Below are positions 1 through 64,000 of a stretch of DNA of 64,000 nucleotides, one piece after another. Source of the stretch: Candidatus Aldehydirespirator sp. (GTDB lineage Bacteria; Actinomycetota; Acidimicrobiia; Acidimicrobiales; Aldehydirespiratoraceae); contig CBDCSK010000016.1 of NCBI GenBank assembly GCA_965221605.1, positions 444,132 through 508,131 of the forward strand, read 5' to 3'. Below the pieces are notes generated by a model. The model ran no database searches. It had not been told where the DNA came from and saw only the letters and a list, made by a program, of their open reading frames with translations. How positions within the stretch are numbered: the stretch's first letter is position 1; each line of letters begins with the position of its first letter. The position numbers and the translations under genes are program-made.

Positions 1-1456
1 CGTCGTCCTCGCCATCATGGCCCGGCGTCGGGGCCGCCGGTCCGGGCGCACTCTGGGAGGCGCCATCGCTCGCCGGCGATTCGTCGCTCGCAGGCGCGGC
101 AGGCTCGCCGTCGGGGTGATGTCTCGACGCGAGCTTGTCGGGTCCGAGGCGGTAGGCACTGTCCGGGGACGCTGCGCTAGACATGAAGCGATCCTCGGCG
201 AGGCCCGTGGAGGACGCCGGGGCGACGATGTCTTGGGCCGTGTCGTCGTGCGGAACGCGTGGCGGCGCGAGGGCCGAGGGGTCGAGCCAGACAAGCCGCT
301 CGCTGTCGGGGCTGCGGTCGCTGAGGACGGGCGACACGCCGGCGGGCAAGTCCGAACCGTCGATGAGTCCCAGCAGAGCGGAGCGCATCGTCTGCCAGAC
401 CTCCGGCGACGATCCCAGGGCACCTGAGGAGAGCACGCCGACGGGGAACCTGCTCATCTTGATGTGCTCGATCAGCGCGTCCAGATTCTCCAAGTCTGCG
501 ACACCCTCCAGATCAAGACGCGACATCCCGTCGTGGGGCGACTCGGTGACGCCACCGGTCCTCTGGGCCAGACGCCCCAGCGCGAACTCGGCCTCGGTCA
601 CCGGCGAAGGAGACCTGACCGTGCCTAGCAAGCTGCGCCACAGGCCTCGCGGGTCATCGTCGTCCACGCCGGATCGAACCGGCTCGCACTCGAGACGGCA
701 CAGCTTGACGACCTCATCGGCGACATCGGACGGCGGAACCGATCCGGCCAGCGCCGCTCTCGATCCTGCGCTGCGAGGCGCAGGCCACGGGGGTGACTCG
801 GGAGCGCCGAGCGAGGCGATGTCGGGCGCGTGCAGCACCCGGACCTGCGCGTGGGCGATCCGGGGGTGCTTCATCTGGCCCGAGTAGTGATCCGCCAGAT
901 CGAGAGCCTCCGCGGCGCCGCGCCAGCCTGCGGCGACACAGAGAGCCAGCGCCGCGCCGAGCACCAGCGGCGCCTGGCCGGACGCGTCGGTCATCGCGGC
1001 GCGACTGCTCGACGTGACGCGTCGGTCGTGCAGCAGGTGGGCGTCCCAGTCGCCGACGAAGTCCCAGTGGCGGTACTCGCAGGGATGTCCGGGCACGGTC
1101 ACGGTGAAGGATCGCACATCGACGTTCGCTCCGACTTGGCTCAGCACAGTCTCACAGGCCGCGTCCTCAGCCCGCCTCGCCTGTTCCGAGGTGCTCACCG
1201 AGCCCCGCAGTGCCACGAGCCAGAGTTCGGTGAGGCCGAGGTCGGCGACGGAGCCGAGGTGCCCGGACACCCAGTTCCGGCCGCGGGCAGCTTCGCACGG
1301 CGCGTTGTTGAGCGATGACCGCAGGTCGTCGGCGTGCGCCCAGGCGACCGGTCCCAGCATCCCGGCCCGGGCCCAAGCCTTGAGGCTGGACGTGAGAGTA
1401 ACGGTGTCGGCCTCATCGGCCGCCGACGTCAACAGAACCAGCCTGTCGGCATCCAT
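1..1456 (-). CDS. hypothetical protein, start inside window, 3' end cut by window edge (>485 aa); distal gene of the tubulin-like/vWA operon
   Basis: Manual minus-strand translation from ATG at 1456 (MDADRLVLLTSAADEADTV...) stays open to position 1 with high GC3. It is not in the ORF track because no stop codon lies inside the window. It begins 40 nt downstream of the stop of the 1080-aa gene. Confidence 0.6.
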   Translation of the reverse strand, partial: MDADRLVLLTSAADEADTVTLTSSLKAWARAGMLGPVAWAHADDLRSSLNNAPCEAARGRNWVSGHLGSVADLGLTELWLVALRGSVSTSEQARRAEDAACETVLSQVGANVDVRSFTVTVPGHPCEYRHWDFVGDWDAHLLHDRRVTSSSRAAMTDASGQAPLVLGAALALCVAAGWRGAAEALDLADHYSGQMKHPRIAHAQVRVLHAPDIASLGAPESPPWPAPRSAGSRAALAGSVPPSDVADEVVKLCRLECEPVRSGVDDDDPRGLWRSLLGTVRSPSPVTEAEFALGRLAQRTGGVTESPHDGMSRLDLEGVADLENLDALIEHIKMSRFPVGVLSSGALGSSPEVWQTMRSALLGLIDGSDLPAGVSPVLSDRSPDSERLVWLDPSALAPPRVPHDDTAQDIVAPASSTGLAEDRFMSSAASPDSAYRLGPDKLASRHHPDGEPAAPASDESPASDGASQSAPGPAAPTPGHDGEDD

Positions 1457-1496
1457 CTCATATCACCGGTCCCGGATTATCCACGGCCGGGCACCC

Positions 1497-4400
1497 TCAG
1501 ATGACCGAGCCGGTCTGTGGCTTCCCGGCGATCAGATCCCTGAGGTCCTGATAGCAGGGGATGAAGATCGGAGCGAGTTCGGTGGTCATCGCGCCGGGCT
1601 CGGTCCAGCCGTCGATGGGGCGCACCATGTGACGGTCCATCGTCTCGTGGTTCCTGAAGCGGTCGAGGTTGGCGTCGAGGTAGCCGATGGCCGCCCTGCG
1701 GCGCCGATCCTCGCTGTCGCCAGAGGCCTTCGGACCCTCGGTGGCGACGACGGGGTGCGGCGGCTCGCCGGTCTTCAGGAGTTGCGAGAGGTCCGTCGGT
1801 ATGCGGCCGTGCCGGGTCGGCAGCCCCAGGTCGTAGAGCCGGCGGTAGGCCTCGTAGACCCCCATGCCCTCACCGCCCACCGTGCCGAACGTCAGGCAGA
1901 AGCTCTCCAGCAACGCCGCGAGCAGGTCGTCACGGTCCCGCAGGCTCGTCAACAGAGGCCACGGGAACGTCGTCTCGCCGCCGGGGGACGCTGTGATGCG
2001 GATTGCGGTGGTCGGATCGGCGGTGATGTAGCCGCACAGACGAGCCACCGCGAAGCCCGAGACCATCGCCTCGAGGGCTTCTCGGGGCAACGGCACGAAA
2101 GCCTCGAGGGTCCGGCCCCTGCGCCACATCCAGAACGTCGCGGAACGCTGTGCAGGCGTGCCACACTTCTGCAACGCCTCGGCGACCGGACCGGCGAAGG
2201 ACCGCACGGCCATCGGGTACATCGGACGGCTGATGTAGGAGGAGACCAGGACTGACGAGCTGTCCTGCACACTGGCGGCATACCAGGCGTCGCCGACGAC
2301 GCTGCGGGCAGCGTCTTGGGCCGGATGGCCGTCCCCGAACGGGAACTGCGAGCAGACCGTGAGGAACTCCAGTGGATCGCTGTTGGTGTGTCCGTAGAGA
2401 GCCTCGTCTATCCGGACGAGCGGATCGGCCGCCTGCTTGGCGTTGCCGAGCTGCTGGCGGAAGTTCATCATGCGGCTCGGGTGGTCGTCGCGCTTGCGGC
2501 CCGTCTCATCCACCTCCTCTAAGTAGGACCGCAACCCCTCGCTCACGCTCCGGTTGAACCGCTCGCCGGGCCGGCGGGTCCACTCGTGCACACGCCGCTC
2601 GATGTCGTTCTCGCTCGCATCGCACACCACGTCAGCGTGCTGGCCGGGCTGCCAGCGGTGGTGCTCGCCGGGCCGTATCAGGGGCTTCATCTCGCTGTCG
2701 CCCGCGATCAGCCGGTAGCGGAGCGCGTCGGTGGGGAGATTCCCGAAGGGAATGTCGTCGATGCGTGCCTCGGCGCACAGGTCGCCGAGCAGGCCGGGCC
2801 ACTTGTCGTGGCGTTCCAGGGGGAACTCGACGGTGGAGGGCAGGTAGCGAGCCGACCGGTCGGTGACGCCCGACGGCCAGGCCTTCACGCTGTCCTCGTC
2901 GAGAGCGTTGCCGACCTCCTGCTGCGCGGCCCTCACCGCGCGCCGGAGCGCTCCGAAGACCTGCTCGCCCGCGGCCTCCATGGCCTGGGCCGCATGTTCG
3001 AGCCGCTCGGCGCGCCACCGCTGCGCAACTCCGCGGGCGATGCATTCGGCGGCGGTGCGCACCTCGGCGGAGTCACCGCTCAACTCCTCAGGACTCCGGA
3101 GCGCGTCAAGGCCCTTCTTCACTTCTGTTCGGTACGCACGCTCAGCCTTCTTGGCTTCAGAGCGGATCCGGTTGACATCGGCTGGGTTGAGCTTCTCGGC
3201 CACATACGAGAGGGCAGCGGCGGCCACGCTCAGCGACGACAGTGCCGCGACCGCCGATGTCGCCCTGCAGCTCGCCTCGACCAGTTGGCGGCACCATCGG
3301 CTGTCGGGCGGAGCGTCGGCCTTCTCGGCCCACTCGTCGGCCAGACGGCCACCGATGGACTTGATCCGCTGCTCCCATTGCTCGCCCGGCCCCTGCTGGT
3401 TCGCTGGGAACTGGAGCGCCACGATGACCTGGTCCCGCACACTTCGCACCGCCTCGTCCGAGGCGAAGCTCTCGTGCGCGGAGGGGTAGCCCCGGGCGGA
3501 ATCGCCGCCGGCGGTGGTGGCACCACGGTGGATTCTGTCGGCATAGTGCCGGCCCAGAGTCTCGATCTGCTCCTGCTCGGTGTCGCCGGTGGTCCGGCTC
3601 GCGAGCTGACTCAGCCGCAGATGTCCCTCGGACAGGCTCTCGAGGACTTGACGGGCGAGCAGTTGCTCGGCCCACAACGAGAACCGGTCCCGGCCGACGG
3701 TGATCTTGGCCGCGCCGAACGAGGACACCGCTCCGAAGAGGTGCTCTTGTGCGAAGGGGTAGCCGCCGTCGTTGTCCTTGGCGGAATCGCGCCAGTTGAC
3801 GTTGATGAAGTTGTGGATGCGCTCCTGCACGACATCATCGACCACCCAGGTGGACAGCGCCTCGCCGGTGGCGCGATAGACCTCCGCGGTATCGCCGAGG
3901 TCGGTGCCGCTGTAGCTGTGGCGTCCGACCAGGAAGATCGAGTGGGGACCCACGCCCGGCTCGTTGACGTTCTTGGTGCCAAGCGGTGACTCGATCTCCC
4001 CCGGTCGGGACCAGTAGGCGGCGAGCAGCTCGCTCATCAGTCCGAGCGAGTTGGCCGCCATCGAGCCGGAGTCGGGCAGATCGAAGATGTCGTTGGTGAA
4101 CAGCACCAGCGCGGGATGGCTGCCGCGGGGGTCGCAGGCCCGGACCAGATCTATGACATCGAGCGCGACGCCGGCACCGGTCCCACCGGCCATCGACGAG
4201 ATGACCACCACCAGCGGCTCGGGGGTCGCGCCGCCGAGCTCGGACTCGAAGCCGAGACGAGATCCGACTTCGTGCAGCTGCGGCCCCCCGGCCGCGGTGC
4301 GTGCGAAGGCTTCCTTGAGGCGATCCAGCACTGCGCCCTCCAGTGACAGCAGACCTGCGGCCCGGCCGATCCCGCGGTTGCGGCCCGCGCCGTCCTTGAG

Positions 4401-4739
4401 CGGCACTTTGACCGATCGGGGGTCCGGGAGCCAGCCGCACAGCGGCCGGGCATTCTGGACAGGTCCGTCCGCGCTGTATTTGATGGTCAGCGCCTCGTAG
4501 AGGTCCCTGTAGCGCGGGACCATCGTCGATATCGACAGAAAGTCCGCTGCCGGGATCTCGGGAATCTCCGTGGGATCCTCCTGGACGGTCAGCGTGTCGA
4601 GACCGATGAACTGCCAGGCGTCGGGCATGCCGTCCACCCAGCCGCTGTGGCTGAGGTGCCGCCGCACGGCGTCGCGCACGTAGCGCACGGCCTTGGTGCC
4701 TGAGCCGCCGCAGCCGATGAAGATGGCCGGTCTGAGCAT
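1497..4739 (-). CDS. giant FtsZ/tubulin-superfamily GTPase-like protein (N-terminal GTPase head plus ~850-aa unique extension)
   Basis: 1080-aa ORF. Motifs: FIGCGGSGTK (aa 7-16, glycine-rich G-box), DGAGRNRGIGRAAG (aa 116-129, resembles the FtsZ T3 loop GLGAGANPEVGR), SSMAGGTGAGVALDVIDLV (aa 181-199, tubulin signature GGGTGSG-like, coded at 4170..4187). GGAG lies 7 nt upstream of the ATG. Confidence 0.85.
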   Translation of the reverse strand: MLRPAIFIGCGGSGTKAVRYVRDAVRRHLSHSGWVDGMPDAWQFIGLDTLTVQEDPTEIPEIPAADFLSISTMVPRYRDLYEALTIKYSADGPVQNARPLCGWLPDPRSVKVPLKDGAGRNRGIGRAAGLLSLEGAVLDRLKEAFARTAAGGPQLHEVGSRLGFESELGGATPEPLVVVISSMAGGTGAGVALDVIDLVRACDPRGSHPALVLFTNDIFDLPDSGSMAANSLGLMSELLAAYWSRPGEIESPLGTKNVNEPGVGPHSIFLVGRHSYSGTDLGDTAEVYRATGEALSTWVVDDVVQERIHNFINVNWRDSAKDNDGGYPFAQEHLFGAVSSFGAAKITVGRDRFSLWAEQLLARQVLESLSEGHLRLSQLASRTTGDTEQEQIETLGRHYADRIHRGATTAGGDSARGYPSAHESFASDEAVRSVRDQVIVALQFPANQQGPGEQWEQRIKSIGGRLADEWAEKADAPPDSRWCRQLVEASCRATSAVAALSSLSVAAAALSYVAEKLNPADVNRIRSEAKKAERAYRTEVKKGLDALRSPEELSGDSAEVRTAAECIARGVAQRWRAERLEHAAQAMEAAGEQVFGALRRAVRAAQQEVGNALDEDSVKAWPSGVTDRSARYLPSTVEFPLERHDKWPGLLGDLCAEARIDDIPFGNLPTDALRYRLIAGDSEMKPLIRPGEHHRWQPGQHADVVCDASENDIERRVHEWTRRPGERFNRSVSEGLRSYLEEVDETGRKRDDHPSRMMNFRQQLGNAKQAADPLVRIDEALYGHTNSDPLEFLTVCSQFPFGDGHPAQDAARSVVGDAWYAASVQDSSSVLVSSYISRPMYPMAVRSFAGPVAEALQKCGTPAQRSATFWMWRRGRTLEAFVPLPREALEAMVSGFAVARLCGYITADPTTAIRITASPGGETTFPWPLLTSLRDRDDLLAALLESFCLTFGTVGGEGMGVYEAYRRLYDLGLPTRHGRIPTDLSQLLKTGEPPHPVVATEGPKASGDSEDRRRRAAIGYLDANLDRFRNHETMDRHMVRPIDGWTEPGAMTTELAPIFIPCYQDLRDLIAGKPQTGSVI

Positions 4740-4748
4740 CTGCTACTC

Positions 4749-6989
4749 CTAACTGTCTCGACTGTCTCGGCCGAACGGGTCAGCGTCGTCGCGGTCCTGC
4801 TCGACGTCGTCTGGTCGGTGGTCTGCGTCGTCGAAGAAGGGGTCTTGCAGCGCGGGATCAGGCTCCGCCTGATCCGACGCCGCTGGATCCGTCCCGGTGG
4901 CGTCCGCCGCACCCGCGGTGTCGCTGCTCTCCGGTACCGAGACACCAGTTTGGGCCGAGGCACGGTGCTGCTCCCACGCCGGCGTTGCCTCACCGACCGC
5001 GTCTGCGATCCGGTCGCGCCTGGTGTCGTCGTCGTCGAAGGGCAGGTCCCACACAATGACACGTGGATCGTGATCGGTATCGTGAACTACCCAGCCCCTC
5101 TCAAGATCCGGCCCGATCACCGCTTCGACGCGGCCGCGCCTGGGACGCTTGTGTCCGGCCGGGCCGATGCAGTCCCCGGACGCTTCCGACGACGCTCGCA
5201 ACTGCGGTGCGCCGCCCCGCAGCAGCGGCAGCCACGCCGACCGTAGCCGCACGCCCCTGATGGTGGCCGACGGCTTGCGCTGCTGTAGCTCCATGCAGCT
5301 GTGGGACGGATCGGGCGCCGGCAGTGGTACGCCCTCGACGTCGCCGCCGTCGACGACAGGCAGCACCGCATAGTCCGATGAACTCAACGGCTGCCACGGC
5401 CGCAGTCGCCAGGCGATCCAGAACCTCGCCACGGCGGCGGCCGCGAGCAGCGCGGCCAGCATGGGCAAGAACTTGAGCAGCGGGTTCTCCGGTGGCGGCG
5501 GCACGGGTATGGTCTTCTTCTCGCACAGGTGCTCACGCTCAAGAGCGCCGATGAGCCGCCGGAGTTTCTCGAAGTCCGGGGTGCCAGCCGGAACGCCCGA
5601 GCGCGCCAGCAATTCGTCCACGGCCTCGGGCTCATCGACGGCGCACAGCATGAGAACCAGCGACAACTCGACATCGCGGTCGGGTGGAACGTGCACCGTG
5701 ATGGGGTCGGTGCAGACCTCCGTTCCCCCTCCGGTCACCGAGCCTGGGATCGTGCAGGCCCATTGGCCGACCTCGGCACTCGTTGCGTCGCGAGAGGTGC
5801 CGTCCTTCTCGTCGCGGAACCTCACAGATTGCAGGTCCATACGCGCCGGCAGCTTGCCCGGCGAGACTGACACCAGAATGCTCTTGACGTCGACGGTGTC
5901 GACCGGGGGGCTGATCTCCTCCATCGCGAGGTTCGACGGCAACCAGCGGGCGTCCGGATCGATGATCGGGTCGAGTTCGGTCGCGAGCAGCACGGACCTG
6001 CGCTCCCGACCCAGCGCCTCGGCGAGGGCCTCGCTTCTCGCTCCATAGCCTGCGGAGTCCGCTTCATATCCGAGGCGCTCCAGCAGCCCCACAGCGGAGC
6101 CAGAGGACTCGGTGATGGTCAGTGGGATGCCCAACTTCATCGTCGGCCTGAACGGTTGGTTGGCGCTGACTTCGATGGAGATGGGCTCGGGACAGGTGAA
6201 CCTGCTCGCACCGCCGGCCGCCGCCGGAACTTCACAGGTCCATTCTGCATTAGCGACAGCGACGTCGACGGCCGCTGCAGAGTCCGTATAGGAGTCCTGC
6301 TCGACGAGTTCAACACCCGCGGCGGCGAGGCTCAGCGTTGCCGGGATCTCACCGGCAACGGCGCTCACCGCGAATCCCGCTCCGCTCCAATCATGCTGCG
6401 GATCGCCGAGGGTCACGTCAGTGGGCAGCCAGCGGATGCCGGAATCGAGGGGCAGACAGAACAGGGGGTCCGCAGACCTGCCGTCGGTCACATCCAGCAG
6501 ATACGAGGCTTCGCGTTCGGTGAGGTCGAGCCGCCCGACGTCACGGGCCCACACCAGCGGCTCGGGCGCTCCGGCATACGTGAATGTCTGGCTCAACACC
6601 GCAACGAGAGCGATACCGCCGCGCTGCGTCAGCGCGTCGCGCAGGTTCGTGCCGTTGCCTCCTCGGTCGGGGCTGTCCCAGTGGACGAGTTCACCGAAGA
6701 TGTCCGGCAGTGAGAAGCGGCGCGTGTCCTGCGCCACAACGAGCGGCTCCCCGGTGAGCGATTGTCGGGTCGGGTAGACCGGTTCTCCGTCACCAGCGTC
6801 CACACGGAGCCGAAACTCGATGTCGGAGTAGTTCTGAGTCGGGTAGTTCGCCACGAAGCCGCTCACGCTGCACTGGTTGTCGATCCCGAAGCTGTCGATG
6901 AACGGCGAGTCCTCGCGCTGTACCCGCACGGCCGCTGCCGCCCGCCGGGCGTCTTCCTGCGCGGCGGGAGTGTCCCCGAAGAACAGCAC
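4749..6989 (-). CDS. single-pass membrane protein with duplicated ~145-aa Cys-pair module and acidic C-terminal tail
   Basis: 746-aa ORF with GTG start. One hydrophobic helix LKFLPMLAALLAAAAVARFWIAW (5406..5477). Two internal repeats each carry W-x-C-x13-C-x-[DE]-P-I. The tail carries DPFF and DPFG motifs. Same frame as the upstream vWA ORF. Confidence 0.8.
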   Translation of the reverse strand: MLFFGDTPAAQEDARRAAAAVRVQREDSPFIDSFGIDNQCSVSGFVANYPTQNYSDIEFRLRVDAGDGEPVYPTRQSLTGEPLVVAQDTRRFSLPDIFGELVHWDSPDRGGNGTNLRDALTQRGGIALVAVLSQTFTYAGAPEPLVWARDVGRLDLTEREASYLLDVTDGRSADPLFCLPLDSGIRWLPTDVTLGDPQHDWSGAGFAVSAVAGEIPATLSLAAAGVELVEQDSYTDSAAAVDVAVANAEWTCEVPAAAGGASRFTCPEPISIEVSANQPFRPTMKLGIPLTITESSGSAVGLLERLGYEADSAGYGARSEALAEALGRERRSVLLATELDPIIDPDARWLPSNLAMEEISPPVDTVDVKSILVSVSPGKLPARMDLQSVRFRDEKDGTSRDATSAEVGQWACTIPGSVTGGGTEVCTDPITVHVPPDRDVELSLVLMLCAVDEPEAVDELLARSGVPAGTPDFEKLRRLIGALEREHLCEKKTIPVPPPPENPLLKFLPMLAALLAAAAVARFWIAWRLRPWQPLSSSDYAVLPVVDGGDVEGVPLPAPDPSHSCMELQQRKPSATIRGVRLRSAWLPLLRGGAPQLRASSEASGDCIGPAGHKRPRRGRVEAVIGPDLERGWVVHDTDHDPRVIVWDLPFDDDDTRRDRIADAVGEATPAWEQHRASAQTGVSVPESSDTAGAADATGTDPAASDQAEPDPALQDPFFDDADHRPDDVEQDRDDADPFGRDSRDS

Positions 6990-7037
6990 AGACCACTCGC
7001 CCTCCCATTGCCACTGCCACTGGTTGGAGTTGGTCAG

Positions 7038-8237
7038 CTACTCGGCAGCCTGATGGCCGACAATCTGCAGGTCGCTCGGGTAGTTCGACCGTGTGAAGAA
7101 GCCGAACGGATTGACAGGCAGGTATCGGCCAGTCTGTTCGCGAGGCCTGATGTCACCGCGCACGCCGATTGAGGGACTGGTGGTCCCGTCAGGGGCTCGT
7201 ACGACCGCAAGCACGTCATCGGGATTCTCAATCTCACGCCCGATGAAAGTGAGGTCTACGAAGGCGCGGAAGCTCTCGATTCCCGGGTCAAGGTCGAAGA
7301 ACACGATGCATGGGTCGCTCGGACTGCCGTCGCCGCCCGAGCACCGTCCTTCGTCAAGCTGGGTTTGGGACGGCCTCACAGGGTCGGGCATCGGCTCCTC
7401 AGGCGGCTGCGGAGTCCGTCCAATCACCGTCTCGATGAGCTCGCGGAGCACGGTGTTCAGTCTGTCGGCGTCAAAGCTGTCGTAGATCTCGCCCCGAAGT
7501 GGATTGATACATCTGAGCGATGCATCGGCCGGGCTCGCCTGGCCATAGAGGTAGCGCAGCCTGCTGGCCTCCGACTCGCCCTCCCTGAGCTGGACCGCTC
7601 CCACCCAGACATGATCACGCAGTGACTGCATTTCGGGGCTGCTGCACAGCTCGAACAGTTGGCGTTGCTCGCCCGCCTCGTCCTCTGCGGTGGCGTGCTC
7701 GCCGTCAGTGAACCAGATCAGCAGATTGCAGTCGTCAGCACGCGTCGCGAACCGTTCGCGCCAAGCGTCGGTGAGTGCGGCGCCGTAGTCTGTGTACAAG
7801 CCCGAGTCGGTGGCGATTGTGTCGACGGAGTCGCCCAACCGCGAGTAGACCTCGCTCGCGGCATACCATCCCGCCTGGCGGGAGTAGCTTGCATCGAAGG
7901 TGTCGAGCGCGACCTCAATGTTGGCGTCCTCGGGGTAGCTGAGGCTGAGCCCTTCGATGACTTGCAAGGCGTCGCTGGTGCCAGCAGATCGCAAATTGCC
8001 TGGGTCGGTAGTCCTCAGGCTGCCCGAAGTGTCGAGCAGGATGAGCAGGTTGATTCTCAGGGCACGATCGCCAGCAGTCACGGTGCACACGTCTTGCACA
8101 TCCACGCCAGTCTCCGCGCTCGCATGCGGCGCAGCCAATGCTGCGATCGGCATCGCGGCGCTGGCCGCGACAGCCAGGAGCGCGCCGACACGCCGAACTG
8201 GTATCACGGCGTCGCGAGACCTTTCGCAGCCAGCCAT
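7038..8237 (-). CDS. secreted von Willebrand factor A (vWA) domain protein with MIDAS motif
   Basis: Signal peptide VIPVRRVGALLAVAASAAMPIAALAAPHASA-ETG. MIDAS DTSGS at 8019..8033. LLIWFTDGEH with TDG at 7701..7709. Start is ATG 8237, or GTG 8207 in a GTGA overlap with the upstream stop. The track start at 8456 is probably too long. Confidence 0.85.
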   Translation of the reverse strand: MAGCERSRDAVIPVRRVGALLAVAASAAMPIAALAAPHASAETGVDVQDVCTVTAGDRALRINLLILLDTSGSLRTTDPGNLRSAGTSDALQVIEGLSLSYPEDANIEVALDTFDASYSRQAGWYAASEVYSRLGDSVDTIATDSGLYTDYGAALTDAWRERFATRADDCNLLIWFTDGEHATAEDEAGEQRQLFELCSSPEMQSLRDHVWVGAVQLREGESEASRLRYLYGQASPADASLRCINPLRGEIYDSFDADRLNTVLRELIETVIGRTPQPPEEPMPDPVRPSQTQLDEGRCSGGDGSPSDPCIVFFDLDPGIESFRAFVDLTFIGREIENPDDVLAVVRAPDGTTSPSIGVRGDIRPREQTGRYLPVNPFGFFTRSNYPSDLQIVGHQAAE

Positions 8238-8722
8238 GCGCCGCCGACAGCCGCAAGGAACACCACAAGCCGCAGCGACGCCGTCGGCCGGGGCCGTCCG
8301 TAGACGCGCCTGGCGTGCCGGATGCTCCGCTGACGCAGGTCGCCGGCCGCCGCCGCCAGGTAGGCGAGGCCACCGACGGCCACCGTCAGCCAGCCCGCCT
8401 CGTTCGCCCCCATGGCCAAGGCGACGACAGCACCCGCCAGGGAGACGAGCGACCACGCCAGGACACGACGGTCGCCGAGCCTGCGGGTGCCCTTCTTGGG
8501 CGGCGCGCCATCAGGGACAGCCGCGTCGAGCCCGTCGTTGAATCCGTCCTCGAAGAACGGATCGTCTTGCCAACTGGCGCTCACGGCGCGTCTGTCCTGG
8601 CCGAAGCCATGGCCGCGCAGGCTAGCCCAGGGGTATGACAGCGCTGTCAGCGGGGACGCAGTGGATGCCTCCAGGTGCCCGGTGGCTGCCGCAACTGTTG
8701 GCGATGATTCGATCATTATCAT
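8204..8722 (-). CDS. small membrane protein (about 3 TM helices) with N-terminal DPFF motif; first gene of the operon
   Basis: 172-aa ORF. Hydrophobic helices VLAWSLVSLAGAVVALAMGA, GWLTVAVGGLAYLAAAAG and LRLVVFLAAVGGAWLAA. Its stop overlaps the candidate GTG start of the vWA gene. Confidence 0.65.
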   Translation of the reverse strand: MIMIESSPTVAAATGHLEASTASPLTALSYPWASLRGHGFGQDRRAVSASWQDDPFFEDGFNDGLDAAVPDGAPPKKGTRRLGDRRVLAWSLVSLAGAVVALAMGANEAGWLTVAVGGLAYLAAAAGDLRQRSIRHARRVYGRPRPTASLRLVVFLAAVGGAWLAAKGLATP

Positions 8723-8761
8723 TCATTTTCAGGTTGCATGGCTGCAGTTGGAAGGGTTAGG

Positions 8762-9187
8762 ATGGGGTCCATGGACAGCGGGACGGCCACGACAGTGCTG
8801 ACCATCCTCGGGACGTCCTTCGGCGCCATCCTGGCCTCGCTGATAACGCTGATGGTGGCCTCGATCCGCATCCAGCACCGGGACAGCACCGAGACTCGCC
8901 GGCTCATCACCGACGCCGGCAAGGAGAACCGGGATCTCATCGACCAGGCCCGCAAGGAGAACCGGGATCTCATCGACCAGGCCCGCAAGGAGAACCGGGA
9001 CCTGATCGACAAGAACCGCGACCTGATCGACAAGAACCGGGACCTGATCGAGAGGAACCACGGCGCCGTGATCAGCATCCTCGGCGACGCCCGGGAACGG
9101 CTCGCTCGCATCGAGGGCCACCTGCGGATCGGCCAGCCCGCGGCCGACGATCCCGAATCGGACGGCAACAGCCGCGAGGCTGCCTGA
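8762..9187 (+). CDS. membrane-anchored coiled-coil protein with tandem KENRDLIDQAR / KNRDLID repeats
   Basis: ORF 8738..9187. GGAAGGG lies 5 nt upstream of ATG 8762. N-terminal TM segment TATTVLTILGTSFGAILASLITLMVASI. Divergent from the operon, with only ~40 bp between the two starts. Confidence 0.6.
   Translation: MGSMDSGTATTVLTILGTSFGAILASLITLMVASIRIQHRDSTETRRLITDAGKENRDLIDQARKENRDLIDQARKENRDLIDKNRDLIDKNRDLIERNHGAVISILGDARERLARIEGHLRIGQPAADDPESDGNSREAA
8921..9052 (+). repeat. in-frame tandem repeat: 2 perfect 33-bp units, one 24-bp unit, two 21-bp units
   Basis: aaggagaaccgggatctcatcgaccaggcccgc at 8921..8953 is repeated exactly at 8954..8986, followed by shortened variants up to 9052. 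Confidence 0.9.
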
Positions 9188-9240
9188 CGGGCCCAGCACA
9201 ACGCCGCACCCCCAGACGGCATCATCTACCGGCTCGCGCG

Positions 9241-10925
9241 GCTAGCCCAGATATTTCAGTAGAGGGGCTTGGGCGGGGTGGCTGTGCCGCGGGAATGCCC
9301 TCCTGGTGTGGGAGAATCGGGCTTGTAGACAGTCCCGAGGCCACACCGGGGAGGGCACTCGCATGGTGAAGCATACAGGCATCCGGCCGCGGCTGAGGTT
9401 CACCGGCGGGGGGCGGGGTCTGGCTGTTCATGCGGGGGCTCGGCTGCTGGTCGATCTGGCCGAGAATGTGGGGTTGACGGCGGCGTTGTCTGAGGCGATG
9501 GCGGGGGCCAAGGTGCGGGGTCGGGGCCATGACTGGGGCCGGGTTCTGGCGGACGCGGCGGTGATGATCGCCGACGGCGGCGAGGCGATCTGTGACATCG
9601 CCGCGTTGGCGTGCCAGCGGGGTCTGTTCGGGGAGGTCGCGTCGGCGCCGACGCTGTGGCGGGCCCTCGACGCCGCGGGGGGCCGCGTCGGGCAGATCAA
9701 AGCAGCCAGGGCGCGGGCCCGCGCCGGGGCGTGGGCCGCGGGCGCGGACCCGGGGTTCTATGTGATCGACATCGACGCCACGCTGGTGAGCTCGCACTCT
9801 GACAAGCAGGCCGCCGCGGGGACCTACAAGGGAGGCTTCGGGTTCCATCCGCTTATGGCCTATCTCGACGCGACCGGCGAGGCGCTGGCCGGTGTGCTGC
9901 GGCCCGGCAACGCCGGATCGAACACCGCGGCTGACCACATCGAGGTCCTCGACGACGCCCTCGCGCAGATACCCGTCGATCCCCGAAGCGCAGAGGTGAT
10001 CGCCAGAGCCGACACCGCGGGCTGCACCCGGGAGTTCCTCAAAGCGTGCCGGGAGCGCAAAGTCCGGTTCTGCGTCGGGCACAAGCTGAGCATCGACATC
10101 GCACAGATCATCGTCGAAGTCCCCGACAAGGCGTGGCAGCCGGCGCTCAGCGCGGACGGCTCGGAGCTGCGCGACTGTGCCGAGGTCACCGAGATCACCG
10201 AACTCGCGGACCTGTCGAACTGGCCCGAGGGCACCCGCATGATCGCCCGCCGCGAACACCCCCACCCCGGCGCGCAGCTCACCTTCACCGACGCAGACGG
10301 ACACCGCCTGCAAGTGCTCATAACCGACATAACCGCCGACACCGACACCGGCACCGGCACCGACAGCGCCGGCGCCGCCGGCGGCGACATCGCCTACATC
10401 GAGGCGCTGCACCGCGGCCGCGGCCGAGCCGAACGCCAGATCACCGACCACAAGAACACAGGACCGGCCAAACTCCCCTCTGAATCGCTGGCCATCAACC
10501 GCGCCTGGCTGCAACTCACCATGGCCGCGCACGACCTGCTCGCATGGACCAAACTGCTCGCCCTCGACGGCAGCCTCGCCAAAGCCGAACCCAAACGGCT
10601 CCGCCACTGCCTGCTGCACACCGCAGCCCGACTCACACACACCGGGCGCCGACACACCGCCAAACTCGCCGACGACTGGCCCTGGACCCCCCACCTCATC
10701 ACCGCGTTCGACCGCGTCCACAACCTCCCCCTGCTCATCTGAACACACCCCGCGGCGACGCACCGGGCGCGCCGGCACAACCCCACCCGGCCAACCCGCA
10801 CCCGCACCCCCCCCCCCACAGGCCCGCCACGCCCCCACACGCCCACCGGCCGCCCGCGCCGATCCCCGGACCCGACCCAGCCCCAAAGCCGCCCCCCAAC
10901 GGCCCTACTGAAAGATCTGGGCTAG
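9241..10925 (+). mobile_element. IS1380-family insertion sequence (~1.68 kb) with flanking (G)CTAG target-site duplication
   Basis: Left terminal IR cccagatatttcagtag (9246..). Right end ctactgaaagatctggg (..10921). Direct repeat gctag at 9241..9245 and 10921..10925. Single transposase ORF. Confidence 0.85.
9363..10742 (+). CDS. IS1380-family DDE transposase
   Basis: The N-terminus MVKHTGIRPRLRFTGGGRGLAVHAGARLLVDLAENVGL and the block YVIDIDATLVSSHSDKQAAAGTYKGGFGFHPLMAYLD..LRPGNAGSNTAADH look typical of IS1380 transposases. Confidence 0.9.
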   Translation: MVKHTGIRPRLRFTGGGRGLAVHAGARLLVDLAENVGLTAALSEAMAGAKVRGRGHDWGRVLADAAVMIADGGEAICDIAALACQRGLFGEVASAPTLWRALDAAGGRVGQIKAARARARAGAWAAGADPGFYVIDIDATLVSSHSDKQAAAGTYKGGFGFHPLMAYLDATGEALAGVLRPGNAGSNTAADHIEVLDDALAQIPVDPRSAEVIARADTAGCTREFLKACRERKVRFCVGHKLSIDIAQIIVEVPDKAWQPALSADGSELRDCAEVTEITELADLSNWPEGTRMIARREHPHPGAQLTFTDADGHRLQVLITDITADTDTGTGTDSAGAAGGDIAYIEALHRGRGRAERQITDHKNTGPAKLPSESLAINRAWLQLTMAAHDLLAWTKLLALDGSLAKAEPKRLRHCLLHTAARLTHTGRRHTAKLADDWPWTPHLITAFDRVHNLPLLI

Positions 10926-11611
10926 GCGTCCAGGATGGCAGCTACCTCTTCGTCGGTTAGGCGGCGGAAGGCTCGGCGGCCGTTGGAGCGGTCGAGCACG
11001 GCGGCCTCAAGGCTCGCTGCGCTGAGGGTCCGGTCGGGGCCGGCCAGGGCTGCCACCGCAGCCCGCACACCGTCGGCGAGCGAGCGGGGCGAGTCCGGCA
11101 GGGCGTCCTCGAAGCGCTCCGAGATCTCCTCGGTCTCGCCGCCCAGCACGACCCAGTCGTCCTCGTCGACCACGGTGCCGTCATAGAGGATGTGGAACAG
11201 CTGGTCGCCGCGGCCGTCGTCGTCGAGGCCGATCTCGGCCACCAGGATCTCCACCTCCATCGGCTTGACCTCGTGGGTGAAGACCTGCCCCAGGCTCTGG
11301 GCGTAGGCGTTGGCCAGGCTGCGGGCGTCCACGTCCTCGCGACTGAAGGCGAAGCCCTTCAGGTCGGCGTGGCGCACCCCGGCTATGCGGAGCTGGTCGA
11401 ACTCGTTGTAGCGGCCCACCCCCGCGAAGGCGATGCGGTCGTAGATCTCGCTCACCTTGCGCAGCGTGCTGGAGGTGTTCTCGGCCACGATGGCTATGCC
11501 GCCGCTGTAGCGGAAGGCGACCAGGCTTCGGCCCCGGGCGATGCCCTTGCGCGCGTAGTCGGCCTTGTCCTTCATCACCTGCTCGGGCGGTGCGTAGAAG
11601 GGCATGGTCAT
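10922..11611 (-). CDS. prcA: proteasome subunit alpha
   Basis: [29 protein letters not shown]..., 229 aa. ATGA overlap with the prcB stop. Its stop codon TAG lies inside the IS target duplication. Confidence 0.95.
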   Translation of the reverse strand: MTMPFYAPPEQVMKDKADYARKGIARGRSLVAFRYSGGIAIVAENTSSTLRKVSEIYDRIAFAGVGRYNEFDQLRIAGVRHADLKGFAFSREDVDARSLANAYAQSLGQVFTHEVKPMEVEILVAEIGLDDDGRGDQLFHILYDGTVVDEDDWVVLGGETEEISERFEDALPDSPRSLADGVRAAVAALAGPDRTLSAASLEAAVLDRSNGRRAFRRLTDEEVAAILDA

Positions 11612-12444
11612 GACTTGCCGCCCCCGCCGGCCTCCCGCCGGCTGCGGTGGCGGCGCAGCAGCCGCTCGGTGCGCCGGCGCAGTTCGGCGTCCTCCAGGCG
11701 CTGGTAGCCGCCGGCGTCGATCACCGCCACCACCGGGAACACGTCGCGCACCGGGTCGGGGCCGCCGGTGGCCGAATCGGCGTCGGAGGCCACATACAGC
11801 GCGTCCAGCACCAGATCGGTGGCCGCGGTCCTCGTCATCGACGGGCGGAAGCCCAGCTTCACCACGGTGTCGGCGTGCAGCGAGCCGGAGCCGGTGGCCG
11901 CATGGTCGCGCTCCTCGTAGCGCCCGCCGGTGACGTCGTACTCGAAGATCCGGCCCTTGGAGGCCGCGGTGTCGAAGCCCGCGAGAATGGGTACCACCAC
12001 CAGGCCCTGCATGGCCGCCGGCAGGTTGGCCCGCACCATCTGACCGAGCTGGTTGGCCTTCCCCTCGAGGCTTATGGGCGTGCCCTCCACCTTCTCGTAG
12101 TGCTCGAGCTGAAGCTGGAACAGCCGCACCATCTCGGTGGAGGGGCCGGCCGCGCCGGCGATGGCCACCCCGGAGTGGCGGTCGGCCGGGAACACCTTCT
12201 CGATGCGGTGGTTGCTGATCAGATGTCCGGCGGTGGCCCGCCGGTCGCCGGCCAGGACCACCCCGGAGTCGTAGCGCACGGCCACGCAGGTCGTTCCGTG
12301 GGGGATCTCCGGCGTCGGCATCGCCGGCAGGTGCTCGGAGGCCGCGCCGGGCGTAGCGGCGCCGGTGCCGGAGCGGGTCTGGCGCAGCAGCGCGGCGAAG
12401 TTGGGGCCAGGATCGTCGTGCGGCCCGAAGCGGGGCAGGCTCAC
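11608..12444 (-). CDS. prcB: proteasome subunit beta (propeptide followed by catalytic Thr)
   Basis: PHG|[21 protein letters not shown], the processing site and N-terminal Thr motif. GTGA overlap with the pup stop. Confidence 0.95.
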
Positions 12445-12635
12445 TCGCCGCCCTTTTGGATGTAGCTCTTCACGAAGTCCTCGGCGTTGGTCTCCAGCAG
12501 CTCGTCGATCTCGTCGAGCAGGTCGTCGAGCTGGGCCTTGATGTCGGAGCCCCGCTCGGACGCGGGCGGCGACTCCTCCACCGACTGCTCACGGGGCGAC
12601 GGCGCCGGCTTGCGGATCTGCTCTCGTTCGGCCAC
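12441..12635 (-). CDS. pup: prokaryotic ubiquitin-like protein Pup (C-terminal GGE)
   Basis: 64 aa ending ...[15 protein letters not shown] start with GGAGGA 5 nt upstream. Confidence 0.95.
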
Positions 12636-12676
12636 TGGGTTCCTCCGGGCTCGTGCTCGATCAAGTTATCCACACC

Positions 12677-14194
12677 TTACGCGCCTGCGGAGCCCAAGCG
12701 TCGCAGCAGCTCCATCGCGGAGCCGCACTCGTCGAACATGTCGCCCACGTGGGCGACCGTCCCCCGCGCCGGCTCGGTCATGGAGACCCGCCGCAGGGAG
12801 CCCTCGCCCACGTCGAAGACGATCGAGTCCCAGTTGGCCGCCACCACCTCGGCCGCGAACTTCTGCAGGCAGCGGCCCCTGAAGTAGGCCCGGGTGTCGG
12901 GCGGGGGCTCGGTCATGGCCCTGACCGCCGCGTCCTCGTCCACCAGCGTCTCCAGCCCGGCCCGGGCGGCCAGGGACCGGTCCGGGCGCAGATCGTGGTA
13001 CTGGATGTCGAGGGCCCGCAGGCGGGCGTCCTGGAGGTCGAGGCCGTGACGGTCCCTGAATCCCTCCAGGAGCCTGAGCTTGGCCACCCAGTCGATCTGG
13101 CCGGCCAGGGTGGCCGGATCGCGCTCCAGGCCGCCGAGCACGTCCTCCCACCGGGCCAGCACCTGGTGCGCCACCGGCCCGCCGGTCGCGTCGGCCCCCC
13201 GCTGCTCGACGTGGGCGCGGGCCGCGGCCAGCAGCTCCCACTGCACGCCGAGAGCGGTGATCGTGGAGCCGTCGGCGAGCTCTAACGGCTGGCGCAGCTG
13301 CAGGTCGTGGCTCACCTGGCGCAGCGCGGCGACCGGCGCCGCGAACCGGAACTCGCGACCCACGGCGTCGTCCTCGGTGAGCGCCATCACCAGCGCGGTC
13401 GTGCCGACCTTGAGGAAGGTCGCGGCCTGCGACATGTTGGCGTCCCCCACGATCACGTGCAGGCGCCGGTACTTGGCCGCGTCGGCGTGGGGTTCGTCGC
13501 GGGTGTTGACGATGGGACGCTTGAGGGTCGTCTCGAGGCCGACCTCCTCCTCGATGAAGTCGGCCCGCTGGGAGATCTGGTAGCCGGCTTCGTCCAGGCG
13601 CATCCCCGGGGTCTCGCTGCCTATCTTGCCGGCGCCGCAGTAGATCTGGCGGGTGACGAAGTGCGCGGTGGCGTTGGTGACGATGCGCGAGAACGGCACC
13701 GCCCGGCTCACCAGGTAGTTCTCGTGGCAGCCGTAGCTGTTGCCCTTGCCGTCGGAGTTGTTCTTGTAGACGACGATCTCCTCGCCCGGCGGGAGCAGCA
13801 TCCGGACCGCCTCCATCGAGCGGGCCGCGATCAGCTCGGCGGCCCGGTCATAGAGGACCGCTGAGAGTGCGTCGGCGCACTCGGGCGTGGACAGCTCCGG
13901 GTGGGCGTGGTCGACGTAGTAGCGGGCGCCGTTGGTGAGCACCGCGTTGACCAGGTGGGTCTCGATCTCCGGTGCCAGCGATCCCGCGGGCGCCCCGCCG
14001 CGTGCGTCGTTCCCCGGGGTCTCGTCGGTGAAGTCCCAGCCCACCGCGGCCCGGCCGGGCTCCGGCGCGTGGCCGTGGGCGATCAGGTAGGCGTTGATCA
14101 GCAGCGACGAGGCCGAGATGGGGTTGGGCTCGGAGGCCCCCCGGTGGACGATGCCGTACTCGGTCTCGAGCCCGAGCATCTTGGGGACAGCCAC
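12677..14194 (-). CDS. dop: Pup deamidase/depupylase Dop
   Basis: LGLETEYGI, LTNGARYYVDHAHPELSTPEC, YKNNSDGKGNSYGCHENYL and NTRDEPHAD motifs. Sits immediately upstream of pup, as in characterised loci. Alternative ATG start at 14179. Confidence 0.9.
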   Translation of the reverse strand: MAVPKMLGLETEYGIVHRGASEPNPISASSLLINAYLIAHGHAPEPGRAAVGWDFTDETPGNDARGGAPAGSLAPEIETHLVNAVLTNGARYYVDHAHPELSTPECADALSAVLYDRAAELIAARSMEAVRMLLPPGEEIVVYKNNSDGKGNSYGCHENYLVSRAVPFSRIVTNATAHFVTRQIYCGAGKIGSETPGMRLDEAGYQISQRADFIEEEVGLETTLKRPIVNTRDEPHADAAKYRRLHVIVGDANMSQAATFLKVGTTALVMALTEDDAVGREFRFAAPVAALRQVSHDLQLRQPLELADGSTITALGVQWELLAAARAHVEQRGADATGGPVAHQVLARWEDVLGGLERDPATLAGQIDWVAKLRLLEGFRDRHGLDLQDARLRALDIQYHDLRPDRSLAARAGLETLVDEDAAVRAMTEPPPDTRAYFRGRCLQKFAAEVVAANWDSIVFDVGEGSLRRVSMTEPARGTVAHVGDMFDECGSAMELLRRLGSAGA

Positions 14195-14231
14195 AGACCG
14201 GACGCTAGCGATTCTTGAGAGCCGGCAGTGA

Positions 14232-15011
14232 CTACAGGATCTGCGAGAGGAACAGCTTGGTTCGCTCCTCGTGGGGATTGTCGAAGAAGTGCTCGGGCGT
14301 CCCGGTCTCGACTATCTGGCCGTCCTCCATGAAGATCACCCGGTCGGCGACCTCGCGGGCGAAGCCCATCTCGTGGGTCACCACCATCATGGTCATGCCC
14401 GAGGTGGCCAGCTCCTTCATCACGTCGAGGACCTCCTTGATCATCTCGGGGTCCAGCGCCGAGGTGGGCTCGTCGAAGAGCATGATCCTGGGCTCCATGG
14501 CCAGGGCCCGGGCGATGGCCACCCGCTGCTGCTGGCCGCCCGAGAGCTGTCCGGGGTACTTCTCGGCCTGCTCGGGTATGCCGACCCGCTCCAGCAGCGA
14601 GCGGGCCAGGTCCTCGGCCTCGGTCTTGGGCTTCTTGCGGACCCAGATCGGCGCCAGCGTGATGTTGTCGAGCACGGTGAGGTGGGGGAACAGGTTGAAC
14701 TGCTGGAACACCATGCCGACCTCGGAGCGGATCCTCTCGATGTTGCGGAGGTCGTTGGTGAGCTCCACGCCGTCTATCACGATGCGGCCCTCCTGGTGGG
14801 CCTCGAGGCGGTTGATGCAGCGGATCCAGGTGGACTTCCCCGAGCCGGACGGGCCCAGCACCACCACCACCTCGCGCTCCTTGATGACCGCGGTGATCCC
14901 GTCGAGGGCCTGGAAGTCCCCGAACCACTTGTTGACCCCCTCGCACACGATCATGTCGTCGCGGGCCGCGAGCTCCTCGGTCAATGCGGTGGTGGCGTCG
15001 CTCACACTCAT
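14232..15011 (-). CDS. polar amino-acid ABC transporter ATP-binding protein
   Basis: Walker [10 protein letters not shown], signature [15 protein letters not shown], Walker [12 protein letters not shown]. Confidence 0.95.
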
Positions 15012-15051
15012 GGCGTGTCCCCCGGTGTTCTCGGTCGTATTCGGGTCGGCA

Positions 15052-17199
15052 TCACCGCTCCCCCACTCCTAGCCGCTTCTCGAGACGCTGGCTGTGCTTG
15101 GACATGTTGTAGGCGAATATCCAGTAGATGAACGATGCGAACAGCAGGCCCTCCCGCTTGACGCCGAGGAACTCCGACTGCGCGGAGATCACCTTGTCGG
15201 CGATCCGCAGGAAGTCGAAGATCCCGACGACGGCCAGCAGCGAGGTCTCCTTGAAGGTGGCGATGACCTGGCCGACCAGCGGAGGGATCGACACCCTCAG
15301 GGCCTGGGGCAGCACGACGAACAGGGTGCGCTGCACGGTGGTGAGGCCGACCGCGTCGGAGGCCTCGTACTGGCCCCGGCGGACGGCCTGAAGGCCGCCG
15401 CGCACGTTCTCGGCCAGGTAGGCGGCCGAGAAGAGCGCGAAGCCGATGGTGGCCCCGGCGATGTCCGTCAGGGACATGTTCGATGGCAGGAACAGGTTGA
15501 AGACCAGGGTGAAGAAGAACAGGATCGTTATCAGGGGCACGCCCCGGAACACCTCGATGTAGGCGGTGGACAGAACCCTGAAGATCGGCAGTTTGGACGT
15601 GCGGGCCAGCGCCAGCAGCACCCCCAGCGGGAAGGCCGCCAGCAGGGTGAACACGGCCACGATGAGGGTGATGCCGAAGCCGCCGATCAGCGCGTCGGTG
15701 GGCGTCTCGACGGTGGAGGGCGAGTTGACCAGGGTGACCAGCCAGTGGAAGACGGCCATTATCGCCACCCAGGCGGCCACCAGTCTCAACCGCTGGGTGC
15801 GGTCGCCGGCGAAGTTGTGGGCCAGCAGGGCGACCACCGCCAGCAGCAGGAAGCTGATCCGCGCCTTCTGCAGCATCGGGTACCAGCCGAAGTAGGCGGC
15901 CACCCAGTTGAGCACGGCCACCCCGACCAGCACCACCGCCATGATCCGGCCGGCCTCGCCGATTCGGGGGTGGGCCAGGTACCACACCACGAGTCCCCCG
16001 AAGGCTGCGAAGAACACCGCCATCGGGATGTCGGTGGACAGAACGTGGTCCCAGTCGAGGTCGGGGTCGCGCAGCACCGCCCAGTACAGGACGAACGGGG
16101 TCATCACCCAGAGCAGGTTCAACGGCACCCGCAGCCTCCGGGCCGCCCCCGCCGTGCTGAGCGCCCGCCCCAACAGGAAGGTGCCGACCAGCAGGACCCA
16201 CATGACGGTCCAGGGCAGTTTCGTGGTCATGGCGACCGTACGGCCGGGCTCGGAGATGAACTCGCCCTCCAGGAAGGCGTAGTGCCCCCACGGGTACAGC
16301 CACGCCGACAGCACCATGATCCCGGCGGCCGCGAAGAAGACGTGCATGGCCGGCACGAAGGTGTTGCGGCGGCGGGCGTCTCCCAGCCCGAACCACAGCG
16401 CCGCGCCCGAGCCGGCCAGCACGACCGCGCCCAGCCACCACCAGGCCCGGTCGGTCATGGCCTCGGCGAACGGCTCCCGGACGATCTCGCCGGTGGCGTA
16501 CTGCTGCACGATCAGCACCCCGATGCTCGCCAGCACCAGCACGCCGTGAGCGAGCCTCGGCTCCGGCCCGTCGCGCAGGTAGGTGCCCTGGAGGTGGAAC
16601 CACACCGCCAGGACGACGTTGGCCAGCACCAGCACGCCGAGCACGGCCAGAGCGTTGGCGTCCAGCCAGCCGACGAAGGAGTCGCCGACCGCCGCAGCGG
16701 GGTCGCGGTGCAGGGCCATGCCCTCGCTGCCGACCATTGCCGAGGGCTCGCGCAGCAGGATCCCCAGCCCGATCACGCCCCCGGTGCCCATCAGGTTCAT
16801 CGACAGCTTCTTCAACGAGATGCCCCGGCCGGTCTTGGCCAGCAGCCCCACCGACAGCCCCGACAGCACCGCGATGGCACCGACGCAGACCCAGATGCGG
16901 GCGTACTGGTCCTGGGGGTAGGCGTGGGTGAACAGGAACCGCATGTTGGTCTTGACGGCCCGCCAGGTCCGCTCCTCGCTGAACGTGAAGTTCAGCAGGC
17001 CGCGCACGGCCAACAGCACCAGCAGCGTGAAGACGACGGTGAGCAGCGAGTTGACCGGGGAGGAGAACAGGCTCCTGCTCAGCCACTCCCCCGCCGACAG
17101 GCTGGGCTCCTCGGGCTTCTGGGCGGGCTCGCGCTCACCGGCCCACGCCTCCTCGGGGGCTGCGGCCACCACGGCTCCCTCGCCCATCGGCATAGCCAT
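15052..17199 (-). CDS. amino-acid ABC transporter permease (AapM-like core with ~330-aa extra multi-TM insertion)
   Basis: C-terminal core [15 protein letters not shown]...[16 protein letters not shown]. The N-terminal two thirds are additional hydrophobic helices. Confidence 0.85.
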
Positions 17200-17200
17200 C

Positions 17201-18769
17201 TCAGCGCTCCACGATCTTCATGCGGACGTTGAAGAAGTTCACGATCACCGAGATCGTCAGCGAGCAGGCCAGGTAGAACAGCATCCACAGGGAGATCACT
17301 TCGAGCGTCTTGCCGGTCTGGTTGTAGACGATCTCGCCCACCAGGACGAAGTCGCTGTAGCCCACTGCGATGGCCAGTGACGTGTTCTTGGTGAGGTTCA
17401 GGTACTGGTTGCCCAGCGGCGGGAGGATCACCCGGAACGCCTGGGGCAGGACCACACGGCGCAGCATGGTCACCCGTCTCAGGCCGATCGCCTGGGCGGC
17501 CTCGGTCTGGCCCTTGGGCACGGCCAGGATCCCGCCCCGCACGATCTCGGCGATGAAGGACGCGGTGTAGAGCACCACGCCGAAGAACACCGCGGTCCCG
17601 CCCTGGGTGAGGTGCAGACCGGCCGGGCCGAAGTTTGGGAAGTTGCCGATCTGCTCGACATCGGGACGCTTGATGTCGATGGGCTGCCCGGTGCGGCCGT
17701 CCCCGAACTTGTCGGCGAGCCACCCGAAGAAGCCGTTGTCGATTCGCAGCCAGTCGATTCCGCCTCGCCCCAACAGGTCGATGAGCAGGCCGGACAGGCC
17801 GGGCCGGACCATGGCCACCAACACCACCACGGCAAGGGCGCCGATCGCGGCGAAGATGATACGGAACCAGTCGTCGTCGCTCAGCTTCATCAGCCCAGCG
17901 GGGGTACGGCGCCGGGCCAGGAAACGCCGGATCCACAACGCGGCTGCAGCAACCGCAGCCAGACCGAGCACGACCGCGACGACTGTGGGAGTGAGCGAGT
18001 CCACCCCCCGAGCCACAAGCTCGAAGATCGCGCCCACCCAGCCGAAGATCGGGTGGGCCACCCAGCCCACCGCGCCGAACACAGCCAGCACGGCCAGGAA
18101 GCTCAGCACCGGGTAGGTCTCGCGGCCGGTGGCGTCATGGCGGCGCTCCTGGCGGCGCTTGACGAACGAGCCGACCAGCCAGCCCGCGCCGAGGAATACG
18201 AGCCACTGGTAGAAGCCGTCGTCGATGTGCATCCGCGGCACCGAGACTCCCTTGTTGGAGAGGTGCAGCAGGCCGCTGATGGGCCCCTGGTCCAGCTCCA
18301 GATCGGGAAGGGTGGCGACCAGCGCCCAGATGAAGACGATCTGGACCAGAAGCGGGATGTTGCGGACCGTCTCGACGAAGACGCTGCAGATGCGGCTGAC
18401 GATCCAGTTGCTCGACAGCCGCCCCACGCCGACCAGTACCCCGAGGATGGTGGCCACGATGATCCCTCCCACCGCGATGCGGATGGTGTTGACCGCACCG
18501 GCCAACAGCATCCGGCCAGCGGTGTCGGGATTGGTGTCGATGCCCTCGCGGAGGTCGCTGCCGATTCCGATGCCCAGGAAGTCGTACCTGATCTCGATTC
18601 CCTGGCGGTTGAGGTTCTCGAGGGCCTGCGTGGTGAGGAAGACCAGGGCGAAGACGACCAGCACCAGCGCGAACACCTGGGCCAGCCACTTGACGACGGT
18701 GGCGTCGCGGTAGAAGGGCGGACGCTCCGACTGGGTGGCGGCCAGCGTGGCTTGATCAGTGTTGGACAC
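17201..18769 (-). CDS. amino-acid ABC transporter permease (AapQ-like)
   Basis: ASFIAEIVRGGILAVPKGQTEAAQAIGL...LPQAFRVILPPLGNQYLNLTKNTSLA. Confidence 0.85.
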   Translation of the reverse strand: MSNTDQATLAATQSERPPFYRDATVVKWLAQVFALVLVVFALVFLTTQALENLNRQGIEIRYDFLGIGIGSDLREGIDTNPDTAGRMLLAGAVNTIRIAVGGIIVATILGVLVGVGRLSSNWIVSRICSVFVETVRNIPLLVQIVFIWALVATLPDLELDQGPISGLLHLSNKGVSVPRMHIDDGFYQWLVFLGAGWLVGSFVKRRQERRHDATGRETYPVLSFLAVLAVFGAVGWVAHPIFGWVGAIFELVARGVDSLTPTVVAVVLGLAAVAAAALWIRRFLARRRTPAGLMKLSDDDWFRIIFAAIGALAVVVLVAMVRPGLSGLLIDLLGRGGIDWLRIDNGFFGWLADKFGDGRTGQPIDIKRPDVEQIGNFPNFGPAGLHLTQGGTAVFFGVVLYTASFIAEIVRGGILAVPKGQTEAAQAIGLRRVTMLRRVVLPQAFRVILPPLGNQYLNLTKNTSLAIAVGYSDFVLVGEIVYNQTGKTLEVISLWMLFYLACSLTISVIVNFFNVRMKIVER

Positions 18770-18901
18770 GCCGGGGCGCCTCCAAGGCGGTCGGTCGCGG
18801 GATAGGTGGCTAGAACGGCAACGGGGGCCCGGGACTGCTGTCCCGGACCCCCGTCAACCTAGACGAGAATGTCCGCTAGGTGAAGCCTTTGACTTGTTCG
18901 G

Positions 18902-20071
18902 TTACCGGGCCGGAGGAGCGTAGATCAGGCCGCCGTCGAGCCAGCCGGCGTTGGCCGAGCCCTCGCGGGTCAACCCGACCGGGTTCAGGTGGCGGGCGTA
19001 GATCTCGTCGTAGTTCCCGACCTGGGCGATCACCTGGTAGAAGGCGTCGGGGACCAGACCCATGTTCGACTGCTGCTCGTCGTCGGCTGCGCCGAGCAGG
19101 CGGGCCGCCTCGGCGTCGGGCGGGTTGGCCGCCATGTCGGCGACGTTGGCCGAGGTGATGCCCTTCTCGTCGGCGATGATGGTGGCGTACACCGTCCAGT
19201 TGACCACGTCCGCGAAGCGGGACTGGTTCTGACCGTAGGTCGGGCCCAGGGGCTCCTTCGAGATGGGCGTGGCTGGGAAGATCACCCAGTTCTCACCGGC
19301 GGGCTGCTGGTTGGCCTTGCGCCCGACCAGTGCCGAGCCGTCCGTCGTGATGACGTCGCAGGCGCCGTTGATGAAGTTCTCGGTGACCTGGTCGAAGTCC
19401 TGGTACGTCGTGAGCTGAATCGAGATCCCGGCGGCGTCGGCCGCGTCGGCGATGTTCTGCTCGGTGGTCGTGCCGGCGTTGGTGCATACCACCGCGCCGG
19501 CGATGTCGACCACCTGGGAGGCTCCCGAGAAGCCGGCGGACTCGCGGGCCATGAGCTGCTGGCCGTCGTAGTAGGTAGTGGGACCGAAGTCCATGCCGAC
19601 CTCGGTGTCACGGCTCTGGGTCCAGGTCGTGTTGCGCATCAGCACGTCAACCTCGCCCGTCTGCACCGCAGTGAACCGCTCGGCCGCGGTCAGGGGCGTG
19701 AACTCGACCGCGCCGGCGTCGCCGAACAGCGCCGCGGCCACCGCACGGCAGTAGTCGGCGTCGAAGCCGGTCTGGGAGCCGTCGGGCTGGGTCTCAGAGA
19801 AGGCCACCGCCGAACCGGACACGCCGCAGTGCAGGTCGCCGCGCGCCAGGACTGTGTCGAGCAGGTCCCCGTCCTGCGTGTCCGCGATGGCGTCGGCCGC
19901 GGTGGTCGTGGTCTCCGCGGGTGCTGCGGCCGTGGTCTCCGGAGCCGTTGTGTCCGTCGCTGCCGTGGTGCCGGTGTCGCTCTCGCCGTCGTCGCCGCAG
20001 GCAGCCGCGATGAGCGTTACCGCGAGGATGACGGCTGGCACGCGCCAGACCAGAGATTTCTTTAGAGTCAC
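18902..20071 (-). CDS. amino-acid ABC transporter substrate-binding lipoprotein
   Basis: GTG start at 20071 with GGAGGG 4 nt upstream. Lipobox LIAAAC. The track start at 20137 is probably too long. Confidence 0.9.
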   Translation of the reverse strand: MTLKKSLVWRVPAVILAVTLIAAACGDDGESDTGTTAATDTTAPETTAAAPAETTTTAADAIADTQDGDLLDTVLARGDLHCGVSGSAVAFSETQPDGSQTGFDADYCRAVAAALFGDAGAVEFTPLTAAERFTAVQTGEVDVLMRNTTWTQSRDTEVGMDFGPTTYYDGQQLMARESAGFSGASQVVDIAGAVVCTNAGTTTEQNIADAADAAGISIQLTTYQDFDQVTENFINGACDVITTDGSALVGRKANQQPAGENWVIFPATPISKEPLGPTYGQNQSRFADVVNWTVYATIIADEKGITSANVADMAANPPDAEAARLLGAADDEQQSNMGLVPDAFYQVIAQVGNYDEIYARHLNPVGLTREGSANAGWLDGGLIYAPPAR

Positions 20072-20160
20072 AGTTCCCTCCGTGGGTGTGTGGTTGCGTG
20101 ACGGTCCCACGCTATTGCCGGACCCCGCCGGTTTCAAGTGATTGGTGGTCGCGATATTGC

Positions 20161-20218
20161 GCTCACGACTTCTGCCACGTTCATGGTGAGCTCACTACTT
20201 CTGCCACGTTCATGGTGA
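20161..20218. repeat. 29-bp tandem duplication (28/29 identical) between the substrate-binding-protein (SBP) pseudogene and the intact SBP gene
   Basis: gctcacGacttctgccacgttcatggtga (20161..20189) and gctcacTacttctgccacgttcatggtga (20190..20218). Confidence 0.9.
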
Positions 20219-20987
20219 TCAGCGTGCCGGTGGCGCATAGATGAGGCCGCCGTCGCTCCAGCTTGCGTTGACGGAGCCGCGCGTCAAGACCGCCGGTTCG
20301 AGGTGGCGGGCGACGATCTCGCCGTAGTTTCCCACCTGCGAGATGGCCCGGTGGAAGGCGTCGGGAGCCAGGCCCATGGCCGACTGCAGCTCCCCCTCAC
20401 CGCCGAGCAGCCGGCCCGCCTCCGCATCAGGCGGGCCGGCGGCCACCTCAGCCATATTGCCGGAGGTGATCCCCTTCTCGTCCGCGATGATCGTGGCGTA
20501 GACCGCCCAGTTCACGACGTCAGCGAAGCGAGACTGGTTCTGCGGGTACACCGGGGCCAGCGGTTCCTTGGAGATCGGTATGGCCGGGAAGATCACCCAC
20601 CCCTGGTCGTCGGGCTGCTGCTTCGCCTTGCGGCCGGCCAGCGCCGAGCCGTCGGCGGTGGCCACGTCGCAGGCGCCGCTGATGAAGTTCTCGATGACGG
20701 CGTCGAAGTCCTCGAGGGTGGTGAGCGTTATGTCGATGCCGGCGGCCTCGGCGGCATCAGACGCCGCAGACCAGCCTGCCGCGCTCTTGCACCTTCTGCA
20801 GCAGGTCGCCGTCGCCGCTGTCCTCGACGACGGCCCCGGTCGTCGTCGCGGTCTCCGGGGCCTCGGTCGCCGCCGGCTCGGGCGTGCCCACGGGCTCCGC
20901 GCCGGTGGTGTCCTGCGAATCCGGGTCGCCACAGGCCAACACCGCCCACGCGACGACCCCGAGCGCCAGCAACAGCCCCCGGCTCAC
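20219..20987 (-). pseudogene. degraded paralog of the amino-acid substrate-binding lipoprotein (internal deletion plus frameshift)
   Basis: The N-terminal piece (20757..20987, lipobox AVLACGD, ...RGRLVCGV*) and the C-terminal piece (20219..~20770, SDAAEAAGIDITLTT...LIYAPPAR) lie in different frames. Both align to the intact neighbour 18902..20071, but ~150 aa of the middle are missing. Confidence 0.8.
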
Positions 20988-20992
20988 AGCCC

Positions 20993-22747
20993 TTACAGAT
21001 ACTGGCCGGTCTGCACCCGCTCGATCGAGCGTCCCCCGGAGGCCTCCTCGTCGTGGTCGCTCGACACCAGCGTGCGCACGAACACGATGCGCTCGCCCTT
21101 CTTGCCCGAGATGCGGGCCCAGTCGTCGGGGTTGGTGGTGTTGGGCAGGTCCTCGTGCTCCTTGAACTCCTGGCGCACCGAGGCCAGCAGGTCGGAGGTC
21201 ACAATGCCGCGGGCGCCGCCGGAGATCTCCCGCTTTATGGCCAGCTTCTTGGCTCGCCGCACCACATTCTCGATCATCGCCCCCGAGGCGAAGTCCCGGA
21301 AGTACATGATCTCCTTGTCCCCGTTGGAGTAGGTCACCTCCAGGAACTGGTTGGTGTCGGCGGGCCGGTACATGTCGTCCACGGTCTGCTCGATCATGCC
21401 CCGCACGGCCTTGTCGGCGTCGCCGCCCCCGACGGTGTCGACCATCTCGGACGCGATCGGCAGGGCGGGCACCAGGTAGCGGGCGAAGATGGCCGCCGCG
21501 GCCTCGGCGTCGGGCCGCTCGATCTTGATCTTCACGTCGAGGCGGCCCGGTCTCAGGATGGCCGGGTCGATGAGGTCCTCCCGGTTGGAGGCTCCGATCA
21601 CGATCACGTTGCGCAGCGCTTCGACGCCGTCGATCTCGGCCAGCAGCTGGGGGACGATCGTGGACTCGATGTCGGAACTGATCCCGGAGCCGCGGGTGCG
21701 GAACAGCGACTCCATCTCGTCGAAGAACACGATCACGGGCCAGCCCTGCTCGCTCTTCTCCCGGGCCCTCTGGAACACCAGGCGGATCTGCCGCTCAGTC
21801 TCGCCCACGTACTTGTTGAGCAGCTCGGGGCCCTTGATGTTCAGGAAGAAGCTGCGGGCATTGGCGTCGCCGGAGAGGTCCGAGACCTTGTTGGCCAGGC
21901 TGTTGGCCACCGCCTTGGCGATCAGGGTCTTGCCGCAGCCGGGCGGACCGTAGAGCAGCACTCCCTTGGGTGCGGGCAGGTCGTAGTCGGCGAACAGGGC
22001 GTGATGGACGAACGGCAGCTCGACCGCGTCGGTGATCTGCTCGATCTGGGAGTCGAGCCCGCCGACGTCGTCGTAGCTGATGTCGGGCACCTCCTCAAGG
22101 ATCAGGTCCTCGACCTCGGGCCGGGGCAGGCGCTCGATCACCAAGTCCCCCGAGGCGTCGATCAGCACGTTGTCGCCGCTGCGGATCGGCCCCGCGGCCA
22201 CGACCGCGCTCAACTCGACCACCCGCTCCTCGTCGGCCCGCCCCAGCACCAGTGCCCGGTCGCCGCCCGGCAGCAGCTCCTTCACCGTGGCCACCTCACC
22301 GGTGCGGTCCGGCCGGCGGGCCAGTACCACGCTGAACGACTCGTTGAGGGCTACTTCCTCACCTGCGGACAGATCCTCGGCCAGGTCGGGATGGACGGCC
22401 ACCCGCATCTTGCGGCCGCTGGCGCGCACGTCGACGGTGCCGTCGTCGTTGCAGCCGAGGACGGTCCCGTAGCCGCTGGGCGGCTGGGTGAGCTTCTCCA
22501 CCTCCTCGCGCAACGAGCCGATGTGCTCGCGGGCGTCGCGCAGCATGGTGGTGAGCCGCTCGTTCTGGGACACCGCCTGGGTGAGCCGACCCTTGGTGTC
22601 GGCCAGGCGCTCCTCGAGCATGCGGACCCGCTTGGGCGCGTCGTGGAGCCGGCGGCGCAGGGAGGCCACCTCTCCCTCGAGCTCGGAGACGAGGCGGCGC
22701 AGGCGTTCAAGATCCTGCTTCGAGTTGTCGCTGCCGGTCTCGCTCAC
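20993..22747 (-). CDS. arc: proteasome-associated AAA ATPase ARC/Mpa
   Basis: N-terminal coiled coil, Walker [10 protein letters not shown]-terminal ...VQTGQYL docking motif. Confidence 0.95.
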
Positions 22748-23000
22748 GGCTCACCTCCTCGCTGCCCGGTCCGATGGATCCGACGACACCCTAGACTGCA
22801 CCGGCGCCAGACTGCGATTCAACCCCTGAACGCGGCCGTCCGAGCAATTGGCGAGAGGGGGCCGTCGCGGGTTGGCATCGGCGGAGCAGGGTAGGCAGGC
22901 TTAGGACTCCGGCCCCGCTATGCTTGCAGTCAGTTGCTGCGAGCCGCGGGCGCTCGCAGTCCGATTCAACCGCCCGCTGAAGAGAGGTATCTCCGCCGAC

Positions 23001-23234
23001 ATGAAGGTCTGGATTGATCAGGACTTGTGTACGGGCGACGGCTTGTGCGAGGAGATCGCCCCCGACGTGTTCACCCTCCTCGACGACGGCTTGGCTTACG
23101 TTGTCGAGGACGGCCACGTTTTTTCTGACCCCGGCGGACCAGACGGCCTGGCCGTGGTGCCTGCCGGCCAGGAGGAGGCCACCATCGAGTCGGCCGAGGA
23201 GTGCCCCGGGGAGTGCATCTTCATCGAGGTCTGA
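23001..23234 (+). CDS. small ferredoxin
   Basis: MKVWIDQDLCTGDGLCEEIAPDVF...EECPGECIFIE. ATG at 23001 lies within the longer track ORF. Confidence 0.85.
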   Translation: MKVWIDQDLCTGDGLCEEIAPDVFTLLDDGLAYVVEDGHVFSDPGGPDGLAVVPAGQEEATIESAEECPGECIFIEV

Positions 23235-23298
23235 CCCACCGGGCTGGACTCGCCCACCTGCAGACCATATTGAGTCACTCGGGGAATTGAGCGGCGCT

Positions 23299-23328
23299 GC
23301 CGGATTCGCACCGCCTACCCGCTCGGCC
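23299..23328 (+). repeat. solo copy of the tail module of the interspersed repeat
   Basis: gccggattcgcaccgcctacccgctcggcc compared with the tail of copy C, gccggattcgcgtgcctatccgctcggcc. Confidence 0.5.
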
Positions 23329-23330
23329 GG

Positions 23331-24188
23331 TCAATCGCAGTCGGGGACTCCGGCGGGCTGATCCAGGTCGGAGGAGGCCAGCAGCGCGGCGAGCGGGCCC
23401 GACCGTGTGGCGTAGGCCACCCCTCCTCCCCCGCGGCGGGAGGCGCCCCAGGCGACGCCCACTGCGGTGGTCCGGCCGTCGACGCCGGTCACCAGCGCGG
23501 CGCCGGAGTCACCCACCTCGGTCTGGGCGGCGAGGAGCCACGACTGCCGCTCGATGCGCTCGTCGCCGTTCACGATCTCCGTGCGCACCGTGACCGGACG
23601 GTCGATGCGGAACGGCGTCGGGTCCGGTGAGCCCTCGGCCTCCCAGGCCAGCACCGCGCCGACGGTGCCGTCGGGAACGGCCTCGCTCAGCGGCAGGGGC
23701 CGCAGGCCGGCGCCGGAGACCCGCAGCACAGCCAGATCGTTCACGGGATCGAAGGCCACCATCACGGCGTCGAACTCCCGGCCGTCGTGAAGCTCGACGG
23801 TCGGCTCGTCCATGCCGATCATGAGATGGGCGATGGTGACGACGAAGTCGCCGTCTGCGACCGCGAAGCCGCTGCCCTCGCGCACGATCCCGCGGCACGC
23901 CGGACCGTAGACCCTCACCGACGACTCCACGGCCACGGCCAGCTCCGCTTCCGGGAGGCCGTGGTCGTCCGGCACCGGGCCCGGGTCGGGAGGGTCGTCG
24001 AGCGGGGGCCTTATCGACGAGGGTGGCGGGACCGTCCCAGCCTCGACTGGCGTCTGGGGTTGACGATCACCCGGCGCCGTAGTCCCGCCCTCGAGCAGGG
24101 TGACGGCAGCGATGGCCGTGCCCGCAACGACCACCGCAATGGCCGATACTGCCGCGAGAAATCGCGCGCGCGGGCGCAATCCGGTCAC
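23331..24188 (-). CDS. membrane-anchored trypsin-like (S1) serine protease
   Basis: Catalytic triad contexts TIAHLM, NDLAVL and GDSGAAL. TM anchor FLAAVSAIAVVVAGTAIAAVTLL. Start placed at GTG 24188, because 24200..24292 is a repeat element rather than coding sequence. Confidence 0.75.
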   Translation of the reverse strand: MTGLRPRARFLAAVSAIAVVVAGTAIAAVTLLEGGTTAPGDRQPQTPVEAGTVPPPSSIRPPLDDPPDPGPVPDDHGLPEAELAVAVESSVRVYGPACRGIVREGSGFAVADGDFVVTIAHLMIGMDEPTVELHDGREFDAVMVAFDPVNDLAVLRVSGAGLRPLPLSEAVPDGTVGAVLAWEAEGSPDPTPFRIDRPVTVRTEIVNGDERIERQSWLLAAQTEVGDSGAALVTGVDGRTTAVGVAWGASRRGGGGVAYATRSGPLAALLASSDLDQPAGVPDCD

Positions 24189-24199
24189 GTTGCGGGGGC

Positions 24200-24292
24200 G
24201 TGTCTCCCGCTCTTGTTCGCTGCGCTCACGGGCCGCTCGGGCCACGGCCTCGCCCGTATGGGCCGGATCTGCTCGCCTACCCGCTCGGCCTC
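24200..24292 (+). repeat. interspersed ~95-bp repeat, copy A
   Basis: gtgtctcccgctcttgttcgctgcgctcacgggccgctcgggccacggcctcgcccgtatgg... The first 62 nt are identical to copy B in inverted orientation. Confidence 0.85.
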
Positions 24293-24310
24293 GGATCCGC
24301 CGCCCCGGCG

Positions 24311-25087
24311 TCACTGCTCGGTCAGCCGGCTGACGGTGAGGAAGCCGGTGTGGGCCACCATCCGGTGGTTGGGGCGCACCGCGTCGCCCTCCACATGCCA
24401 GCCCCGCTGGAGGACCTCGACCGTCTCGTGGAGGTCGAACGGCGAGTCGTCCAGCGCCCGGCGCAGTCTCTGGACCTGCACGATGCTCGGCGTATAGGCC
24501 AGCAGGATCCCGCCGGCGCGCAGGGCCACCGAGGCGTGGGGCACCACCTGCCAGGGTTCGGGCAGGTCCAGCACCACCCGGTCGAGCCCGGTCTCGTCGA
24601 TGCCCTCATAGACGTCGCGCACCTCGGTGCGGTACCGCTCCAGCGCCCCGGACCCGCAGAAGCGCTCCACGTTGGCCCTGGCCCGGGCGCAGAAGTCCTC
24701 GCGCCGCTCGTATCCCGTCACCACCGCGCCCGCCCGCAGCAGCGCCATCGACAGCGCCCCTGAGCCGACCCCGGCCTCCAGCACCCGGGCGCCAGGGAAT
24801 ATGTCGGCCAGCATCAGGATGGGGCCTATGTCCTTGGGATAGATGACCTGCGCGCCCCGGGGCATCTTGAGCACCGCGTCGGCCAGCGTCGGTCGCAGCG
24901 CCAGGAAGTACGAGCCCCGGGTGGACCGCAGCCTGGTCCCCTCCGGCACCCCGATGATCTCGTCGTGGGAGATCACCCCGGTATGGGTGTGGAACTCGCG
25001 ACCGGAGGCCAGGTCGAACAGGTAGCGGCGGCTCTTGCGGTCGATGAGCAGGACCGGCTCGCCCGGCTCGAACGGCCGGCCGGTCAT
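24311..25087 (-). CDS. trmI: tRNA (adenine58-N1)-methyltransferase TrmI
   Basis: [23 protein letters not shown]..., SAM motif VLEAGVGSGALS. ATGA overlap with the upstream stop. The track start at 25507 is too long. Confidence 0.9.
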   Translation of the reverse strand: MTGRPFEPGEPVLLIDRKSRRYLFDLASGREFHTHTGVISHDEIIGVPEGTRLRSTRGSYFLALRPTLADAVLKMPRGAQVIYPKDIGPILMLADIFPGARVLEAGVGSGALSMALLRAGAVVTGYERREDFCARARANVERFCGSGALERYRTEVRDVYEGIDETGLDRVVLDLPEPWQVVPHASVALRAGGILLAYTPSIVQVQRLRRALDDSPFDLHETVEVLQRGWHVEGDAVRPNHRMVAHTGFLTVSRLTEQ

Positions 25088-26022
25088 CGATCGCCGCGAT
25101 CGGTCAGGCGCACCGGCGCCGGCCCGGCTACCCGCTCGGACAGGCGGCAGAAGGCGCACACCCCGGCATCGGTGGGCGACCCGCAGCGTTCGCACGGCGC
25201 GAGCTCGCCGCGGTCGCGCTCGACCTCGGCCCGGAAGCGGGCCGAGGCCCTGTCCAGGAAGCCGAAGTAGAAGTCGTGCTTTGCGCCGGGCGACTCGACC
25301 TCTATGTCGTTCAGCGCGGCCTTGTAGGCCAGATGCTTGTTGCCGGCCGCCATGGGGCATTCGTCGACGATGTAGTCGATCCCCCGCAGCAGGCAATAGG
25401 CCGCGGTCTCCCGCTCGCCCAGCCGGACCAGCGGCTTGATCTTGCGGGGGAAGCCGTCGCGGGCTGCCAGCACCGGCAGCTGCCGCCCCAGATACTCGGT
25501 CTGCCACCGCAGGGTGTTGCCCATCAGCACGGCCGCCTCGTCGTCGAGGTTGTGACCGGTGGCGAGAGCGTCATAGCCGCCGCCGCGGGCCGCTTCGTCG
25601 AAGAGGTGCCGCTTGGACAGACCGCAGGCCGAGCACGGCGCCCTCCTGGCGGCCCGAGCGCCGCCGGGAATGTCGAAGCCATGGGCCTCCGGCAGGTCGA
25701 CGGTGTGGAGGGTAAGGCCGCGACCCTCGGCGTAGCGGCGGGCGTAGCTCTCGGACTTCTCGCTGTAGTCGCCGATGCCAAGCCCGAGGTAGAAGCCGTC
25801 GGCGGCATAACCGAGCTCGGTGAGCAGGTCCCACACCGCCAGGCTGTCCTTGCCGCCCGACACCGCCACCAGCACCCGGTCGCCGTCGGCCAGCATGTCG
25901 AAGCGGCGGATGGCCTTGGCCACCTGGTCCCGGCACAGGCGCAGGAAGTGCTCGGCGCAGAAGTTGGCGTTGTGGCGGCGCACGTCTATCACCGCAGGCC
26001 CGCGGCACACCCGGCACTTCAT
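25084..26022 (-). CDS. PP-loop tRNA 2-thiolation ATPase, TtuA/TtcA family
   Basis: PP-loop SGGKDS. N-terminal CRVC...C..H and C-terminal CERC...CAFC zinc-finger-like clusters. Confidence 0.85.
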
Positions 26023-26240
26023 GGCGCTCCAGCCCGCCCGTCGCCGGCGCCGCCGGAGATCACGCTGCGCACCTCCACGTCGGAGCGGTCCGGAAGCGTC
26101 CGGTCGCCCGGAACCAGCTCACCGTCGCAGATCACCAGATGCGATTCCCGGTTCAGGCCGAGACGGTCGAGGAGGGCGCGCACCGTCACCGGTCCCTGCA
26201 CCTCCAGTTCCCTGGTCGGGTTGCGCAGCACGACTCGCAT
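26019..26240 (-). CDS. ThiS/MoaD/TtuB-like ubiquitin-fold sulfur carrier with a 9-aa extension after the GG
   Basis: 73 aa, [29 protein letters not shown]...[23 protein letters not shown] overlap with the TtuA-like start. Confidence 0.7.
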
Positions 26241-26266
26241 GCGAGCTGCGTGGCCGCCCCGAAGCC

Positions 26267-26443
26267 TCAGGAGCCGTCGGGTTCGACGTGGCGGATCTCG
26301 ATACCGGTGGACGGCTCCAGCCGCTCCGACAGCACGGTCACCGGTTCTCGGGGTCCGACCGCCCGCCGCACCAGCTTGACCGCGCTGGTTGCTACGAACG
26401 CCGCGAACCAGAACCGCGAGCTGCCGAGAAGGCCCCTGCGCAC
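26267..26443 (-). CDS. possible small membrane protein (58 aa from GTG)
   Basis: High GC3. Hydrophobic segment [14 protein letters not shown]. The longer track ORF runs through repeat copy B and is therefore trimmed. Confidence 0.35.
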
Positions 26444-26487
26444 CGCCTGGCGGCTGATCCAGGCGGCCGCGGTCCGCCCGCCAACCA

Positions 26488-26580
26488 GAGGCCGAGCGAA
26501 TAGGCAAGCCAACCCGATCCATACGGGCGAGGCCGTGGCCCGAGCGGCCCGTGAGCGCAGCGAACAAGAGCGGGAGACAC
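26488..26580 (-). repeat. interspersed ~95-bp repeat, copy B (inverted relative to A)
   Basis: Its reverse complement equals copy A for 62 nt. The tail ends in ...gcctattcgctcggcctc. Confidence 0.85.
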
Positions 26581-26638
26581 CCCCTTTCACCGCGAGCGAC
26601 TCCCACCTTCCTGCAGACGCTACAAGAGGCCCCACCGG

Positions 26639-26860
26639 TCAGATCCGCCTTACTTCGACGACTGTGCGGCGGAGCCGGCCGGCCCTGCGCCCCAGCAGGT
26701 AAGCGAGACCGACCAGGACGCTGGCAGCCGCGGCCGCTCCGTAGGCGACCTTGACCAGCAGCGGCTGGGTCTCGCGGTCGATACCGGCTTGGAGGTCGCG
26801 CAGCGCCTCCTCCAGCGAGTCGCGGGTTACCCGCTCGGACTCCTCGCTCGCCGGGCTCAT
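26639..26860 (-). CDS. small protein with C-terminal TM helix
   Basis: [63 protein letters not shown] overlap with the upstream gene. Confidence 0.55.
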
Positions 26861-27156
26861 CGCAGGCCCCGCTTGGCGACCTGGCGCACCAGCAGGGCGA
26901 TCACGCCGCCCAGCGCCGCGACCACGATCAGGTACGGGATCCACGAGAGACTCCCGGCGAAGACGGTCCCGGTCTCGGTCTGCAGGGCCCGCAGCAGCGA
27001 CAGCAGCAGCAGGATCACCCCCACGACCAGCGCGAGGCTCCCGGCCAGGCCCATCGAGAGCCACCGACCGGCGCCCTGGAGCGGTCCGAGCAACTCCTGG
27101 CGGACGTAGGCCTTAACCAGGTCCGCGACTTCTGCTACGCCCTGCCTGCGTGCCAA
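26857..27156 (-). CDS. small 2-TM membrane protein (actinobacterial holin-X-like)
   Basis: TTG start with GGAGGA 7 nt upstream. Two hydrophobic helices. Confidence 0.6.
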
Positions 27157-27190
27157 AGGTAGATCCTCCGCGGTCGGTGGACTCCTGACG

Positions 27191-27838
27191 CTACCCGCCG
27201 CCGAGCTCGATCCGGGCTCTCAACAGCTCGGTCGCGTCGGCCACCACGCGATGGGCCACCGCGAGCCTCTCGGTAGCCGTGGGGGTGCGCAGCACCTCGA
27301 ACCGGTCGAGCGGTCCCAGCGGAGCCAGGGCCGCGGCCCGGTAGGAGGCCAGGGCGAGGTCGCGGCCCAGCTCGACGGGATCCGGCTCCCCAGCCTCGGC
27401 ATGGGCCCGATGACCGATCTGGAGGCGGAAGGCCAGCCTGCGGGCCTCGGTGACGAGTCCGGCAAGCTCGTCGATCAGCTCCGGGTTCCGGGCCGAGGCG
27501 GGCTCGGGCTCGTCGGGCCAATCCTCCGTCTCGGCCCAGGGATGCGGGTCATCAACAAGCCACCGCCGGACCCGGATGCGGCGATCCCCCAGGGCCATCA
27601 CGAGGAGCCGCCCGTCGGCCAAGTGGCGGGCCTCGACCACGCGGGCCATGGTGGCGACATCGCACCGCACGTCCCCGCCGCCGACCTCGCCACCCCGCTC
27701 GATCAGCACGACCCCCATCTGCTGATCGCCCTCGATGACGGTCTCGAGCATGGCCAGGTAGCGGGGCTCGAAGACCTGCAGCGGCAGCGGCGATCCCGGC
27801 AGCAGGACGGACTGGAGAGCGAACATCGGCGTGGCCAT
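27191..27838 (-). CDS. LON N-terminal (substrate-binding) domain protein
   Basis: MFALQSVLLPGSPLPLQVFEPRYLAMLETVIEGDQQMGVVLIERG... is typical of stand-alone Lon-N domain proteins. Confidence 0.85.
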   Translation of the reverse strand: MATPMFALQSVLLPGSPLPLQVFEPRYLAMLETVIEGDQQMGVVLIERGGEVGGGDVRCDVATMARVVEARHLADGRLLVMALGDRRIRVRRWLVDDPHPWAETEDWPDEPEPASARNPELIDELAGLVTEARRLAFRLQIGHRAHAEAGEPDPVELGRDLALASYRAAALAPLGPLDRFEVLRTPTATERLAVAHRVVADATELLRARIELGGG

Positions 27839-27853
27839 GTCGCCTGCCCCCGG

Positions 27854-29449
27854 CTATTCGCTGCCGGCACTCTCAGCGGCCGGAGCAACCACCGGTCGCC
27901 TCGCCGCCGCCGGATGCAGTGCCGCGTCCGCCGAAGACGGACCGTAGGGATGGCCGGACACGGCCCTGATCAGACCCTGCTGCAGGTCGTTGCAGCTGCT
28001 CAGGAACAGCGCCTCGCGGTTGGCGATCAGGGCGAACGTGAGCACGTCGCCGTTGCGGGCCACGGTGACCCCGGCCAGGGCCGAGACATCGTTGAGGGTC
28101 CCGGTCTTGGCCCAGACGGTGCGGGTCAGGGAGTCCTGACCGCCGGCGCCGGCGCCGGCCGCCGCGGCCGGCTCGAGGCCGGCGTCGCAGTCGCGCAGGG
28201 TCCCGCTCTCTCCCACCACGGCCAGGCCCCTGACCAGGGGCGAGTCCGGTCCGGCCCGGATCAGCAGGTCGGCGATCAGGTCGCAGGTCAGCCGATTGTG
28301 AATCGACAGGCCTGAGCCGTCGGCGATGACGATCCCGGCGGTCTGCACACCGAGCAGCCGCTCGAGCACGTCCTGCACGCCTTTGACCGCCTCGGCCCGG
28401 GCCGATCCCGACAGCCGCCGGCCGACCTCCTTGAGGAGCATCTCGGCGGTGGTGTTGTCGGAGTTGCGCAGCATGCGAGCGACGATCTCCGCCATCGGCG
28501 GCGACTCGACGGTGGCCAGCGAGCGAAGCTCCGACAGCGGGGGCGCAGTCCCCTCGAGGGCGCCTGAGGACACGCCGACTCCCCGGGCCTCGATCAATCC
28601 GTCCAGCACCTGAGCCGCATGGAGGGCGGGGTCCGGCGCCCGCACGTTCTGGCCCCGGCTGGCGATGTCGGCCGAGGATGGGAAGTCGACGTAGCCGTCG
28701 TTGAGAAGTAGCGCGGAGAGCGGACCGACCTGGTTCCGGCTGACGTAGGAGGCCTTCCAGACGGGGCCGGCGTCCGGCTCGAGGGACTGGGTGGCGTAGT
28801 TCCGCTCGGCTTCGGGGAACCGGGACTCGTCGGCCACGATTCCTCCCTCGACGGTGACGATGCCCTGGGCTCGCAGTGCCGCGGCCGCTTCGACCGCCAA
28901 CTCGGTGAAGTCGGTGTGGACCGGGGGCTCGTCGAAGCGCCTCACGTAGGCGAGCGTCGACAGGACGGGGTCGCCTCCTCCCACCAGGTAGATGTCGCCC
29001 AGCAGCACGCCGTCGGCGGCGGTGCTCAGCGCGTCGGCGCGTACGAGCACCTCGGTCGTGTAGGTCGCGGCCGGACCTGCGATCTCGAGGATCGCGGCCG
29101 CGGTGACGACCTTCATCAACGAGGCCGGAACCATCAGAGTGTCGGCCCGTTCCATTACGACCGGCTCCGCGCCGCGGTAGACGGCCAGGCACGTCTGCGG
29201 CGGAGCGCTGGGCTGCTCAACGACGCCTGAGAGCCTCTCGAGCAGGCGAGTCCGGGTCACCGGGGCCGAGACCCACCCCGGTGTCCGGCGCACGCTGAGC
29301 ATCGGCGTGGTGACGACCATGTCGGGAGGATCGGTCTCGGTGATCCATCCCGGGTCCGAGGAGGCGTCGGTGCGCCGAGCCTGGACGTAGGAGCCGACCG
29401 CGGTGGTCAGCAGGGCGGCCAGCAGGATCGACACCAGGATCCGACGCAT
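27854..29449 (-). CDS. dacB: D-alanyl-D-alanine carboxypeptidase/endopeptidase (PBP4 family)
   Basis: SxxK (ASLMK), SxN (SDN) and KTG (AKTGT) motifs. Signal/anchor MRRILVSILLAALL from ATG 29449. Confidence 0.9.
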   Translation of the reverse strand: MRRILVSILLAALLTTAVGSYVQARRTDASSDPGWITETDPPDMVVTTPMLSVRRTPGWVSAPVTRTRLLERLSGVVEQPSAPPQTCLAVYRGAEPVVMERADTLMVPASLMKVVTAAAILEIAGPAATYTTEVLVRADALSTAADGVLLGDIYLVGGGDPVLSTLAYVRRFDEPPVHTDFTELAVEAAAALRAQGIVTVEGGIVADESRFPEAERNYATQSLEPDAGPVWKASYVSRNQVGPLSALLLNDGYVDFPSSADIASRGQNVRAPDPALHAAQVLDGLIEARGVGVSSGALEGTAPPLSELRSLATVESPPMAEIVARMLRNSDNTTAEMLLKEVGRRLSGSARAEAVKGVQDVLERLLGVQTAGIVIADGSGLSIHNRLTCDLIADLLIRAGPDSPLVRGLAVVGESGTLRDCDAGLEPAAAAGAGAGGQDSLTRTVWAKTGTLNDVSALAGVTVARNGDVLTFALIANREALFLSSCNDLQQGLIRAVSGHPYGPSSADAALHPAAARRPVVAPAAESAGSE

Positions 29450-29555
29450 CGCCAAGCATGGTACGCCGCCAGCACCAGCGGGCTCGGTCATCCGCGCCGG
29501 TTCGAAGTCCTCCTACACTGCCGCCAGATCCGCTCGTGCCTCCGGGGAGCCGACC

Positions 29556-29942
29556 ATGGACATCGTGGCCGCCCTATTCATCGACGACATCCAGCTCCGC
29601 CAGGTGCCGGGACCGTCCACCCGCATCGACCTGACCGGGGTGCAGTTCTCGGCGGCCGCCCCCACCGAGGTCCCGCTGGTGTGGGCCCCCCACCTGGTGG
29701 TGATCGTGCGCTGCGCGCCCGGCGAGTCGGGCACGGGGGCGCTGGAAGTGGCGTACTTCCGGGGCGACGAGCGCATCGCCCGCAACGTGCAACCCCTGCA
29801 GGTGGAGCCGGGAAAGTTCAACTACCGGCTGGTGCGGGCCGAGCTCGAATTCACCGACTACGGCACGGTCGAGGCCCGGGCCCGCATCGACGCCGGGCCG
29901 ATCATGGTGGTGCCCTACACCCTCCTGCCGCCCCCTTCATGA
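29556..29942 (+). CDS. hypothetical protein (128 aa)
   Basis: ATG 29556 preceded by GGGGAG. High GC3. No motif recognised. Confidence 0.6.
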   Translation: MDIVAALFIDDIQLRQVPGPSTRIDLTGVQFSAAAPTEVPLVWAPHLVVIVRCAPGESGTGALEVAYFRGDERIARNVQPLQVEPGKFNYRLVRAELEFTDYGTVEARARIDAGPIMVVPYTLLPPPS

Positions 29943-30038
29943 GGGGCCGCGCCGGGCCTGCGGCGGGTCGCTCCCCCGGTCCGCGGCATGTTCTAGGGTG
30001 AGCCCGCGGCAGGCATCCAGCGACGGGCGGGAGGGTCT

Positions 30039-32012
30039 GTGACTTCCATCGAGAGGCTCGGCATCAACGTAGTCAAGGCGCTGGCCATGGACGCGCCCCA
30101 CGCGGCCCGCTCGGGCCATCAGGGAACCGCCATGGCCCTGGCCCCACTGGCTCACGTTCTGTGGACCCGGATCATGCGCTACGACGCCCAGCGGCCGGAC
30201 TGGCCCGACCGGGACCGGTTCGTGCTCTCCGCGGGCCACGCCTCGATCCTCCAGTACGCCATGCTCTATCTCACCGGCCACGGGCTGACGCTCGACGACA
30301 TCAAGGACTTCCGCCAGTGGGGATCGGCCACGCCGGGCCATCCTGAGGCCGGGTGCACCCCGGGCGTGGAGGTGACGACCGGTCCGCTGGGCCAGGGCAT
30401 CGCCAATGCGGTGGGCATGGCCATCGCGGAGAGCCAGCTGCGCGCCCGCTTCGGCGCCGACCTGTTCGATCACCGGATCTTCGTCATCGCCTCCGACGGC
30501 GACCTGTCGGAGGGCGTCAGCCACGAGGCGGCCTCCCTGGCGGGCCATCTCGGCCTGGACCGGCTCGTGGTGGTCTACGACGACAACGAGGTCACCATCG
30601 ACGGCGGCACCGACCTGGCGCTGTCCGACGACGCCGCGACCCGCTTCCGATCCTACGGCTGGCACGTCATCGAGCTAGGAGAGGCCGCCGAGGACTTGGA
30701 CGCGCTGGAGTCCGGCCTGCGCGACGCGGCCGCTGTCGAGGACCGGCCGTCGCTGGTGATCCTGCGGTCGGTGATCGCCGCGCCCGCGCCCCAGGCGTCG
30801 GGCACCCCGGCCGCGCACGGCTACGCCATCTTCGACGAGGAGATCGCGGCGACCAAGGCACTGATGGGCCTGCCCGCCGGCGAGTCGTTCCACGTGCCCC
30901 CCGAGGTGGTCGACTACTACCGGGAGGCGGGGATCGCGGGCCAGCAGGAGCGCTTCGACTGGGAGGCGAGGGCGGCTGCCTTCGACGGCGACCGGGACAG
31001 CCTGGAGGCGTGTCTGGCCGCTACCGGCCGTCCCGGCTGGGCCGACGTGCTGCCGTCATGGGAGCCGGGCCAGTCGGTGGCCACCCGGAAGGCCTCCAAC
31101 GTCACCCTTCAGGCCCTGCTGCCGGCGGTTCCGGGGCTCAGCGGGGGCGGCGCCGACCTGACGGGCAATACCGGCACGGCCCTGGCCGGCGCCGGGGTGT
31201 TCTCGGCCCGCGGCCCTGGCGGGCGCCAGATCTACTTCGGCGTGCGCGAGCACGCCATGGGGGCCATCGCCAACGGCATGGCCCTGCACGGCGGAGCCAT
31301 CCCGGTGGTGGGGACCTTCCTGGTGTTCGCCGACTACATGCGGCCCGCGGTGCGACTCGCCGCCATCTCGGAGGCCAAGGTCGTGTTCGTCTGGACCCAC
31401 GACTCGGTCGGTGTGGGTGAGGACGGCCCCACCCACCAGCCCGTGGAGCATCTGGCCTCGCTGCGAGCCATACCGGGCCTGCGTGTGATCAGACCGGCGG
31501 ACGCCACCGAGACGGTGGGCGCCTGGCAGGTGGCGATGGAGTCGGAGGGGCCGACCGCGCTGATCCTGACCCGCCAGGGGGTTCCGGTGCTGGAGGGCAC
31601 CAGAGCCGAGGCCGTCGCGGCGGGCGGGTATGCGATCTCCGAGCCGGACAATCCCAGCCTGACGCTGGTGGGAACAGGCAGCGAGGTGTCGGTGTGCCGT
31701 GATGCCGCAGCCCTCCTGGCCGCCGACGGAGTCTCGGCCCGGGTGGTGTCGCTGCCCTCATGGGAGCTGCTCGCGGCCAGGCCCTACCGCGAGCAGGCCC
31801 AGGTGCTGCGGCCCGACCTGCCGTCGCTGGCAGTGGAGGCGGCCAGCACCATGGGGTGGAGCCGCTGGACCGACGACGCGGTGGGCATCGACCGCTTCGG
31901 TGCCTCGGCACCGGGCGGGGTGGTCATGGAGAAGCTCGGCATCTCTGCCCCCAATGTGGCCGCCAGGGCGCTGGCTCTGCTCGATGGCTCGCTGTCGCGG
32001 GCCGCGCTGTGA
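30039..32012 (+). CDS. tkt: transketolase
   Basis: SGHQGTAMALAPLAHVLW, LSAGHASILQYAMLYLTGH, GEDGPTHQP. Confidence 0.95.
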   Translation: MTSIERLGINVVKALAMDAPHAARSGHQGTAMALAPLAHVLWTRIMRYDAQRPDWPDRDRFVLSAGHASILQYAMLYLTGHGLTLDDIKDFRQWGSATPGHPEAGCTPGVEVTTGPLGQGIANAVGMAIAESQLRARFGADLFDHRIFVIASDGDLSEGVSHEAASLAGHLGLDRLVVVYDDNEVTIDGGTDLALSDDAATRFRSYGWHVIELGEAAEDLDALESGLRDAAAVEDRPSLVILRSVIAAPAPQASGTPAAHGYAIFDEEIAATKALMGLPAGESFHVPPEVVDYYREAGIAGQQERFDWEARAAAFDGDRDSLEACLAATGRPGWADVLPSWEPGQSVATRKASNVTLQALLPAVPGLSGGGADLTGNTGTALAGAGVFSARGPGGRQIYFGVREHAMGAIANGMALHGGAIPVVGTFLVFADYMRPAVRLAAISEAKVVFVWTHDSVGVGEDGPTHQPVEHLASLRAIPGLRVIRPADATETVGAWQVAMESEGPTALILTRQGVPVLEGTRAEAVAAGGYAISEPDNPSLTLVGTGSEVSVCRDAAALLAADGVSARVVSLPSWELLAARPYREQAQVLRPDLPSLAVEAASTMGWSRWTDDAVGIDRFGASAPGGVVMEKLGISAPNVAARALALLDGSLSRAAL

Positions 32013-32034
32013 GACCCACGAGGAGGCCCCCGAA

Positions 32035-33141
32035 GTGACCGAGACCACCAGATTGCACGACCTCTACGCCCGGTGCGGGCAGAGTCCCTGGCTCGACAAC
32101 ATCCGGCGGGGCTGGATCACCGGAGGCGACCTCCACAACTGGGTCCAGCAGGGCGTCCGGGGGCTCACCTCGAACCCGTCGATCTTCCAGAAGGCCATCG
32201 CCTCAGGCGCCGACTACGACGACGAGTTCCGGTCGGCCATAGCCGACGGGCTCGACGTCGAGTCCTCCTACTGGCGCCTGGTCACCTCCGACATCGCCGC
32301 CGCGGCCGAGATCCTGCGTCCCGTCCACGACGCGTCCGGCGGGCTCGACGGGTTCGTGTCGGTGGAGGTCGCCCCCGACCTTGCCCGTGACGCCGCAGCC
32401 ACCGAGGCCGCCGCCCGCAACCTGCACGAGCGGCTGGCCGTTCCCAACCTCTACGTGAAGATTCCCGGAACCGCGGAGGGCCTGGAGCCCATATCCACGA
32501 TGATCTCTGAGGGGCGCAGCATCAACGTCACGTTGATCTTCAGTGTCGACCGCTACCTCGAGGTCGCCGAGGCCTACATCTCGGGCCTCGAGCGGGCCCG
32601 GGGCCACCTGTCGAGGGTGTCCAGCGTGGCCTCGTTCTTCGTGTCCAGGATCGACACCGAGGTGGACCGCCGCCTTGACGCCATCGGCTCCCCCGAGGCT
32701 CTGGACCTCAGGGGCCGGACCGCCATCGCCTGCGCCAAGGTGGCGTACTCGCACTACCGGCGGCTCTACGACGGGCCTCGCTGGGAGGCTCTGGCCGCAC
32801 GAGGCGCCCGACCGCAGAGGCTGCTGTGGGCCAGCACATCGACCAAGAACCCGGCCTACCCGGACACGCTATACGTCGACGGTCTGATCGGCCCCGACAC
32901 GGTGAACACCCTCCCGGACGCCACCCTGGAGGCGTTCGAGGACCACGGCTCGGTCGAGTCCACCCTCACCGCCGGGCTCGACGAGGCCACCGATTCTCTG
33001 GAGAGGCTCGCTGCCGTGGGCGTGGATCTCCCCTCGGTCACGGCCCAACTCGAGGACGAGGGTGTGGCCGCGTTCACCAAGAGCTTCGACGAGTTGCTGG
33101 GCGTGCTCAGCGACAAGGCCACCGAGCTCCAAGCCTCCTAG
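32035..33141 (+). CDS. tal: transaldolase
   Basis: GTG 32035 with GAGGAGG upstream. [25 protein letters not shown]. Confidence 0.95.
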
Positions 33142-33155
33142 TTAACCTGCCCGCG

Positions 33156-34058
33156 ATGATGGAGCGGGACCGCCTCCAGCAGCTCGAGGATGAGAGCGTC
33201 CACATCATCCGGGAGGTCGCCGCGCAGTTCCGCAAGCCGGTGATGCTGTACTCGATCGGCAAGGACAGCTCGGTGATGCTGCACCTGGCCCGCAAGGCCT
33301 TCCATCCGGGCCCGATCCCGTTCCCGCTGCTGCATGTGGACACCACCTGGAAGTTCCGCGAGATGATCTCCTTCCGGGACCGCACAGCCCGCGAGGTCGG
33401 CGTCGACCTCGTCGTGCACACCAACGCCGAGGGTGTGGCGGCCGGGATCAACCCCTTCGACCACGGATCGGCGCACTACACCGACGTGATGAAGACCCAG
33501 GCCCTCAAGCAGGCTCTCGACGCGGGCCGATACGACGCCGCCTTCGGCGGAGCCCGGCGCGACGAGGAGCCGTCGCGGGCCAAGGAGCGGGTATTCAGCT
33601 TCCGTGACCGGCACCACCGCTGGGATCCCAAGAATCAGCGGCCCGAGCTATGGAACCACTACAACGGCCGGGTCGCCGCGGGTGAGAGCATCCGGGTGTT
33701 CCCGCTGAGCAACTGGACCGAGCTCGACGTGTGGCACTACATCTCGGCCGAGGGAATCGAGGTGGTCCCGCTCTATCTCGCCGCGCCGCGGCCGGTGGTG
33801 GAACGCGACGGGACCCTGCTGATGGTCGACGACGAGCGATTCCGTTTCGAGGCCGGCGAGCAGCCGGAGATGCGCTCGGTGCGGTTCAGGACACTGGGGT
33901 GCTACCCGCTCACCGGGGCGGTCGAGTCCCGGGCGGACACGCTCGAGGGGGTCATCACCGAGATGGAGCGGGCCACCCGATCCGAGCGCGAGGGCCGGGT
34001 GATCGACCACGACCGATCGGGCTCCATGGAGGAGAAGAAGCGGGAGGGCTATTTCTGA
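33156..34058 (+). CDS. cysD: sulfate adenylyltransferase subunit 2
   Basis: [20 protein letters not shown]...[12 protein letters not shown]. Confidence 0.95.
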
Positions 34059-36004
34059 TGGATCCGGCGGCGGCCACTGGGGGCACCGGCCCGCGGCGGG
34101 ACCTGCTGCGCCTGCTCACCTGCGGCTCGGTGGACGACGGCAAGTCCACGCTCATCGGCCGGCTGCTGCACGACTCGCACCATCTGCACGACGATCGCCT
34201 CGCCGCGGTGTACAAGGAGTCGGCCCTCTCCGGCCATGCCGGCGGGCGCGTCGACCTTGCCCTGCTGGCCGACGGGCTCATGGCCGAGCGCGAGCAGGGC
34301 ATCACCATCGACGTCGCCTACCTCTACTTCTCCACCTCGGAGCGCAGCTTCATCATCGCGGACGCCCCCGGTCACGAGCAGTACACCCGCAACATGGTCA
34401 CCGGCGCCTCCACGGCCGACCTGGCCGTCATCCTCGTGGACGCGGTCCGCGGCGCCACCACCCAGACCCGCCGGCACAGCTCGATCGCGGGCCTGATGGG
34501 GATCTCCGACGCGGTGGTGGCGGTCAACAAGATGGACCTCGTCGGCTACGACGAGAGCCGCTTCCGGTCGATCGCGGCCGAGGTCTCGGCCATGGCCGCG
34601 ACGCTGGGCCTGGCCGAGCCGGTGTGCATCCCGGTGTCGGCCCTGCACGGCGACGGCGTCGTCGCGCCCGGCCCGAACATGGGTTGGTACGACGGCCCGT
34701 GCCTCATGGACCACCTCGAGCATGTGGACGTGGACTCCCGTCCGGCTGCCGGTGCGCCGGGGTTCGCCGGGGGCCGTCTGCGGCTGCCTGTGCAGCTCGT
34801 CATCCGGCCCGATCACCGGTTCCGCGGCTTCGCCGGCACCGTCTGCGAGGGCACGCTGCGGGCGGGCGACAGGGTCCGGGTCGAGCCCTCCGGCCGCACG
34901 ACCGCCATCGCGCGGATCGTAACCTTCGACGGGGACCTCGAGGAGGCTGCAACCGGCCGGTCCGTGGTCGTCACCACCAGCGACGAGGTCGACATCGGTC
35001 GGGGCGACGTGATCGTCGATCCGGCCCACCCGCCCCAGCGGGGGCGCCTGGTGACGGCCACCATCGTGTGGACGGCGGAGGCCGACCTGGTGGTGGGCCG
35101 GGAGTACCTGCTGGCGCAGGGCGGCCAGACTATGAGCTGCCGGGTGTCGGAGGTGATGGGCCGGCTGGACGTGGACGCCCTCGAATCGGTGCCGGCCACT
35201 GCGGTGAGGCTCAACGACCTCGCCACCGTGACGGTCCGCACCGACGGCGAGCTGATCTTCGACCCCTACACCCAGAACCGGACCACGGGCTCGTTCATCC
35301 TCATCGAACGGTCCAGCAACGCCACCGTGGCTGCGGGGATGATCGAGGCCGCCGCGCCGGCCGCGGCCTGGGAGGCCGTGCCGGGGCCGACCCTCGAGCG
35401 CCAGCGCAGCTCCATCAGCGGTGCGGAGCGGGCGGCGCGTCTCGGGCAGCGGCCGGCCACGGTTCTGCTGACCGGGCTCACCGGCGCGGGCAAGTCGACG
35501 ATCGCCTCAGCCTTGGAACGCGAGCTGTTCGAGCGGGGCCGCACCACCGTGCGCCTCGACGGCGAGAACATGCGCCTGGGCGTCAGCCGGGACCTGGGAT
35601 TCTCCAGCCGGGACCGCTCCGAGAACGTGCGCCGCACGGCCGAGCTGGCCCGCCTGGTGAACGACCAGGGCCTGATCGTCGTCGCGGCGCTGGTCGCGCC
35701 CAGCGCAGCCGTCAGGGAGCGAGCCCGCACCCTGATCGGCGCCGACCGGTTCGTGGAGGTGTTCCTCGACCCTCCGCTGGAGGTGTGCCGGGCACGGGAT
35801 CACGCCGGGCTGTACGAGGCAGCCGACCGGGGCGAGATCAGGCAGTTCCCGGGGGTGTCCGCCCCCTACGACAAGCCCGCCGACGCCGACCTGGTGCTGG
35901 ACACGTCCCGCCTCGACGTCGACGCCTGTGTCCGGGCCATCATGGCGTGGCTCGAGGCCGGCGGGTTCATCGATGCCGGCGAGACACCCGGGGCGCAGGC
36001 GTGA
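34058..36004 (+). CDS. cysNC: bifunctional sulfate adenylyltransferase subunit 1 / adenylylsulfate kinase
   Basis: GTPase G1 motif [10 protein letters not shown]-terminal APS-kinase P-loop [14 protein letters not shown] overlap with cysD. Confidence 0.95.
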
Positions 36005-36651
36005 GCGGGGAGCCCACACCGGCGGCCGGCGAGGCCGCCGTTGTGTGGAGCGCACCGACGGTGACGGCCCGCGACAGGGCCGGCCTGCTCGGCCACGGCG
36101 CGGTCACCGTCTGGCTCACCGGGCTGCCCGGTTCGGGAAAGTCGACGCTGGCCCACGCCGCTGCGGCGATGCTCGCCGCGGGGGGCGTGCTGGCGTACGT
36201 GCTCGACGGCGACAACCTGCGCTTCGGCCTCAACTCGGACCTGGGCTTCTCGCCCGATGACCGGGCCGAGAACATCCGCCGGGCCGGCGAGGTGGCCGCC
36301 TTGCTGCGCGACGCGGGAGTCGTGGTGCTGGCCTCGTTCATCTCGCCCTACCGCCGCGACCGGGACCGGGCCCGCAGCCTGCATCCCGACGGCGCCTTCG
36401 TGGAGGTGTTCGTGGACGCGCCGCTGGAGGTGTGCGAGCGCCGGGACCCCAAGGGTCTGTACGCCAAGGCCCGGTCGGGGGACATCGCGGAGTTGACCGG
36501 GCTGTCGGCCCCCTACGAGGAGCCCGACGACGCCGAGCTGCGCATCGATACGTCGGCCGACGATGTGCCGACCGCAGCGGCTGCGATCGTGGCCGAGGTG
36601 CTGGCACGGGTTCGCCGATCCGGTGACGGCGGCAGTGGCAGCGTCGGTTAG
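36001..36651 (+). CDS. cysC: adenylylsulfate kinase (second, stand-alone copy)
   Basis: GTGA overlap with the cysNC stop. P-loop [26 protein letters not shown]. Confidence 0.9.
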
Positions 36652-36664
36652 CGTGGGGGGCGAC

Positions 36665-39061
36665 ATGACGACTGACCGTTTCGACGACCCGGTCGAGTTG
36701 GCCGCACAGGCCCGCTCCATACGAGATCTGGCCCACGGCACCAGGGTGACCTACTCGCCCAAGGTCTTCATACCGCTCACCAAGCTGTGCCGCGACCGCT
36801 GCGGGTACTGCACCTTCGCCCAGCCGCCGGCCCGGCTCGAATCCCCCTACCTGAGCGCCGAACAGGTCCTGGAGATCGCCCGGGCCGGAGCCGAGCAGGG
36901 ATGCCACGAGGCGCTGTTCACGCTGGGCGAGAGGCCGGAACTGCGCTACCCGGTGGCCCGCGACTGGCTCGACCGCCACGGCTACGCCAGCACCGTCGAC
37001 TATGTGGCCGCCATGGCCCGCAGCGTGCTGGACGCCACCGGCCTGCTTCCCCACGCCAATACGGGCGCCATGAACGCCGATGAGTTGGCGACGCTGCGCG
37101 AGGTGGCCCCAAGCCAGGGAATGATGATCGAGACGCTCAACGCAGATCTTGAAGCCCACCGGGGCGCCCCCGACAAGACCCCGGAGCGCCGGCTGGCCAC
37201 CCTGGAGGCCGCCGGCGAGCTCCAGATTCCCTACACCACCGGCATCCTGGTGGGAATCGGCGAGAGCCGCTCCGACCGCATCGAGGCCTTGGAGGCCATC
37301 GCCGCGTCCCACCGCCGCTGGGGACATGTCCAGGAAGTGATCGTCCAGAACTTCCTGCCCAAGCCGGGCACGGGCATGCAGCACTGGGCGCCGTGCCCGC
37401 GCGCCGACCATCTCGACGCGATCTCCCTGGCCCGGGTGATCCTGCCGCCGGAGGTGCACGTTCAGGCCCCGCCCAACCTGGCCACCGACTTCGGCGAGCT
37501 GCTGGCCGCGGGCATCGACGACTGGGGCGGGGTGTCGCCCGTCACGGCCGACCATGTGAACCCGGAGCGCCCCTGGCCGGATCTGGACCGGCTGAGGGAG
37601 GTGACCGAGGAGGCCGGGCACGTGCTGGCCCCCCGCCTGACCGTTCACCCGACTTACGTGCGTGACGCCGAGCGCTGGATCGACGAGGGGCTGCACTTCG
37701 CGGTCATCGACCGCAGCGACGCCGAGGGCCTCGGGCGCGACGATCCCGGCTCGCAGTTCCCGGAGCGGACCATGGAGCGGGCCCGGGCCGGCGACGGGGC
37801 CGACGTCGAGCTGGTCGGCGAGCGCTCCACCCAGTGGTACTCGGGGGCGGGCACCGACCCGACCGTCCTCGTCCCGGGCCGGGCCGCCGCCCGTGGAGCG
37901 GTCGGCGAGGTGCTGCAGGGAGTGACCGGGGGCTCAGAGGTCGGTTTCGACGAGATCGTCACCCTCTTCGGCGCCCGGGGCCCCGAGGTGGCCGCCGTGG
38001 CCGGGGTCGCCGACGACCTGCGGCGCTCCGTCGTGGGCGACGACGTGACCTGGGTGGCCAACCGCAACATCAACTACACCAACGTCTGCACCTTCAAGTG
38101 CCGTTTCTGCGGCTTCTCCAAGGGGCCGCTGTCGCTCAACCTGAGGGGCACCCCCTACCTGCTGGAGATCTCCGAGATCGTGCGACGGTCGCACGAGGCC
38201 TGGGATCTCGGAGCGACCGAGGTGTGCCTGCAGGGCGGGATCCATCCCACCTTCGACGGGAACTACTACATCGATGTCGCCCGGGCCGTGCATGCCGAGG
38301 TTCCCGGCATCCACATCCACGGGTTCACCGCCCTGGAGGTGACCGAGGGCGCCTGGCGCAACCGCGAGCCGCTGGACGACTACCTGCGACGCCTGAAGGC
38401 CGCCGGGCAGCAGTCGCTGCCCGGGACCGCCGCTGAGGTCCTCGACGACGAGGTCCGCGAGACCCTCTGCCCCGACAAGATCACCACCGACGAGTGGCTG
38501 GAGTGCCACCGCATCGCCCACGGCATCGGCCTGCGCTCCAACGTCACCATCATGTTCGGGTCGATCGAGCGACCCGAACACTGGGCCCGGCACCTGCTGA
38601 GGACCCGGGAACTGCAGGCGGAGACCGGCGGGTTCACCGAGTTCGTGGGCCTGCCCTTCGTCCACATGGCCTCGCCCATCTACCTCCAGCGCCGGGCCCG
38701 GCGGGGCCCGACGTTCCGCGAGGTGCTGCTGATGCACGCCATCGCTCGCATCGCGTACCGGGGCCACATCGACAACATCCAGGGATCCTGGGTGAAGCTC
38801 GGCTTCAAGTCGATCGAGCAGCTGCTCCAGGCCGGGGTCAACGACCTCGGGGGCACCCTCATGGACGAGAACATCTCGAGAGCCGCGGGCGCCGAGCACG
38901 GGCAGGGCGCCAGCGCCGACGACTTCCAGGACCTGGTCGGACCGCTCGGGCGACGCCTGGTGCAGCGAACCACGCTCTACGGCCGGGTGGACCCCGACAG
39001 CTCGCCGGTTGCCAACGGCAACGGGGCGCGGAGGGTTCGCGTCGCGGTCAGGGCAAGCTAG
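36665..39061 (+). CDS. fbiC: FO (7,8-didemethyl-8-hydroxy-5-deazariboflavin) synthase, fused CofG/CofH
   Basis: Two radical-SAM cysteine triads, CRDRCGYC and CTFKCRFC. 798 aa from ATG 36665. Confidence 0.95.
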   Translation: MTTDRFDDPVELAAQARSIRDLAHGTRVTYSPKVFIPLTKLCRDRCGYCTFAQPPARLESPYLSAEQVLEIARAGAEQGCHEALFTLGERPELRYPVARDWLDRHGYASTVDYVAAMARSVLDATGLLPHANTGAMNADELATLREVAPSQGMMIETLNADLEAHRGAPDKTPERRLATLEAAGELQIPYTTGILVGIGESRSDRIEALEAIAASHRRWGHVQEVIVQNFLPKPGTGMQHWAPCPRADHLDAISLARVILPPEVHVQAPPNLATDFGELLAAGIDDWGGVSPVTADHVNPERPWPDLDRLREVTEEAGHVLAPRLTVHPTYVRDAERWIDEGLHFAVIDRSDAEGLGRDDPGSQFPERTMERARAGDGADVELVGERSTQWYSGAGTDPTVLVPGRAAARGAVGEVLQGVTGGSEVGFDEIVTLFGARGPEVAAVAGVADDLRRSVVGDDVTWVANRNINYTNVCTFKCRFCGFSKGPLSLNLRGTPYLLEISEIVRRSHEAWDLGATEVCLQGGIHPTFDGNYYIDVARAVHAEVPGIHIHGFTALEVTEGAWRNREPLDDYLRRLKAAGQQSLPGTAAEVLDDEVRETLCPDKITTDEWLECHRIAHGIGLRSNVTIMFGSIERPEHWARHLLRTRELQAETGGFTEFVGLPFVHMASPIYLQRRARRGPTFREVLLMHAIARIAYRGHIDNIQGSWVKLGFKSIEQLLQAGVNDLGGTLMDENISRAAGAEHGQGASADDFQDLVGPLGRRLVQRTTLYGRVDPDSSPVANGNGARRVRVAVRAS

Positions 39062-39067
39062 CCGGAC

Positions 39068-39271
39068 TCACTCGGGCGACGGCCGCTCGGCACGCAGCAG
39101 GTACGAAGCCTTCTCGACGGAGCGCCGGGCCCTGGTGAGGCGCTTCTCATCGTCCGACAGCCTGGTCTCCCCCGCTTCGATGGAATCCCGCAGACTCTCC
39201 AACGCCAGATCCGCGATCTCTTCGGCGATCGCCGCCAACCGGTCTGAAATATCATGACGCTTATCAACCAT
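39068..39271 (-). CDS. small helical hypothetical protein (67 aa)
   Basis: MVDKRHDISDRLAAIAEEIADLALESLRD... No motif recognised. Convergent with fbiC. Confidence 0.45.
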   Translation of the reverse strand: MVDKRHDISDRLAAIAEEIADLALESLRDSIEAGETRLSDDEKRLTRARRSVEKASYLLRAERPSPE

Positions 39272-39299
39272 GCCTGACACCCTAACGCAAGCCTAGCGC

Positions 39300-40985
39300 A
39301 TGCAGAACTTCAGACGGACCTTCGGCGCGGCCCGCAATCCCCGCCTTCTGGCTGCCTCGGCGGCCACCGGCGTGATCGTGGCGCTGCTCGTGGCCGCCTT
39401 CGAGACGGTGGCGCTGCACATGGTGCTCGAGCGGGTGCTGGAACAGCATCTCGCGGTGCTGGCGCTGGCACCGATCGTGGGCATCGCGGCCTCCAAGCTG
39501 GTGCTGCGAACGGTCGGCGGAGACACCTCCAGCCGCACGGCTGACGAGTACATCCGGGCGTTCCACGAGCGCCATCCCAGCATCCCGATGCGGTACCTGC
39601 CGGCCAAGCTGCTGGCCGGGATCGCCACCATCGGCGGGGGTGGCGCGGTGGGTCTCGAGGGCCCGTCGATCTACGCCGGGTCCTCGACGGGGCTGTTCGT
39701 CCACGAGCGCCTGGGGCGCTTCTTCCGGCGCGACGAGGCCCGGATACTGCTCACCGCCGGGGCCGCGGCCGGGGTGGCCGCGGTGTTCAAGACACCGGCC
39801 ACCGGGGTGATCTTCGCCATCGAGGCCCCCTACCGCGACGACGTGACCCCCCAGGCGCTGCTGCCGTCGCTGATCGCGTCGGCGGCCAGCTACGTGACCT
39901 TCGTCTTCCTGGTCGGCAGTACTCCGGTGGTCCCGTTCCTCGGCGAGGGCGGGATCGGCGCCGGTGGTGGCTCGGTGCTGGATGTCGAGATCGGGGATCT
40001 GCTGGGTGCGCTCATCCTGGGGATCGCGGCCGGGCTCGGAGGCCGTGGCTTCGCCTGGCTGGTGCGCCGGGCCAAGCACGCCACCCACACGATCTCCTGG
40101 CCGAGACGGGCTCTCGCGGCGGCGGCGGTCATGGCCGGGCTGGTGCTGCTGGCCGACGCCGCCTTCGACGAGGTCCTCAGCCTCGGCCCCGGCATCAGGG
40201 CCATGGAGTGGGTCGTGCAGCAGGACGCCCTGGGACTGATAGCGCTGCTGTTCGGGGTGAGGATCGCGGCCACGCTGGCCACGGTCCTGGGCGACGGCGT
40301 CGGGGGGCTGTTCATCCCGCTGGCGACCCTGGGCGTGATCGTGGGACAGTTCGTCGGGGTGGCCCTGGACGCGGAGTCCACCGGCCTCTACGCCACCCTG
40401 GGCCTCGCCGCCTTCCTCGGAGCCGGCTACCGGGCGCCCATCGCGGCCGTCATGTTCGTGGCCGAGTCCACCGGAGCGGCCGCTTTCGTCGTGCCCGCAC
40501 TGGTGGCCGCGGCCGTGAGCCAGGTGGTGGGCGGCCCGTCCTCGGTGGCCGAGTACCAGCGATCCAAGCGGATGGGCCACCTCGAGCAGCGCTTCACCCT
40601 TCCCCTGAGCTCCATTCTCACGACCGACGTGCTGACCGTCCCACCCGACGCCACCGTCTCGGAGTTCGTGTATATGCACGTTCTCGGCCGGCGTGAGCGG
40701 GTGGTCCCGGTGGTGTCGGGCAGCGCCTACCTGGGGATGGCCCAGCTGTCACAGCTGTCCGCGGTGAGCCGTGACGAGTGGGAGACCACCTCGGTGGAGT
40801 CGATGATGACGACGGACCTGCCGGCCGGCTCCCCGTCCTGGACGGTGCGCGACGCCGTGGTCGCCATGGAGGGCGCCGATGTCGAGGTCCTGGCCGTGAC
40901 CGACAGCTCAGGCAACTTCATAGGCGTGGTCACCGAGGACGACATCGTGCGCCTGGGAGAGATCCTGGACGAGACCGAGGGGTGA
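39300..40985 (+). CDS. ClC-type chloride channel/antiporter with C-terminal CBS pair
   Basis: GGGAVGLEGPSIYAG and GVGGLFIPLATLG selectivity-filter motifs. Two CBS-like repeats at the C-terminus. Confidence 0.9.
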   Translation: MQNFRRTFGAARNPRLLAASAATGVIVALLVAAFETVALHMVLERVLEQHLAVLALAPIVGIAASKLVLRTVGGDTSSRTADEYIRAFHERHPSIPMRYLPAKLLAGIATIGGGGAVGLEGPSIYAGSSTGLFVHERLGRFFRRDEARILLTAGAAAGVAAVFKTPATGVIFAIEAPYRDDVTPQALLPSLIASAASYVTFVFLVGSTPVVPFLGEGGIGAGGGSVLDVEIGDLLGALILGIAAGLGGRGFAWLVRRAKHATHTISWPRRALAAAAVMAGLVLLADAAFDEVLSLGPGIRAMEWVVQQDALGLIALLFGVRIAATLATVLGDGVGGLFIPLATLGVIVGQFVGVALDAESTGLYATLGLAAFLGAGYRAPIAAVMFVAESTGAAAFVVPALVAAAVSQVVGGPSSVAEYQRSKRMGHLEQRFTLPLSSILTTDVLTVPPDATVSEFVYMHVLGRRERVVPVVSGSAYLGMAQLSQLSAVSRDEWETTSVESMMTTDLPAGSPSWTVRDAVVAMEGADVEVLAVTDSSGNFIGVVTEDDIVRLGEILDETEG

Positions 40986-41002
40986 CCGGCCGGAGAGGCC
41001 GG
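40986..41002 (+). terminator. possible GC-rich hairpin after the ClC gene (no U tract)
   Basis: ccggcc-ggaga-ggccgg immediately after the stop codon. Confidence 0.25.
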
Positions 41003-41056
41003 CCTCCCGGGCCTCAGGGGCCACGCGGATAGGCGAGAGCCCGTCGCGGTGCAGCG

Positions 41057-41152
41057 GTGTCATTTCCCGCTCTTGTTCGCTGCGCTCACGGGCCGCTCGG
41101 GCCACGGCCTCGCGCCGTATGCGCCGGATTCGCGTGCCTATCCGCTCGGCCT
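41057..41152 (+). repeat. interspersed ~95-bp repeat, copy C
   Basis: gtgtcatttcccgctcttgttcgctgcgctcacgggccgctcgggccacggcctcgcgccgtatgcgccggattcgcgtgcctatccgctcggcctc. Abuts the left end of the second IS. Confidence 0.85.
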
Positions 41153-42783
41153 CTTAGCCTGAATCCACCGGTGGGCTGGTCGGGGTGGCTGGTTTTGGTT
41201 GTTGTGGGCGGTGTTGGTCTGGTTTGGCTGTTGTGGGTGCTGTTGGGGCGTGTGGGGTCGGCGGCTGGGGTTGTGGCTGGTTGGTGGCGCTGGGGGTGTG
41301 TGCTGGGTGGCGCCGGGTCCCGGGGGGTTGTGCTTTAGATGAGTTGGGGCAGGTTGCGGGTGTGGGCCAGCGCGGTGGTGAATTGGTGTGCCCAGGGCCA
41401 GTTGAGCGGCAGGCGGAGTTTGTGTCGGTGGCTGTGGTTGACGAGGCGTCCGGGGACGGCGAGCAGCCGCCGGCGGACGGTGGCGGCGACGGTGAGCCGT
41501 TCGGGGTGGTTGGTGTGTGCGAGGCGGGCGGTCCAGCGGGCGAGGTTGTGGGCGAGCGCGGCGCAGGCGAGGTGGGCGCCGTTGGCGAAGAATCTTCCCG
41601 AGGGGCAGTGGGCTAGTCCATTGTCTTTGAGGTCTCTGATGGCGAGCTCGACTCGGGCGTGGCCGCGGTGGTAGGCGTCGGCGGTTTCGGTGTCGAGGCC
41701 GTCTCTGTTGGTGACGAAGCAGTGGTGGCGCCAGTTGGGCCACAGCTCGCGTTGGGGGCCTTCTGGGAGGCGGGTGCGGCGCACGACGAGGCGCAGCTTT
41801 CGGGGGCCTTGGGGGTCGCGGCGGCTCGTTGTGATGGCGCTCTCGGCGACCTGGGCTTCCCCGTCGGGGTAGGCGATCGGCGTCCAGGCGGTTTCGTCGA
41901 TGCCGTCGATGGCTGCTTTGACTTTGGCGTTGTTGGGGATCGTGACCGACCAGCGGGCCTTGTATGCGTCGAGCTTCGCGATCAGCGCATAGGAGAAGAA
42001 CCCCGCGTCGGCGCGCACCGTCACCGCCGCGTGCGGCGCGAGGCGCCTGAGCCTCGCGAGGGTCTCCGCGGCGAAGCGGACATGGCCGCGTTGAGAGGAC
42101 CCCGACCGCATCCGGGCGTGGACGACCTCGCCGGTGTCGTCGCGCACTGCCGCCAGCGGGTGGTATCCCCAAACCTTGGTGTGGCCATAGGCCGCGCCCT
42201 GCTTGGACTTGCCGTGGACCTCACACACCGTCGAGTCCAGATCCACCGTCATCTCCGCCGCTGCCGGCGCCGCGCCCACAGACCACGCCCGGCCCAGCGC
42301 CAGCTCCAGAGCCCGGTCGAGCTGACGGACATGGCCGAACGTGAAGGACCGCAGCCACGTCCCCAACGTCGACGGAGCCGCCACCGCGAACGGCAGCACC
42401 GCTGAAGCGGACCCGGCCCGCAGCCTGTCGGCGTCGCCGATGTGTGACCCTCCCACCAGCATCGACGCCACCACCGACAACGCCTTCGCCCCGGACCCCC
42501 GCCCCGACTCCGGCGGGCGCACCACCTCATCGATGAGCGACTCCAAACCCAGCCGGCCCATCACCGTGCCCGCCAACAGAAGCCCCGCGTCGGCCACCAG
42601 CGAAGCGTCGTCGAACACCGCCTCGATCCCGTCGATCCCGCCCGCTATGCTGCTCACAGGAAGTGCCTCCTCACATGGCCAGAATGACCGTTGCTTCAAA
42701 CAGCATTCTCCCCATGTCAGGAGGCCTTTCCGGTGGACGCGCCAACCCCACAAACCTCACCGCATCGGTGGATCCAGGCTTAG
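41153..42783 (-). mobile_element. second, distinct IS1380-family insertion sequence (~1.62 kb) with CTTAG target-site duplication
   Basis: IRs cctgaatccaccggtg (41158..) and catcggtggatccagg (..42778), 14/16 matching. Direct repeat cttag at 41153..41157 and 42779..42783. Confidence 0.85.
41335..42657 (-). CDS. IS1380-family DDE transposase
   Basis: GTG 42657 with GAGGAGG 8 nt upstream. VDLDSTVCEVHGKSKQGAAYGHTKVWGYHPLAAV..ARMRSGSSQRGH aligns with the same block in the first transposase. Confidence 0.9.
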   Translation of the reverse strand: MSSIAGGIDGIEAVFDDASLVADAGLLLAGTVMGRLGLESLIDEVVRPPESGRGSGAKALSVVASMLVGGSHIGDADRLRAGSASAVLPFAVAAPSTLGTWLRSFTFGHVRQLDRALELALGRAWSVGAAPAAAEMTVDLDSTVCEVHGKSKQGAAYGHTKVWGYHPLAAVRDDTGEVVHARMRSGSSQRGHVRFAAETLARLRRLAPHAAVTVRADAGFFSYALIAKLDAYKARWSVTIPNNAKVKAAIDGIDETAWTPIAYPDGEAQVAESAITTSRRDPQGPRKLRLVVRRTRLPEGPQRELWPNWRHHCFVTNRDGLDTETADAYHRGHARVELAIRDLKDNGLAHCPSGRFFANGAHLACAALAHNLARWTARLAHTNHPERLTVAATVRRRLLAVPGRLVNHSHRHKLRLPLNWPWAHQFTTALAHTRNLPQLI

Positions 42784-42971
42784 TCGTCGTCGGCGGCCAA
42801 CTCCGCCTCAGCCAGCTCCTCGTCCTCGAAAGCCTCCGCCCACGATGCGTGCTCGGGCTTGACGTAGTCGTCCGGTTCGTTGAACGATTCGATCAGACCC
42901 TGGAGGTCATCCGCCTGCGAGCGCTTGAACTTGCGGGCTTCCTCATACCTTCGGTGTCGACCCTTCTTCAC
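42780..42971 (-). CDS. small basic-then-acidic hypothetical protein (63 aa from GTG)
   Basis: VKKGRHRRYEEARKFKRSQ...EDEELAEAELAADDD. Its stop TAA lies inside the IS target duplication. Confidence 0.5.
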   Translation of the reverse strand: MKKGRHRRYEEARKFKRSQADDLQGLIESFNEPDDYVKPEHASWAEAFEDEELAEAELAADDD

Positions 42972-43064
42972 GGTCCCAACTCCCGGTTTGACGATTTCGC
43001 AGCGTCGGGAAGTGTACCGGACGCCTGCGACAGGCCCACGCGTGCGCTTGTTGCAGGCCAACGA

Positions 43065-44240
43065 TCAAACGACCGGTCGGCCACTGCGCTCCTCCAGCAC
43101 CAGCTGGCCGTTGTCGAAGGCCAGAGCGGCCTCGCCGGCGACCAGTCGCCGTATGGGCTCACCGACGAGGTCCGATCTCCACCCCGTCGACAGCCGGGCG
43201 TCGGCGTCACCGCGGATCAGGGCCTCGATGTCGGCGCGTGTGGCCAGCAGCGAGGGCTCGATCATGCGCTCCCGGGCCAGCTGGCCGACCCAGGAGGTGA
43301 CCAGGCCCACCGCGGGACGGAGACGCTCGGCTTGATCGGAGCGCCTCCGGGTTGCCGGCGGCGGTCGCCAGTCCGAGGCAAGCCCGTCAGCGACAGCCTT
43401 GAGGATGGCCGGCCCCAACCGGCCGCGGGCCATTCCCTCTCCCACCCCCCGGACCGCGGCCAGATCCCCGGTCGTGCGGGGGGCGGACCGGGCGATCGAG
43501 ACGACGGCCATGTCGGGCAGGACGTGGCGGACGGGCTGGTTGACCTTGGCCGCCCTCAGCTCGCGCCACATCGCCACCGACCGCACCACCGGCAGGTCGC
43601 GGCGCCTCAGGTGCCGGACGTCCTTGAGCCTGGTCCAGGCGTCCTCGGGTCGCTGGATGCGACGGCTTCGCTCCAGCAACAGGTCGAACTCGGCCTCGGC
43701 CCACCCGAGCCGGCCCAGCTCTCGAAGCCGTGACGCCAGCCGATCATGGATGTCCAGCAGGTGCATGACGTCGCTGGCCGCGTACTCGAGTTGCGAGGTC
43801 TTGAGCGGCCGCACCAGCCAGTCGGTGAGCCGGTCCGCCTTGGGGGGCCTCCAGCCGATCTCGCTCTCGTGCAGCGACGACAGCGCAGGCGTGCCGTGGC
43901 CGAGGAAACCGGCCGCGATCTGGGTGTCGAAGATCCGCTCCGGGACCGTCCCGCAGCAGTGCTCGAGGACCTCCAGGTCCTGACCGGCGGCATGGGCCAC
44001 CATCAGCCCGTTCCCGGAGAGCACCTCCGACAGCGGGCGGACATCGACGGCCAGCGGATCGATCAGCACCAGGTCACCGGGCCAGGCGACCTGGATCAGG
44101 GCGGCCTCGGGCCGGTAGGTGCGCTCCCGGTGGAACTCCGTGTCGAGGGCGTACCGGGGCTCGCTCGACAGCGCAGCCGCCGCGGCCCGCAACCCGGCGT
44201 CAGAGTCGATGTAGCGGTAGTTCCCCACTGCCTCCGTCAA
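43065..44240 (-). CDS. rnd: ribonuclease D
   Basis: DEDD exonuclease motif YALDTEFHRERTY. An HRDC-like region follows. Confidence 0.9.
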   Translation of the reverse strand: MTEAVGNYRYIDSDAGLRAAAAALSSEPRYALDTEFHRERTYRPEAALIQVAWPGDLVLIDPLAVDVRPLSEVLSGNGLMVAHAAGQDLEVLEHCCGTVPERIFDTQIAAGFLGHGTPALSSLHESEIGWRPPKADRLTDWLVRPLKTSQLEYAASDVMHLLDIHDRLASRLRELGRLGWAEAEFDLLLERSRRIQRPEDAWTRLKDVRHLRRRDLPVVRSVAMWRELRAAKVNQPVRHVLPDMAVVSIARSAPRTTGDLAAVRGVGEGMARGRLGPAILKAVADGLASDWRPPPATRRRSDQAERLRPAVGLVTSWVGQLARERMIEPSLLATRADIEALIRGDADARLSTGWRSDLVGEPIRRLVAGEAALAFDNGQLVLEERSGRPVV

Positions 44241-44246
44241 GGCCTC

Positions 44247-44588
44247 TCAGGCCGGCGCGGGGCCCGTCTCGACCGGTCGACCCGACTGGTGCCAGGCCTT
44301 GGTGCCGCCTTCGACGTTCACCGCGTCGACGCCGCAGGCTCGCAGGAACCCGACGGCCTGGCCGCTTCGCCCTCCCACGGCGCACACCACGCACACTGCC
44401 TGGTCCGCCGCTGCGGTCCGGAACTCCTCCACCGCCTCCGGGACCGTCGCCAGCGGCACCAGGACAGCGCCGGGTATGCGGACCTCCTCGTACTCGTCGG
44501 GTTCACGCACATCGAAGACCGCAGCGCCGGCGGCTCGCCGGCGGTCGAGCTCGTCGATATCGATCTCGGGAATCTCGGCGGCGTCCAT
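44247..44588 (-). CDS. rhodanese-like sulfurtransferase domain protein
   Basis: Active-site loop CAVGGRSGQA, 113 aa. Confidence 0.85.
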   Translation of the reverse strand: MDAAEIPEIDIDELDRRRAAGAAVFDVREPDEYEEVRIPGAVLVPLATVPEAVEEFRTAAADQAVCVVCAVGGRSGQAVGFLRACGVDAVNVEGGTKAWHQSGRPVETGPAPA

Positions 44589-44652
44589 GCCTGCCTCTTT
44601 GGTGGGGTAGCCCGCAATCGTAGTGCGACGCCGGTACGTGGCCGTGTCGCGG

Positions 44653-45285
44653 TCAGGCCCGGCCTCCTGCGGGAAGGTCTTCGGGACGGTTCGCGTCCTT
44701 GAACCAGTCCACTCCCTCGATCTCGACCTCCACGGTGTGGAGCAGCCGAGCGGCCTCCTTGGGAGCCCGCACCCCCCTGCCGAACGCCTCGGACAGGGTC
44801 GGGAGGCAGCGCCGCGCCCAGGCGGCGTGCATCCACTGGGGAGCGCCGGAACCGAGCGGGACCACCAGGTCCGCCCGTGCCGCCGGCTGGGCCGGGTCGC
44901 CGGCCGGGTCCCCGAGCCGGTCGACGACGCGACGCACCGCGGCCTCGTCGGGCTCGATCACATCGCACGGCAGCGTCACGACGGCCTTGATGGCGCCGCA
45001 GTCGCCGTATCGGGACGACTCAACGGCGCCGAGGGCGGTGATGACGCCTCCCAGCGGCCCCTCTCCGGGATGACGGTCGGGCACCGCCAGCAGGCCCAGC
45101 TCGCCCAGGCGGGCACCATCGCCTCCGACCACCAGCACGGCCGCCGCTCCCGCTGCGGTCAGAGCGGCCGCGGCACGGGCCACCATGGGCACCCCGTCCA
45201 CCTCGATGAAGGCCTTGTCCGAACCCATCCTCGTGCTGGACCCACCGGCCAGCACCACACCCATGCACTCACCGATTGCGGGCAT
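44653..45285 (-). CDS. mobA: molybdenum cofactor guanylyltransferase
   Basis: GVVLAGGSSTRMGSDKAFIEVDG. Confidence 0.85.
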   Translation of the reverse strand: MPAIGECMGVVLAGGSSTRMGSDKAFIEVDGVPMVARAAAALTAAGAAAVLVVGGDGARLGELGLLAVPDRHPGEGPLGGVITALGAVESSRYGDCGAIKAVVTLPCDVIEPDEAAVRRVVDRLGDPAGDPAQPAARADLVVPLGSGAPQWMHAAWARRCLPTLSEAFGRGVRAPKEAARLLHTVEVEIEGVDWFKDANRPEDLPAGGRA

Positions 45286-45307
45286 GGGCGCTCCCACGCC
45301 GACCCGC

Positions 45308-45760
45308 TCAGGCCTCGGTGCCCGGCGGCGGCCAGCCGGGGTCGAGCTGCATCAGGAACAGCGCGCAGCGCTCGGCCTCGCCGGTCTCACCAATGCCGTT
45401 GGCGACGCGCTGGAGCCCGCTCAGGGCCCGAAGGAAACCGCGGTTGGACGGATGGACCCACCGGACGTAGCCGGAGCCGCGCCAACCGCTGGCCCGCAGG
45501 CGGTCCAGGCCGCGGTGATAGCCGGTGCGGAAGGCCGCGTAGGCCAGCGCCTGGACGGCACCGCTCGCTTCCAGCGCCTCGCCCAGGGCGGCCCACGCCT
45601 CCAGGCTGAGCGGCCAGCGAGCGCAGGCCGCTCCCACGGCACCGACCCGGTCGTCGCTTTCGGCCGCGGCGGCCAGTGCAGCCCGGATCTCGGCGGGCTC
45701 GGGGTCCAGCACCGTCTCGGGCGGGCCGTGCGACAGCAGGGGAACGGGAGCGTCACTCAT
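45308..45760 (-). CDS. conserved actinobacterial protein (DUF3151-like, assigned from memory)
   Basis: AFRTGYHRGLDRLRASGWRGSGYVRWVHPSNRGFLRAL. Confidence 0.7.
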   Translation of the reverse strand: MSDAPVPLLSHGPPETVLDPEPAEIRAALAAAAESDDRVGAVGAACARWPLSLEAWAALGEALEASGAVQALAYAAFRTGYHRGLDRLRASGWRGSGYVRWVHPSNRGFLRALSGLQRVANGIGETGEAERCALFLMQLDPGWPPPGTEA

Positions 45761-45792
45761 CGCCGCTGAGGCTACCGGTACCCTGCGCGCCG

Positions 45793-46056
45793 GTGATTGG
45801 AAACTGGGTCGACGCCGAATCGCTGCAGCCGATCCTTCTCGGCGCGACGGTTGTTCTGGTCGTCGGCGCGGCTCTGGTATGGCGCGGGGTTCGCAGGCTC
45901 CTGCTGCGCCTCGTGCTGGTCGCGCTCATCGGGGTGCTGGCCGCAAGCCTGTGGCTCCAGCGCTCCGACCTTCAGGACTGCGTGGACACCTGCTCGTGCC
46001 GGCTGTTCGGCCAGGAGGTCGACGTCCCCGTCGACGCCAATCCCAACTGCCCATGA
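45793..46056 (+). CDS. possible small 2-TM protein with Cys-rich C-terminus
   Basis: GTG 45793. Hydrophobic helices ILLGATVVLVVGAALVW and LVLVALIGVLAASLWL. Confidence 0.4.
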   Translation: MIGNWVDAESLQPILLGATVVLVVGAALVWRGVRRLLLRLVLVALIGVLAASLWLQRSDLQDCVDTCSCRLFGQEVDVPVDANPNCP

Positions 46057-46118
46057 CCCCTCCCGCGATGCGGCTGTCTACCGGAGCCCCCTGAGCCTCA
46101 TGCTCAAGTCCGGCTGTG

Positions 46119-47552
46119 CTAGGGGACGCGCTCGAGGCGCAGCACGTTGGCGCTGCGGGACCGGTTGTCCGAACCGGCGAGCACGGCGACTATCTCGCCG
46201 GAGCGCACGAAGTCCCGATCGCGGGCCACCTCCACCGCCTGGCGCACCATGTCGTCATTGGAACCCCGGTCCTTGACCAGCACCGGGGTGGTGCCCCAGC
46301 TCATCGTGAGCTGCTGCACAGTGCGCTCGTTGTGCGACATCCCGATGATGCGGGCCTGGGGCCGGAACCGGGCCATGGACCTGACCGTGAAGCCGGTGCC
46401 GGAGATGGCCAGGATGGTCGAGATGCCCAGACTGTCGGCGGCCCGCCACGCCGCCATGGTCATGGCGTCGGTGATGGAGGCCGCGTCGTGGGTCGTGTCG
46501 TCGGTCATGCGGAGCTCGGCCAGGCGCTCGGCCCACAGCTCGTAGTTGAACTCCTCGTCGGCCCGCTGCGCGATCCGGTCCATGGTGCGCACCACGTTGG
46601 GGGGGTCGATGCCGATGGCGGTCTCGCCCGACAGCATCAGAGCCGAGGATCCGTCGAACACCGCGTTGGCGACGTCGCTGGCCTCGGCCCGGGTCGGCGA
46701 CGGGCGCGACACCATCGAGTCGAGCATCTGGGTGGCCGTTATGACCGGCCGGCCGCCCGCGATGCACTGCTGGATGATCTGCTTCTGAAGGTGGGGCAGC
46801 TCCTCGATGCTGCACTCGCTCCCGAGGTCGCCGCGGGCCACCATGATCGCCCCGGCCGTCTCGATGATGCCGGCCAGGTTCTGGACGGCCGCCCGGGTCT
46901 CGACCTTGGCGACCAGCATGGGGCCTCGGGGATGGGGCTCGGTACCGACCCGGCGGATGTCGTGGGCAGAGCGCACGAAGGAGATGGCCACCATGTCCAC
47001 CCCGAGCTCGACGAAGGCGTCGAGAGCGAGGAAGTCGGCGGGGGTCGGCGTGGCCATCCGCAGCCGGTCCGCTGGGATGTGGATGCCGGGACAGCCAGAC
47101 AGCAGCCCGCCGTGGACCACCTGGACCTTGAGCCGGTCGCCGCCCTTGTCGACGACGTCCAGCACCACCCGGCCGTCGCCGACATCGAGGGTGTCGCCCA
47201 CCAGCACGTCCTCGAGCAGGCCCTCGTAGTCCACCTCGACAACGTCGTGGGTCGAGCGATCATTGCCGACCACCAGCTCGACGAGACTCTCGGAGCGGAA
47301 CCGCACGGGATCCTCGCCGAAGGTGGCGGCCCGCACCTTGGGGCCCGGCAGGTCGACGAGGATGCCCACCGGCCGGCCCTCCTGCTCGGAGACCCTCCGG
47401 ATCCTCCGGTAGCGCTCTATGGCCTCGTCGACGGTTCCATGAGCCAGCCCGATACGGGCTACGTCCATGCCCGCGGCCATCATGTGGGCCAGCGTGGACT
47501 CGTCCTCGCTGGCCGGGCCGATGGTGGCCACGATCTTGGTGCGGCGTGTCAT
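46119..47552 (-). CDS. pyk: pyruvate kinase
   Basis: MTRRTKIVATIGPAS..., 477 aa. Confidence 0.95.
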   Translation of the reverse strand: MTRRTKIVATIGPASEDESTLAHMMAAGMDVARIGLAHGTVDEAIERYRRIRRVSEQEGRPVGILVDLPGPKVRAATFGEDPVRFRSESLVELVVGNDRSTHDVVEVDYEGLLEDVLVGDTLDVGDGRVVLDVVDKGGDRLKVQVVHGGLLSGCPGIHIPADRLRMATPTPADFLALDAFVELGVDMVAISFVRSAHDIRRVGTEPHPRGPMLVAKVETRAAVQNLAGIIETAGAIMVARGDLGSECSIEELPHLQKQIIQQCIAGGRPVITATQMLDSMVSRPSPTRAEASDVANAVFDGSSALMLSGETAIGIDPPNVVRTMDRIAQRADEEFNYELWAERLAELRMTDDTTHDAASITDAMTMAAWRAADSLGISTILAISGTGFTVRSMARFRPQARIIGMSHNERTVQQLTMSWGTTPVLVKDRGSNDDMVRQAVEVARDRDFVRSGEIVAVLAGSDNRSRSANVLRLERVP

Positions 47553-47619
47553 AGGTGTAACGCTACCGGTCCGTGGGGAGTTCCTGTGGATAACTCTCCG
47601 GACCGGTACGGTTCCACCT

Positions 47620-48381
47620 ATGGCGCGGCATCCCTACCTGGAGGTGGACGGGCCCATCGCCTTCGCCCACCGCGGCGGGGCCGAGGAGTTACCCGAGAAC
47701 ACGCTGCGGGCCTTCCGCCACGCCGTCGAGCTCGGCTACACCCACGTGGAGACCGACGTCCACGCCACCGCCGACGGGGTGGCGGTGGCGTTCCACGACG
47801 ACGCCCTCGACCGGGTGACCGACAGCCGGGGCGTCGTCGGCGAGCTGGCGTGGAGCGAGGTCCGGCGAGCCCGGGTGGCCGGGACCGACCCGATCCTGCG
47901 CCTCGACGAGCTGCTCGAGGAGCTGCCCGACACGAGGATCAACATCGACCCCAAGAGCGACGCCGCGGTCGGGCCGCTGGTGGACGTGCTCCGGCGCGCC
48001 GGCGCCGTCGACCGCGTGTGCGTGTGCTCGTTCTCGGACCGTCGCACCCAGCGGGTGCGCGACCGGATCGGCGATTCGCTGTGCGTCGGCGCCGGCCCCC
48101 GGGGCATCGCCCGCCTGCTGGCCGCGTCGGCCCGGCTCCCCACCCCGGGCTCCCTCGACTACCACGCCGCCCAGGTCCCGGTGCGCTCCAAGGGCCTGAC
48201 GATCGTGCGCCCCGCGACAGTGGCCGCCGCCCACCGCCACGGCATCGCGGTCCATGTGTGGACCATCGACGAGCCCGCGGAGATGCACCGCCTGCTGGAC
48301 ATGGGCGTCGACGGCGTCATGACCGACCGGCCCGCGGTGCTGCGCCAGGTGATGATCGACCGCGGCCACTGGAGGGCCTGA
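47620..48381 (+). CDS. glycerophosphodiester phosphodiesterase family protein
   Basis: FAHRGGAEELPENTLRAF..ETDVHATADG. Confidence 0.9.
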   Translation: MARHPYLEVDGPIAFAHRGGAEELPENTLRAFRHAVELGYTHVETDVHATADGVAVAFHDDALDRVTDSRGVVGELAWSEVRRARVAGTDPILRLDELLEELPDTRINIDPKSDAAVGPLVDVLRRAGAVDRVCVCSFSDRRTQRVRDRIGDSLCVGAGPRGIARLLAASARLPTPGSLDYHAAQVPVRSKGLTIVRPATVAAAHRHGIAVHVWTIDEPAEMHRLLDMGVDGVMTDRPAVLRQVMIDRGHWRA

Positions 48382-48471
48382 CCGGCATCCGACGAGCGTC
48401 CTGACGGGCATTCTGGAGCGCTTGGACGACCTTGAACTGTGGCCGAGCTGTGCATAACCCGGCATTGGTTG

Positions 48472-48528
48472 GGGATTTCTGGCCGATGCTCGGGATTTCG
48501 GTGGGGATTTCGCGAATTCGGGTTGACA
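48472..48528 (+). promoter_or_regulatory. three GGGATTTC direct repeats followed by a TTGACA -35-like hexamer
   Basis: gggatttc at 48472, 48492 and 48504. ttgaca at 48523..48528. Local GC is well below the window average. Confidence 0.3.
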
Positions 48529-49059
48529 ACCAGGTTAAGACCCCCCAAGATGCGCAGCGTCCGACGTGAGCAGCGACAGAGACACCAGACCGAGTTCTGA
48601 GGGTTCCGGCCCGAGGAGGCGGAGCGGAGTCAACGGAGCGGTCCGCAGAGGACACCCAGCCAACCAGGCCAGTTCCCCAGGGAGCAGGTGGGTCAGCCGG
48701 GGACACGGAGGTTCTGCTCCGGGTGAGCGGTAGGAATCCCCGAAGGGGGAGGAGGACCGCAAAGCCGAAGGAGGATCGCCTCACCGGGAAGGCCGGTGAC
48801 AACCGAACACACCGACGGGTGTGGGAGGGAGTTCACCGGAATCGCTTCCAGGTGGGGGTGTCGCACAGGCATCGGAATCGAATCCGATCCCGACGGGGAG
48901 CGGAGGCGGAACCGGAGCCGGCGGGCACCACCGGGTGATTCAGATTCACGCCACGGAGGCGTCCGGGGCGGGGATCAGGGCACAGGACCGGATACGGGAA
49001 TGGGCCCCGGAGTACCGCAGACTCCGCCGGGAGGATGCGGTCGGTGGTAAAGGCGCTCT

Positions 49060-49111
49060 CGGAGCCCCGAGAAGTTGAGCGGCGCAGGTCGCGAGGCTAC
49101 TCGGGGCTCCG
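49060..49111 (+). other. 12-bp perfect-stem hairpin in the leader of the glycan cluster
   Basis: cggagccccgag (49060..49071) pairs with ctcggggctccg (49100..49111), with a 28-nt loop. It ends 62 nt upstream of ATG 49174. Confidence 0.4.
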
Positions 49112-49173
49112 TCGCGTCCCAGCCTCAACAGGGCTCATGCCGCAGGGCTCATGCCCCTACACTCGGCTGCCGG

Positions 49174-50646
49174 ATGGTCCCTGACAGCGCAGACGCAGCC
49201 GGCCCGGTGATCATCGGCGCCGGACCGGCCGGGCTCACCGCGGCGTACCAGTTCGCCAAGCACGGAGTGGCCGGCACCGTGTTGGAGGCCACCTCCGAGA
49301 TCGGCGGGATCTCCCAGACGGTGCAGCGCGACGGATGGCGGTTCGACATCGGCGGGCACCGCTTCTTCACCAAGGTCGGCGCGGTGCGCGACCTGTGGCA
49401 CGAGATCCTAGGAGGGTCCGAGGACTTCCTGGTGCGGCCCCGGTTGAGCCGCATCTACTACGGCGGCAAGTTCTACGACTACCCCCTGAACATCCGTAAC
49501 GCCTTGTCGAACCTCGGGCCGGTGGAGTCGGCCCGATGCGCGGCCTCTTACGCATGGGCCCGGCTGCGGCCGCCCAAGGACCAGAGCTCCTTCGAGGGGT
49601 ACATGGCGGCCCAGTTCGGGTGGCGCCTGTACCGGACCTTCTTCAAGACCTACACCGAGAAGGTCTGGGGCGTGCCCGCCACCGAGATCCAGGCCGACTG
49701 GGCGGCTCAGCGCATCAAGAACCTCAACCTGCTGAGGGCGGTCACCAACGCGGTGGTGCCGCGCCGCCGGCCCACGTCGATCACGAGCCTCATCGACTCC
49801 TTCGAATACCCCCGGCACGGGCCGGGGATGATGTGGGAGCGGTGCACCGACCTCGTCCGGGCCCGCGGCGCGAGGGTGCTCATGGAGCACCCGGTCACCG
49901 CCGTGCGCCACCGCGGCGGCCGGGCGGTGTCGGTGGTGGCCCGAACCGGCGACACCGACGTCGAGATCGAATGCGGCAGCGTGATCTCGTCGATGCCGCT
50001 CCCGCGGCTGGTGGAGTCGATGGACCCCGCTCCCCCGCCGGAAGTGCTCGCCGCCGCGGGGGCGCTCACCTTCAGGGACTTCCTGACGGTGGCTCTGGCC
50101 GTGCCGGCCGATTCGGCCTTCGCCGACAACTGGATCTACATCCACTCCCCCGACGTGCGGGTGGGCCGGGTGCAGAACTTCCGGTCGTGGTCGCCGCACA
50201 TGGTGCCCGATGACGGCATGACCTGCCTGGGGCTGGAGTACTTCGTGTTCGAGGGCGACGACCTCTGGACCTCTCCCGACGAGGAGCTGGTGTCGCTGGC
50301 GTCCCGCGAGCTGGAGACGCTGGGCCTGGTCCCCGCCGGCGCGGTGGCCGCGGGATGGGTGGTGCGGATGCCCAAGGCCTACCCCATGTACTCGCCGGGC
50401 TACCAGGACCATGTCGAGGTGCTGAGATCCTGGCTCGGCGCCAACGCGGCCAACGTCTGGCCGGTCGGGCGCAACGGCATGCACCGCTACAACAACCAGG
50501 ACCACTCCATGTTCACGGCCATGCTCGCGGTCGAGAACATCGTGCTCGGCACCTCCCACGACATCTGGAGCGTCAACGTCGAGTCGGAGTACCACGAGGA
50601 GCTCGACCAGTCCTCGGCCCCCGCTCCTTCGCCCCGGCCCGACTAG
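49174..50646 (+). CDS. FAD-dependent oxidoreductase (amine-oxidase/UDP-galactopyranose-mutase-like fold)
   Basis: N-terminal dinucleotide motif VIIGAGPAGLTAAYQF..LEATSEIGG. Confidence 0.85.
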   Translation: MVPDSADAAGPVIIGAGPAGLTAAYQFAKHGVAGTVLEATSEIGGISQTVQRDGWRFDIGGHRFFTKVGAVRDLWHEILGGSEDFLVRPRLSRIYYGGKFYDYPLNIRNALSNLGPVESARCAASYAWARLRPPKDQSSFEGYMAAQFGWRLYRTFFKTYTEKVWGVPATEIQADWAAQRIKNLNLLRAVTNAVVPRRRPTSITSLIDSFEYPRHGPGMMWERCTDLVRARGARVLMEHPVTAVRHRGGRAVSVVARTGDTDVEIECGSVISSMPLPRLVESMDPAPPPEVLAAAGALTFRDFLTVALAVPADSAFADNWIYIHSPDVRVGRVQNFRSWSPHMVPDDGMTCLGLEYFVFEGDDLWTSPDEELVSLASRELETLGLVPAGAVAAGWVVRMPKAYPMYSPGYQDHVEVLRSWLGANAANVWPVGRNGMHRYNNQDHSMFTAMLAVENIVLGTSHDIWSVNVESEYHEELDQSSAPAPSPRPD

Positions 50647-50768
50647 CCCCGGTTTCCCGCTCTAGCACGTTCCAAGCGAACCGCGGCGTTCCACTCGGCC
50701 TCTGGCCGCTACGATCCGGCGCCGTGGCGACAGTGGCCAAGATCGGCGATCTCGCCGCCGAGGCCGGG

Positions 50769-51881
50769 ATGCGCCGGGTCCACATGCTCGCCTGGCGCGA
50801 CCTGGACGACATCGAGGCGGGCGGCTCGGAGCTCCACGCCGACCGGATAGCCCGCCGGTGGGCCGAGGCCGGCATCGAGGTGACGATGCGCACATCCTTC
50901 GCGGCGGGCTCCCCACCGGCGGCGAGCCGGAGGGGATACCGGGTCATACGCCGGGGCGGGCGCTACATGGTGTTCCCCCGGGCGGTGCTGGCCGAGCTGG
51001 GCGGGCTTCACGGGCGCCGCGACGGGCTGGTGGAGATCTGGAACGGCATGCCGTTCCTGTCGCCGGTATGGGCCCGGGGCCGGCGCGCCGCCTGGGTGCA
51101 CCAGCCCCACACCGAGCTGTGGGACCGGGTGCTGCCCCCCGGCCGGGCCGCCGCCGGCCGGATCTTCGAGCGGGACCTCGCGCCCTGGCTGTACCGGAGC
51201 ACACCGGTGGTGACCCTGTCGGAGTCGGTCCGCGCCCAGCTCCTGAGGCGGTTCCACTTCGCGCCCGATCGAGTGCACGTGGTCCCGCCCGGCATCGACG
51301 ACCGCTTCCAGCCCGGCCCCGCGGACACCGAGTCCCCCCAGCCGCTGCTGGTGGCTGTGGGCCGGCTCACCGCCTCCAAACAGTTCGACCGGCTCATCCG
51401 GATCGTGGCCCGGCTGCGGGAGAGGTGCCCGGCGAGGCTGGTGGTGGTCGGCTCGGGCACCGAACAGGACCGCTTGCTGAGGCTCGTGTCGGAGCTCGAC
51501 GCCGCCGACTGGTGCGAGCTGGCGGGCCGGGTCGGCGACGACTCCCTGCACGGGCTCTACCAGCAGGCCTGGGCGCTGGTGAGCGCCTCCGCGAGCGAGG
51601 GCTGGGGCATGACCATCACCGAGGCAGCCGCCTGCGCCACGCCCTCGGTCGTCTCGGACATACCGGGCCACGCCGACGCCGTCATCGACGGCGAGACCGG
51701 CCACCTGGCCTCCCGCGACGACGAGTTCGTCACGGCCCTGGAGCGGATTATCAGCGACCGGGCGCACCGCGGGCGCATGGGCGACGCGGCCCGGGCCAGA
51801 GCGTCCGGCCTGACCTGGGAGCGAACCGCCTACGACACGCTGGCCGTGCTGGCTGGCGTCCTCGGCCGCCCCACCCGATGA
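50769..51881 (+). CDS. glycosyltransferase family 4
   Basis: C-terminal GT-B motif SEGWGMTITEAAACATPSVVSDIPGHADAVIDGETG. Confidence 0.85.
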   Translation: MRRVHMLAWRDLDDIEAGGSELHADRIARRWAEAGIEVTMRTSFAAGSPPAASRRGYRVIRRGGRYMVFPRAVLAELGGLHGRRDGLVEIWNGMPFLSPVWARGRRAAWVHQPHTELWDRVLPPGRAAAGRIFERDLAPWLYRSTPVVTLSESVRAQLLRRFHFAPDRVHVVPPGIDDRFQPGPADTESPQPLLVAVGRLTASKQFDRLIRIVARLRERCPARLVVVGSGTEQDRLLRLVSELDAADWCELAGRVGDDSLHGLYQQAWALVSASASEGWGMTITEAAACATPSVVSDIPGHADAVIDGETGHLASRDDEFVTALERIISDRAHRGRMGDAARARASGLTWERTAYDTLAVLAGVLGRPTR

Positions 51882-51894
51882 CGCCGCCCGGGCG

Positions 51895-54800
51895 ATGACG
51901 CCGAGCACCCGGGCCGCCTCCATCTGGGCCCGGTTCGCAGCCTGGTGGCGCCACCAGTCCGGCTGGACGGTGGCGGTGGCGGCCGCGGTCGCCTACGGGC
52001 CGCTGCTGGCCTCAAGCCCCGGCCTGGTGGGGGCGGACACGAAGAGCTACCTCTATCTCGACCCGGGCCGGCTCCTGAGCCAGGCCGGCGTGCTTTGGGA
52101 CGCGGACCGGGCGCTGGGAACGGTGACCCATCAGAACATCGGCTTCCTGTGGCCGATGGGCCCCTTCTACTGGTTCTTCGAGGCCCTGGGAGCGCCCGAC
52201 TGGGTGGCCCAGCGCCTGTGGGTCGGCACGCTGCTGCTCGCGGCCGGACTCGGCGTCCGCTACCTGCTGCGCACCCTCGGATTCCAGGGCCGGGGCCTGC
52301 TGATCGCCATGCTCGCCTACGAGCTGAGCCCCTACGCGCTCCACTACTCGGCCCGCATCTCGGCGGTGCTGCTGCCGTGGGCCGGGCTGGGCTGGATGAT
52401 CGGGCTGACGGTGCGCTCGGCCCGCACCGGCGGCTGGCGCCACCCGGCGCTGTTCGCGCTCACCGCCGTCACGGTGGGGAGCGTCAACGCCACCAGCCTG
52501 GTGCTCGCAGGACTGGGCCCGGTCCTGTGGCTGATCCATGCAGCCGCCACGGACCGCAGCATCGGGCCCCGGCGGGCACTGGCCACCGCGGCTCGCATCG
52601 GTGCCCTCACCGTCGCGGTGTCGCTGTGGTGGATGGCCGGGCTCGTCCTGCAGGGCGGTTACAGCCTGAACGTGCTCCTCTACACCGAGACCCGGGAGTT
52701 GGTGGCGGCGGCCTCCACCGCGCCCGAGGTGTTCCGCAGCCTCGGTTACTGGTTCTTCTACGGCAACGACAAGCTCGGAGTGTGGATCGAGCCGAGCGTC
52801 GCCTTCACACAGGGAGGTTGGCTGATCTTCGTCAGCTTCGGCCTGGCCACGCTGGCGCTGGGTTCGGCGGCACTGGTGCGCTGGCGCCACCGGAGCTACT
52901 TCGTTCTCCTGGCCGCGATCGGCGCTCTGGTGGCGGTGGGGTTCCACCCGCCGGCGGACCCGTCGCTGCTGGGTGCGGCCTTCGAACGGCTCTCCCGCAG
53001 CGGGCCCGGACTGGCCATGCGCTCACTTCCCCGTGCCGTGCCCCTGGTGGCGCTGGCGGTGGCGGTCCTGCTGGGAGCGGGCGTCAACGCCATCGGCAGG
53101 CGGCTGCCCCGCCTGGGTGCAGTGGCCGGAGCCCTGGTGCTTGCCGGCGTGGTCCTCAACAACCCCGCCATGTGGCGGATCGACATGATCGAGGAGCACC
53201 TCAACCGGCCGGAGGAGCTGCCCGGCTACTGGCTGGAGGCAGCCGGGGCCCTGGACGTCGACGGCGGAGGAGACGGCGGGACGCGGGTGTGGGAGGTCCC
53301 CGGGTCCGACTTCGCCTCCTACCGCTGGGGCAACACCGTGGACCCGATCACGCCGGGTCTGATCGAACGGGGATACGTGGCCCGCGAGCTGGTGCCCTTC
53401 GGCTCGCCGAAGTCGGCGTCGCTTCTGGGAGCGTTCGACCGCCGGCTTCAGGAGGACACGCTCGACCCCGGCAGCGTGGCGCCGGTGGCTCGCCTCATGT
53501 CGGTGGGTGACGTCGTGCACCGCGCCGACCTGATCTTCGAGCGGTACCGCACTCCGAGACCGGTCGAGACCGCCGAGTTACTGAGCCGGGCCCCGGGCCT
53601 GCGGCAGGCCCAAGCGTTCGGCGACCCGGTGCCGAACGTGGCCGGGCCGGAGCAGACCATGATCGACGAGACCCACCTGGCCCGGCCTGCCGATGCCGCC
53701 CACCCGGCGCCGGTCACCCGGTTCGCGGTCGACGACCCGCTGCCGGTGGTTCGCACCCGGCCCGTCGCCGGGGCCACCGTCCTGGTGGGTGACGCCGACG
53801 GGATCGTCACCGCGGCCGGCGCGGGGGTGCTCGAACTCGACCGGCCGCTCGTGTACGCCGCCGACCTGGCCGCCGATCCGGCTCTGGCCGACACCGTGCT
53901 CTCGCACCCTGCCCACATACTGGTGACCGACACGAACCGGAGGCGGGCCCAGCGCTGGGGGATGCTGCGCGAGAACCGGGGCCACACCGAGCAGGCCTCC
54001 GAGCAGCCCCTCGAGCACGACGAGACCGACAGCCGCATGGACGTCTTCGATTACGGGGCGGTCGAGGCCCACGTCGGCGCGGCCGACGACGTCCGCACCG
54101 TGAGCGAGCAGCGCGGCCCGCTCGCGGCCCACGCCAGCGCCTACGGCAACCCGGTGAGCTACACCAACGACGACCGGCCCTACAACGCATTGGACGGCTC
54201 GCTCGAGACGGCTTGGTCGGTCGCCGCGTTCAGCGAGGCCCGCGGCGAGAGGCTCCGGCTCACCCTGGCCGAGCCGGCCTTCGTGGAGACGGTGCGCCTG
54301 GTGCAGACCCTCGGTAGCTCCGAGCGCCCGACGACCGAGATCCGCCGCCACATCACCGAGATCGCGCTCCGCGTCGACGGGCGCCCCTTCGCCACCGTCG
54401 ACCTGGACGGCCGGTCGCGGTCGCCCGAGGGCCAGCCGATCCCGTTCGGGCGCACCGCGTCGGAGATCGAGATCGAGATCACCGACACCAGCATCGTCGG
54501 ACGGATCAACTTCTCCGCGGTGGCCCCGGTCGGTTTCGCGGAGGTCGACCTGGGCCTCGGCCCGGTGCTGGAGGTGATCCGCACGCCGCGGGCGCTGCTG
54601 GACCGCATCGGCGACGACCTCGACGACCACAGCGTGACGGTGGTCCTCACCCGGGAGCGGTCCAACCCCCGCGAGCCGGTGCGGACCGACCCCGAGTTGC
54701 ATATGGTCCGGGCCGTTCCGCTGCCGGCCGGCATCGAGGCGGAGCTCTCGGGCACAGCCCGGCTGGCGGCCACCGCTCCCGCAGCACTGATCGACTCTCT

Positions 54801-56283
54801 GGTCGGGTTGGACGCCGCCGGCGCGGTGTCGGCCACCTCGTCGGGCCACCTCGCCGGCGACCTGCCCAGCCGGGCCTCGGCCGTGCTCGACGGCGACCCG
54901 GCGACGGCTTGGACCGGCCGCTTCGGACCCCAGGCGGGCCAGTGGCTCGAGCTGAACCGCACCGTGCCATTCGAGCCGGGCGTCATCGAGATCGACTTCG
55001 TCGTGGACGAACTGCACTCCACCCCCAGGGCCGTGGAGGTGCTCGTGGACGGCTACGAGGTCGGCTATCTCGAGCTTGACCTGTCGTCGGCCGCGGTCGG
55101 AGCGGAGCCCGGCAGCACGGTCACGGCCGCGGTGACGATGCCCATGACCGGCTCCAGCGTGCGGATCGTGTTCGACGAGGCCGACGAGAGGATGACGCGG
55201 GAGTGGTACAGCAACGGGTTCGTGGCCCTTCCCGTATCGGTGGCCGAGGTGCGGGTGGGCGACGCGCCCCGTCTCGGCCCGGCCGCCGACATCGACACCG
55301 GCTGCGTCGGCGGGCTCGTGTCGGTCGACGGGCGGGACGTTGCGGTGCGCATCACCGGCACGGCCGCCGACGCCCTCGCCCGGCGGGAGTTGAGGGTCGA
55401 GGGCTGCAACCCCGCCGCCATGGGACCACCCGAGAGCCTGATCGTGACCGCGCCCGGATCGCGCACCGGCTTCGACATCGATCAGCTCGTGCTGGCGGGC
55501 CCGGGTCTGGACCGGCCGCCCACCGACGGCATCGGCGATGTGGACGCGGTGCGCCACCGCGACACCGCCTACACCGTGCGGGTGCCCCCCGGCGACGGCG
55601 ACCGCTGGCTGGTGCTGGGCCAGAGCCACAACCGGGGCTGGCAGGCCACCGTCGACGGCGCCGACCTGGGACCGCCGGCGGTGATCGACGGCTTCGCCAA
55701 CGCCTGGCTACTGCCTGCGGGCGAGGGCGCGGTGGTGGAGCTGCGCTGGACGCCCCAGAAGCTGGTGGACTGGGCGCTGCGCCTTTCGCTTGTGGCCGTG
55801 GCCGCCGTGGCTCTGATCGCCTGGAGGGGCCGGCCCGACCGGTCCGGACCGGCTCGGGCCCGGCCGGAGCCGCACCTACCGGTGCTGCGGCCGCCCTGGC
55901 AACCGGAGCCCTCCGCTACGCCGTCGACCGCCGCTACCGGCGTGGCGGCCGTAGCGGTCACCGCGCTGGCCCTGCTGAGCCTGCACGACTGGCAGGTGCT
56001 GGCGCCGGCCGCGGCCGTGGTGGTCGCGCTGGCGCTGCACCGCCGGCGCCTGTGGTGGCTCGCGCCGATGGTCTCGGCCCTGTCGCTCGGATGCGCCGCT
56101 CTGTTCGTGCTGATCCAGCAGTACCGGTTCCGCTACCCGCCGGACTTCTTGTGGCCGACCCGGTTCGAGTCGGTCCACATCCTCGGCATGGTCGCCATCC
56201 TCGCCCTCGCGGCCGACTACGCCGTCACCGTTGCCCGAGCCCGCGGCCGGCCGCGTTCGCGCCCGCGGCCGGGCACCGGATGA
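51895..56283 (+). CDS. large GT-C membrane glycosyltransferase, alpha-(1->3)-arabinofuranosyltransferase (AftD/DUF3367)-like
   Basis: 1462 aa. N-terminus GADTKSYLYLDPGRLLSQAGVLWD...GFLWPMGPFYWFFEALG plus many TM helices and a large soluble region. Confidence 0.8.
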   Translation: MTPSTRAASIWARFAAWWRHQSGWTVAVAAAVAYGPLLASSPGLVGADTKSYLYLDPGRLLSQAGVLWDADRALGTVTHQNIGFLWPMGPFYWFFEALGAPDWVAQRLWVGTLLLAAGLGVRYLLRTLGFQGRGLLIAMLAYELSPYALHYSARISAVLLPWAGLGWMIGLTVRSARTGGWRHPALFALTAVTVGSVNATSLVLAGLGPVLWLIHAAATDRSIGPRRALATAARIGALTVAVSLWWMAGLVLQGGYSLNVLLYTETRELVAAASTAPEVFRSLGYWFFYGNDKLGVWIEPSVAFTQGGWLIFVSFGLATLALGSAALVRWRHRSYFVLLAAIGALVAVGFHPPADPSLLGAAFERLSRSGPGLAMRSLPRAVPLVALAVAVLLGAGVNAIGRRLPRLGAVAGALVLAGVVLNNPAMWRIDMIEEHLNRPEELPGYWLEAAGALDVDGGGDGGTRVWEVPGSDFASYRWGNTVDPITPGLIERGYVARELVPFGSPKSASLLGAFDRRLQEDTLDPGSVAPVARLMSVGDVVHRADLIFERYRTPRPVETAELLSRAPGLRQAQAFGDPVPNVAGPEQTMIDETHLARPADAAHPAPVTRFAVDDPLPVVRTRPVAGATVLVGDADGIVTAAGAGVLELDRPLVYAADLAADPALADTVLSHPAHILVTDTNRRRAQRWGMLRENRGHTEQASEQPLEHDETDSRMDVFDYGAVEAHVGAADDVRTVSEQRGPLAAHASAYGNPVSYTNDDRPYNALDGSLETAWSVAAFSEARGERLRLTLAEPAFVETVRLVQTLGSSERPTTEIRRHITEIALRVDGRPFATVDLDGRSRSPEGQPIPFGRTASEIEIEITDTSIVGRINFSAVAPVGFAEVDLGLGPVLEVIRTPRALLDRIGDDLDDHSVTVVLTRERSNPREPVRTDPELHMVRAVPLPAGIEAELSGTARLAATAPAALIDSLVGLDAAGAVSATSSGHLAGDLPSRASAVLDGDPATAWTGRFGPQAGQWLELNRTVPFEPGVIEIDFVVDELHSTPRAVEVLVDGYEVGYLELDLSSAAVGAEPGSTVTAAVTMPMTGSSVRIVFDEADERMTREWYSNGFVALPVSVAEVRVGDAPRLGPAADIDTGCVGGLVSVDGRDVAVRITGTAADALARRELRVEGCNPAAMGPPESLIVTAPGSRTGFDIDQLVLAGPGLDRPPTDGIGDVDAVRHRDTAYTVRVPPGDGDRWLVLGQSHNRGWQATVDGADLGPPAVIDGFANAWLLPAGEGAVVELRWTPQKLVDWALRLSLVAVAAVALIAWRGRPDRSGPARARPEPHLPVLRPPWQPEPSATPSTAATGVAAVAVTALALLSLHDWQVLAPAAAVVVALALHRRRLWWLAPMVSALSLGCAALFVLIQQYRFRYPPDFLWPTRFESVHILGMVAILALAADYAVTVARARGRPRSRPRPGTG

Positions 56284-56299
56284 CCGCGGCCCCGGACGT

Positions 56300-58630
56300 T
56301 CACCCGGCCTGGAGCAGCGCCAGCAGCGCGGGTCCCAGCACCTCGGCCGCGAAGAGCTCGGCCCGTTCGTAGTCGACGTGCATGCCGTCGGACCGCCCGT
56401 AGCGGCCGTCGTAGCCGGAAGAGTCGATCTGGGGGGCCGCGTCGATCAGGCCGACGGCCGGCGTACCGCCGGCTGCGCTCAACTCGGCTGCCAGCCCGGC
56501 GATGAGAGTGTTGTAAGCCCGGGCCCGCGCCGGGTCGGTCTGGGGCTGGTTGGCGTCCTTGTCGCCGCCGAACACGAGCAGAGCCGGAGAGGTCGTGAAC
56601 ACCACCCGGATGTCCCGTTGTTGGGACCAGGCCACCAGCCGGCGGTAGGAGTCGGCCACGCTGGACGCGAAGCGGGGCTCAAGTATCGAGGACCAGGAGC
56701 CGTCGGCGTTCAGGTGGTCGAACAGCACTGCGCCGTGGTCCACGACCAGGACCACCGTCGAGCCGGGCTCGATGTAGTCGTCCCGGCAGACGATGTCCGG
56801 CTGCAGGCCGATGGGTGCCGGATCGTCATCGGGGTTGCCTCTGAATGCGATCCACTCGCTGTCCTCGACGGCCACCGGGGAGCAGCCGATGCGGGAGTGG
56901 TCCACCACGGCCATGGTCCGCGTCTCGTCGGCCCAGTACCGGAGCCCGTGGGCTATGTGAACGGCGGCCGAGTCGCCGATCACCGTGACGATCGGCACCG
57001 GGAGCGCGGGATCAGGCTGAGGCGGCGCCGTCACCGGCGCGGCCGTGGTAGGGGTAACGGGATCGGGCGCCCCGACGTCGCCCCCGTCCAGTGAGTCCTG
57101 CTCCTCCGGCAGCGGCGGATCGGCCGCGGCGGGCTGTTCGGAGGTCTCGGCGTCCCGCTCGGGCACCTCGTCGGGCACGGCCACCTCGGGCGGCTCGGAC
57201 GGCTCATCGGTCTCGGGCGGCTCATCGGGCGCGGACGGATCCTCCGTCCCGGAGCGCTCATCAGGCTCGGACGGCTGGGGCCCCTCTGGTCGGCTGGTCG
57301 CGGGCTCGGCCGGCGCGGACGGCGCCTCGGAGCCGGATGGCGATCCAGCCCCGCCGGGGTCCGGCGTCGTCGCGGCGGTCGACGGCTGCGCCGCCGGCTC
57401 GGAGGCCGCCGCGTCGGGTGCGGTGACCCAGGCGGGAAGCTCGTCGGCGCCCTCGGCACGCTCGGCGATGCCTCGGGCAGGCGAGGAGGCCGCCGCGGCC
57501 GCACCGGCCACCGCCGCCACGGTCACGGCCGCCGCAGCCAACGCCGCTATGGCCCACCGGCCGGTACCACGGCGAACAGGCATCTCGAGCCAATGGAATG
57601 AGATCTCGGCCGCAGCCAGGGTGACCGCGATGACGGCGAGCGGGTGCCAGTCCGTCAGCTCGATCACCGGCCAATGGAACAGGTAGATCGCATAGGAGCG
57701 CAGACCGAGCCAGCGGAGCACCGACCACGACATGACCCGGGCCGGCACGCCGGAACGGACCGCGGCCACCACCAGTACCACCCAGCACAGCGCCATGAGC
57801 TGCGGCGCCCCCCGGAACACGGCCGGATGGTCCGGTTCGAGCCGGGCCACCGCCACCACGGTGACGGCTGCCGCCGCAGCCAGTACCACTCCCCAACCGA
57901 CGCGAGCCAGCCCATCGGTCCTATCCGGCCGGTCGAACCAGCGCCGTACCGCACCGAAACGGGCCTGCGCCAGGGCGAGGCCCGCCCCGGCGGCGATCTC
58001 CAGGGCCCGAACCGGGGTGGCCACGTAGGCGTCGGTCGATCCCCACCACAGCCACACGCCGCCCAGGCCCAGCACGGCCATCGCGGCCACCACCCGCCCG
58101 GGCCGGCGGATCAGGGCTACCGCCGCCGGGAACACCAGGTAGAACTGCTCCTCGATGGCCAGCGACCAGAAATGGGCCAGCGGTTCGGGCGTGCCCGCGA
58201 AGATCCCCGCGTAGCCGACCTCGTCGAGGGACGCGTGCCAGTTGAACACGTTCAGGGTCGCGGTGAGCGCGTCGATCCCGATGATGCGCAGCGGCTGATC
58301 GTCGAGCACGGCCGTCAACACCAGCGTGGCCGCGATCGTCACCAGCGCGGCCGGCAGCAGCCGGCGCACCCGTCTGGCCATGAACCGGCCCAGGCGCAGC
58401 CGGCCGGTGGCGGTCACCTCGGCGTCGATCAAGCCCGCGATCAGATAGCCCGACAGGGTGAAGAACAGCCCGACGCCCAGCCAGCCGCCCCGCACCGCAT
58501 CGGGCCAGAGGTGGAACGCCAGCACCCACATGACGGCCAGGCCCCTGAGGCCGTCCAGTCCCGGAAGCCGGCGATCCGCGGCCGAGCCTGTGCCAGACTC
58601 CACGGCGCTGGAAGGCGCGACCGGGCCCAT
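56300..58630 (-). CDS. acyltransferase-3 membrane domain fused to a C-terminal SGNH-like domain through a Pro/Asp/Glu-rich linker
   Basis: LDGLRGLAVMWVLAFHLWP...GVGLFFTLSGYLI, followed by ~10 TM helices, a low-complexity linker and a soluble tail. Confidence 0.8.
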   Translation of the reverse strand: MGPVAPSSAVESGTGSAADRRLPGLDGLRGLAVMWVLAFHLWPDAVRGGWLGVGLFFTLSGYLIAGLIDAEVTATGRLRLGRFMARRVRRLLPAALVTIAATLVLTAVLDDQPLRIIGIDALTATLNVFNWHASLDEVGYAGIFAGTPEPLAHFWSLAIEEQFYLVFPAAVALIRRPGRVVAAMAVLGLGGVWLWWGSTDAYVATPVRALEIAAGAGLALAQARFGAVRRWFDRPDRTDGLARVGWGVVLAAAAAVTVVAVARLEPDHPAVFRGAPQLMALCWVVLVVAAVRSGVPARVMSWSVLRWLGLRSYAIYLFHWPVIELTDWHPLAVIAVTLAAAEISFHWLEMPVRRGTGRWAIAALAAAAVTVAAVAGAAAAASSPARGIAERAEGADELPAWVTAPDAAASEPAAQPSTAATTPDPGGAGSPSGSEAPSAPAEPATSRPEGPQPSEPDERSGTEDPSAPDEPPETDEPSEPPEVAVPDEVPERDAETSEQPAAADPPLPEEQDSLDGGDVGAPDPVTPTTAAPVTAPPQPDPALPVPIVTVIGDSAAVHIAHGLRYWADETRTMAVVDHSRIGCSPVAVEDSEWIAFRGNPDDDPAPIGLQPDIVCRDDYIEPGSTVVLVVDHGAVLFDHLNADGSWSSILEPRFASSVADSYRRLVAWSQQRDIRVVFTTSPALLVFGGDKDANQPQTDPARARAYNTLIAGLAAELSAAGGTPAVGLIDAAPQIDSSGYDGRYGRSDGMHVDYERAELFAAEVLGPALLALLQAG

Positions 58631-58722
58631 CTGACCGCGCGGACCTAGGCTCGCGCCGATGCGCTCATGGCCGCGAGGTTACTTGTGATGCGTGCAGGCC
58701 AGAGGCCGCCGACGGTGCCCCG

Positions 58723-60315
58723 GTGACGGCGCCGCCCAACCTGAGGGCGCGACTGGAGCCCGCCGCCGAACTGGTCCATCGGTACCGCCGACCCCTGTCG
58801 GCTCTGGTGCTGCTGATCGCGATCGTCGTGCCGCTGCCCGCAATGATGCGGTTCGACGGCAAGACGATGGAGGAGGGCCTCATCCTCGTCGGTGGCGAGT
58901 TCGTCCTCGCGGGCAAGAGCCCGCACTCCGACTTCGAGAGCCTCTACGGACCGGCGGACCTCTGGTTGGCCGCGGCCGCATTCATGGTCTCCGGCGCCTC
59001 GATCGCGGTGGAGCGAATCGTCGGGCTGGTGTACCGGCTGCTGCTGCTGTGGGCTGTGCACAGAGTCACCCGGCGCTGGGGATGGGGCGTGGCCACGGGG
59101 GCGACCGCGCTGGCCTGGGCGATCATCGCCCCGTTCGGCCTCATGGCGTACTCGTGGATCGGTGCGATCGCCTTCGGCACCGCCAGCCTGGCCCTTGCGT
59201 TGGACGCCGGTGAGCACCGGTGGCGATGGGTTGTCGCCGGAGCGTCGGCCGGGGTCGCGCTGCTGTTCCGGGCCGACTTGATTCTCGGCCTCGCGCTCGG
59301 GCTCGGTCCGCTGGTCGTGGCCGCGGGCCGGGCGCCGGCGAGACGGTTCCTATGCGGGTTGTCGGTGGGCATCGCCGGCTACGCGGTCCACCTCGCGACC
59401 GCGGGCCCGACGGCCGTTCTCCGGGGCATGTTCGTCGACCCTGTCGTGCGGCTGCGACCGGGGCGCCGACTCCCGGTCCCGCCCAGCTGGAGCGAGAGCG
59501 CCGAGTACTTCGCCCAGATAGACCCCAGGCAGGGGCAGGAGACCCTGTTCGGACTCGACCACGCCACGCAGTTGGCCGCCCTCTTCTGGACAGTGCTGCT
59601 GGCGTCGGCTGCAGCGGCGGGGCTCGCCTGGCTGAGCCGCAGCCGCTCGCTCCTCGCGTTCGCGCTGTTCGCGGCGGGGACCCTCCCCCAGCTCCTGCAG
59701 CGACCGAGTCACAACCACGTCCGGTTCGTTGCGGTGCTGATCCTGCCCGCTCTGGCCGCCGCGCTCGCGTGCCGACTCCGGTGGCGGGCCGCCAGCGGCC
59801 TGGGTGCGGTGATGGTCATCATGGTGCTGGTCGTCATCGCCCCGCACCATGTCGGCCGGGCCGGCTACCGCACGTTCCTGGACCGCCCCGAGGACATCGT
59901 CGTCAGCCACGCGGGACGGACGATCCCGGTCGACAACCGGCAGGAGGCCGCCGACATCGAGCGAATCCTGGCCGCGCTGGACACCGTTGCCGAGCCCGGA
60001 GACCGGGTGTTCGTCGGGCCCGAGCGGCTGGCTCGCACCAACTACTCCGAGACCTACCTGTACCACCTGATGCCGGACTACGAGCCCGGGTCCTACCACC
60101 TCCAGATGAACCCGGGACTAGCCAACCGCGAGGGCGGCCGCCTCGCGTCCGACATCGCCGGATCCGACTGGCTCATCCTGACCGACAAGTTCGACGACTG
60201 GTCAGAACCCAATTCGTCGGTAGCCGACGGCGACCCAAGAGCCGCCGAGGTAGTCGAGTCCTCGTTCTGCGCCCAAGAGACAGTAGGAGGCCGCACCCTC
60301 TACGGCCGATGCTGA
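58723..60315 (+). CDS. polytopic membrane protein with C-terminal soluble domain (possible GT-C-type glycosyltransferase)
   Basis: 530-aa ORF with multiple hydrophobic helices. No catalytic motif recognised. Confidence 0.6.
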   Translation: MTAPPNLRARLEPAAELVHRYRRPLSALVLLIAIVVPLPAMMRFDGKTMEEGLILVGGEFVLAGKSPHSDFESLYGPADLWLAAAAFMVSGASIAVERIVGLVYRLLLLWAVHRVTRRWGWGVATGATALAWAIIAPFGLMAYSWIGAIAFGTASLALALDAGEHRWRWVVAGASAGVALLFRADLILGLALGLGPLVVAAGRAPARRFLCGLSVGIAGYAVHLATAGPTAVLRGMFVDPVVRLRPGRRLPVPPSWSESAEYFAQIDPRQGQETLFGLDHATQLAALFWTVLLASAAAAGLAWLSRSRSLLAFALFAAGTLPQLLQRPSHNHVRFVAVLILPALAAALACRLRWRAASGLGAVMVIMVLVVIAPHHVGRAGYRTFLDRPEDIVVSHAGRTIPVDNRQEAADIERILAALDTVAEPGDRVFVGPERLARTNYSETYLYHLMPDYEPGSYHLQMNPGLANREGGRLASDIAGSDWLILTDKFDDWSEPNSSVADGDPRAAEVVESSFCAQETVGGRTLYGRC

Positions 60316-60436
60316 CTGCCGGAGCGAACCGCCAGGCCGGGGGGTGGCGACGGGTCCGGGCGGTCGACAATGGGGCGAAGCCCCGTCGACCGAACGGAGC
60401 CCGGCGACAGGACCCGCCGGCCGGGACGAACCTGCG

Positions 60437-61901
60437 TTACCGCAGGGGCACAGAGGTGGGAGTGACCACCGCGGGCAACTCGGTGGCCCCGGTGAGGTCG
60501 GCGTCCACCGCGGCCGCGCAGGCCCGGCCCTCGGCGATGGCCCAAACGATCAGGCTCTGGCCCCGCCCCATGTCGCCGCAAACGTAGACGCCGTCGACGT
60601 TGGTGGCCCACCGCTCGTCGCGGGCCACGTTGCCCCGGCCGTCGAGTTCCACCCCGAACTGCTCGATGAGCGGGCCCTGCTCGGGACCCACGAAGCCCAT
60701 GGCCAGCAGCACGAGGTCGGCGGGGACCTGCTCCTCCGAGCCCGGGATCGGGTCGAAGCTCATCCGGCCGTCGGTGATCGTCTGCTCCACCCGCACGGTG
60801 GCCAGCGCGGCCAGGTTCCCGTGCCCGTCGCCGATGAACTCGGTGGTGTTGATGGCGTAGTCGCGCTCGCCGCCCTCCTCGTGGGCCGACGACACCCGGT
60901 AGATCATGGGCCAGGTCGGCCACGGGTTGGCGTCGGGACGCTCGTCGGGCGGGCGGGGCATGATCTCGAACTGGCGGATGGAGGCGGCCTGCTGGCGGTG
61001 GGCGGTGCCCAGGCAGTCGGCGCCGGTGTCTCCCCCGCCGATGATCACCACCCGCTTGCCCTCGGCGGTGATGGGCGGCTCGTCGAGGTCACCCTCCTGG
61101 ACCCGGTTGGACCCGGGCAGGTACTCCATGGCCTGGTACACCCCGGTCAGTTCCCGCCCCGGAATGGGCAGGTCGCGCCAGGCGGTGGCCCCGCAGGCCA
61201 GCACGACCGCGTCGAAGCCGTCCATCAGCTCCCCGGCACCGACATCGGCGCCGATGTCCACACTCGGCCGGAACTCGGTCCCCTCGGCCTCCATCTGGGT
61301 CAGGCGGCGGTCGAGGTGGCGCTTCTCCATCTTGAACTCGGGGATCCCGTAGCGCAGCAGGCCCCCGATCCGGTCGGCCCGCTCGAACACCACCACCCGG
61401 TGGCCGGCCCGGGTGAGCTGCTGGGCCGCCGCCAGCCCGGCCGGACCCGACCCGACCACGGCCACGCGGCGCCCGGTGCTGACCGCCGCCGGCTGGGGAG
61501 CGATCCAGCCCTCGGCCCAAGCCCGGTCGACGATCTCCACCTCGACCTGCTTGATGGTCACCGGCGGTTCATGGATGCCCAGCACGCAGGCCGCCTCGCA
61601 CGGCGCCGGGCACAGCCGCCCGGTGAACTCCGGGAAGTTGTTGGTGGCGTGGAGACGCTCGATGGCCCGCCGCCAATGCCGGCGATGAACGAGGTCGTTC
61701 CAGTCCGGGATCAGGTTCCCCAGCGGGCAGCCGCTGTTGCAGAACGGGATGCCGCAGTCCATGCAGCGCGACGCCTGCTGGCGGAGCTTCTCCTCACCGA
61801 AGGGCTCGTACACCCTCTCGCCAGTCCCTGAGCCGCACCGGCACCGGGCGGCGGGCCGGCAGCTCCCGATCATGAACCAGGAAGCCCCGGGGATCAGCCA
61901 T
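60437..61901 (-). CDS. gltD: glutamate synthase small subunit, with apparent 1-nt frameshift near 61813..61815
   Basis: [10 protein letters not shown] and [14 protein letters not shown] motifs lie in the frame of track ORF 60437..61873. The canonical N-terminus [29 protein letters not shown] lies in another frame, starting at ATG 61901. Confidence 0.85.
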
Positions 61902-64000
61902 GAGCGGCCGCCATCACTGCGGCCACCTCGTCGGTGCCCGCGGCCCGGGCCTGCTCGGCGGCGAGCATCACCCGCTTGTAGTCCATGGGCATGACCTTTA
62001 CGAAGCTCCGCGAGGCCGTGGCCCAGTCGTCCAGCAGCCGGGCTGCCACCTCGCTGCCGGTCTCATGGCGGTGTCGCTCCACCCGGTGGCGCAGCCAGAC
62101 GAAGTCCTCGGCGTCGAGCGGCTCCAGCTCGACCATCTCCGGGTTCACGCGGACTCCGAGCTTGCCCTTGGGGTCGTAGACGAAGGCGACGCCGCCCGAC
62201 ATCCCCGCCGCGAAGTTGCGGCCCACCGGCCCGAGCACGACGGTGCGGCCTCCGGTCATGTACTCGCAACCGTGGTCGCCCACGCCCTCGACGACCGCGG
62301 TGGCCCCGGAGTTGCGGACGCAGAACCGCTCCCCCACCAGGCCCCGCAGGTACATCTCGCCGCTGGTGGCGCCGTAGCCGATCACGTTGCCCGCGATGAC
62401 GTTGTCCTCGGCCGCGAAGTTGGCGCCGGCCGGCGGCCTGATGACGATGCGGCCGCCGGACAGGCCCTTGCCGACGTAGTCGTTGGCATCGCCCTCGAGA
62501 CGCAGCGTGATGCCCCTGGGCACGAAGGCGCCGAACGAGGTGCCCGCCGAGCCGGTGAAGCTGACCACGATGGTGTCGTCGGGAAGGCCCCCGGCTCCGT
62601 AGCGGCTGGTCACCTCGCTGCCCAACAGGGTCCCCACGGTCCGGTTGACGTTTCGGATCGGGATGTCGATGGTCACCGGCCGGGCGTCGTCGAGGGCGCC
62701 CTCGGCCAGCTGGATGAGGGTCTGGTCCAGGGCCCGGTCGAGGCCGTGGTCCTGCTCGACGCTCTGGTGGCGGACCGAGTCGGGCCGCAGCGGCGGGAGG
62801 TGCAGGATGGGTGTGAGGTCCAGGCCGCTCGCCTTCCAGTGGTCGACGGCCTCGGTGGTGTCAAGCAGCTCGACCTGCCCGACGGCCTCCTCGATGGTGC
62901 GGAAGCCCAGGGAGGCCAGCAGGGCCCGCACCTCCTCGGCGATGAACTCGAAGAAGGTGACCACGAACTCGGGCTGTCCCGTGAACTTCTCGCGCAGCTC
63001 GGGATTCTGGGTGGCCACGCCCACCGGGCATGTGTCCAGGTGGCACACCCGCATCATCACGCAGCCCATCACCACCAGCGGCGCGGTGGCGAAGCCGAAC
63101 TCCTCGGCGCCGAGCAGCGCGGAGATCACCACGTCGCGGCCGGTCTTGAGCTGGCCGTCGACCTGCACCACGATGCGGTCCCGCAGGTCGTTGAGCAGCA
63201 GCGTCTGCTGGGTCTCGGCCAGACCCAGCTCCCAGGGCGCGCCGGCGTGCTTGATAGAGGTGAGCGGCGAGGCGCCCGTTCCCCCGTCGTGGCCGGAGAT
63301 CAGCACCACGTCGGCGTGAGCCTTGGACACCCCGGCGGCCACGGTGCCCACCCCGACCTCGGCCACCAGCTTCACGTGGATGCGGGCCGCGGGGTTGGCG
63401 TTCTTGAGGTCGTGGATGAGCTGGGCCAGGTCCTCGATGGAGTAGATGTCGTGGTGGGGCGGCGGCGAGATGAGCCCCACCCCGGGCGTCGAGTGGCGGG
63501 TCTTGGCGATCCACGGGTACACCTTGTGGCCCGGGAGCTGGCCGCCCTCGCCGGGCTTGGCGCCCTGGGCCATCTTGATCTGGATGTCGTCCGCGTTGAC
63601 CAGGTACTCGCTGGTCACCCCGAAACGGCCCGACGCGGCCTGCTTCACCGCGCTGCGACGCAGATCCCCGTTGGGGTCGCGGACGTAGCGGTCGGCGTCC
63701 TCGCCGCCCTCGCCGGTGTTGGACTTGCCGCCGATGCGGTTCATGGCGATGGCCAGGGTCTCGTGGGCCTCCTTGGAGATCGACCCGTAGCTCATGGCGC
63801 CGGTGGCGAACCGCTTGACGATCTCCGACACCGGCTCGACCTCCTCGATCGGAACCGGGGGCCGCACACCAGTGCGGAACCGGAACAGCCCCCGCAGCGT
63901 GCCGAGCCGGCTCGACTGGTCGTCGACGCGCCGGGTGTACTCCCGGAAGATGTCGAAGCGGCGCTCGCGGGTGGCGTGCTGGAGCTTGAACACCGTCTCC
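61894..64000 (-). CDS. gltB: glutamate synthase large subunit, C-terminal ~700 aa (5' end beyond window)
   Basis: FMN-domain and C-terminal GXGXG-domain sequences (...[12 protein letters not shown]...). The frame is open to the right window edge. Confidence 0.95.

Follow-up and report, generated by a model that had tools for sequence, protein, structure and literature searches.

A vWA transmembrane-protein gene of a Tubulin_2 cassette, probably split by a recent nonsense change, in a Candidatus Aldehydirespirator genome

The interrupted gene and its cassette

The DNA analyzed here, referred to as the window, is a stretch of 64,000 nucleotides from Candidatus Aldehydirespirator sp. (assembly GCA_965221605.1, contig CBDCSK010000016.1, positions 444,132 to 508,131). 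On its minus strand, an ORF encoding a von Willebrand factor A (vWA) protein (7038..8456) and a 746-aa ORF (4749..6989) share one reading frame. An earlier note on this DNA had described a TAG as the only interruption between them, and translation of 8456..4749 bore this out, with the TAG at 7040..7038 (minus strand) as the sole internal stop in 1,236 codons. The TAG is followed by 16 sense codons (48 nt, 7037..6990, minus strand), which encode LTNSNQWQWQWEGEWS and lead to the GTG at 6989. This spacer was found to be stop-free and coding-like, as had been proposed, but its GC3 corresponded to 14 of 16 codons and not to the 20 of 22 previously given, a figure that must include flanking codons. 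The translation also contained the features said to unite the two ORFs, namely Cys pairs in both halves and one motif of the NYP(S/T) type on each side of the TAG (NYPS and NYPT).

The upstream half is likely to start at GTG 8207 and not at 8456. The public gene calls list a 355-aa protein from GTG 8105 (P0056) and the 746-aa protein (P0013). With the start at 8207, the whole disrupted gene would extend over 4749..8207 (minus strand), comprising ~1,152 codons with the single TAG inside. The N-terminal fragment (7038..8207, minus strand; 389 codons plus the stop) includes a signal peptide, a vWA domain with a DxSxS metal ion-dependent adhesion site (MIDAS), and the opening strands of the beta domain that follows. 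The C-terminal fragment, which is the 746-aa ORF from GTG 6989 (4749..6989, minus strand), comprises the remaining ectodomain, a transmembrane (TM) helix (FLPMLAALLAAAAVARFWIAW), and a conserved cytoplasmic domain with an acidic tail closing in DADPFGRD. Hydrophobicity analysis revealed no hydrophobic N-terminus in this ORF and no signal peptide downstream of the TAG, in agreement with what the earlier note had reported. In the joined product there were only two hydrophobic segments, the N-terminal signal peptide and the TM helix at residues ~909–935. The gene thus encodes a type-I membrane protein of ~1,150 residues, with signal peptide, MIDAS-containing vWA domain, beta-rich and Cys-pair ectodomain modules, one TM helix and a tail; this coherent architecture had already been anticipated, and it is supported by the two hydrophobic segments and by the fused relatives considered below.

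The disrupted gene is the second of a six-gene vWA/FtsZ-like-1 (Tubulin_2) cassette. The first gene (8204..8584, minus strand) encodes a small membrane protein of 126 aa with the N-terminal sequence WQDDPFFEDG and two to three hydrophobic helices; its TGA overlaps GTG 8207 (GTGA), and it is conserved in loci L001–L007 and L011. Only 9 nt past the stop of the disrupted gene, across the junction TAGGAGTAGCAGATG, starts the intact FtsZ-like-1/Tubulin_2 gene (1497..4739, minus strand), whose product of 1,080 aa matched PF13809 (E 4.4e-33, 115 bits, cutoff 27) and which directly follows the vWA-TM gene in 10 of 10 related loci. The Tubulin_2 protein carries the signature AGGTGAG, which fits the tubulin GTP-binding signature [SAG]GGTG[SA]G. 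The 5′ part of the next cassette gene (2..1462, minus strand) is open throughout and leaves the window; in relatives, this gene encodes 937–945 aa with two TM segments. Apart from the TAG, the operon is intact. Searches of NCBIfam, PADLOC and PDB sequences yielded nothing informative for any of the cassette genes, those of the vWA-TM and Tubulin_2 proteins included. Just upstream of the cassette, an IS element (9239..10928, plus strand) was recognized by 40-nt terminal inverted repeats at 9239–9278 and 10889–10928 and by a DDE_Tnp_1_4 transposase gene (9306..10739; PF13701, E 5e-59). It occupies the place where the relative L011 has an RHH-PIN toxin-antitoxin pair, which constitutes a synteny break.

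The assignment of the upstream domain relied on structural prediction besides sequence profiles. The Pfam search with the window fragment retrieved VWA_2 (E 0.0012) and VWA (E 0.012), both under the gathering score (PF00092/PF13519; 19.9 bits against a cutoff of 27 and 16.3 bits against 23.8), and several relatives carry a precomputed PF13519 match. The MIDAS is intact (DTSGS), with D69, S71, S73, T149 and D178 invariant across the aligned relatives. The AlphaFold2 model considered was that of the closest relative, P0001, and not of the window protein itself; its residues ~16–230 displayed alternating beta and alpha elements with pLDDT of 80–93, and Foldseek assigned this model a probability of 1.0 to the integrin I-domain, LapA vWFA, TRAP and TEM8/CMG2. 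As modeled, therefore, the upstream domain has a predicted vWA (Rossmann-like alpha/beta) fold with a MIDAS. In the same model, the TAG site corresponds to residue 356 (local pLDDT ~87), in a beta-rich region between the strands 345–351 and 369–376. Moreover, in distant homologues the conserved N-terminal module reaches profile position ~413–417, beyond the TAG at ~389. Predicted secondary structure and profile coverage together indicate that the TAG would cut one folded module rather than fall at a domain boundary.

Continuity of the gene among relatives

Two adjacent ORFs in one frame are not remarkable by themselves. By chance, same-frame neighbours are expected once in three cases, and neither this nor a run of 16 stop-free codons at 65% GC is significant alone; indeed, the window holds two further same-frame neighbour pairs, which are genuine separate genes. 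It could accordingly be supposed that the vWA ORF and the 746-aa ORF are two genes of independent origin that share a frame by chance, as the two entries of the public annotation would imply and as the earlier note had listed among its options. The pairing is considered real because homology spans the junction, not because the frames coincide.

The comparison with orthologues that the earlier note had recommended returned fused proteins. About 42 of 55 homologues were single proteins of 1,100–1,165 aa covering 94–99% of the joined query, and the sole 746-aa entry among the 55 was P0013, this genome's own call. Among 50 aligned relatives, the TAG column was occupied by Gln in 37 and by a stop in none. 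At the DNA level, the codon aligned to the TAG was CAG in L002 and L011 and CAA in L001, these being the nearest relatives (92–95% identical locally). The junction was colinear in all relatives, and the spacer (6990..7037, minus strand) ranked among the best-conserved segments: its W-x-W-x-W-x-G-x-W strand presented W25, W27, W29, G31 and W33 invariant in 15 relatives, and intact orthologues contained the same TGGGAGGGNGAGTGG. The supposedly intergenic 48 nt are thus conserved coding sequence.

Ten related loci were examined, eight from species-representative genomes and two fetched by protein look-up, and no internal stop was present in eight of them. The other two were rejected as counter-examples: in L010, the stops adjoin a 10-N scaffold gap, and in L009 the apparent stop came from a match range beginning upstream of the ORF, which is a single ORF of 1,015 codons. 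Two further proteins that start near the junction, P0135 and P0193, do not represent separate genes either, since they derive from copies broken by upstream frameshifts whose junction DNA is continuous. Every relative with a complete gene was fused. Because the relatives make an uninterrupted protein and have Gln where the TAG stands, both ORFs are regarded as parts of one gene, so that the split-gene option was upheld and the two-gene junction, refuted by this comparison, is barely credible.

Origin of the stop and its expected effects

An old pseudogene would be expected to display relaxed selection and further lesions, and neither was observed. Between the window and its relatives, dN/dS was 0.12–0.16 upstream of the TAG and 0.31 downstream, values judged to be the same as those between intact relatives (0.18–0.19 and 0.38, respectively). 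The changes private to the window were 13 synonymous and 3 nonsynonymous upstream, and 29 and 21 downstream. Checked against the relatives, the gene harbored no frameshift and no second stop. Unchanged dN/dS and the lack of a second lesion indicate that the break is either very recent or a consensus base error. The first of these is the preferred reading, to which a probability of roughly 0.6 is given: a single gene was split in this genome by a recent C-to-T nonsense change.

In this scenario, a single transition on the coding strand would have converted the Gln codon CAG into TAG at 7038..7040 (minus strand), a position predicted to fall inside the beta-rich ectodomain module, ~17 codons before the W-x-W-x-W-x-G-x-W strand. 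Translation would then stop at residue 389, releasing a vWA fragment that is secreted without an anchor and whose second domain is incomplete. Re-initiation at GTG 6989, if any, would produce ectodomain, TM helix and tail devoid of a signal peptide, for which normal topology is unlikely. With an unanchored vWA fragment and a signal-less C-terminal product, the receptor would lose its function wholly or in large part. The Tubulin_2 genes downstream may also be subject to a polar effect. Near-cognate readthrough of UAG at a low level would, through the usual insertion of Gln, remake the wild-type protein, and such an event would be incidental, not programmed.

The organism may instead carry CAG and an intact gene, the T at 7040 (coding strand) being a consensus base error or the call of a minor allele. 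This reading is deemed unlikely, yet it accounts for the lack of further lesions and the unchanged dN/dS equally well. The source is a metagenome-type assembly, with a contig of 645,160 bp, and the sister records are metagenome-assembled genomes (MAGs); clear errors occur in low-coverage contigs of similar assemblies, such as frameshift-fragmented copies in L013 (2x) and the N-gap in L010. The same strain was not encountered in any other assembly that could serve as a cross-check: exact look-ups of this genome's own proteins returned no contig on record, two DNA-pattern scans of JGI metagenomes for the same strain gave no match, and the genome was absent from the species-representative set, in which the best match reached 88%. 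However, the errors seen in sister assemblies were indels and gaps, not substitutions, and substitution errors are rare in polished consensus sequences. Moreover, ~8.7 kb aligned at 90–93% identity with intact relatives carried no frameshift or extra stop.

It could also be argued that the TAG is real and used, either to yield a secreted vWA fragment along with a separately initiated C-terminal protein or as a leaky stop setting a low receptor dose, in effect a surface protein that varies between on and off states within the symbiont population. The SD-like GGGAGGG located 10 nt ahead of GTG 6989, which the earlier note had taken as a sign that independent initiation was possible, is indeed present. 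However, both signals are by-products of conserved codons, because GGGAGGG corresponds to codons of the conserved W-E-G-E-W motif, being also found in intact orthologues, and the column of GTG 6989 is Leu in 45 of 50 relatives; the sequence was therefore confirmed and its interpretation was not. A C directly after UAG makes for a comparatively weak termination signal, and the residue usually incorporated by near-cognate suppression is Gln, here the ancestral one; both points would speak for a functional TAG. The downstream half is under the same constraint as in the relatives, although a lesion that has had too little time to gather changes would leave the same picture. Against such a role, no relative has a stop at this site, the break lies within a conserved module and not at a domain boundary, and the downstream product would have to export an ectodomain of ~520 aa with no signal peptide. 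A used TAG is considered quite improbable.

Programmed readthrough and UAG recoding (by pyrrolysine or a suppressor tRNA) share with this locus an in-frame UAG flanked by coding sequence on both sides. They differ from it in that here UAG terminates normally in the window and the stop is conserved at the site in 0 of 50 relatives. Because no relative conserves the stop, readthrough, one of the options of the earlier note, is not supported as a programmed feature. In the window, TAG ends about nine other coding-like ORFs, the disrupted gene's own end included; no other TAG-interrupted gene was detected, and the only other TAG-separated same-frame pair consists of two unrelated genes. Neither a tRNA gene nor recoding machinery was seen in the window. 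The normal termination of other genes at TAG and the lack of any other interrupted gene led to the rejection of TAG recoding, and the TAG represents an ordinary gene break or base-call error, not a special decoding signal. A more specific proposal, in which the population keeps a real TAG as a leaky "dimmer", with near-cognate tRNA-Gln readthrough of UAG-C restoring the exact ancestral residue, is a highly speculative one. If it were true, the product of the sponge symbiont lineage would be largely a soluble vWA fragment that is shed, with only traces of the full Tubulin_2-coupled receptor, and a surface-exposed protein could thereby be switched in a simple way between on and low states under pressure from the host or phages.

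Relation to known systems and significance

Operons that combine vWA proteins and FtsZ-like-1 (FtsZl1; Pfam Tubulin_2, PF13809) were described by Makarova and Koonin in 2010 (PMC2875224), and the vWA/FtsZl1 class is still functionally uncharacterised (PMC9871819). The disrupted gene belongs to this already known class. As in those operons, Tubulin_2 lies beside a co-oriented vWA protein that has a signal peptide, a TM segment and a MIDAS whose DxSxS motif is intact, and several more lineage-specific membrane or secreted proteins are encoded in the same operon. In contrast, no GTPase, protein kinase or OmpA-family partner was detected in the cassette, the version described here is confined, as sampled, to sponge-associated Acidimicrobiia, and the vWA gene of the window bears a premature stop.

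With nonsense-disrupted genes, such as nascent pseudogenes and split calls in draft genomes or MAGs, the locus shares the origin of the stop from an ancestral sense codon by a one-base change, orthologues that are intact and colinear, and a public annotation that lists two neighbouring ORFs in one frame. It differs in showing no secondary decay so far, in an otherwise intact operon, and a base error would look the same. The similarity to eukaryotic vWA type-I receptors, such as proteins with integrin I-domains and the anthrax toxin receptors TEM8/CMG2, is an analogy of architecture only. In both, an extracellular MIDAS vWA domain is followed by beta modules and then by one TM helix with a tail in the cytoplasm, and the presumed intracellular partner is a cytoskeletal-family protein in each. 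The likeness is limited, however, to the vWA fold, at 10–20% identity (Foldseek matches include 4nen_A, 3n2n_A and 9doc), and in place of actin or talin the putative partner would belong to the tubulin superfamily.

For annotation, the public calls of 355 aa and 746 aa need to be joined into a single entry marked as an interrupted gene, with the upstream half beginning at GTG 8207 so that the signal peptide is included. In this copy of the cassette, the receptor subunit has probably been lost only recently, beside a fresh IS insertion, and such a loss suggests that this lineage can do without the vWA/Tubulin_2 cassette. As a conserved and clear-cut example of the FtsZ-like-1 systems, the cassette could serve as a model for them.

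Continuity of the reading frame across the junction

The vWA ORF (7038..8456, minus strand), of 472 codons from its first GTG, and the 746-aa ORF (4749..6989, minus strand), which starts with GTG, lie in the same frame and are split only by a TAG, as claimed by the earlier note, since 8456..4749, translated in one frame, held just one internal stop among its 1,236 codons. The junction reads GGC CAT CAG GCT GCC GAG TAG CTG ACC AAC TCC AAC CAG TGG CAG TGG CAA TGG GAG GGC GAG TGG TCT GTG CTG TTC, in which 16 sense codons (48 nt) separate the TAG (7040..7038) from GTG 6989. These 48 nt are free of stops, as described, but their GC3 was counted as 14 of 16 codons and not 20 of 22. NYPS/NYPT motifs and Cys pairs were found on both sides of the TAG in the joined translation. 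Same-frame adjacency by itself is not statistically remarkable, since one third of neighbouring pairs are in frame and the window holds two other same-frame pairs whose members are plainly unrelated, one made up of a PBP4-type carboxypeptidase and a LON-N protein and the other of RNase D and a small protein.

The joined sequence, with the TAG replaced by X, retrieved 55 homologues, about 42 of which were single proteins, 1,100-1,165 aa long, that spanned 94-99% of the query with up to 90% identity, and the sole 746-aa entry was the gene call from this genome itself. The junction was colinear and well conserved when 15 and when 50 relatives were aligned (consensus IVGHQAAE-Q-L(T/A)xSN(Q/R)WxWQWEGEW(S/x)(L/V)LFFGDTP), and the spacer's Trp and Gly residues were invariant. 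The TAG column was occupied by Gln in 11/15 and 37/50 relatives, with no stop among the 50. In the nearest DNA relatives, the codon aligned to the TAG was CAG in the Logan contig L002 and the 1.63-Mb contig L011, which are 92-95% identical to the window, and CAA in L001 (OZ241894, a Candidatus Aldehydirespirator sp. MAG). Orthologues are therefore fused, and among the options first considered it was the split gene that agreed with these data.

The proposal of two genuine genes relied on a GGGAGGG located 10 nt 5′ of GTG 6989, which is indeed present. However, this motif is the coding sequence of W-E-G-E-W and therefore also occurs in the intact genes of these nearest relatives, and the column of the supposed GTG start held Leu in 45/50 relatives and Val in the other five. 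Given the colinear junction of the relatives and the conserved coding sequence of the spacer, two separate genes are extremely improbable.

The vWA-TM gene was found in eight species-representative genomes, all of them Acidimicrobiia MAGs and several from sponge bins. When these eight loci were examined together with L001 and L002, an internal stop was absent in 8 of the 10; L010, whose stops fall at an assembly gap, and L009, which encodes one 1,015-codon ORF, were both rejected as counter-examples. A profile run against 1.84 billion cluster representatives returned 58 proteins at E<1e-30, and among its matches to long proteins the stronger ones extended across the junction (profile position ~389). 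P0135 and P0193, two proteins that begin near the junction, were discarded as separate genes, being copies broken by upstream frameshifts whose DNA is continuous through the junction.

Architecture of the joined product and consequences of the stop

The joined product presented only two hydrophobic segments, an N-terminal signal peptide (VGALLAVAASAAMPIAALA followed by ASAETG) and a TM helix (residues ~909-935, followed by RLRPW). Together with the vWA domain, these segments bear out the architecture predicted earlier, and the downstream ORF does lack a signal peptide, the only other hydrophobic segment being the TM helix. In the start region (8105..8237, minus strand), the most plausible start is GTG 8207 (MIPVRRVGALL...), where the N-termini of relatives also align and where the start codon shares a GTGA with the TGA of the gene upstream; with this start the protein regains its signal peptide, for which more distant relatives have a homologous one. 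The public call of the upstream half (P0056, 355 aa) starts at GTG 8105 and excludes the signal peptide, and the public calls of the closest relatives (P0001-P0003) likewise start short.

Pfam vWA matches were weak (19.9 and 16.3 bits, both below the gathering score). The MIDAS residues D69, S71, S73, T149 and D178 were invariant in relatives, and the AF2 model of the closest relative (mean pLDDT 75.6; 80-93 in the vWA domain) matched integrin I-domains, the vWA domains of the SpaC and LapA adhesins, TRAP and TEM8/CMG2 with a Foldseek probability of 1.0. The N-terminal domain is a vWA domain. The TAG corresponds to residue 356 of this model, which belongs to a short helix flanked by strands 345-351 and 369-376 within a beta-rich region (local pLDDT ~87), and in more distant profile matches the conserved N-terminal module ended at ~413-417, beyond the TAG position. 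Judging from secondary structure and profile coverage, the TAG appears to cut a module and not a domain boundary.

Incidental near-cognate readthrough at the TAG would probably insert Gln, yielding the wild-type protein. Nevertheless, that the TAG is functionally exploited, as a split or a leaky stop, is improbable, as TAG is a normal terminator in the window, where it ends about nine coding-like ORFs, including the vWA-TM gene's own 3′ end; several orthologues likewise end in TAG. Neither other TAG-interrupted genes nor a tRNA gene were found in the window, and a conserved recoding signal was excluded because no relative has the stop. The downstream fragment would carry ~520 ectodomain residues without a signal peptide, and its correct topology after a putative re-initiation at GTG 6989 is unlikely.

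Age and nature of the lesion

No stop or frameshift besides the TAG was found in the whole vWA-TM gene. By the Nei-Gojobori method, dN/dS of the window against its relatives was 0.12-0.16 on the upstream side of the TAG and 0.31 on the downstream side, essentially equal to the values between intact relatives (0.18-0.19 and 0.38), and the window-private codon changes (synonymous:nonsynonymous) were 13:3 upstream and 29:21 downstream. Since neither measure gave any sign of relaxed constraint in this gene, the TAG is either a very young stop or a consensus base error. The errors seen in sister assemblies are indels and gaps, not substitutions, so that a real recent nonsense mutation is favoured, with a probability of roughly 0.6, over an assembly or sequencing error, which is a rather unlikely though serious alternative.

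Divergence within the gene (4752..8105, minus strand) was mosaic, with dS being 0.13 to L011 and 0.49 to L001 upstream of the TAG, and 0.21 and 0.17, respectively, downstream, which suggests that inter-lineage recombination may have occurred inside it. The ectodomain, at 87-90% amino-acid identity, evolves much faster than the neighbouring Tubulin_2 protein, at 95-98%. Distant vWA-TM relatives in L012 (3946..6296) and L013 (2930..6855) were frameshifted into 3-6 ORF calls; the gene may be decaying repeatedly in this group. L013 is a 2x-coverage contig whose breaks may be errors. L012 lacks the Tubulin_2 gene and has a Cas12f1-like/TnpB gene and an HNH endonuclease gene nearby.

The vWA/Tubulin_2 cassette and its neighbourhood

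The interrupted gene is the second of a conserved six-gene cassette. It is preceded by a gene (8204..8584, minus strand) for a membrane protein of 126 aa whose N-terminus carries a WQDDPF motif and followed, after 9 nt, by an intact Tubulin_2 gene (PF13809, E 4e-33; 1,080 aa), an adjacency kept in 10/10 related loci. The remaining genes encode, in order, a protein of ~940 aa that has two TM segments, one of 230 aa that has a lipoprotein-like signal (...VVVVSC) and a secreted one of 279 aa. This organization fits the vWA/FtsZl1 operons, for which a role in membrane remodelling was proposed (Makarova & Koonin 2010, PMC2875224). A 2023 survey described Tubulin_2 proteins as divergent, with an unclear relationship to FtsZ/tubulin and no reported function (PMC9871819).

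The N-terminus of the small membrane protein bears a conserved acidic WQDDPF(A)FE(D/E) motif and the vWA-TM C-terminus (4752..4830, minus strand) a conserved QDPF(F/A)DD...DDADPFGRD, the DPF motif being conserved in eight related loci (L001-L007 and L011). As both termini are predicted to be cytoplasmic, these peptides could serve to dock a partner in the cytoplasm, for which the Tubulin_2 protein is one candidate.

The cassette is inserted in the Pup-proteasome locus of both the window and L011, where the genes for the proteasome subunits flank it on one side and a second Pup-ligase gene on the other (window 10920..15990; L011 1..5258 and 20835..22244). A RelA_SpoT-domain gene and a WYL/WCX regulator accompany it in L011, whereas its neighbours in L001 are SNF2/DEAD/MZB helicases, an AAA_16-HTH protein and a Mu-type transposase. 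From these different neighbourhoods, the cassette would behave like a mobile island. Immediately upstream of it, an IS element (9239..10928, plus strand; 40-nt imperfect terminal inverted repeats) with a DDE_Tnp_1_4 (PF13701) transposase (9306..10739) occupies the exact place of an RHH-PIN toxin-antitoxin pair in the syntenic L011. The ~570-nt stretch between cassette and IS element (8673..9239) has no counterpart in L011; an ORF at 8738..9184 (plus strand; 149 aa, GC3 0.86) had no family match save a weak ATP-synt_B at E 0.012.

A member of a known, uncharacterised operon class is here interrupted by a single-nucleotide nonsense change, or carries a base error; the general interest of the finding is low, and its main use is to correct the annotation.

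Follow-up and report, generated by a model that had tools for sequence, protein, structure and literature searches.

A probable new family of non-autonomous transposons (MITEs) with a strongly conserved core in uncultured Acidimicrobiia

What kind of sequence recurs, in both orientations, at the ends of unrelated genes in the genome of an uncultured actinobacterium? The window analysed here, a stretch of 64,000 nucleotides from Candidatus Aldehydirespirator sp., raises this question. Re-reading of the sequence placed three copies of a repeat at 24200-24292 (+ orientation, copy A), 26488-26580 (- orientation, copy B) and 41057-41152 (+ orientation, copy C), exactly where the first-pass annotation had reported them, and the 62 nt quoted there are identical in copies A and B, B being inverted. 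A core of 49 nt, TCCCGCTCTTGTTCGCTGCGCTCACGGGCCGCTCGGGCCACGGCCTCGC, is identical in all three copies. A 25-mer taken from this core matched three times in the window, whether exact matches were required or three mismatches were allowed, compared to 0.00 expected from dinucleotide shuffles. Two further features proposed at the outset, a solitary tail and an upstream arm of copy C, are also real: the window contains four occurrences of the tail motif GCCTAYYCGCTCGGCC compared to 0.04 expected, the fourth at 23313-23328, and the arms of copy C (41013-41034 and 41136-41157) are 82% complementary over 22 nt. The repeat had however been given a size of about 95 bp, which is too short. In a 155-column profile the element proper measures about 135-146 bp, and the 'core plus tail' described earlier corresponds to its right two-thirds only.

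In order to follow the repeat in other genomes, the 20-mer CTCTTGTTCGCTGCGCTCAC was used as a seed against one genome per species (GTDB r232). It returned at least 115 loci, which are designated below by the letter L and a number. A profile search showed that 111 of the at least 115 listed loci carry the element, with 178 profile matches among the loci listed and up to seven in a single 8-kb locus, some of these being tandem core modules. The four exceptions, which contain the 20-mer only, comprise one locus of another actinomycete and three from a single Planctomycetota MAG. The hosts, among the matches listed, are about 45 species-level Acidimicrobiia MAGs, named Ca. Aldehydirespirator, Aldehydirespiratoraceae, Ca. 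Poriferisodalis or bins SB06xx, RHO3 and Langseth; the names of these bins suggest that they come from sponge samples. The window and the Ca. Aldehydirespirator contig L042 share 86-93% identity (about 88% overall) over 7.5 kb and were on this basis taken as members of the same genus. Extrapolation from the three full copies and the relics present in 64 kb gives about 100 copies per genome. No Rfam family matched the whole window at the gathering score, and copy C searched at E≤10 yielded only noise. The element was absent from the plasmids, phages and viral contigs searched, where the single viral match was a chance 20-mer, and searches of the literature by taxon, concept and sequence string retrieved no description of it. 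The novelty claimed for the repeat thus stands with respect to Rfam and the searched literature, and the genome search proposed for counting copies and defining ends found it in multiple copies in related genomes (at least 111 loci), with ends redefined by the profile.

The three window copies align over about 137-143 nt with the profile built from related genomes. Copy C is the best preserved. It spans 41014..41156 on the + strand (nhmmer profile positions 3-154, E=1.3e-35), with the element proper at about 41017-41153 between the flanking triplets TCA (41014-41016) and TTA (41154-41156), and it lies downstream of a gene for a ClC channel with a CBS domain (39300-40985, + strand, Pfam). A partly deleted orthologue of this copy is found in L042 at 501-603. 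Copy A spans 24157..24293 on the + strand (profile positions 5-152, E=2e-27), with its core at 24205-24253, its right end GGCCTC at 24287-24292 and a degenerate left arm at 24157-24199. It sits between the stop codon (24311-24313, - strand) of a TrmI/GCD14 gene (24311-25132, - strand, Pfam) and the membrane-anchor region of a gene for a membrane-anchored trypsin-like protease (23331-~24189, - strand, Pfam). Copy B is inverted relative to A and spans 26486..26624 on the - strand (profile positions 4-153, E=2.4e-30), with its core at 26527-26575 and again a degenerate left arm. This copy occupies an intergenic spacer bounded on one side by the end of a gene for a small membrane protein (26639) and on the other by an operon encoding a ThiS/SAMP-like protein (26019-26240, - strand, Pfam) and a TtuA-like protein (25084-26022, - strand, Pfam), upstream of thiS-ttuA. 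The left arms of copies A and B are present but too decayed for an inverted repeat to be detectable in either. These two copies, having lost the left inverted repeat, are probably immobile relics, while copy C is intact and now adjoins an insertion sequence (IS).

Shorter remnants accompany these copies. A solo right end, GCCGGATTCGCACCGCCTACCCGCTCGGCC, lies at 23299..23328 (+ strand) between the ends of a ferredoxin gene (22920-23234, + strand, Pfam) and of the protease gene; an ATPase gene recognized by eye from its translation (20993-22747, - strand) precedes the ferredoxin gene. This relic contains the tail motif exactly and gave a weak profile match (positions 111-149, E=1.1). A weak, probable relic with an internal deletion, TTTCCCGCTCT...TCCACTCGGCCTCTGG, was identified by eye at 50652..50703 on the + strand (profile positions 126-153, E=4.2), and what is probably a degenerate right half of the element, also weak, at 7096..7147 on the - strand (profile positions 94-153, E=0.065).

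The full element consists of an inverted end, a variable left inner segment, the near-invariant 49-nt core, a second variable segment and the other inverted end. Between the flanks (C)TNA on the left and TNA(G) on the right, the consensus reads GAGCGTGCGCGGATAGGTGAG AGCCCGTCGCGTCGCAGCGGTGTCAT TCCCGCTCTTGTTCGCTGCGCTCACGGGCCGCTCGGGCCACGGCCTCGC, followed by the variable segment, of two length classes, and by CTCGCCTATCCGCTCGGCCTC. The left end GAGCGTGCGCGGATAGGTGAG pairs imperfectly with the right end, whose reverse complement reads GAGGCCGAGCGGATAGGCGAG, the two forming terminal inverted repeats of about 22 nt; the termini are GAG...CTC. Counted with both flanking triplets, the two size classes are of about 141 and about 151-152 nt, corresponding to about 135 and about 145-146 nt for the element proper. 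In 41 copies, 77.8% of the arm and inner-stem cells are paired, compared to 35-47% when the partners are slid, and double or compensatory changes of the arms cluster at three pairs, in the GGATAGG/CCTATCC block. The structure often varies: some copies are short and have no left arm, others are minis reduced to the inverted ends, and others again form head-to-tail arrays. Sub-modules of 27 nt and 20 nt have undergone tandem amplification, and a 44-nt core unit forms tandem arrays in L105 and L073. The core itself carries a third CCGCTCGG(G)CC motif resembling the element ends. The element is shorter than about 300 bp and has no coding capacity of its own, and it is conserved at the level of nucleotides and not of codons.

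How did this sequence spread? Both flanks of the element read C-T-N-A-G, and agreement between the left and right flanks exceeded that obtained by permutation, both for the NA dimer (21 of 72 copies, 8.3 expected, z 4.1) and for the whole TNA triplet (13 of 72, 5.2 expected). Comparison of orthologous loci revealed the corresponding insertions. L110 reads TCA[element]TCA where the empty site of L016 has a single TCA, L097 reads TGA[element]TGA where L034 has TCA, and L017 reads TCA[element]TAA where the orthologous L096 lacks the element. The flanking triplets differ in many copies and several filled/empty comparisons are not clean. Differences in presence and absence are frequent between orthologous loci whose flanks are 83-90% identical, and for at least 15 sites one member of a locus pair carries the element while the other has none at the matching place. 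At two sites filled in L042, the window has an unrelated spacer of 41-69 nt, too diverged for a duplication to be read.

The insertions occupy all types of intergenic context (69 tandem, 24 convergent and 23 divergent), and in tandem contexts the element runs 15 times with transcription and 17 times against it, so that no orientation bias is seen. Among 53 cases of a gene running into an element, about 16 have exactly the flanking triplet as stop codon. The element is thus short and non-coding, bounded by terminal inverted repeats and a target duplication, and dispersed in copies that show insertion polymorphism, as are MITEs. From the duplication, the filled and empty sites, the polymorphism and the placement, we conclude that the repeat is probably a non-autonomous DNA transposon that targets CTNAG-like sites and duplicates TNA, and represents a new family of such elements (MITEs) in uncultured Acidimicrobiia. 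This agrees with the earlier suggestion of a DNA-level, MITE- or REP-like element located at gene ends in both orientations, which is borne out by the multiple copies, the inverted repeats, the 3-bp duplication, the presence/absence differences and the unbiased orientation. The element is of an ordinary kind, with an unusually conserved 49-nt centre.

A transposase acting in trans would bind both ends, insert the element at CTNAG-like sites and duplicate the central TNA. In genomes of about 70% G+C, TNA triplets are mostly stop codons or their complements, which may be why the surviving copies accumulate exactly at gene ends and in both orientations. Each insertion would moreover regenerate C-TNA-G at the element ends, and this could account for the head-to-tail arrays as well as for the repeated landing of an IS at the same place, described below. 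A 3-bp T-N-A duplication combined with GAG termini is associated with the IS1031 and IS427 groups of the IS5 family as defined in ISfinder, and the element shows both the 3-bp TNA duplication and the GAG ends. The mobilising transposase therefore probably belongs to the IS5 superfamily (IS1031/IS427-like), a candidate that is drawn from these family features and serves as a lead, since a search of the window and of about 0.9 Mb of related loci did not reveal an autonomous element with matching inverted ends. IS1031-group elements of the IS5 family recognize three nucleotides and are present in Actinobacteria (PMC2516522).

Several candidates for the autonomous partner were considered and set aside. 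Where two element ends are spaced 0.5-3.5 kb apart, they enclose ordinary genes (dehydrogenase, MetK, MFS transporter and others). A tandem repeat of 1,034 bp in L104, perfect in sequence, is no IS but arose by duplication within a gene that, as judged by eye from its translation, encodes a solute-binding protein. The only transposase in the window belongs to an IS1380-type IS (41158..42778, - strand), whose DDE transposase ORF extends over 41335-42753 on the - strand (Pfam DDE_Tnp_1_4, 8.8e-44). The inverted ends of this IS, CCTGAATCCACCGG, are unrelated to those of the element, and it was rejected as the mobiliser. It was inserted precisely where copy C ends on the right, and (C)TTAG is duplicated at 41153-41157 and 42779-42783; the IS now stands between copy C and a small gene at 42780-43061, whose stop codon the element formerly adjoined. 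L042 lacks the IS, and the element there directly adjoins the stop codon of the counterpart of this gene. Ends of the IS1380-type IS, or a short derivative of it, also adjoin element ends in L005, L007, L009, L014 and L022. This recurrence across loci indicates that the CTNAG ends of the element are a preferred target of the IS.

The repeat also affects gene prediction. The peptide common to three ORFs of the window arises when the core is translated from its reverse strand, and the first-pass annotation had regarded the repeat as a source of false ORF extensions. This is reasonable for ORFs 26139..26702 and 40908..41105, which overlap real genes or run antisense to them and are most probably spurious; the former also has a codon-position GC pattern resembling that of non-coding DNA. 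In the protease ORF (23331..24314), residues 8-53 are element sequence, and the first plausible internal start is a GTG at 24189, within the decayed left arm of copy A. As a universal rule, however, the claim fails on L017, where the PriA ORF runs through the element uninterrupted: compared to the L096 orthologue it gains 46 aa in frame without a stop, between the cysteine clusters of the protein. We restrict the claim of in-frame insertion to this orthologue-supported PriA case, as a screen for such insertions in GC-rich DNA is dominated by chance open frames. The element can thus be tolerated in frame within essential genes such as priA, in one case.

Could the element instead act as a coding cassette, an RNA or a repeat of another mobility type? 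A cassette spreading a 19-letter peptide would account for the frame left open in copies A and B, for the 46-aa in-frame insertion in PriA of L017 and for class-1 insertions adding 138 nt, that is 46 codons. The core is however kept at the nucleotide level, without synonymous variation, which makes a consistent coding role unlikely; in addition most copies contain stop codons, the common variant GTGTCATTCCCGC gives a TGA in frame (by eye from the consensus), the copies occupy all intergenic contexts in both orientations, and chance open frames are common at about 70% G+C. We regard the coding explanation as extremely improbable. A structured non-coding RNA or UTR element (riboswitch, sRNA, terminator or mRNA stabiliser) is highly improbable as well. 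Copies at gene ends could often be co-transcribed, the minus strand of copy A is directly upstream of the secreted-protease gene, and on one strand G-T mismatches outnumber A-C mismatches (93 versus 68 and 45 versus 20), but this excess is confounded by fixed wobble positions of the consensus. Relative to transcription, copy A is antisense to copies B and C, which argues against a strand-specific RNA element, and both orientations are used without bias. Rfam gave no match even at E≤10, the structure predicted by RNAalifold is weak (-12.4 kcal/mol) and shows practically no covariation, and the T-run of an intrinsic terminator is absent. The folding check proposed at the outset supported arm-arm pairing as the only structure, and single-sequence folds were unremarkable. 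A riboswitch or 5'-leader preceding the secreted protease was considered on its own and discarded, given the opposite orientation of copies B and C, the empty Rfam search and the lack of an orientation bias in the family as a whole. A REP/REPIN repeat, moved by a RAYT (IS200/IS605-like HUH) on single-stranded hairpins, would also be intergenic, multi-copy and palindromic-ended, would occur in clusters and arrays, and could show the compensatory changes seen in some arms. To our knowledge, REP/REPIN and IS200/IS605 mobility produces no target duplication, while the element has a 3-bp duplication and clean empty sites. Moreover its arms stand about 100 nt apart around a conserved non-palindromic core instead of a short loop, and single copies fold with unexceptional stability (z between +0.8 and -2.2), making this origin very unlikely.

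The core calls for a separate discussion, as the element shows the reverse of the typical MITE conservation pattern, with the core far above the inverted ends. Identity to the consensus is 92-100% for the core in all copies, 98% for the 23 core nucleotides outside the search 20-mer and 92-95% for the core in 49 copies without the exact 20-mer; it falls to 74% in the left inverted end, 61-65% in the left inner segment, 53-56% in the variable segment and 86-88% in the right inverted end. Part of the apparent core conservation reflects ascertainment, because detection was seeded on the core, by the 20-mer and then by a core-dominated profile. Orthologous copies point the same way: in L031, L076 and L109 the core and right end are unchanged and the segment between them has been replaced, and in L002 and L073 the cores are identical at 47 of 49 positions with flanks at 83.5%. 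Core decay is seen in other orthologues (L042 501-603 and the 3' half of L110). We infer that the core is either needed in cis for mobilisation, for example as a putative internal transposase-binding site, or recruited by the host. The former is the simplest guess, because of the third CCGCTCGG(G)CC motif within the core; a host-recruited DNA site is a more interesting one. On this latter reading, the element would be domesticated, its core serving as a cis-acting DNA site under purifying selection, comparable to the REP/BIME sites that bind gyrase or IHF, and transposition would only have been the past means of spread, which is compatible with a MITE origin. Its attraction lies in a core kept at 92-100% in about 45 species, and at 92-95% in the 49 copies found without the 20-mer, when arms are at 53-74%, in the orthologues listed above that keep the core while their surroundings diverge, in the tandem amplification of the 44-nt core unit in L105 and L073, and in the absence of orientation bias, which suits a role at the DNA level. 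Neither a binding protein nor a recognisable motif was identified, however, the core has decayed in the two orthologues mentioned, detection is biased to intact cores, and an appearance of selection could come from gene conversion between copies or from horizontal spread in recent times. We therefore view domestication as possible and rather unlikely. In its most specific form, which we put forward as speculation and consider doubtful, TCCCGCTCTTGTTCGCTGCGCTCACGGGCCGCTCGGGCCACGGCCTCGC would be a selected cis-acting site shared by about 45 species and carried by a stop-codon-seeking MITE to about 100 gene ends per genome. It could be, for instance, a putative platform to which a conserved protein, of the host or a transposase, would bind. 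If this were true, a transposon would have distributed the core over the whole genome as a regulatory or structural module.

Returning to the reading that we favour, a MITE family, these findings document such a family in an uncultured actinobacterial clade, with TNA targets that are mostly stop codons in a GC-rich genome, one IS that targets the ends of another mobile element, and a core kept far beyond expectation for a decaying transposon. For annotation, the element creates spurious ORFs and extensions and at least one real in-frame insertion, and it should be masked or modelled in Acidimicrobiia MAGs. For assembly, a repeat with about 100 copies per genome is likely to break contigs when MAGs of sponge symbionts are assembled from short reads. 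For strain typing, the presence/absence polymorphisms and the arrays of the 44-nt core could mark symbiont populations. The family is a new one of a known kind of element, unusual in its hyper-conserved core, its placement at stop codons, the in-frame insertion in priA and its role as an IS target.

Several known systems share part of these properties. Like Correia elements of Neisseria and REP/BIME/REPIN sequences of Proteobacteria, the element is an abundant intergenic repeat of gene ends, present in both orientations and in arrays, a preferred IS target, and endowed with a conserved internal portion, as these are with conserved internal or protein-binding portions. Correia elements differ by a TA duplication and inverted repeats of 26 bp, compared to the 3-bp TNA and the repeats of about 22 nt found here, and REP/REPIN sequences are short RAYT-mobilised hairpins without duplication, whereas the present element has a TNA duplication and a long non-palindromic core. 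With Rickettsia palindromic elements (RPEs) it shares a behaviour, and not membership: a palindromic-ended repeat lies in frame in an essential gene whose ORF is kept (one case, PriA). Unlike RPEs, which are unrelated in sequence and host phylum, it is mostly intergenic or located at stop codons and has a target duplication. MIRUs are also actinobacterial intergenic repeats that overlap stop and start codons and contain a tandem unit of 40-50 nt in variable number, here 44 nt in L105 and L073. They have no sequence similarity to the element and are not known to carry target duplications or terminal inverted repeats; within operons they show an orientation bias, whereas the element has inverted ends and a duplication and shows no such bias. 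Bacterial MITEs derived from the IS5 family (IS1031/IS427) differ in two respects: the most conserved part of our element is its internal 49-nt core and not its inverted ends, and a search of the window and of approximately 0.9 Mb of related loci yielded no cognate IS sharing its ends. In other respects the resemblance to these MITEs is extensive, including small size, absence of coding capacity, inverted repeats of about 20 nt, a TNA duplication, GAG termini, many copies and insertion polymorphism, and a eukaryotic analogue is provided by the Tourist/PIF-Harbinger MITEs with their TWA duplications.

The right end of copy C of the MITE-like repeat (41014-41156, + strand) is occupied by an IS1380-type insertion sequence (IS), which spans positions 41158-42778 of the window, encodes a DDE_Tnp_1_4 transposase and terminates in the ends CCTGAATCCACCGG. 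It is bordered by a target-site duplication at 41153-41157 and 42779-42783, and its insertion point, (C)TTAG, is the extreme end of copy C. The IS is absent from the orthologous locus on another Ca. Aldehydirespirator contig (L042). The same IS ends also adjoin ends of the repeat in several other genomes (loci L005, L007, L009, L014, L020 and L022), and at L022 a derivative of about 260 bp is flanked by two copies of the repeat. The termini of the repeat thus seem to be a target of the IS1380-type IS. On the other side of copy C, a short GC-rich hairpin, CCGGCCGGAGAGGCCGGCC, lies between it and the stop codon of the ClC gene (40986-41013); the orthologous spacer in L042 lacks this hairpin.

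Copies of the repeat were also found beside genes and, in one case, within a gene. In the region 23299-24293, a trypsin-like protease gene (23331 to about 24189) lies between copy A and the solo right-end relic, which share the + orientation. The syntenic segment of a related genome (L100, 1388-2441), which is about 70% identical to the window, carries no protease gene, and its ferredoxin-trmI gap measures only about 76 nt. The protease gene may have been gained or lost together with its flanking repeats. In priA of OZ244872.1 (L017, 7657-7797), one copy is inserted in-frame and adds 46 residues without a stop codon, between zinc-binding cysteine pairs; the orthologous priA of OZ244832.1 (L096, about 6022-6030) is devoid of the element.

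Other repeats were distinguished from this family. An intergenic element of about 116 nt (window 60320-60435) folds as a long hairpin (-72.4 kcal/mol) and matches positions 520-618 of L019, from another Acidimicrobiia MAG, at 97% identity across 99 nt; it probably represents a second palindromic repeat family, unrelated to the MITE-like element. The core 20-mer CTCTTGTTCGCTGCGCTCAC is present in three loci of one Planctomycetota MAG, JAZKFE01 (L029, L036 and L112), where the sequence after it forms an unrelated hairpin, CCCAGGTTCGAGAACCTGGG; this is therefore a separate repeat of that genome, and the 20-mer in common may reflect either coincidence or a shared module.

Larger and coding-type duplications were also observed. 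Coding-type tandem repeats with periods of 33 nt and 21 nt (AGAACCGGGA(T/C)CT(C/G)ATCGAC...) occupy 8877-9062 of the window, and a segment of about 540 bp is duplicated at 18906-19447 and 20223-20758 (about 77-80% identity, 1.3 kb spacing), the pair being probably paralogous genes. In L104, a perfect 1,034-bp tandem duplication within one gene (5057-6090 and 6104-7137) results in an ORF of 865 aa whose halves are identical to each other, a solute-binding protein as judged by eye from its translation; this duplication is either a real recent event or an assembly artefact.

Sub-modules of the MITE-like element itself are amplified in tandem at L105 (4980-5202), L073 (1555-1729), L024, L010, L094, L096 and L115. 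The amplified units include a 44-nt core unit in 5-6 copies, a 27-nt unit (CCGCTCTTGTTCGCTGCGCTC..) in triplets and a 20-nt unit (GGGCCGCTCGGGCCGCGGGC), and these sub-modules behave like a variable-number tandem repeat.

Follow-up and report, generated by a model that had tools for sequence, protein, structure and literature searches.

The window analysed here, a stretch of 64,000 nt, contains a gap of about 790 bp (48382–49173) between two genes of the plus strand: on the left, a gene for a glycerophosphodiester phosphodiesterase (GDPD; 47620–48381; Pfam GDPD, 4e-45), whose stop codon ends at 48381, and on the right, a gene for an FAD-dependent oxidoreductase of the PRK07208 family (49174–50646; Pfam and NCBIfam), which starts with the ATG at 49174. 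Coding signal is absent from the gap: GC3, which reaches 0.90–1.00 in both flanking genes, is 0.5–0.8 in all three phases over approximately 48380–49170, and because the GC3 periodicity is missing there, we read the gap as non-coding. tblastn searches with the nine local ORFs returned matches only in relatives that are 83–91% identical, with frame breaks, and none in the ~50%-identical homologues of the RNA described below, so that no conserved ORF is present. A protein-coding gene, which the preliminary description of this DNA had named as the finding that would speak against its non-coding reading, was therefore rejected on GC3 and tblastn, and a scan for tRNA and tmRNA was negative. The gap is also purine-rich, as first described, with an A+G content of 57% (61–66% per 100 nt within 48682–49081) compared to 50% in the whole window; GAATC occurs four times in it and ACGGGG once. 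The minimum free energy (MFE) of the region is −297 kcal/mol, with a z-score of −7.25 relative to shuffles.

Most of the gap is taken up by a predicted structured non-coding RNA of ~560–570 nt (48557–49115, plus strand), both ends of which are inferred and whose nhmmer homologues have the same length. Among the related loci (numbered with the prefix L), L001 and L003 were located by synteny, and a metagenome scan with nhmmer yielded ~26 full-length copies; a pattern derived from the 3' hairpin recovered most homologues, and L147/L148 were reached independently via a neighbouring small protein. Altogether, ~30 full-length homologues, down to ~50% identity, keep the length and the 16 helices. 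The consensus structure, which was predicted on the same alignment as that used for pair counting, consists of 16 helices and 75 pairs, 32 of which show compensatory changes; 94.7% of the paired cells are indeed paired, a proportion that drops to 84% in shuffles and does not exceed 53% when the partners are slid, and changes on both sides of a pair occur in 164 cells, compared to 68 in shuffles, none of the 500 shuffles reaching 164. The structured non-coding RNA proposed as a candidate in the preliminary description is thus borne out as a conserved, strongly structured RNA by this covariation, for which an alignment of relatives had been suggested as a check, and by the folding energy. As regards the strand, G–U pairs make up 13.5% of the consensus pair cells, and reading the reverse strand lowers pairing to 82.4%; these G–U pairs, this drop and the presence of a promoter and a U-run on the plus strand (see below) argue for a plus-strand RNA. 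The G–U content and the loss of pairing likewise disfavour the idea, raised at the outset, of a minus-strand transcript presenting CCUCC anti-Shine-Dalgarno (SD) motifs.

Most helices of the fold are local and a few are long-range, and the MFE folds of the long form and of the short forms introduced below are multi-branched. Helices are kept via compensatory changes down to ~50% identity, and many are capped by GNRA, UNCG or GNCG tetraloops. Specifically, (i) helix 1, a GGGU(CUCG...)GCCC hairpin (48601–48612; columns 49–60 of alignment A2), is 98.6% paired with two compensatory pairs and becomes GGGC-GCAA-GCCC in distant homologues, its tetraloop alternating between GNRA and YNCG; (ii) helix 2 (ACCAGGCC / GGTGGGT; 48663–48693; 99.1% paired, two compensatory pairs) surrounds a hairpin capped by UUCG or CUCG and is followed by a conserved single-stranded GUC(A/G)RCCGnAGRCAC segment, kept even in L007, a low-GC homologue (43% GC); (iii) helix 8, a CACACC-GACG-GGUGUG hairpin (48808–48823), is 98.1% paired, with three of its six pairs compensatory; (iv) helix 13, AUCCC-GACG-GGGAG (48887–48900; 91% paired, three compensatory pairs), has an invariant GACG loop; (v) helix 14, GGAGCC-GGCG-GGCACC (48914–48929), is 98.1% paired with two compensatory pairs; (vi) helix 15, GCAGACUCC-GCCG-GGAGGAUGC (49017–49038), shows compensatory changes in six of its eight pairs, and its 3' arm is a GGAGG. 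All these helices lie on the plus strand. Three hairpins pointed out in the preliminary description do exist within 1 nt of their reported positions (48782–48798, 48871–48888 and 48837–48848), but they are not conserved helices of the RNA family.

The 3' end of the RNA is formed by helix 16 (49060–49111, plus strand), a terminator-type hairpin with the arrangement CGGAGCCCCGAG-AAGUUGA-[GCGGC GCAG GUCGC]-GAGGCUA-CUCGGGGCUCCG, which contains tandem G·A pairs, a GNRA-type cap and two invariant U·G pairs. This helix is 99.7% paired, with compensatory variants in L007 and L147, and is the most conserved RNA element of the family, although its apparent conservation is inflated because most homologues were recovered by a pattern from this very hairpin. 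In most relatives, including lower-GC ones, helix 16 is followed by a U-run (e.g. GGGGCUUCGUUCCGUUUU). In the window copy, it is followed by CGUCGCGUCCC, without a U-run, which explains why a simple terminator scan calls none here. Note that terminator hairpins devoid of a U-run are frequent in high-GC Actinobacteria. At the other end, a −35 element, TTGACA (48523–48528), of which (C)TTGAC is kept in nearly all homologues, lies 17 nt upstream of a −10 element, CAAGAT (48546–48551; A at position 2 and T at position 6), for which the homologues have CAAGAT, CAGGAT, CAGTAT or CAGAGT with unchanged spacing and L007 the identical hexamer. This predicted σA-type promoter, TTGACA-17 nt-CAAGAT, both elements of which are on the plus strand, would belong to the RNA gene; a simple promoter scan made no call because the −10 element is CAAGAT.

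Besides the long forms, we found short forms of ~200–320 nt that have the same upstream operator, promoter and 3' hairpin but a different, fast-evolving body. Long and short forms are alignable only at the promoter, the 5' end and the 3' hairpin, and only the last of these aligns in a global alignment. The RNA unit sits between the GDPD gene, its conserved left neighbour, and the oxidoreductase gene, its conserved and commonest right neighbour, which lies outside the unit; it is separable from both, and no partner protein gene is consistently linked to it. Comparison with known families gave no assignment. With Rfam 15 at gathering thresholds, the whole window gave no match (the models including 6S, OLE, ROOL, GOLLD, raiA, HEARO, ydaO, riboswitches, RNase P, tmRNA and SRP), in line with the remark in the preliminary description that its recurring GAAUC and ACGGGG-like elements fitted no known consensus. 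At E ≤ 10, the segment 48200–49400 matched only F6 and a plant miRNA, both on the terminator hairpin, the F6 match to helix 16 scoring 24 bits, compared to a gathering score of 46 (E = 0.11). Six short-form loci gave no Rfam match at E ≤ 1, and 14 related loci gave only a tRNA. A literature search found no Acidimicrobiia ncRNA of this kind, and we know of no lineage-specific RNA in this class.

Upstream of the −35 element, at 48437–48511, lie five helically phased direct repeats of the form cTG(T/G)GGAnnnC, all in the same orientation, at offsets of −86, −74, −53, −33 and −21 from the −35 element that are conserved in long and short forms. Box a (CTGTGGCCGAG; 48437–48447) has its T at −85/−86 in long and short members. 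Box b (CTGTGCATAAC; 48448–48458), found at −74 in 21 homologues with the consensus (C)TGT(G/T)NANAA(C), includes TGTGCATAA, the complement of the perfect DnaA-box consensus TTATNCACA. Box c (TTGGGGATTTC; 48469–48479; −53) reads CTGGGGAYnnn in all homologues. Box d (CTCGGGATTTC; 48489–48499) is at −33 in the window clade, the short forms and L110/L083, its place being taken in the other long forms by GGTGGGAAT at −40. The promoter-proximal box e (GTGGGGATTTC; 48501–48511; −21) has the consensus CCTG(G/T)GGATTTC in 22 homologues. All five are on the plus strand. The array was described with two box matrices, TGTGNANAA and CCTGGGGATTTC, and in 1.14 Mb of related loci such tandem boxes are nearly confined to the promoters of this RNA. 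Boxes also occur upstream of a neighbouring Zn-ribbon gene, but only in L083 and L126, and are absent there in L144–L149; this gene is therefore not a general member of the regulon. Elsewhere in the window, a pair of boxes at 59054/59076 inside a membrane-protein ORF is probably due to chance.

Judged from its sequence, the array looks ambiguous between two unrelated candidate regulators, DnaA and a response regulator of the OmpR/PhoB type. Its same-orientation repeats with a period of ~11 bp next to the −35 element fit an OmpR/PhoB-type operator, and pho boxes (PhoR CCTGTGAA-n3-CCTGTGAA; the 11-nt DRus of Streptomyces PhoP; RegX3 GGTGC-n5-GGTGA) share this orientation, this periodicity and the position abutting the −35 element. 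The array core, CCTG(T/G)GGA, is one base off the CCTGTGAA of the PhoR box. GDPD, whose gene adjoins the RNA, is a classical Pho-regulon function. The published motifs are CCTGTGAAaatCCTGTGAA for PhoR of C. glutamicum (PMC3353115) and GGTGCcaactGGTGA for RegX3 (doi 10.1101/400960). Unlike a simple dimer site, however, the array comprises five units arranged 2+1+2. Moreover, one isolated box of related sequence (CCTGTGGATAAC, which reads as a perfect TTATCCACA on the minus strand; 47583–47594) in the divergent spacer between the pyruvate kinase and GDPD genes lies, in six close relatives, at a constant distance of ~31 nt from the pyruvate kinase start codon while the flanking sequence varies; the box thus tracks pyruvate kinase and not GDPD, which weakens the case for GDPD as a co-regulated Pho gene. 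The DnaA boxes reported in the literature are TTATCCACA and TTGTCCACA (PMC4285127). Like DnaA-box arrays (oriC, datA/DARS, the B. subtilis clusters), the present array is phased, has a single orientation and extends from a strong box through weaker ones: box b has no more than one mismatch to TT(A/G)TNCACA in nearly all of the 21 homologues, the match being perfect in several, box a is a partial fit, and boxes c–e (TGGGGATTT) show three mismatches. In contrast to DnaA-box arrays, it is off-origin, its proximal boxes have a conserved consensus of their own (CCTGGGGATTTC) and it is locked to the promoter of an RNA gene. Either way, a DNA-binding protein may oligomerise along the phased repeats as far as the −35 element and thereby set the synthesis of the RNA; it could be DnaA, as suggested by the match of the distal box to TTNTNCACA, or a response regulator of the OmpR/PhoB family, as suggested by 11-bp direct repeats resembling the PhoR site.

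On these grounds, we propose, with a probability of roughly 0.6, that positions 48437–49115 of the window constitute a self-contained plus-strand gene for a large structured ncRNA that would belong to an uncatalogued Acidimicrobiia family and act in trans. The locus has what is generally expected of a stand-alone ncRNA gene, namely a predicted promoter, a terminator-type hairpin, a structure supported by covariation and no conserved ORF, with a predicted transcript. The RNA would be made as a discrete, stable transcript and would act in trans via its fold, binding proteins or serving as a scaffold in the manner of 6S, Ms1 or the large orphan RNAs, rather than through GGAGG motifs or as a cis leader. 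The protein-binding mode is suggested by the conservation pattern only, because no loop motif is enriched and no partner gene is consistently linked to the RNA.

The preliminary description had suggested that the region might be a long 5' leader controlling the downstream glycan cluster, an unrecognised riboswitch or an RNA that titrates ribosomes. A leader, riboswitch or attenuator acting in cis on the oxidoreductase and the glycan (GT4/AftD-like) genes would agree with the position of the RNA, which in the window and in L001/L143 stops ~60–100 nt short of the start of the oxidoreductase gene, the two having the same orientation, and with the prevalence of the oxidoreductase as right-hand neighbour; furthermore, as the hairpin of the window copy has no U-run, transcription could conceivably continue into the oxidoreductase gene, 60 nt further on, in this genome. 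However, while a cis leader is always contiguous with, and transcribed together with, the ORF that it regulates, the RNA is often parted from the oxidoreductase gene by opposite-strand or extra genes (L003, L007, L086, L099, L103, L108, L132 and others): a convergent gene for a protein of 62–68 aa lies in between in most distant homologues, two opposite-strand genes do so in L007, and 1.6 kb separates the two in L132/L097, which are 91% identical. Conversely, the syntenic loci L002, L016 and L146 lack the RNA but still have the oxidoreductase gene and the glycan genes. Given also its own conserved promoter, the U-run that follows the hairpin in relatives and the lack of any riboswitch match in Rfam even at E ≤ 10, control in cis is very improbable. 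An even slimmer chance attaches to an SD mimic that would titrate 30S subunits, or C-rich sRNAs such as 6C, via its GGAGG or purine motifs. The initial count of at least eight GGAGG/GGGAGG motifs is confirmed, the gap containing nine GGAGG (48615, 48707, 48748, 48751, 48770, 48824, 48902, 48955 and 49030, two of which overlap) and no CCTCC, whereas GGAGG occurs at most seven times in any 800 nt elsewhere in the 64 kb; in addition, high-GC members of the family are 55–64% purine. (A second stretch, rich in CCTCC, at 43.6–44.5 kb is ordinary minus-strand coding sequence.) Yet dinucleotide-preserving shuffles of the region contain 4.9 ± 2.1 GGAGG and 4.6% of them reach nine, so that the number observed is only marginally above shuffles (p ~0.05) and the excess therefore stems mostly from the G+A-rich composition. 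L001, at 86% identity, retains just three or four of the nine motifs, the positions of which are not conserved, several GGAGG are stem arms within consensus helices, and L007 is not purine-rich (51%). Over 32 family members, GGAGG is seen 111 times for 92 expected, the counts for GACGG (78 for 75 expected) and AGGA (117 for 114) show no sponge-type enrichment over composition, CGNCGG is mildly up (121 for 87) and no repeated loop motif is enriched; a protein sponge of the CsrB/RsmZ type, with many enriched motif copies presented in loops, was rejected on this basis. The GGAGG motifs are a compositional by-product and not the functional feature.

Perhaps the RNA is the Acidimicrobiia counterpart of Ms1 (MTS2823/scr3559) or 6S RNA, binding RNA polymerase and sequestering the core or the holoenzyme in non-growing cells. 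Like the gene predicted here, Ms1 is a structured, stand-alone actinobacterial RNA gene with a σA-type promoter and an intrinsic terminator, its size range, like that of 6S, overlaps that of the short forms, and its intergenic location, beside an 'oxidoreductase', is conserved; it has not been reported in Acidimicrobiia (PMC9130861). With 6S RNA, the present RNA shares a promoter of its own, a conservation that favours structure over sequence and maybe the status of an abundant regulatory RNA. Several observations nevertheless make this kinship unlikely. A blastn search (word size 7, +1/−1) with the RACE-mapped Ms1 of S. coelicolor against the window and 143 loci gave chance-level matches only (E ≥ 0.04), none of them in the element, and no Ms1 adjoins the oxidoreductase homologues of Kitasatospora and Micromonospora. 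The synteny differs too: Ms1 is flanked by the oxidoreductase on one side and, on the other, by an HAD-IB hydrolase ('inhibition of morphological differentiation') (PMC9130861), which is missing here, a GDPD gene standing in its place. Ms1 folds into a rod with a central bubble (PMC4191392), whereas our consensus is multi-branched, with 16 mostly local helices and no closing-stem/central-bubble architecture; the Rfam 6S model gives no match even at E ≤ 10, and the long form has roughly double the length of Ms1 and comes from another class (Acidimicrobiia versus Actinomycetes). Marginally better placed, though still improbable, is a trans-acting base-pairing sRNA, or the precursor of a short 3'-end sRNA, in which the 3' hairpin and a single-stranded seed would target mRNAs. 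This would fit with the shortness of the most conserved parts of the RNA (the 5' ~25 nt, GUCRRCCGnAGRCAC, GGUGA and the 3' hairpin) and with the fast evolution of the short-form body, but selection maintains at least 16 helices over ~565 nt in the long forms, which is unusual for such sRNAs, no target complementarity was identified and Actinobacteria, to our knowledge, lack Hfq. Lastly, the locus could function mainly as DNA, as a cluster of DnaA boxes (datA/DARS/DBC type) that titrates or remodels DnaA, transcription of the RNA being ancillary. Box b matches TTNTNCACA in 21 homologues, L003 and L007 have a perfect TGTGGACAA in the array, and the perfect TTATNCACA occurs three times in the window, for 0.17 expected, two of the three being at this locus; the five boxes, in one orientation and spaced by 11–12 or 20–21 bp, resemble the arrays on which DnaA oligomerises, where same-orientation boxes have a comparable spacing (PMC4285127). 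We nonetheless hold this to be quite unlikely, ranking it between control in cis and an RNA polymerase-binding RNA: the proximal boxes (CCTGGGGATTTC) have three mismatches to the DnaA consensus, one of them at a critical A, the array is always in a fixed register with the −35 and −10 elements, and strong selection acts on the structure of the RNA that follows it. A replication origin as such was rejected, the window displaying no GC-skew switch or origin signature.

The preferred reading, a stand-alone gene for a trans-acting structured RNA, brings the locus close to the large orphan RNAs OLE, ROOL, GOLLD and raiA. Like these, the RNA exceeds 500 nt, has many covarying helices and hairpins capped by GNRA or UNCG, comes from a stand-alone gene with a patchy phylogenetic distribution and has a function that is not evident from its context; unlike these, it matches none of their Rfam models, belongs to a different host lineage, has a strikingly conserved multi-box operator and displays size variants from ~200 to 570 nt. 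A bolder version, which we consider tentative and rather less probable than the gene itself, is that it represents an undescribed, Acidimicrobiia-specific class of ~565-nt RNA with modular sizes, whose operator would tie it to DnaA or to a phosphate/envelope regulator and which might be the core of an RNP or a ribozyme.

Other than rRNA, RNase P, tmRNA and SRP RNA, large, highly structured RNAs are rare in bacteria, and OLE, ROOL, GOLLD, raiA, 6S and Ms1 have each opened a new line of biology. The high GGAGG density of this locus, being a compositional by-product, calls for caution whenever high-GC genomes are interpreted from motifs. Oceans, soils and wastewater harbour abundant Acidimicrobiia, which are hardly tractable; the RNA family, with its defined predicted ends, covarying fold, size variants, conserved operator and syntenic pairs of loci that differ in its presence, lends itself directly to testing. 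If the bolder version is true, the RNA would be on a par with OLE, ROOL, GOLLD and raiA, and would be without precedent among large structured RNAs in that its expression would report on the status of DnaA or Pho.

The gap between a glycerophosphodiester phosphodiesterase gene (Pfam GDPD), which ends at 48381, and the ATG of a FAD-dependent oxidoreductase gene at 49174 very probably contains (probability about 0.9, judging from comparative sequence analysis) an independently transcribed, structured non-coding RNA gene. As proposed in the preliminary description, the gap is non-coding: GC3, which is 0.90–1.00 in both flanking genes, falls to 0.5–0.8 in all three phases over ~48380–49170, and tblastn searches with nine local ORFs from both strands gave no match in the ~50%-identical homologues of the RNA, matching only 83–91%-identical relatives, with frame breaks. 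An AT-rich homologue, L007, has no ORF of at least 60 aa across most of the element. The purine richness and GGAGG density described earlier were also confirmed: purines make up 57% of the + strand of the gap (61–66% for 48682–49081), which contains nine GGAGG motifs (at least eight had been reported) and no CCTCC, the top density among all 800-nt stretches of the 64 kb. This excess is largely compositional, since dinucleotide-preserving shuffles of the gap itself contain 4.9 ± 2.1 motifs (p ~0.05). The only other motif-skewed stretch of the window, 43600–44500 (8–9 CCTCC per 800 nt, i.e. minus-strand GGAGG), was rejected as a second copy of the RNA, as it looks like normal coding sequence of the minus strand; nhmmer detected one copy only in the window.

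The flanking oxidoreductase places the window in the Acidimicrobiales, the nearest genome being a 'Candidatus Aldehydirespirator' MAG (L001; 90% amino-acid identity), whose intergenic region is 86% identical to that of the window across 694 nt; a far more distant Acidimicrobiales MAG (L003, oxidoreductase 65% identical) displays the same architecture. Scanning metagenomes for a pattern modelled on the 3′ hairpin common to these sequences gave 63 loci, ~15 of which are chance matches, and profile searches yielded ~26 loci with full-length, equal-length homologues, six at 83–91% identity and the others at ~50% (taxonomic labels are those of the record titles). All members have in common a (C)TTGAC −35 element (48523–48528, + strand) and, after a 17-nt spacer, a CAAGAT-type −10 element (48546–48551, + strand). 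The long 3′ hairpin (49060–49111, + strand) combines two invariant U·G pairs, tandem G·A pairs and a GNRA-type cap, and is followed by a U-run in lower-GC relatives. Its invariance is overstated, because most homologues were ascertained through it; L007, a 43%-GC marine single-cell genome homologue spotted via the operator boxes, and the L147/L148 homologues, reached via a neighbouring small protein and carrying a variant hairpin (GAGGCUGCUCGGGG), were found independently of the hairpin pattern. The positions of the promoter and the hairpin predict a + strand transcript of ~560–570 nt (~48557–49115). In the window, the hairpin is not followed by a U-run and a distance of 60 nt separates it from the next gene; partial read-through into this gene may therefore occur in this genome.

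The gap folds much more strongly than its shuffles (z = −7.25), and RNAalifold, run on 18 distinct sequences, gave a consensus of 75 pairs in 16 helices, with compensatory double changes in 32 pairs. Standard pairs fill 94.7% of the pair cells, versus 84% when partners are shuffled among sequences (none of 500 shuffles attains the real value) and no more than 53% with partners slid by 1–3 columns; likewise, 164 cells are changed on both sides, compared with 68 after shuffling and 49 or fewer after sliding, the consensus having been derived, and the pairs counted, on one and the same alignment. G–U pairs represent 13.5% of pair cells and pairing would drop to 82.4% on the opposite strand; combined with the promoter and U-run, this asymmetry assigns the RNA to the + strand. 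GNRA, UNCG or GNCG tetraloops close many of the hairpins, and their type swaps between lineages. The structured RNA initially put forward as a candidate is supported, and the comparative alignment suggested for checking it did reveal covariation. At least 11 other loci have the operator, promoter and 3′ hairpin of the long form with only ~190–310 nt between them; one of these, L140, shows the PK–GDPD synteny of long forms. Their bodies cannot be aligned with those of the long forms and align poorly among themselves, so that what the wider family conserves is the operator with its promoter, a short 5′ segment and the 3′ hairpin.

The idea that the region is a 5′ leader of the downstream gene does not agree with gene order in relatives. 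In the majority of the distant homologues, a convergent gene encoding a 62–68-aa zinc-ribbon protein separates the RNA terminator from the oxidoreductase; in L007, two opposite-strand genes do so; in L132/L097 (RNA 91% identical), the GDPD–RNA and RNA–oxidoreductase gaps reach 2.4 kb and 1.6 kb, respectively; and L002, L016 and L146 have a tightly packed GDPD–(Zn-ribbon)–oxidoreductase arrangement from which the RNA is absent. Intervening genes and RNA-less syntenic genomes thus argue that the RNA unit is a self-contained, dispensable module, usually, not always, located between GDPD and oxidoreductase. In L145 (3190–4260), an IS element (rve integrase fragment) fills the exact GDPD/Zn-ribbon gap, the site of the RNA elsewhere; in the near-identical L146, the two genes abut. 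The Zn-ribbon protein is absent from the window and encoded in L003 (3715–3912, minus strand), L086, L099, L103, L108, L142, L147 and others; it has four cysteines and an almost invariant C-terminus (YEPKMNVTPNAVALKDD), matches no Pfam or NCBIfam family, and its homologues in the protein collection number 3270, all from Acidimicrobiia/Actinomycetota. Its gene ends right at the RNA terminator in the majority of the distant homologues and also occurs in RNA-less genomes. Downstream of the window's oxidoreductase and a GT4 gene, 51895–56283 encodes a 1462-aa membrane protein with an AftD-type GT-C arabinofuranosyltransferase domain and carbohydrate-binding/F5-8 type C modules, suggesting that this Acidimicrobiia genome has an arabinan/glycan cluster of mycobacterial style.

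Upstream of the promoter, all members carry five direct repeats cTG(T/G)GGAnnnC in the same orientation (48437–48511 in the window). Measured from the −35 element, the T positions of the boxes are −86, −74, −53, −33 (or −40) and −21, which gives spacings of 11–12 or 20–21 bp, all on one helix face. Distal box b has the consensus (C)TGT(G/T)NANAA(C), complementary to the DnaA-box consensus TTNTNCACA; it reads TGTGCATAA in the window and TGTGGACAA, a perfect actinobacterial DnaA box, in L003 and L007 (compared with sequences in PMC4285127). A separate, tight consensus, CCTGGGGATTTC, holds for the proximal boxes; it is three mismatches away from a DnaA box. The array also fits the operator architecture of OmpR/PhoB-family regulators: the best site of C. 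glutamicum PhoR, whose targets include glpQ1, is CCTGTGAAaatCCTGTGAA (PMC3353115), the RegX3 site is GGTGCcaactGGTGA (doi 10.1101/400960) and the repeat units of Streptomyces PhoP at glpQ promoters are 11 nt long (PMC7866108). DnaA and an OmpR/PhoB-type protein appear about equally likely as the putative operator protein, which most likely would oligomerise along the five phased boxes as far as the −35 element and so set RNA expression.

Tandem boxes occur almost exclusively at RNA promoters in 1.14 Mb of related loci. The window contains three perfect TTATCCACA boxes, versus 0.17 expected for TTATNCACA. One, on the minus strand at 47585–47593 (within CCTGTGGATAAC, 47583–47594), sits in the 67-bp divergent PK–GDPD spacer and is kept in six close relatives ~31 nt from the pyruvate-kinase start codon, within otherwise variable spacer sequence; the likely −35 of a predicted leaderless pyk promoter overlaps with this box. 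The third, at 12666–12674 between presumptive dop and pup genes, lies in the short gap after a 505-aa ORF, probably of dop/pafA type; the product of the neighbouring small ORF reads like Pup, and the two ORFs point to a Pup–proteasome cluster at ~11–14 kb of the window. Four tandem boxes (CCTGTGCGCAAC ... CCTGTGTCTTT CCTGTCGACGC CCTGTGGATCGC) lie in an Acidimicrobiales MAG (L061:2190–2250), with no recognisable RNA copy adjacent, between the Zn-ribbon gene region and a membrane glycosyltransferase-like gene whose 3′ end lies towards them. In one divergent clade (L083:~3456, minus strand; L126:~561, + strand), a tandem pair, CAGTGGATTTGCTGTGGAT, is found ~80 nt upstream of the Zn-ribbon gene, the product of which may share the RNA's putative regulator there; no boxes were found upstream of this gene in other clades.

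As to function, titration of ribosomes by the GGAGG motifs is unsupported: L001 retains just 3–4 of the nine, the 32 family members together contain 111, where composition predicts 92 (GACGG and AGGA match their predictions), several copies are consensus helix arms (e.g. 49030 in helix 15) and the purine content of L007 is 51%. The suggestion that a minus-strand transcript presents CCUCC anti-SD motifs is likewise disfavoured by these statistics and by the pairing, which fixes the + strand. Neither the window nor the related loci nor the short forms match any Rfam 15 family, in line with the lack of a known consensus noted from the sequence, and literature searches turned up no report of an RNA of this kind in Acidimicrobiia. 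The only sub-threshold Rfam match, F6 TB sRNA at 49058–49113 (24 bits, E = 0.11; gathering score 46), corresponds to nothing more than the stem of the 3′ terminator hairpin and is no sign of a relationship to F6. The most attractive lead was Ms1, an RNAP-core-binding actinobacterial RNA of 230–300 nt with no report from Acidimicrobiia (PMC9130861, PMC4191392), which, like the RNA described here, is encoded by a stand-alone gene beside an 'oxidoreductase'. Identity with Ms1 was rejected: the mapped S. coelicolor Ms1 has no similarity, the second synteny gene is missing and the fold is no rod-with-bubble. We tentatively place first the reading that the RNA would act in trans as a structural or protein-binding RNA, because selection bears on ~16 helices and not on the sequence itself, size varies in a modular fashion and no seed or loop motif is enriched. 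An Ms1/6S-like RNAP-binding role, one variant of this reading, seems improbable; a base-pairing or processed sRNA, hardly less improbable, ranks second.
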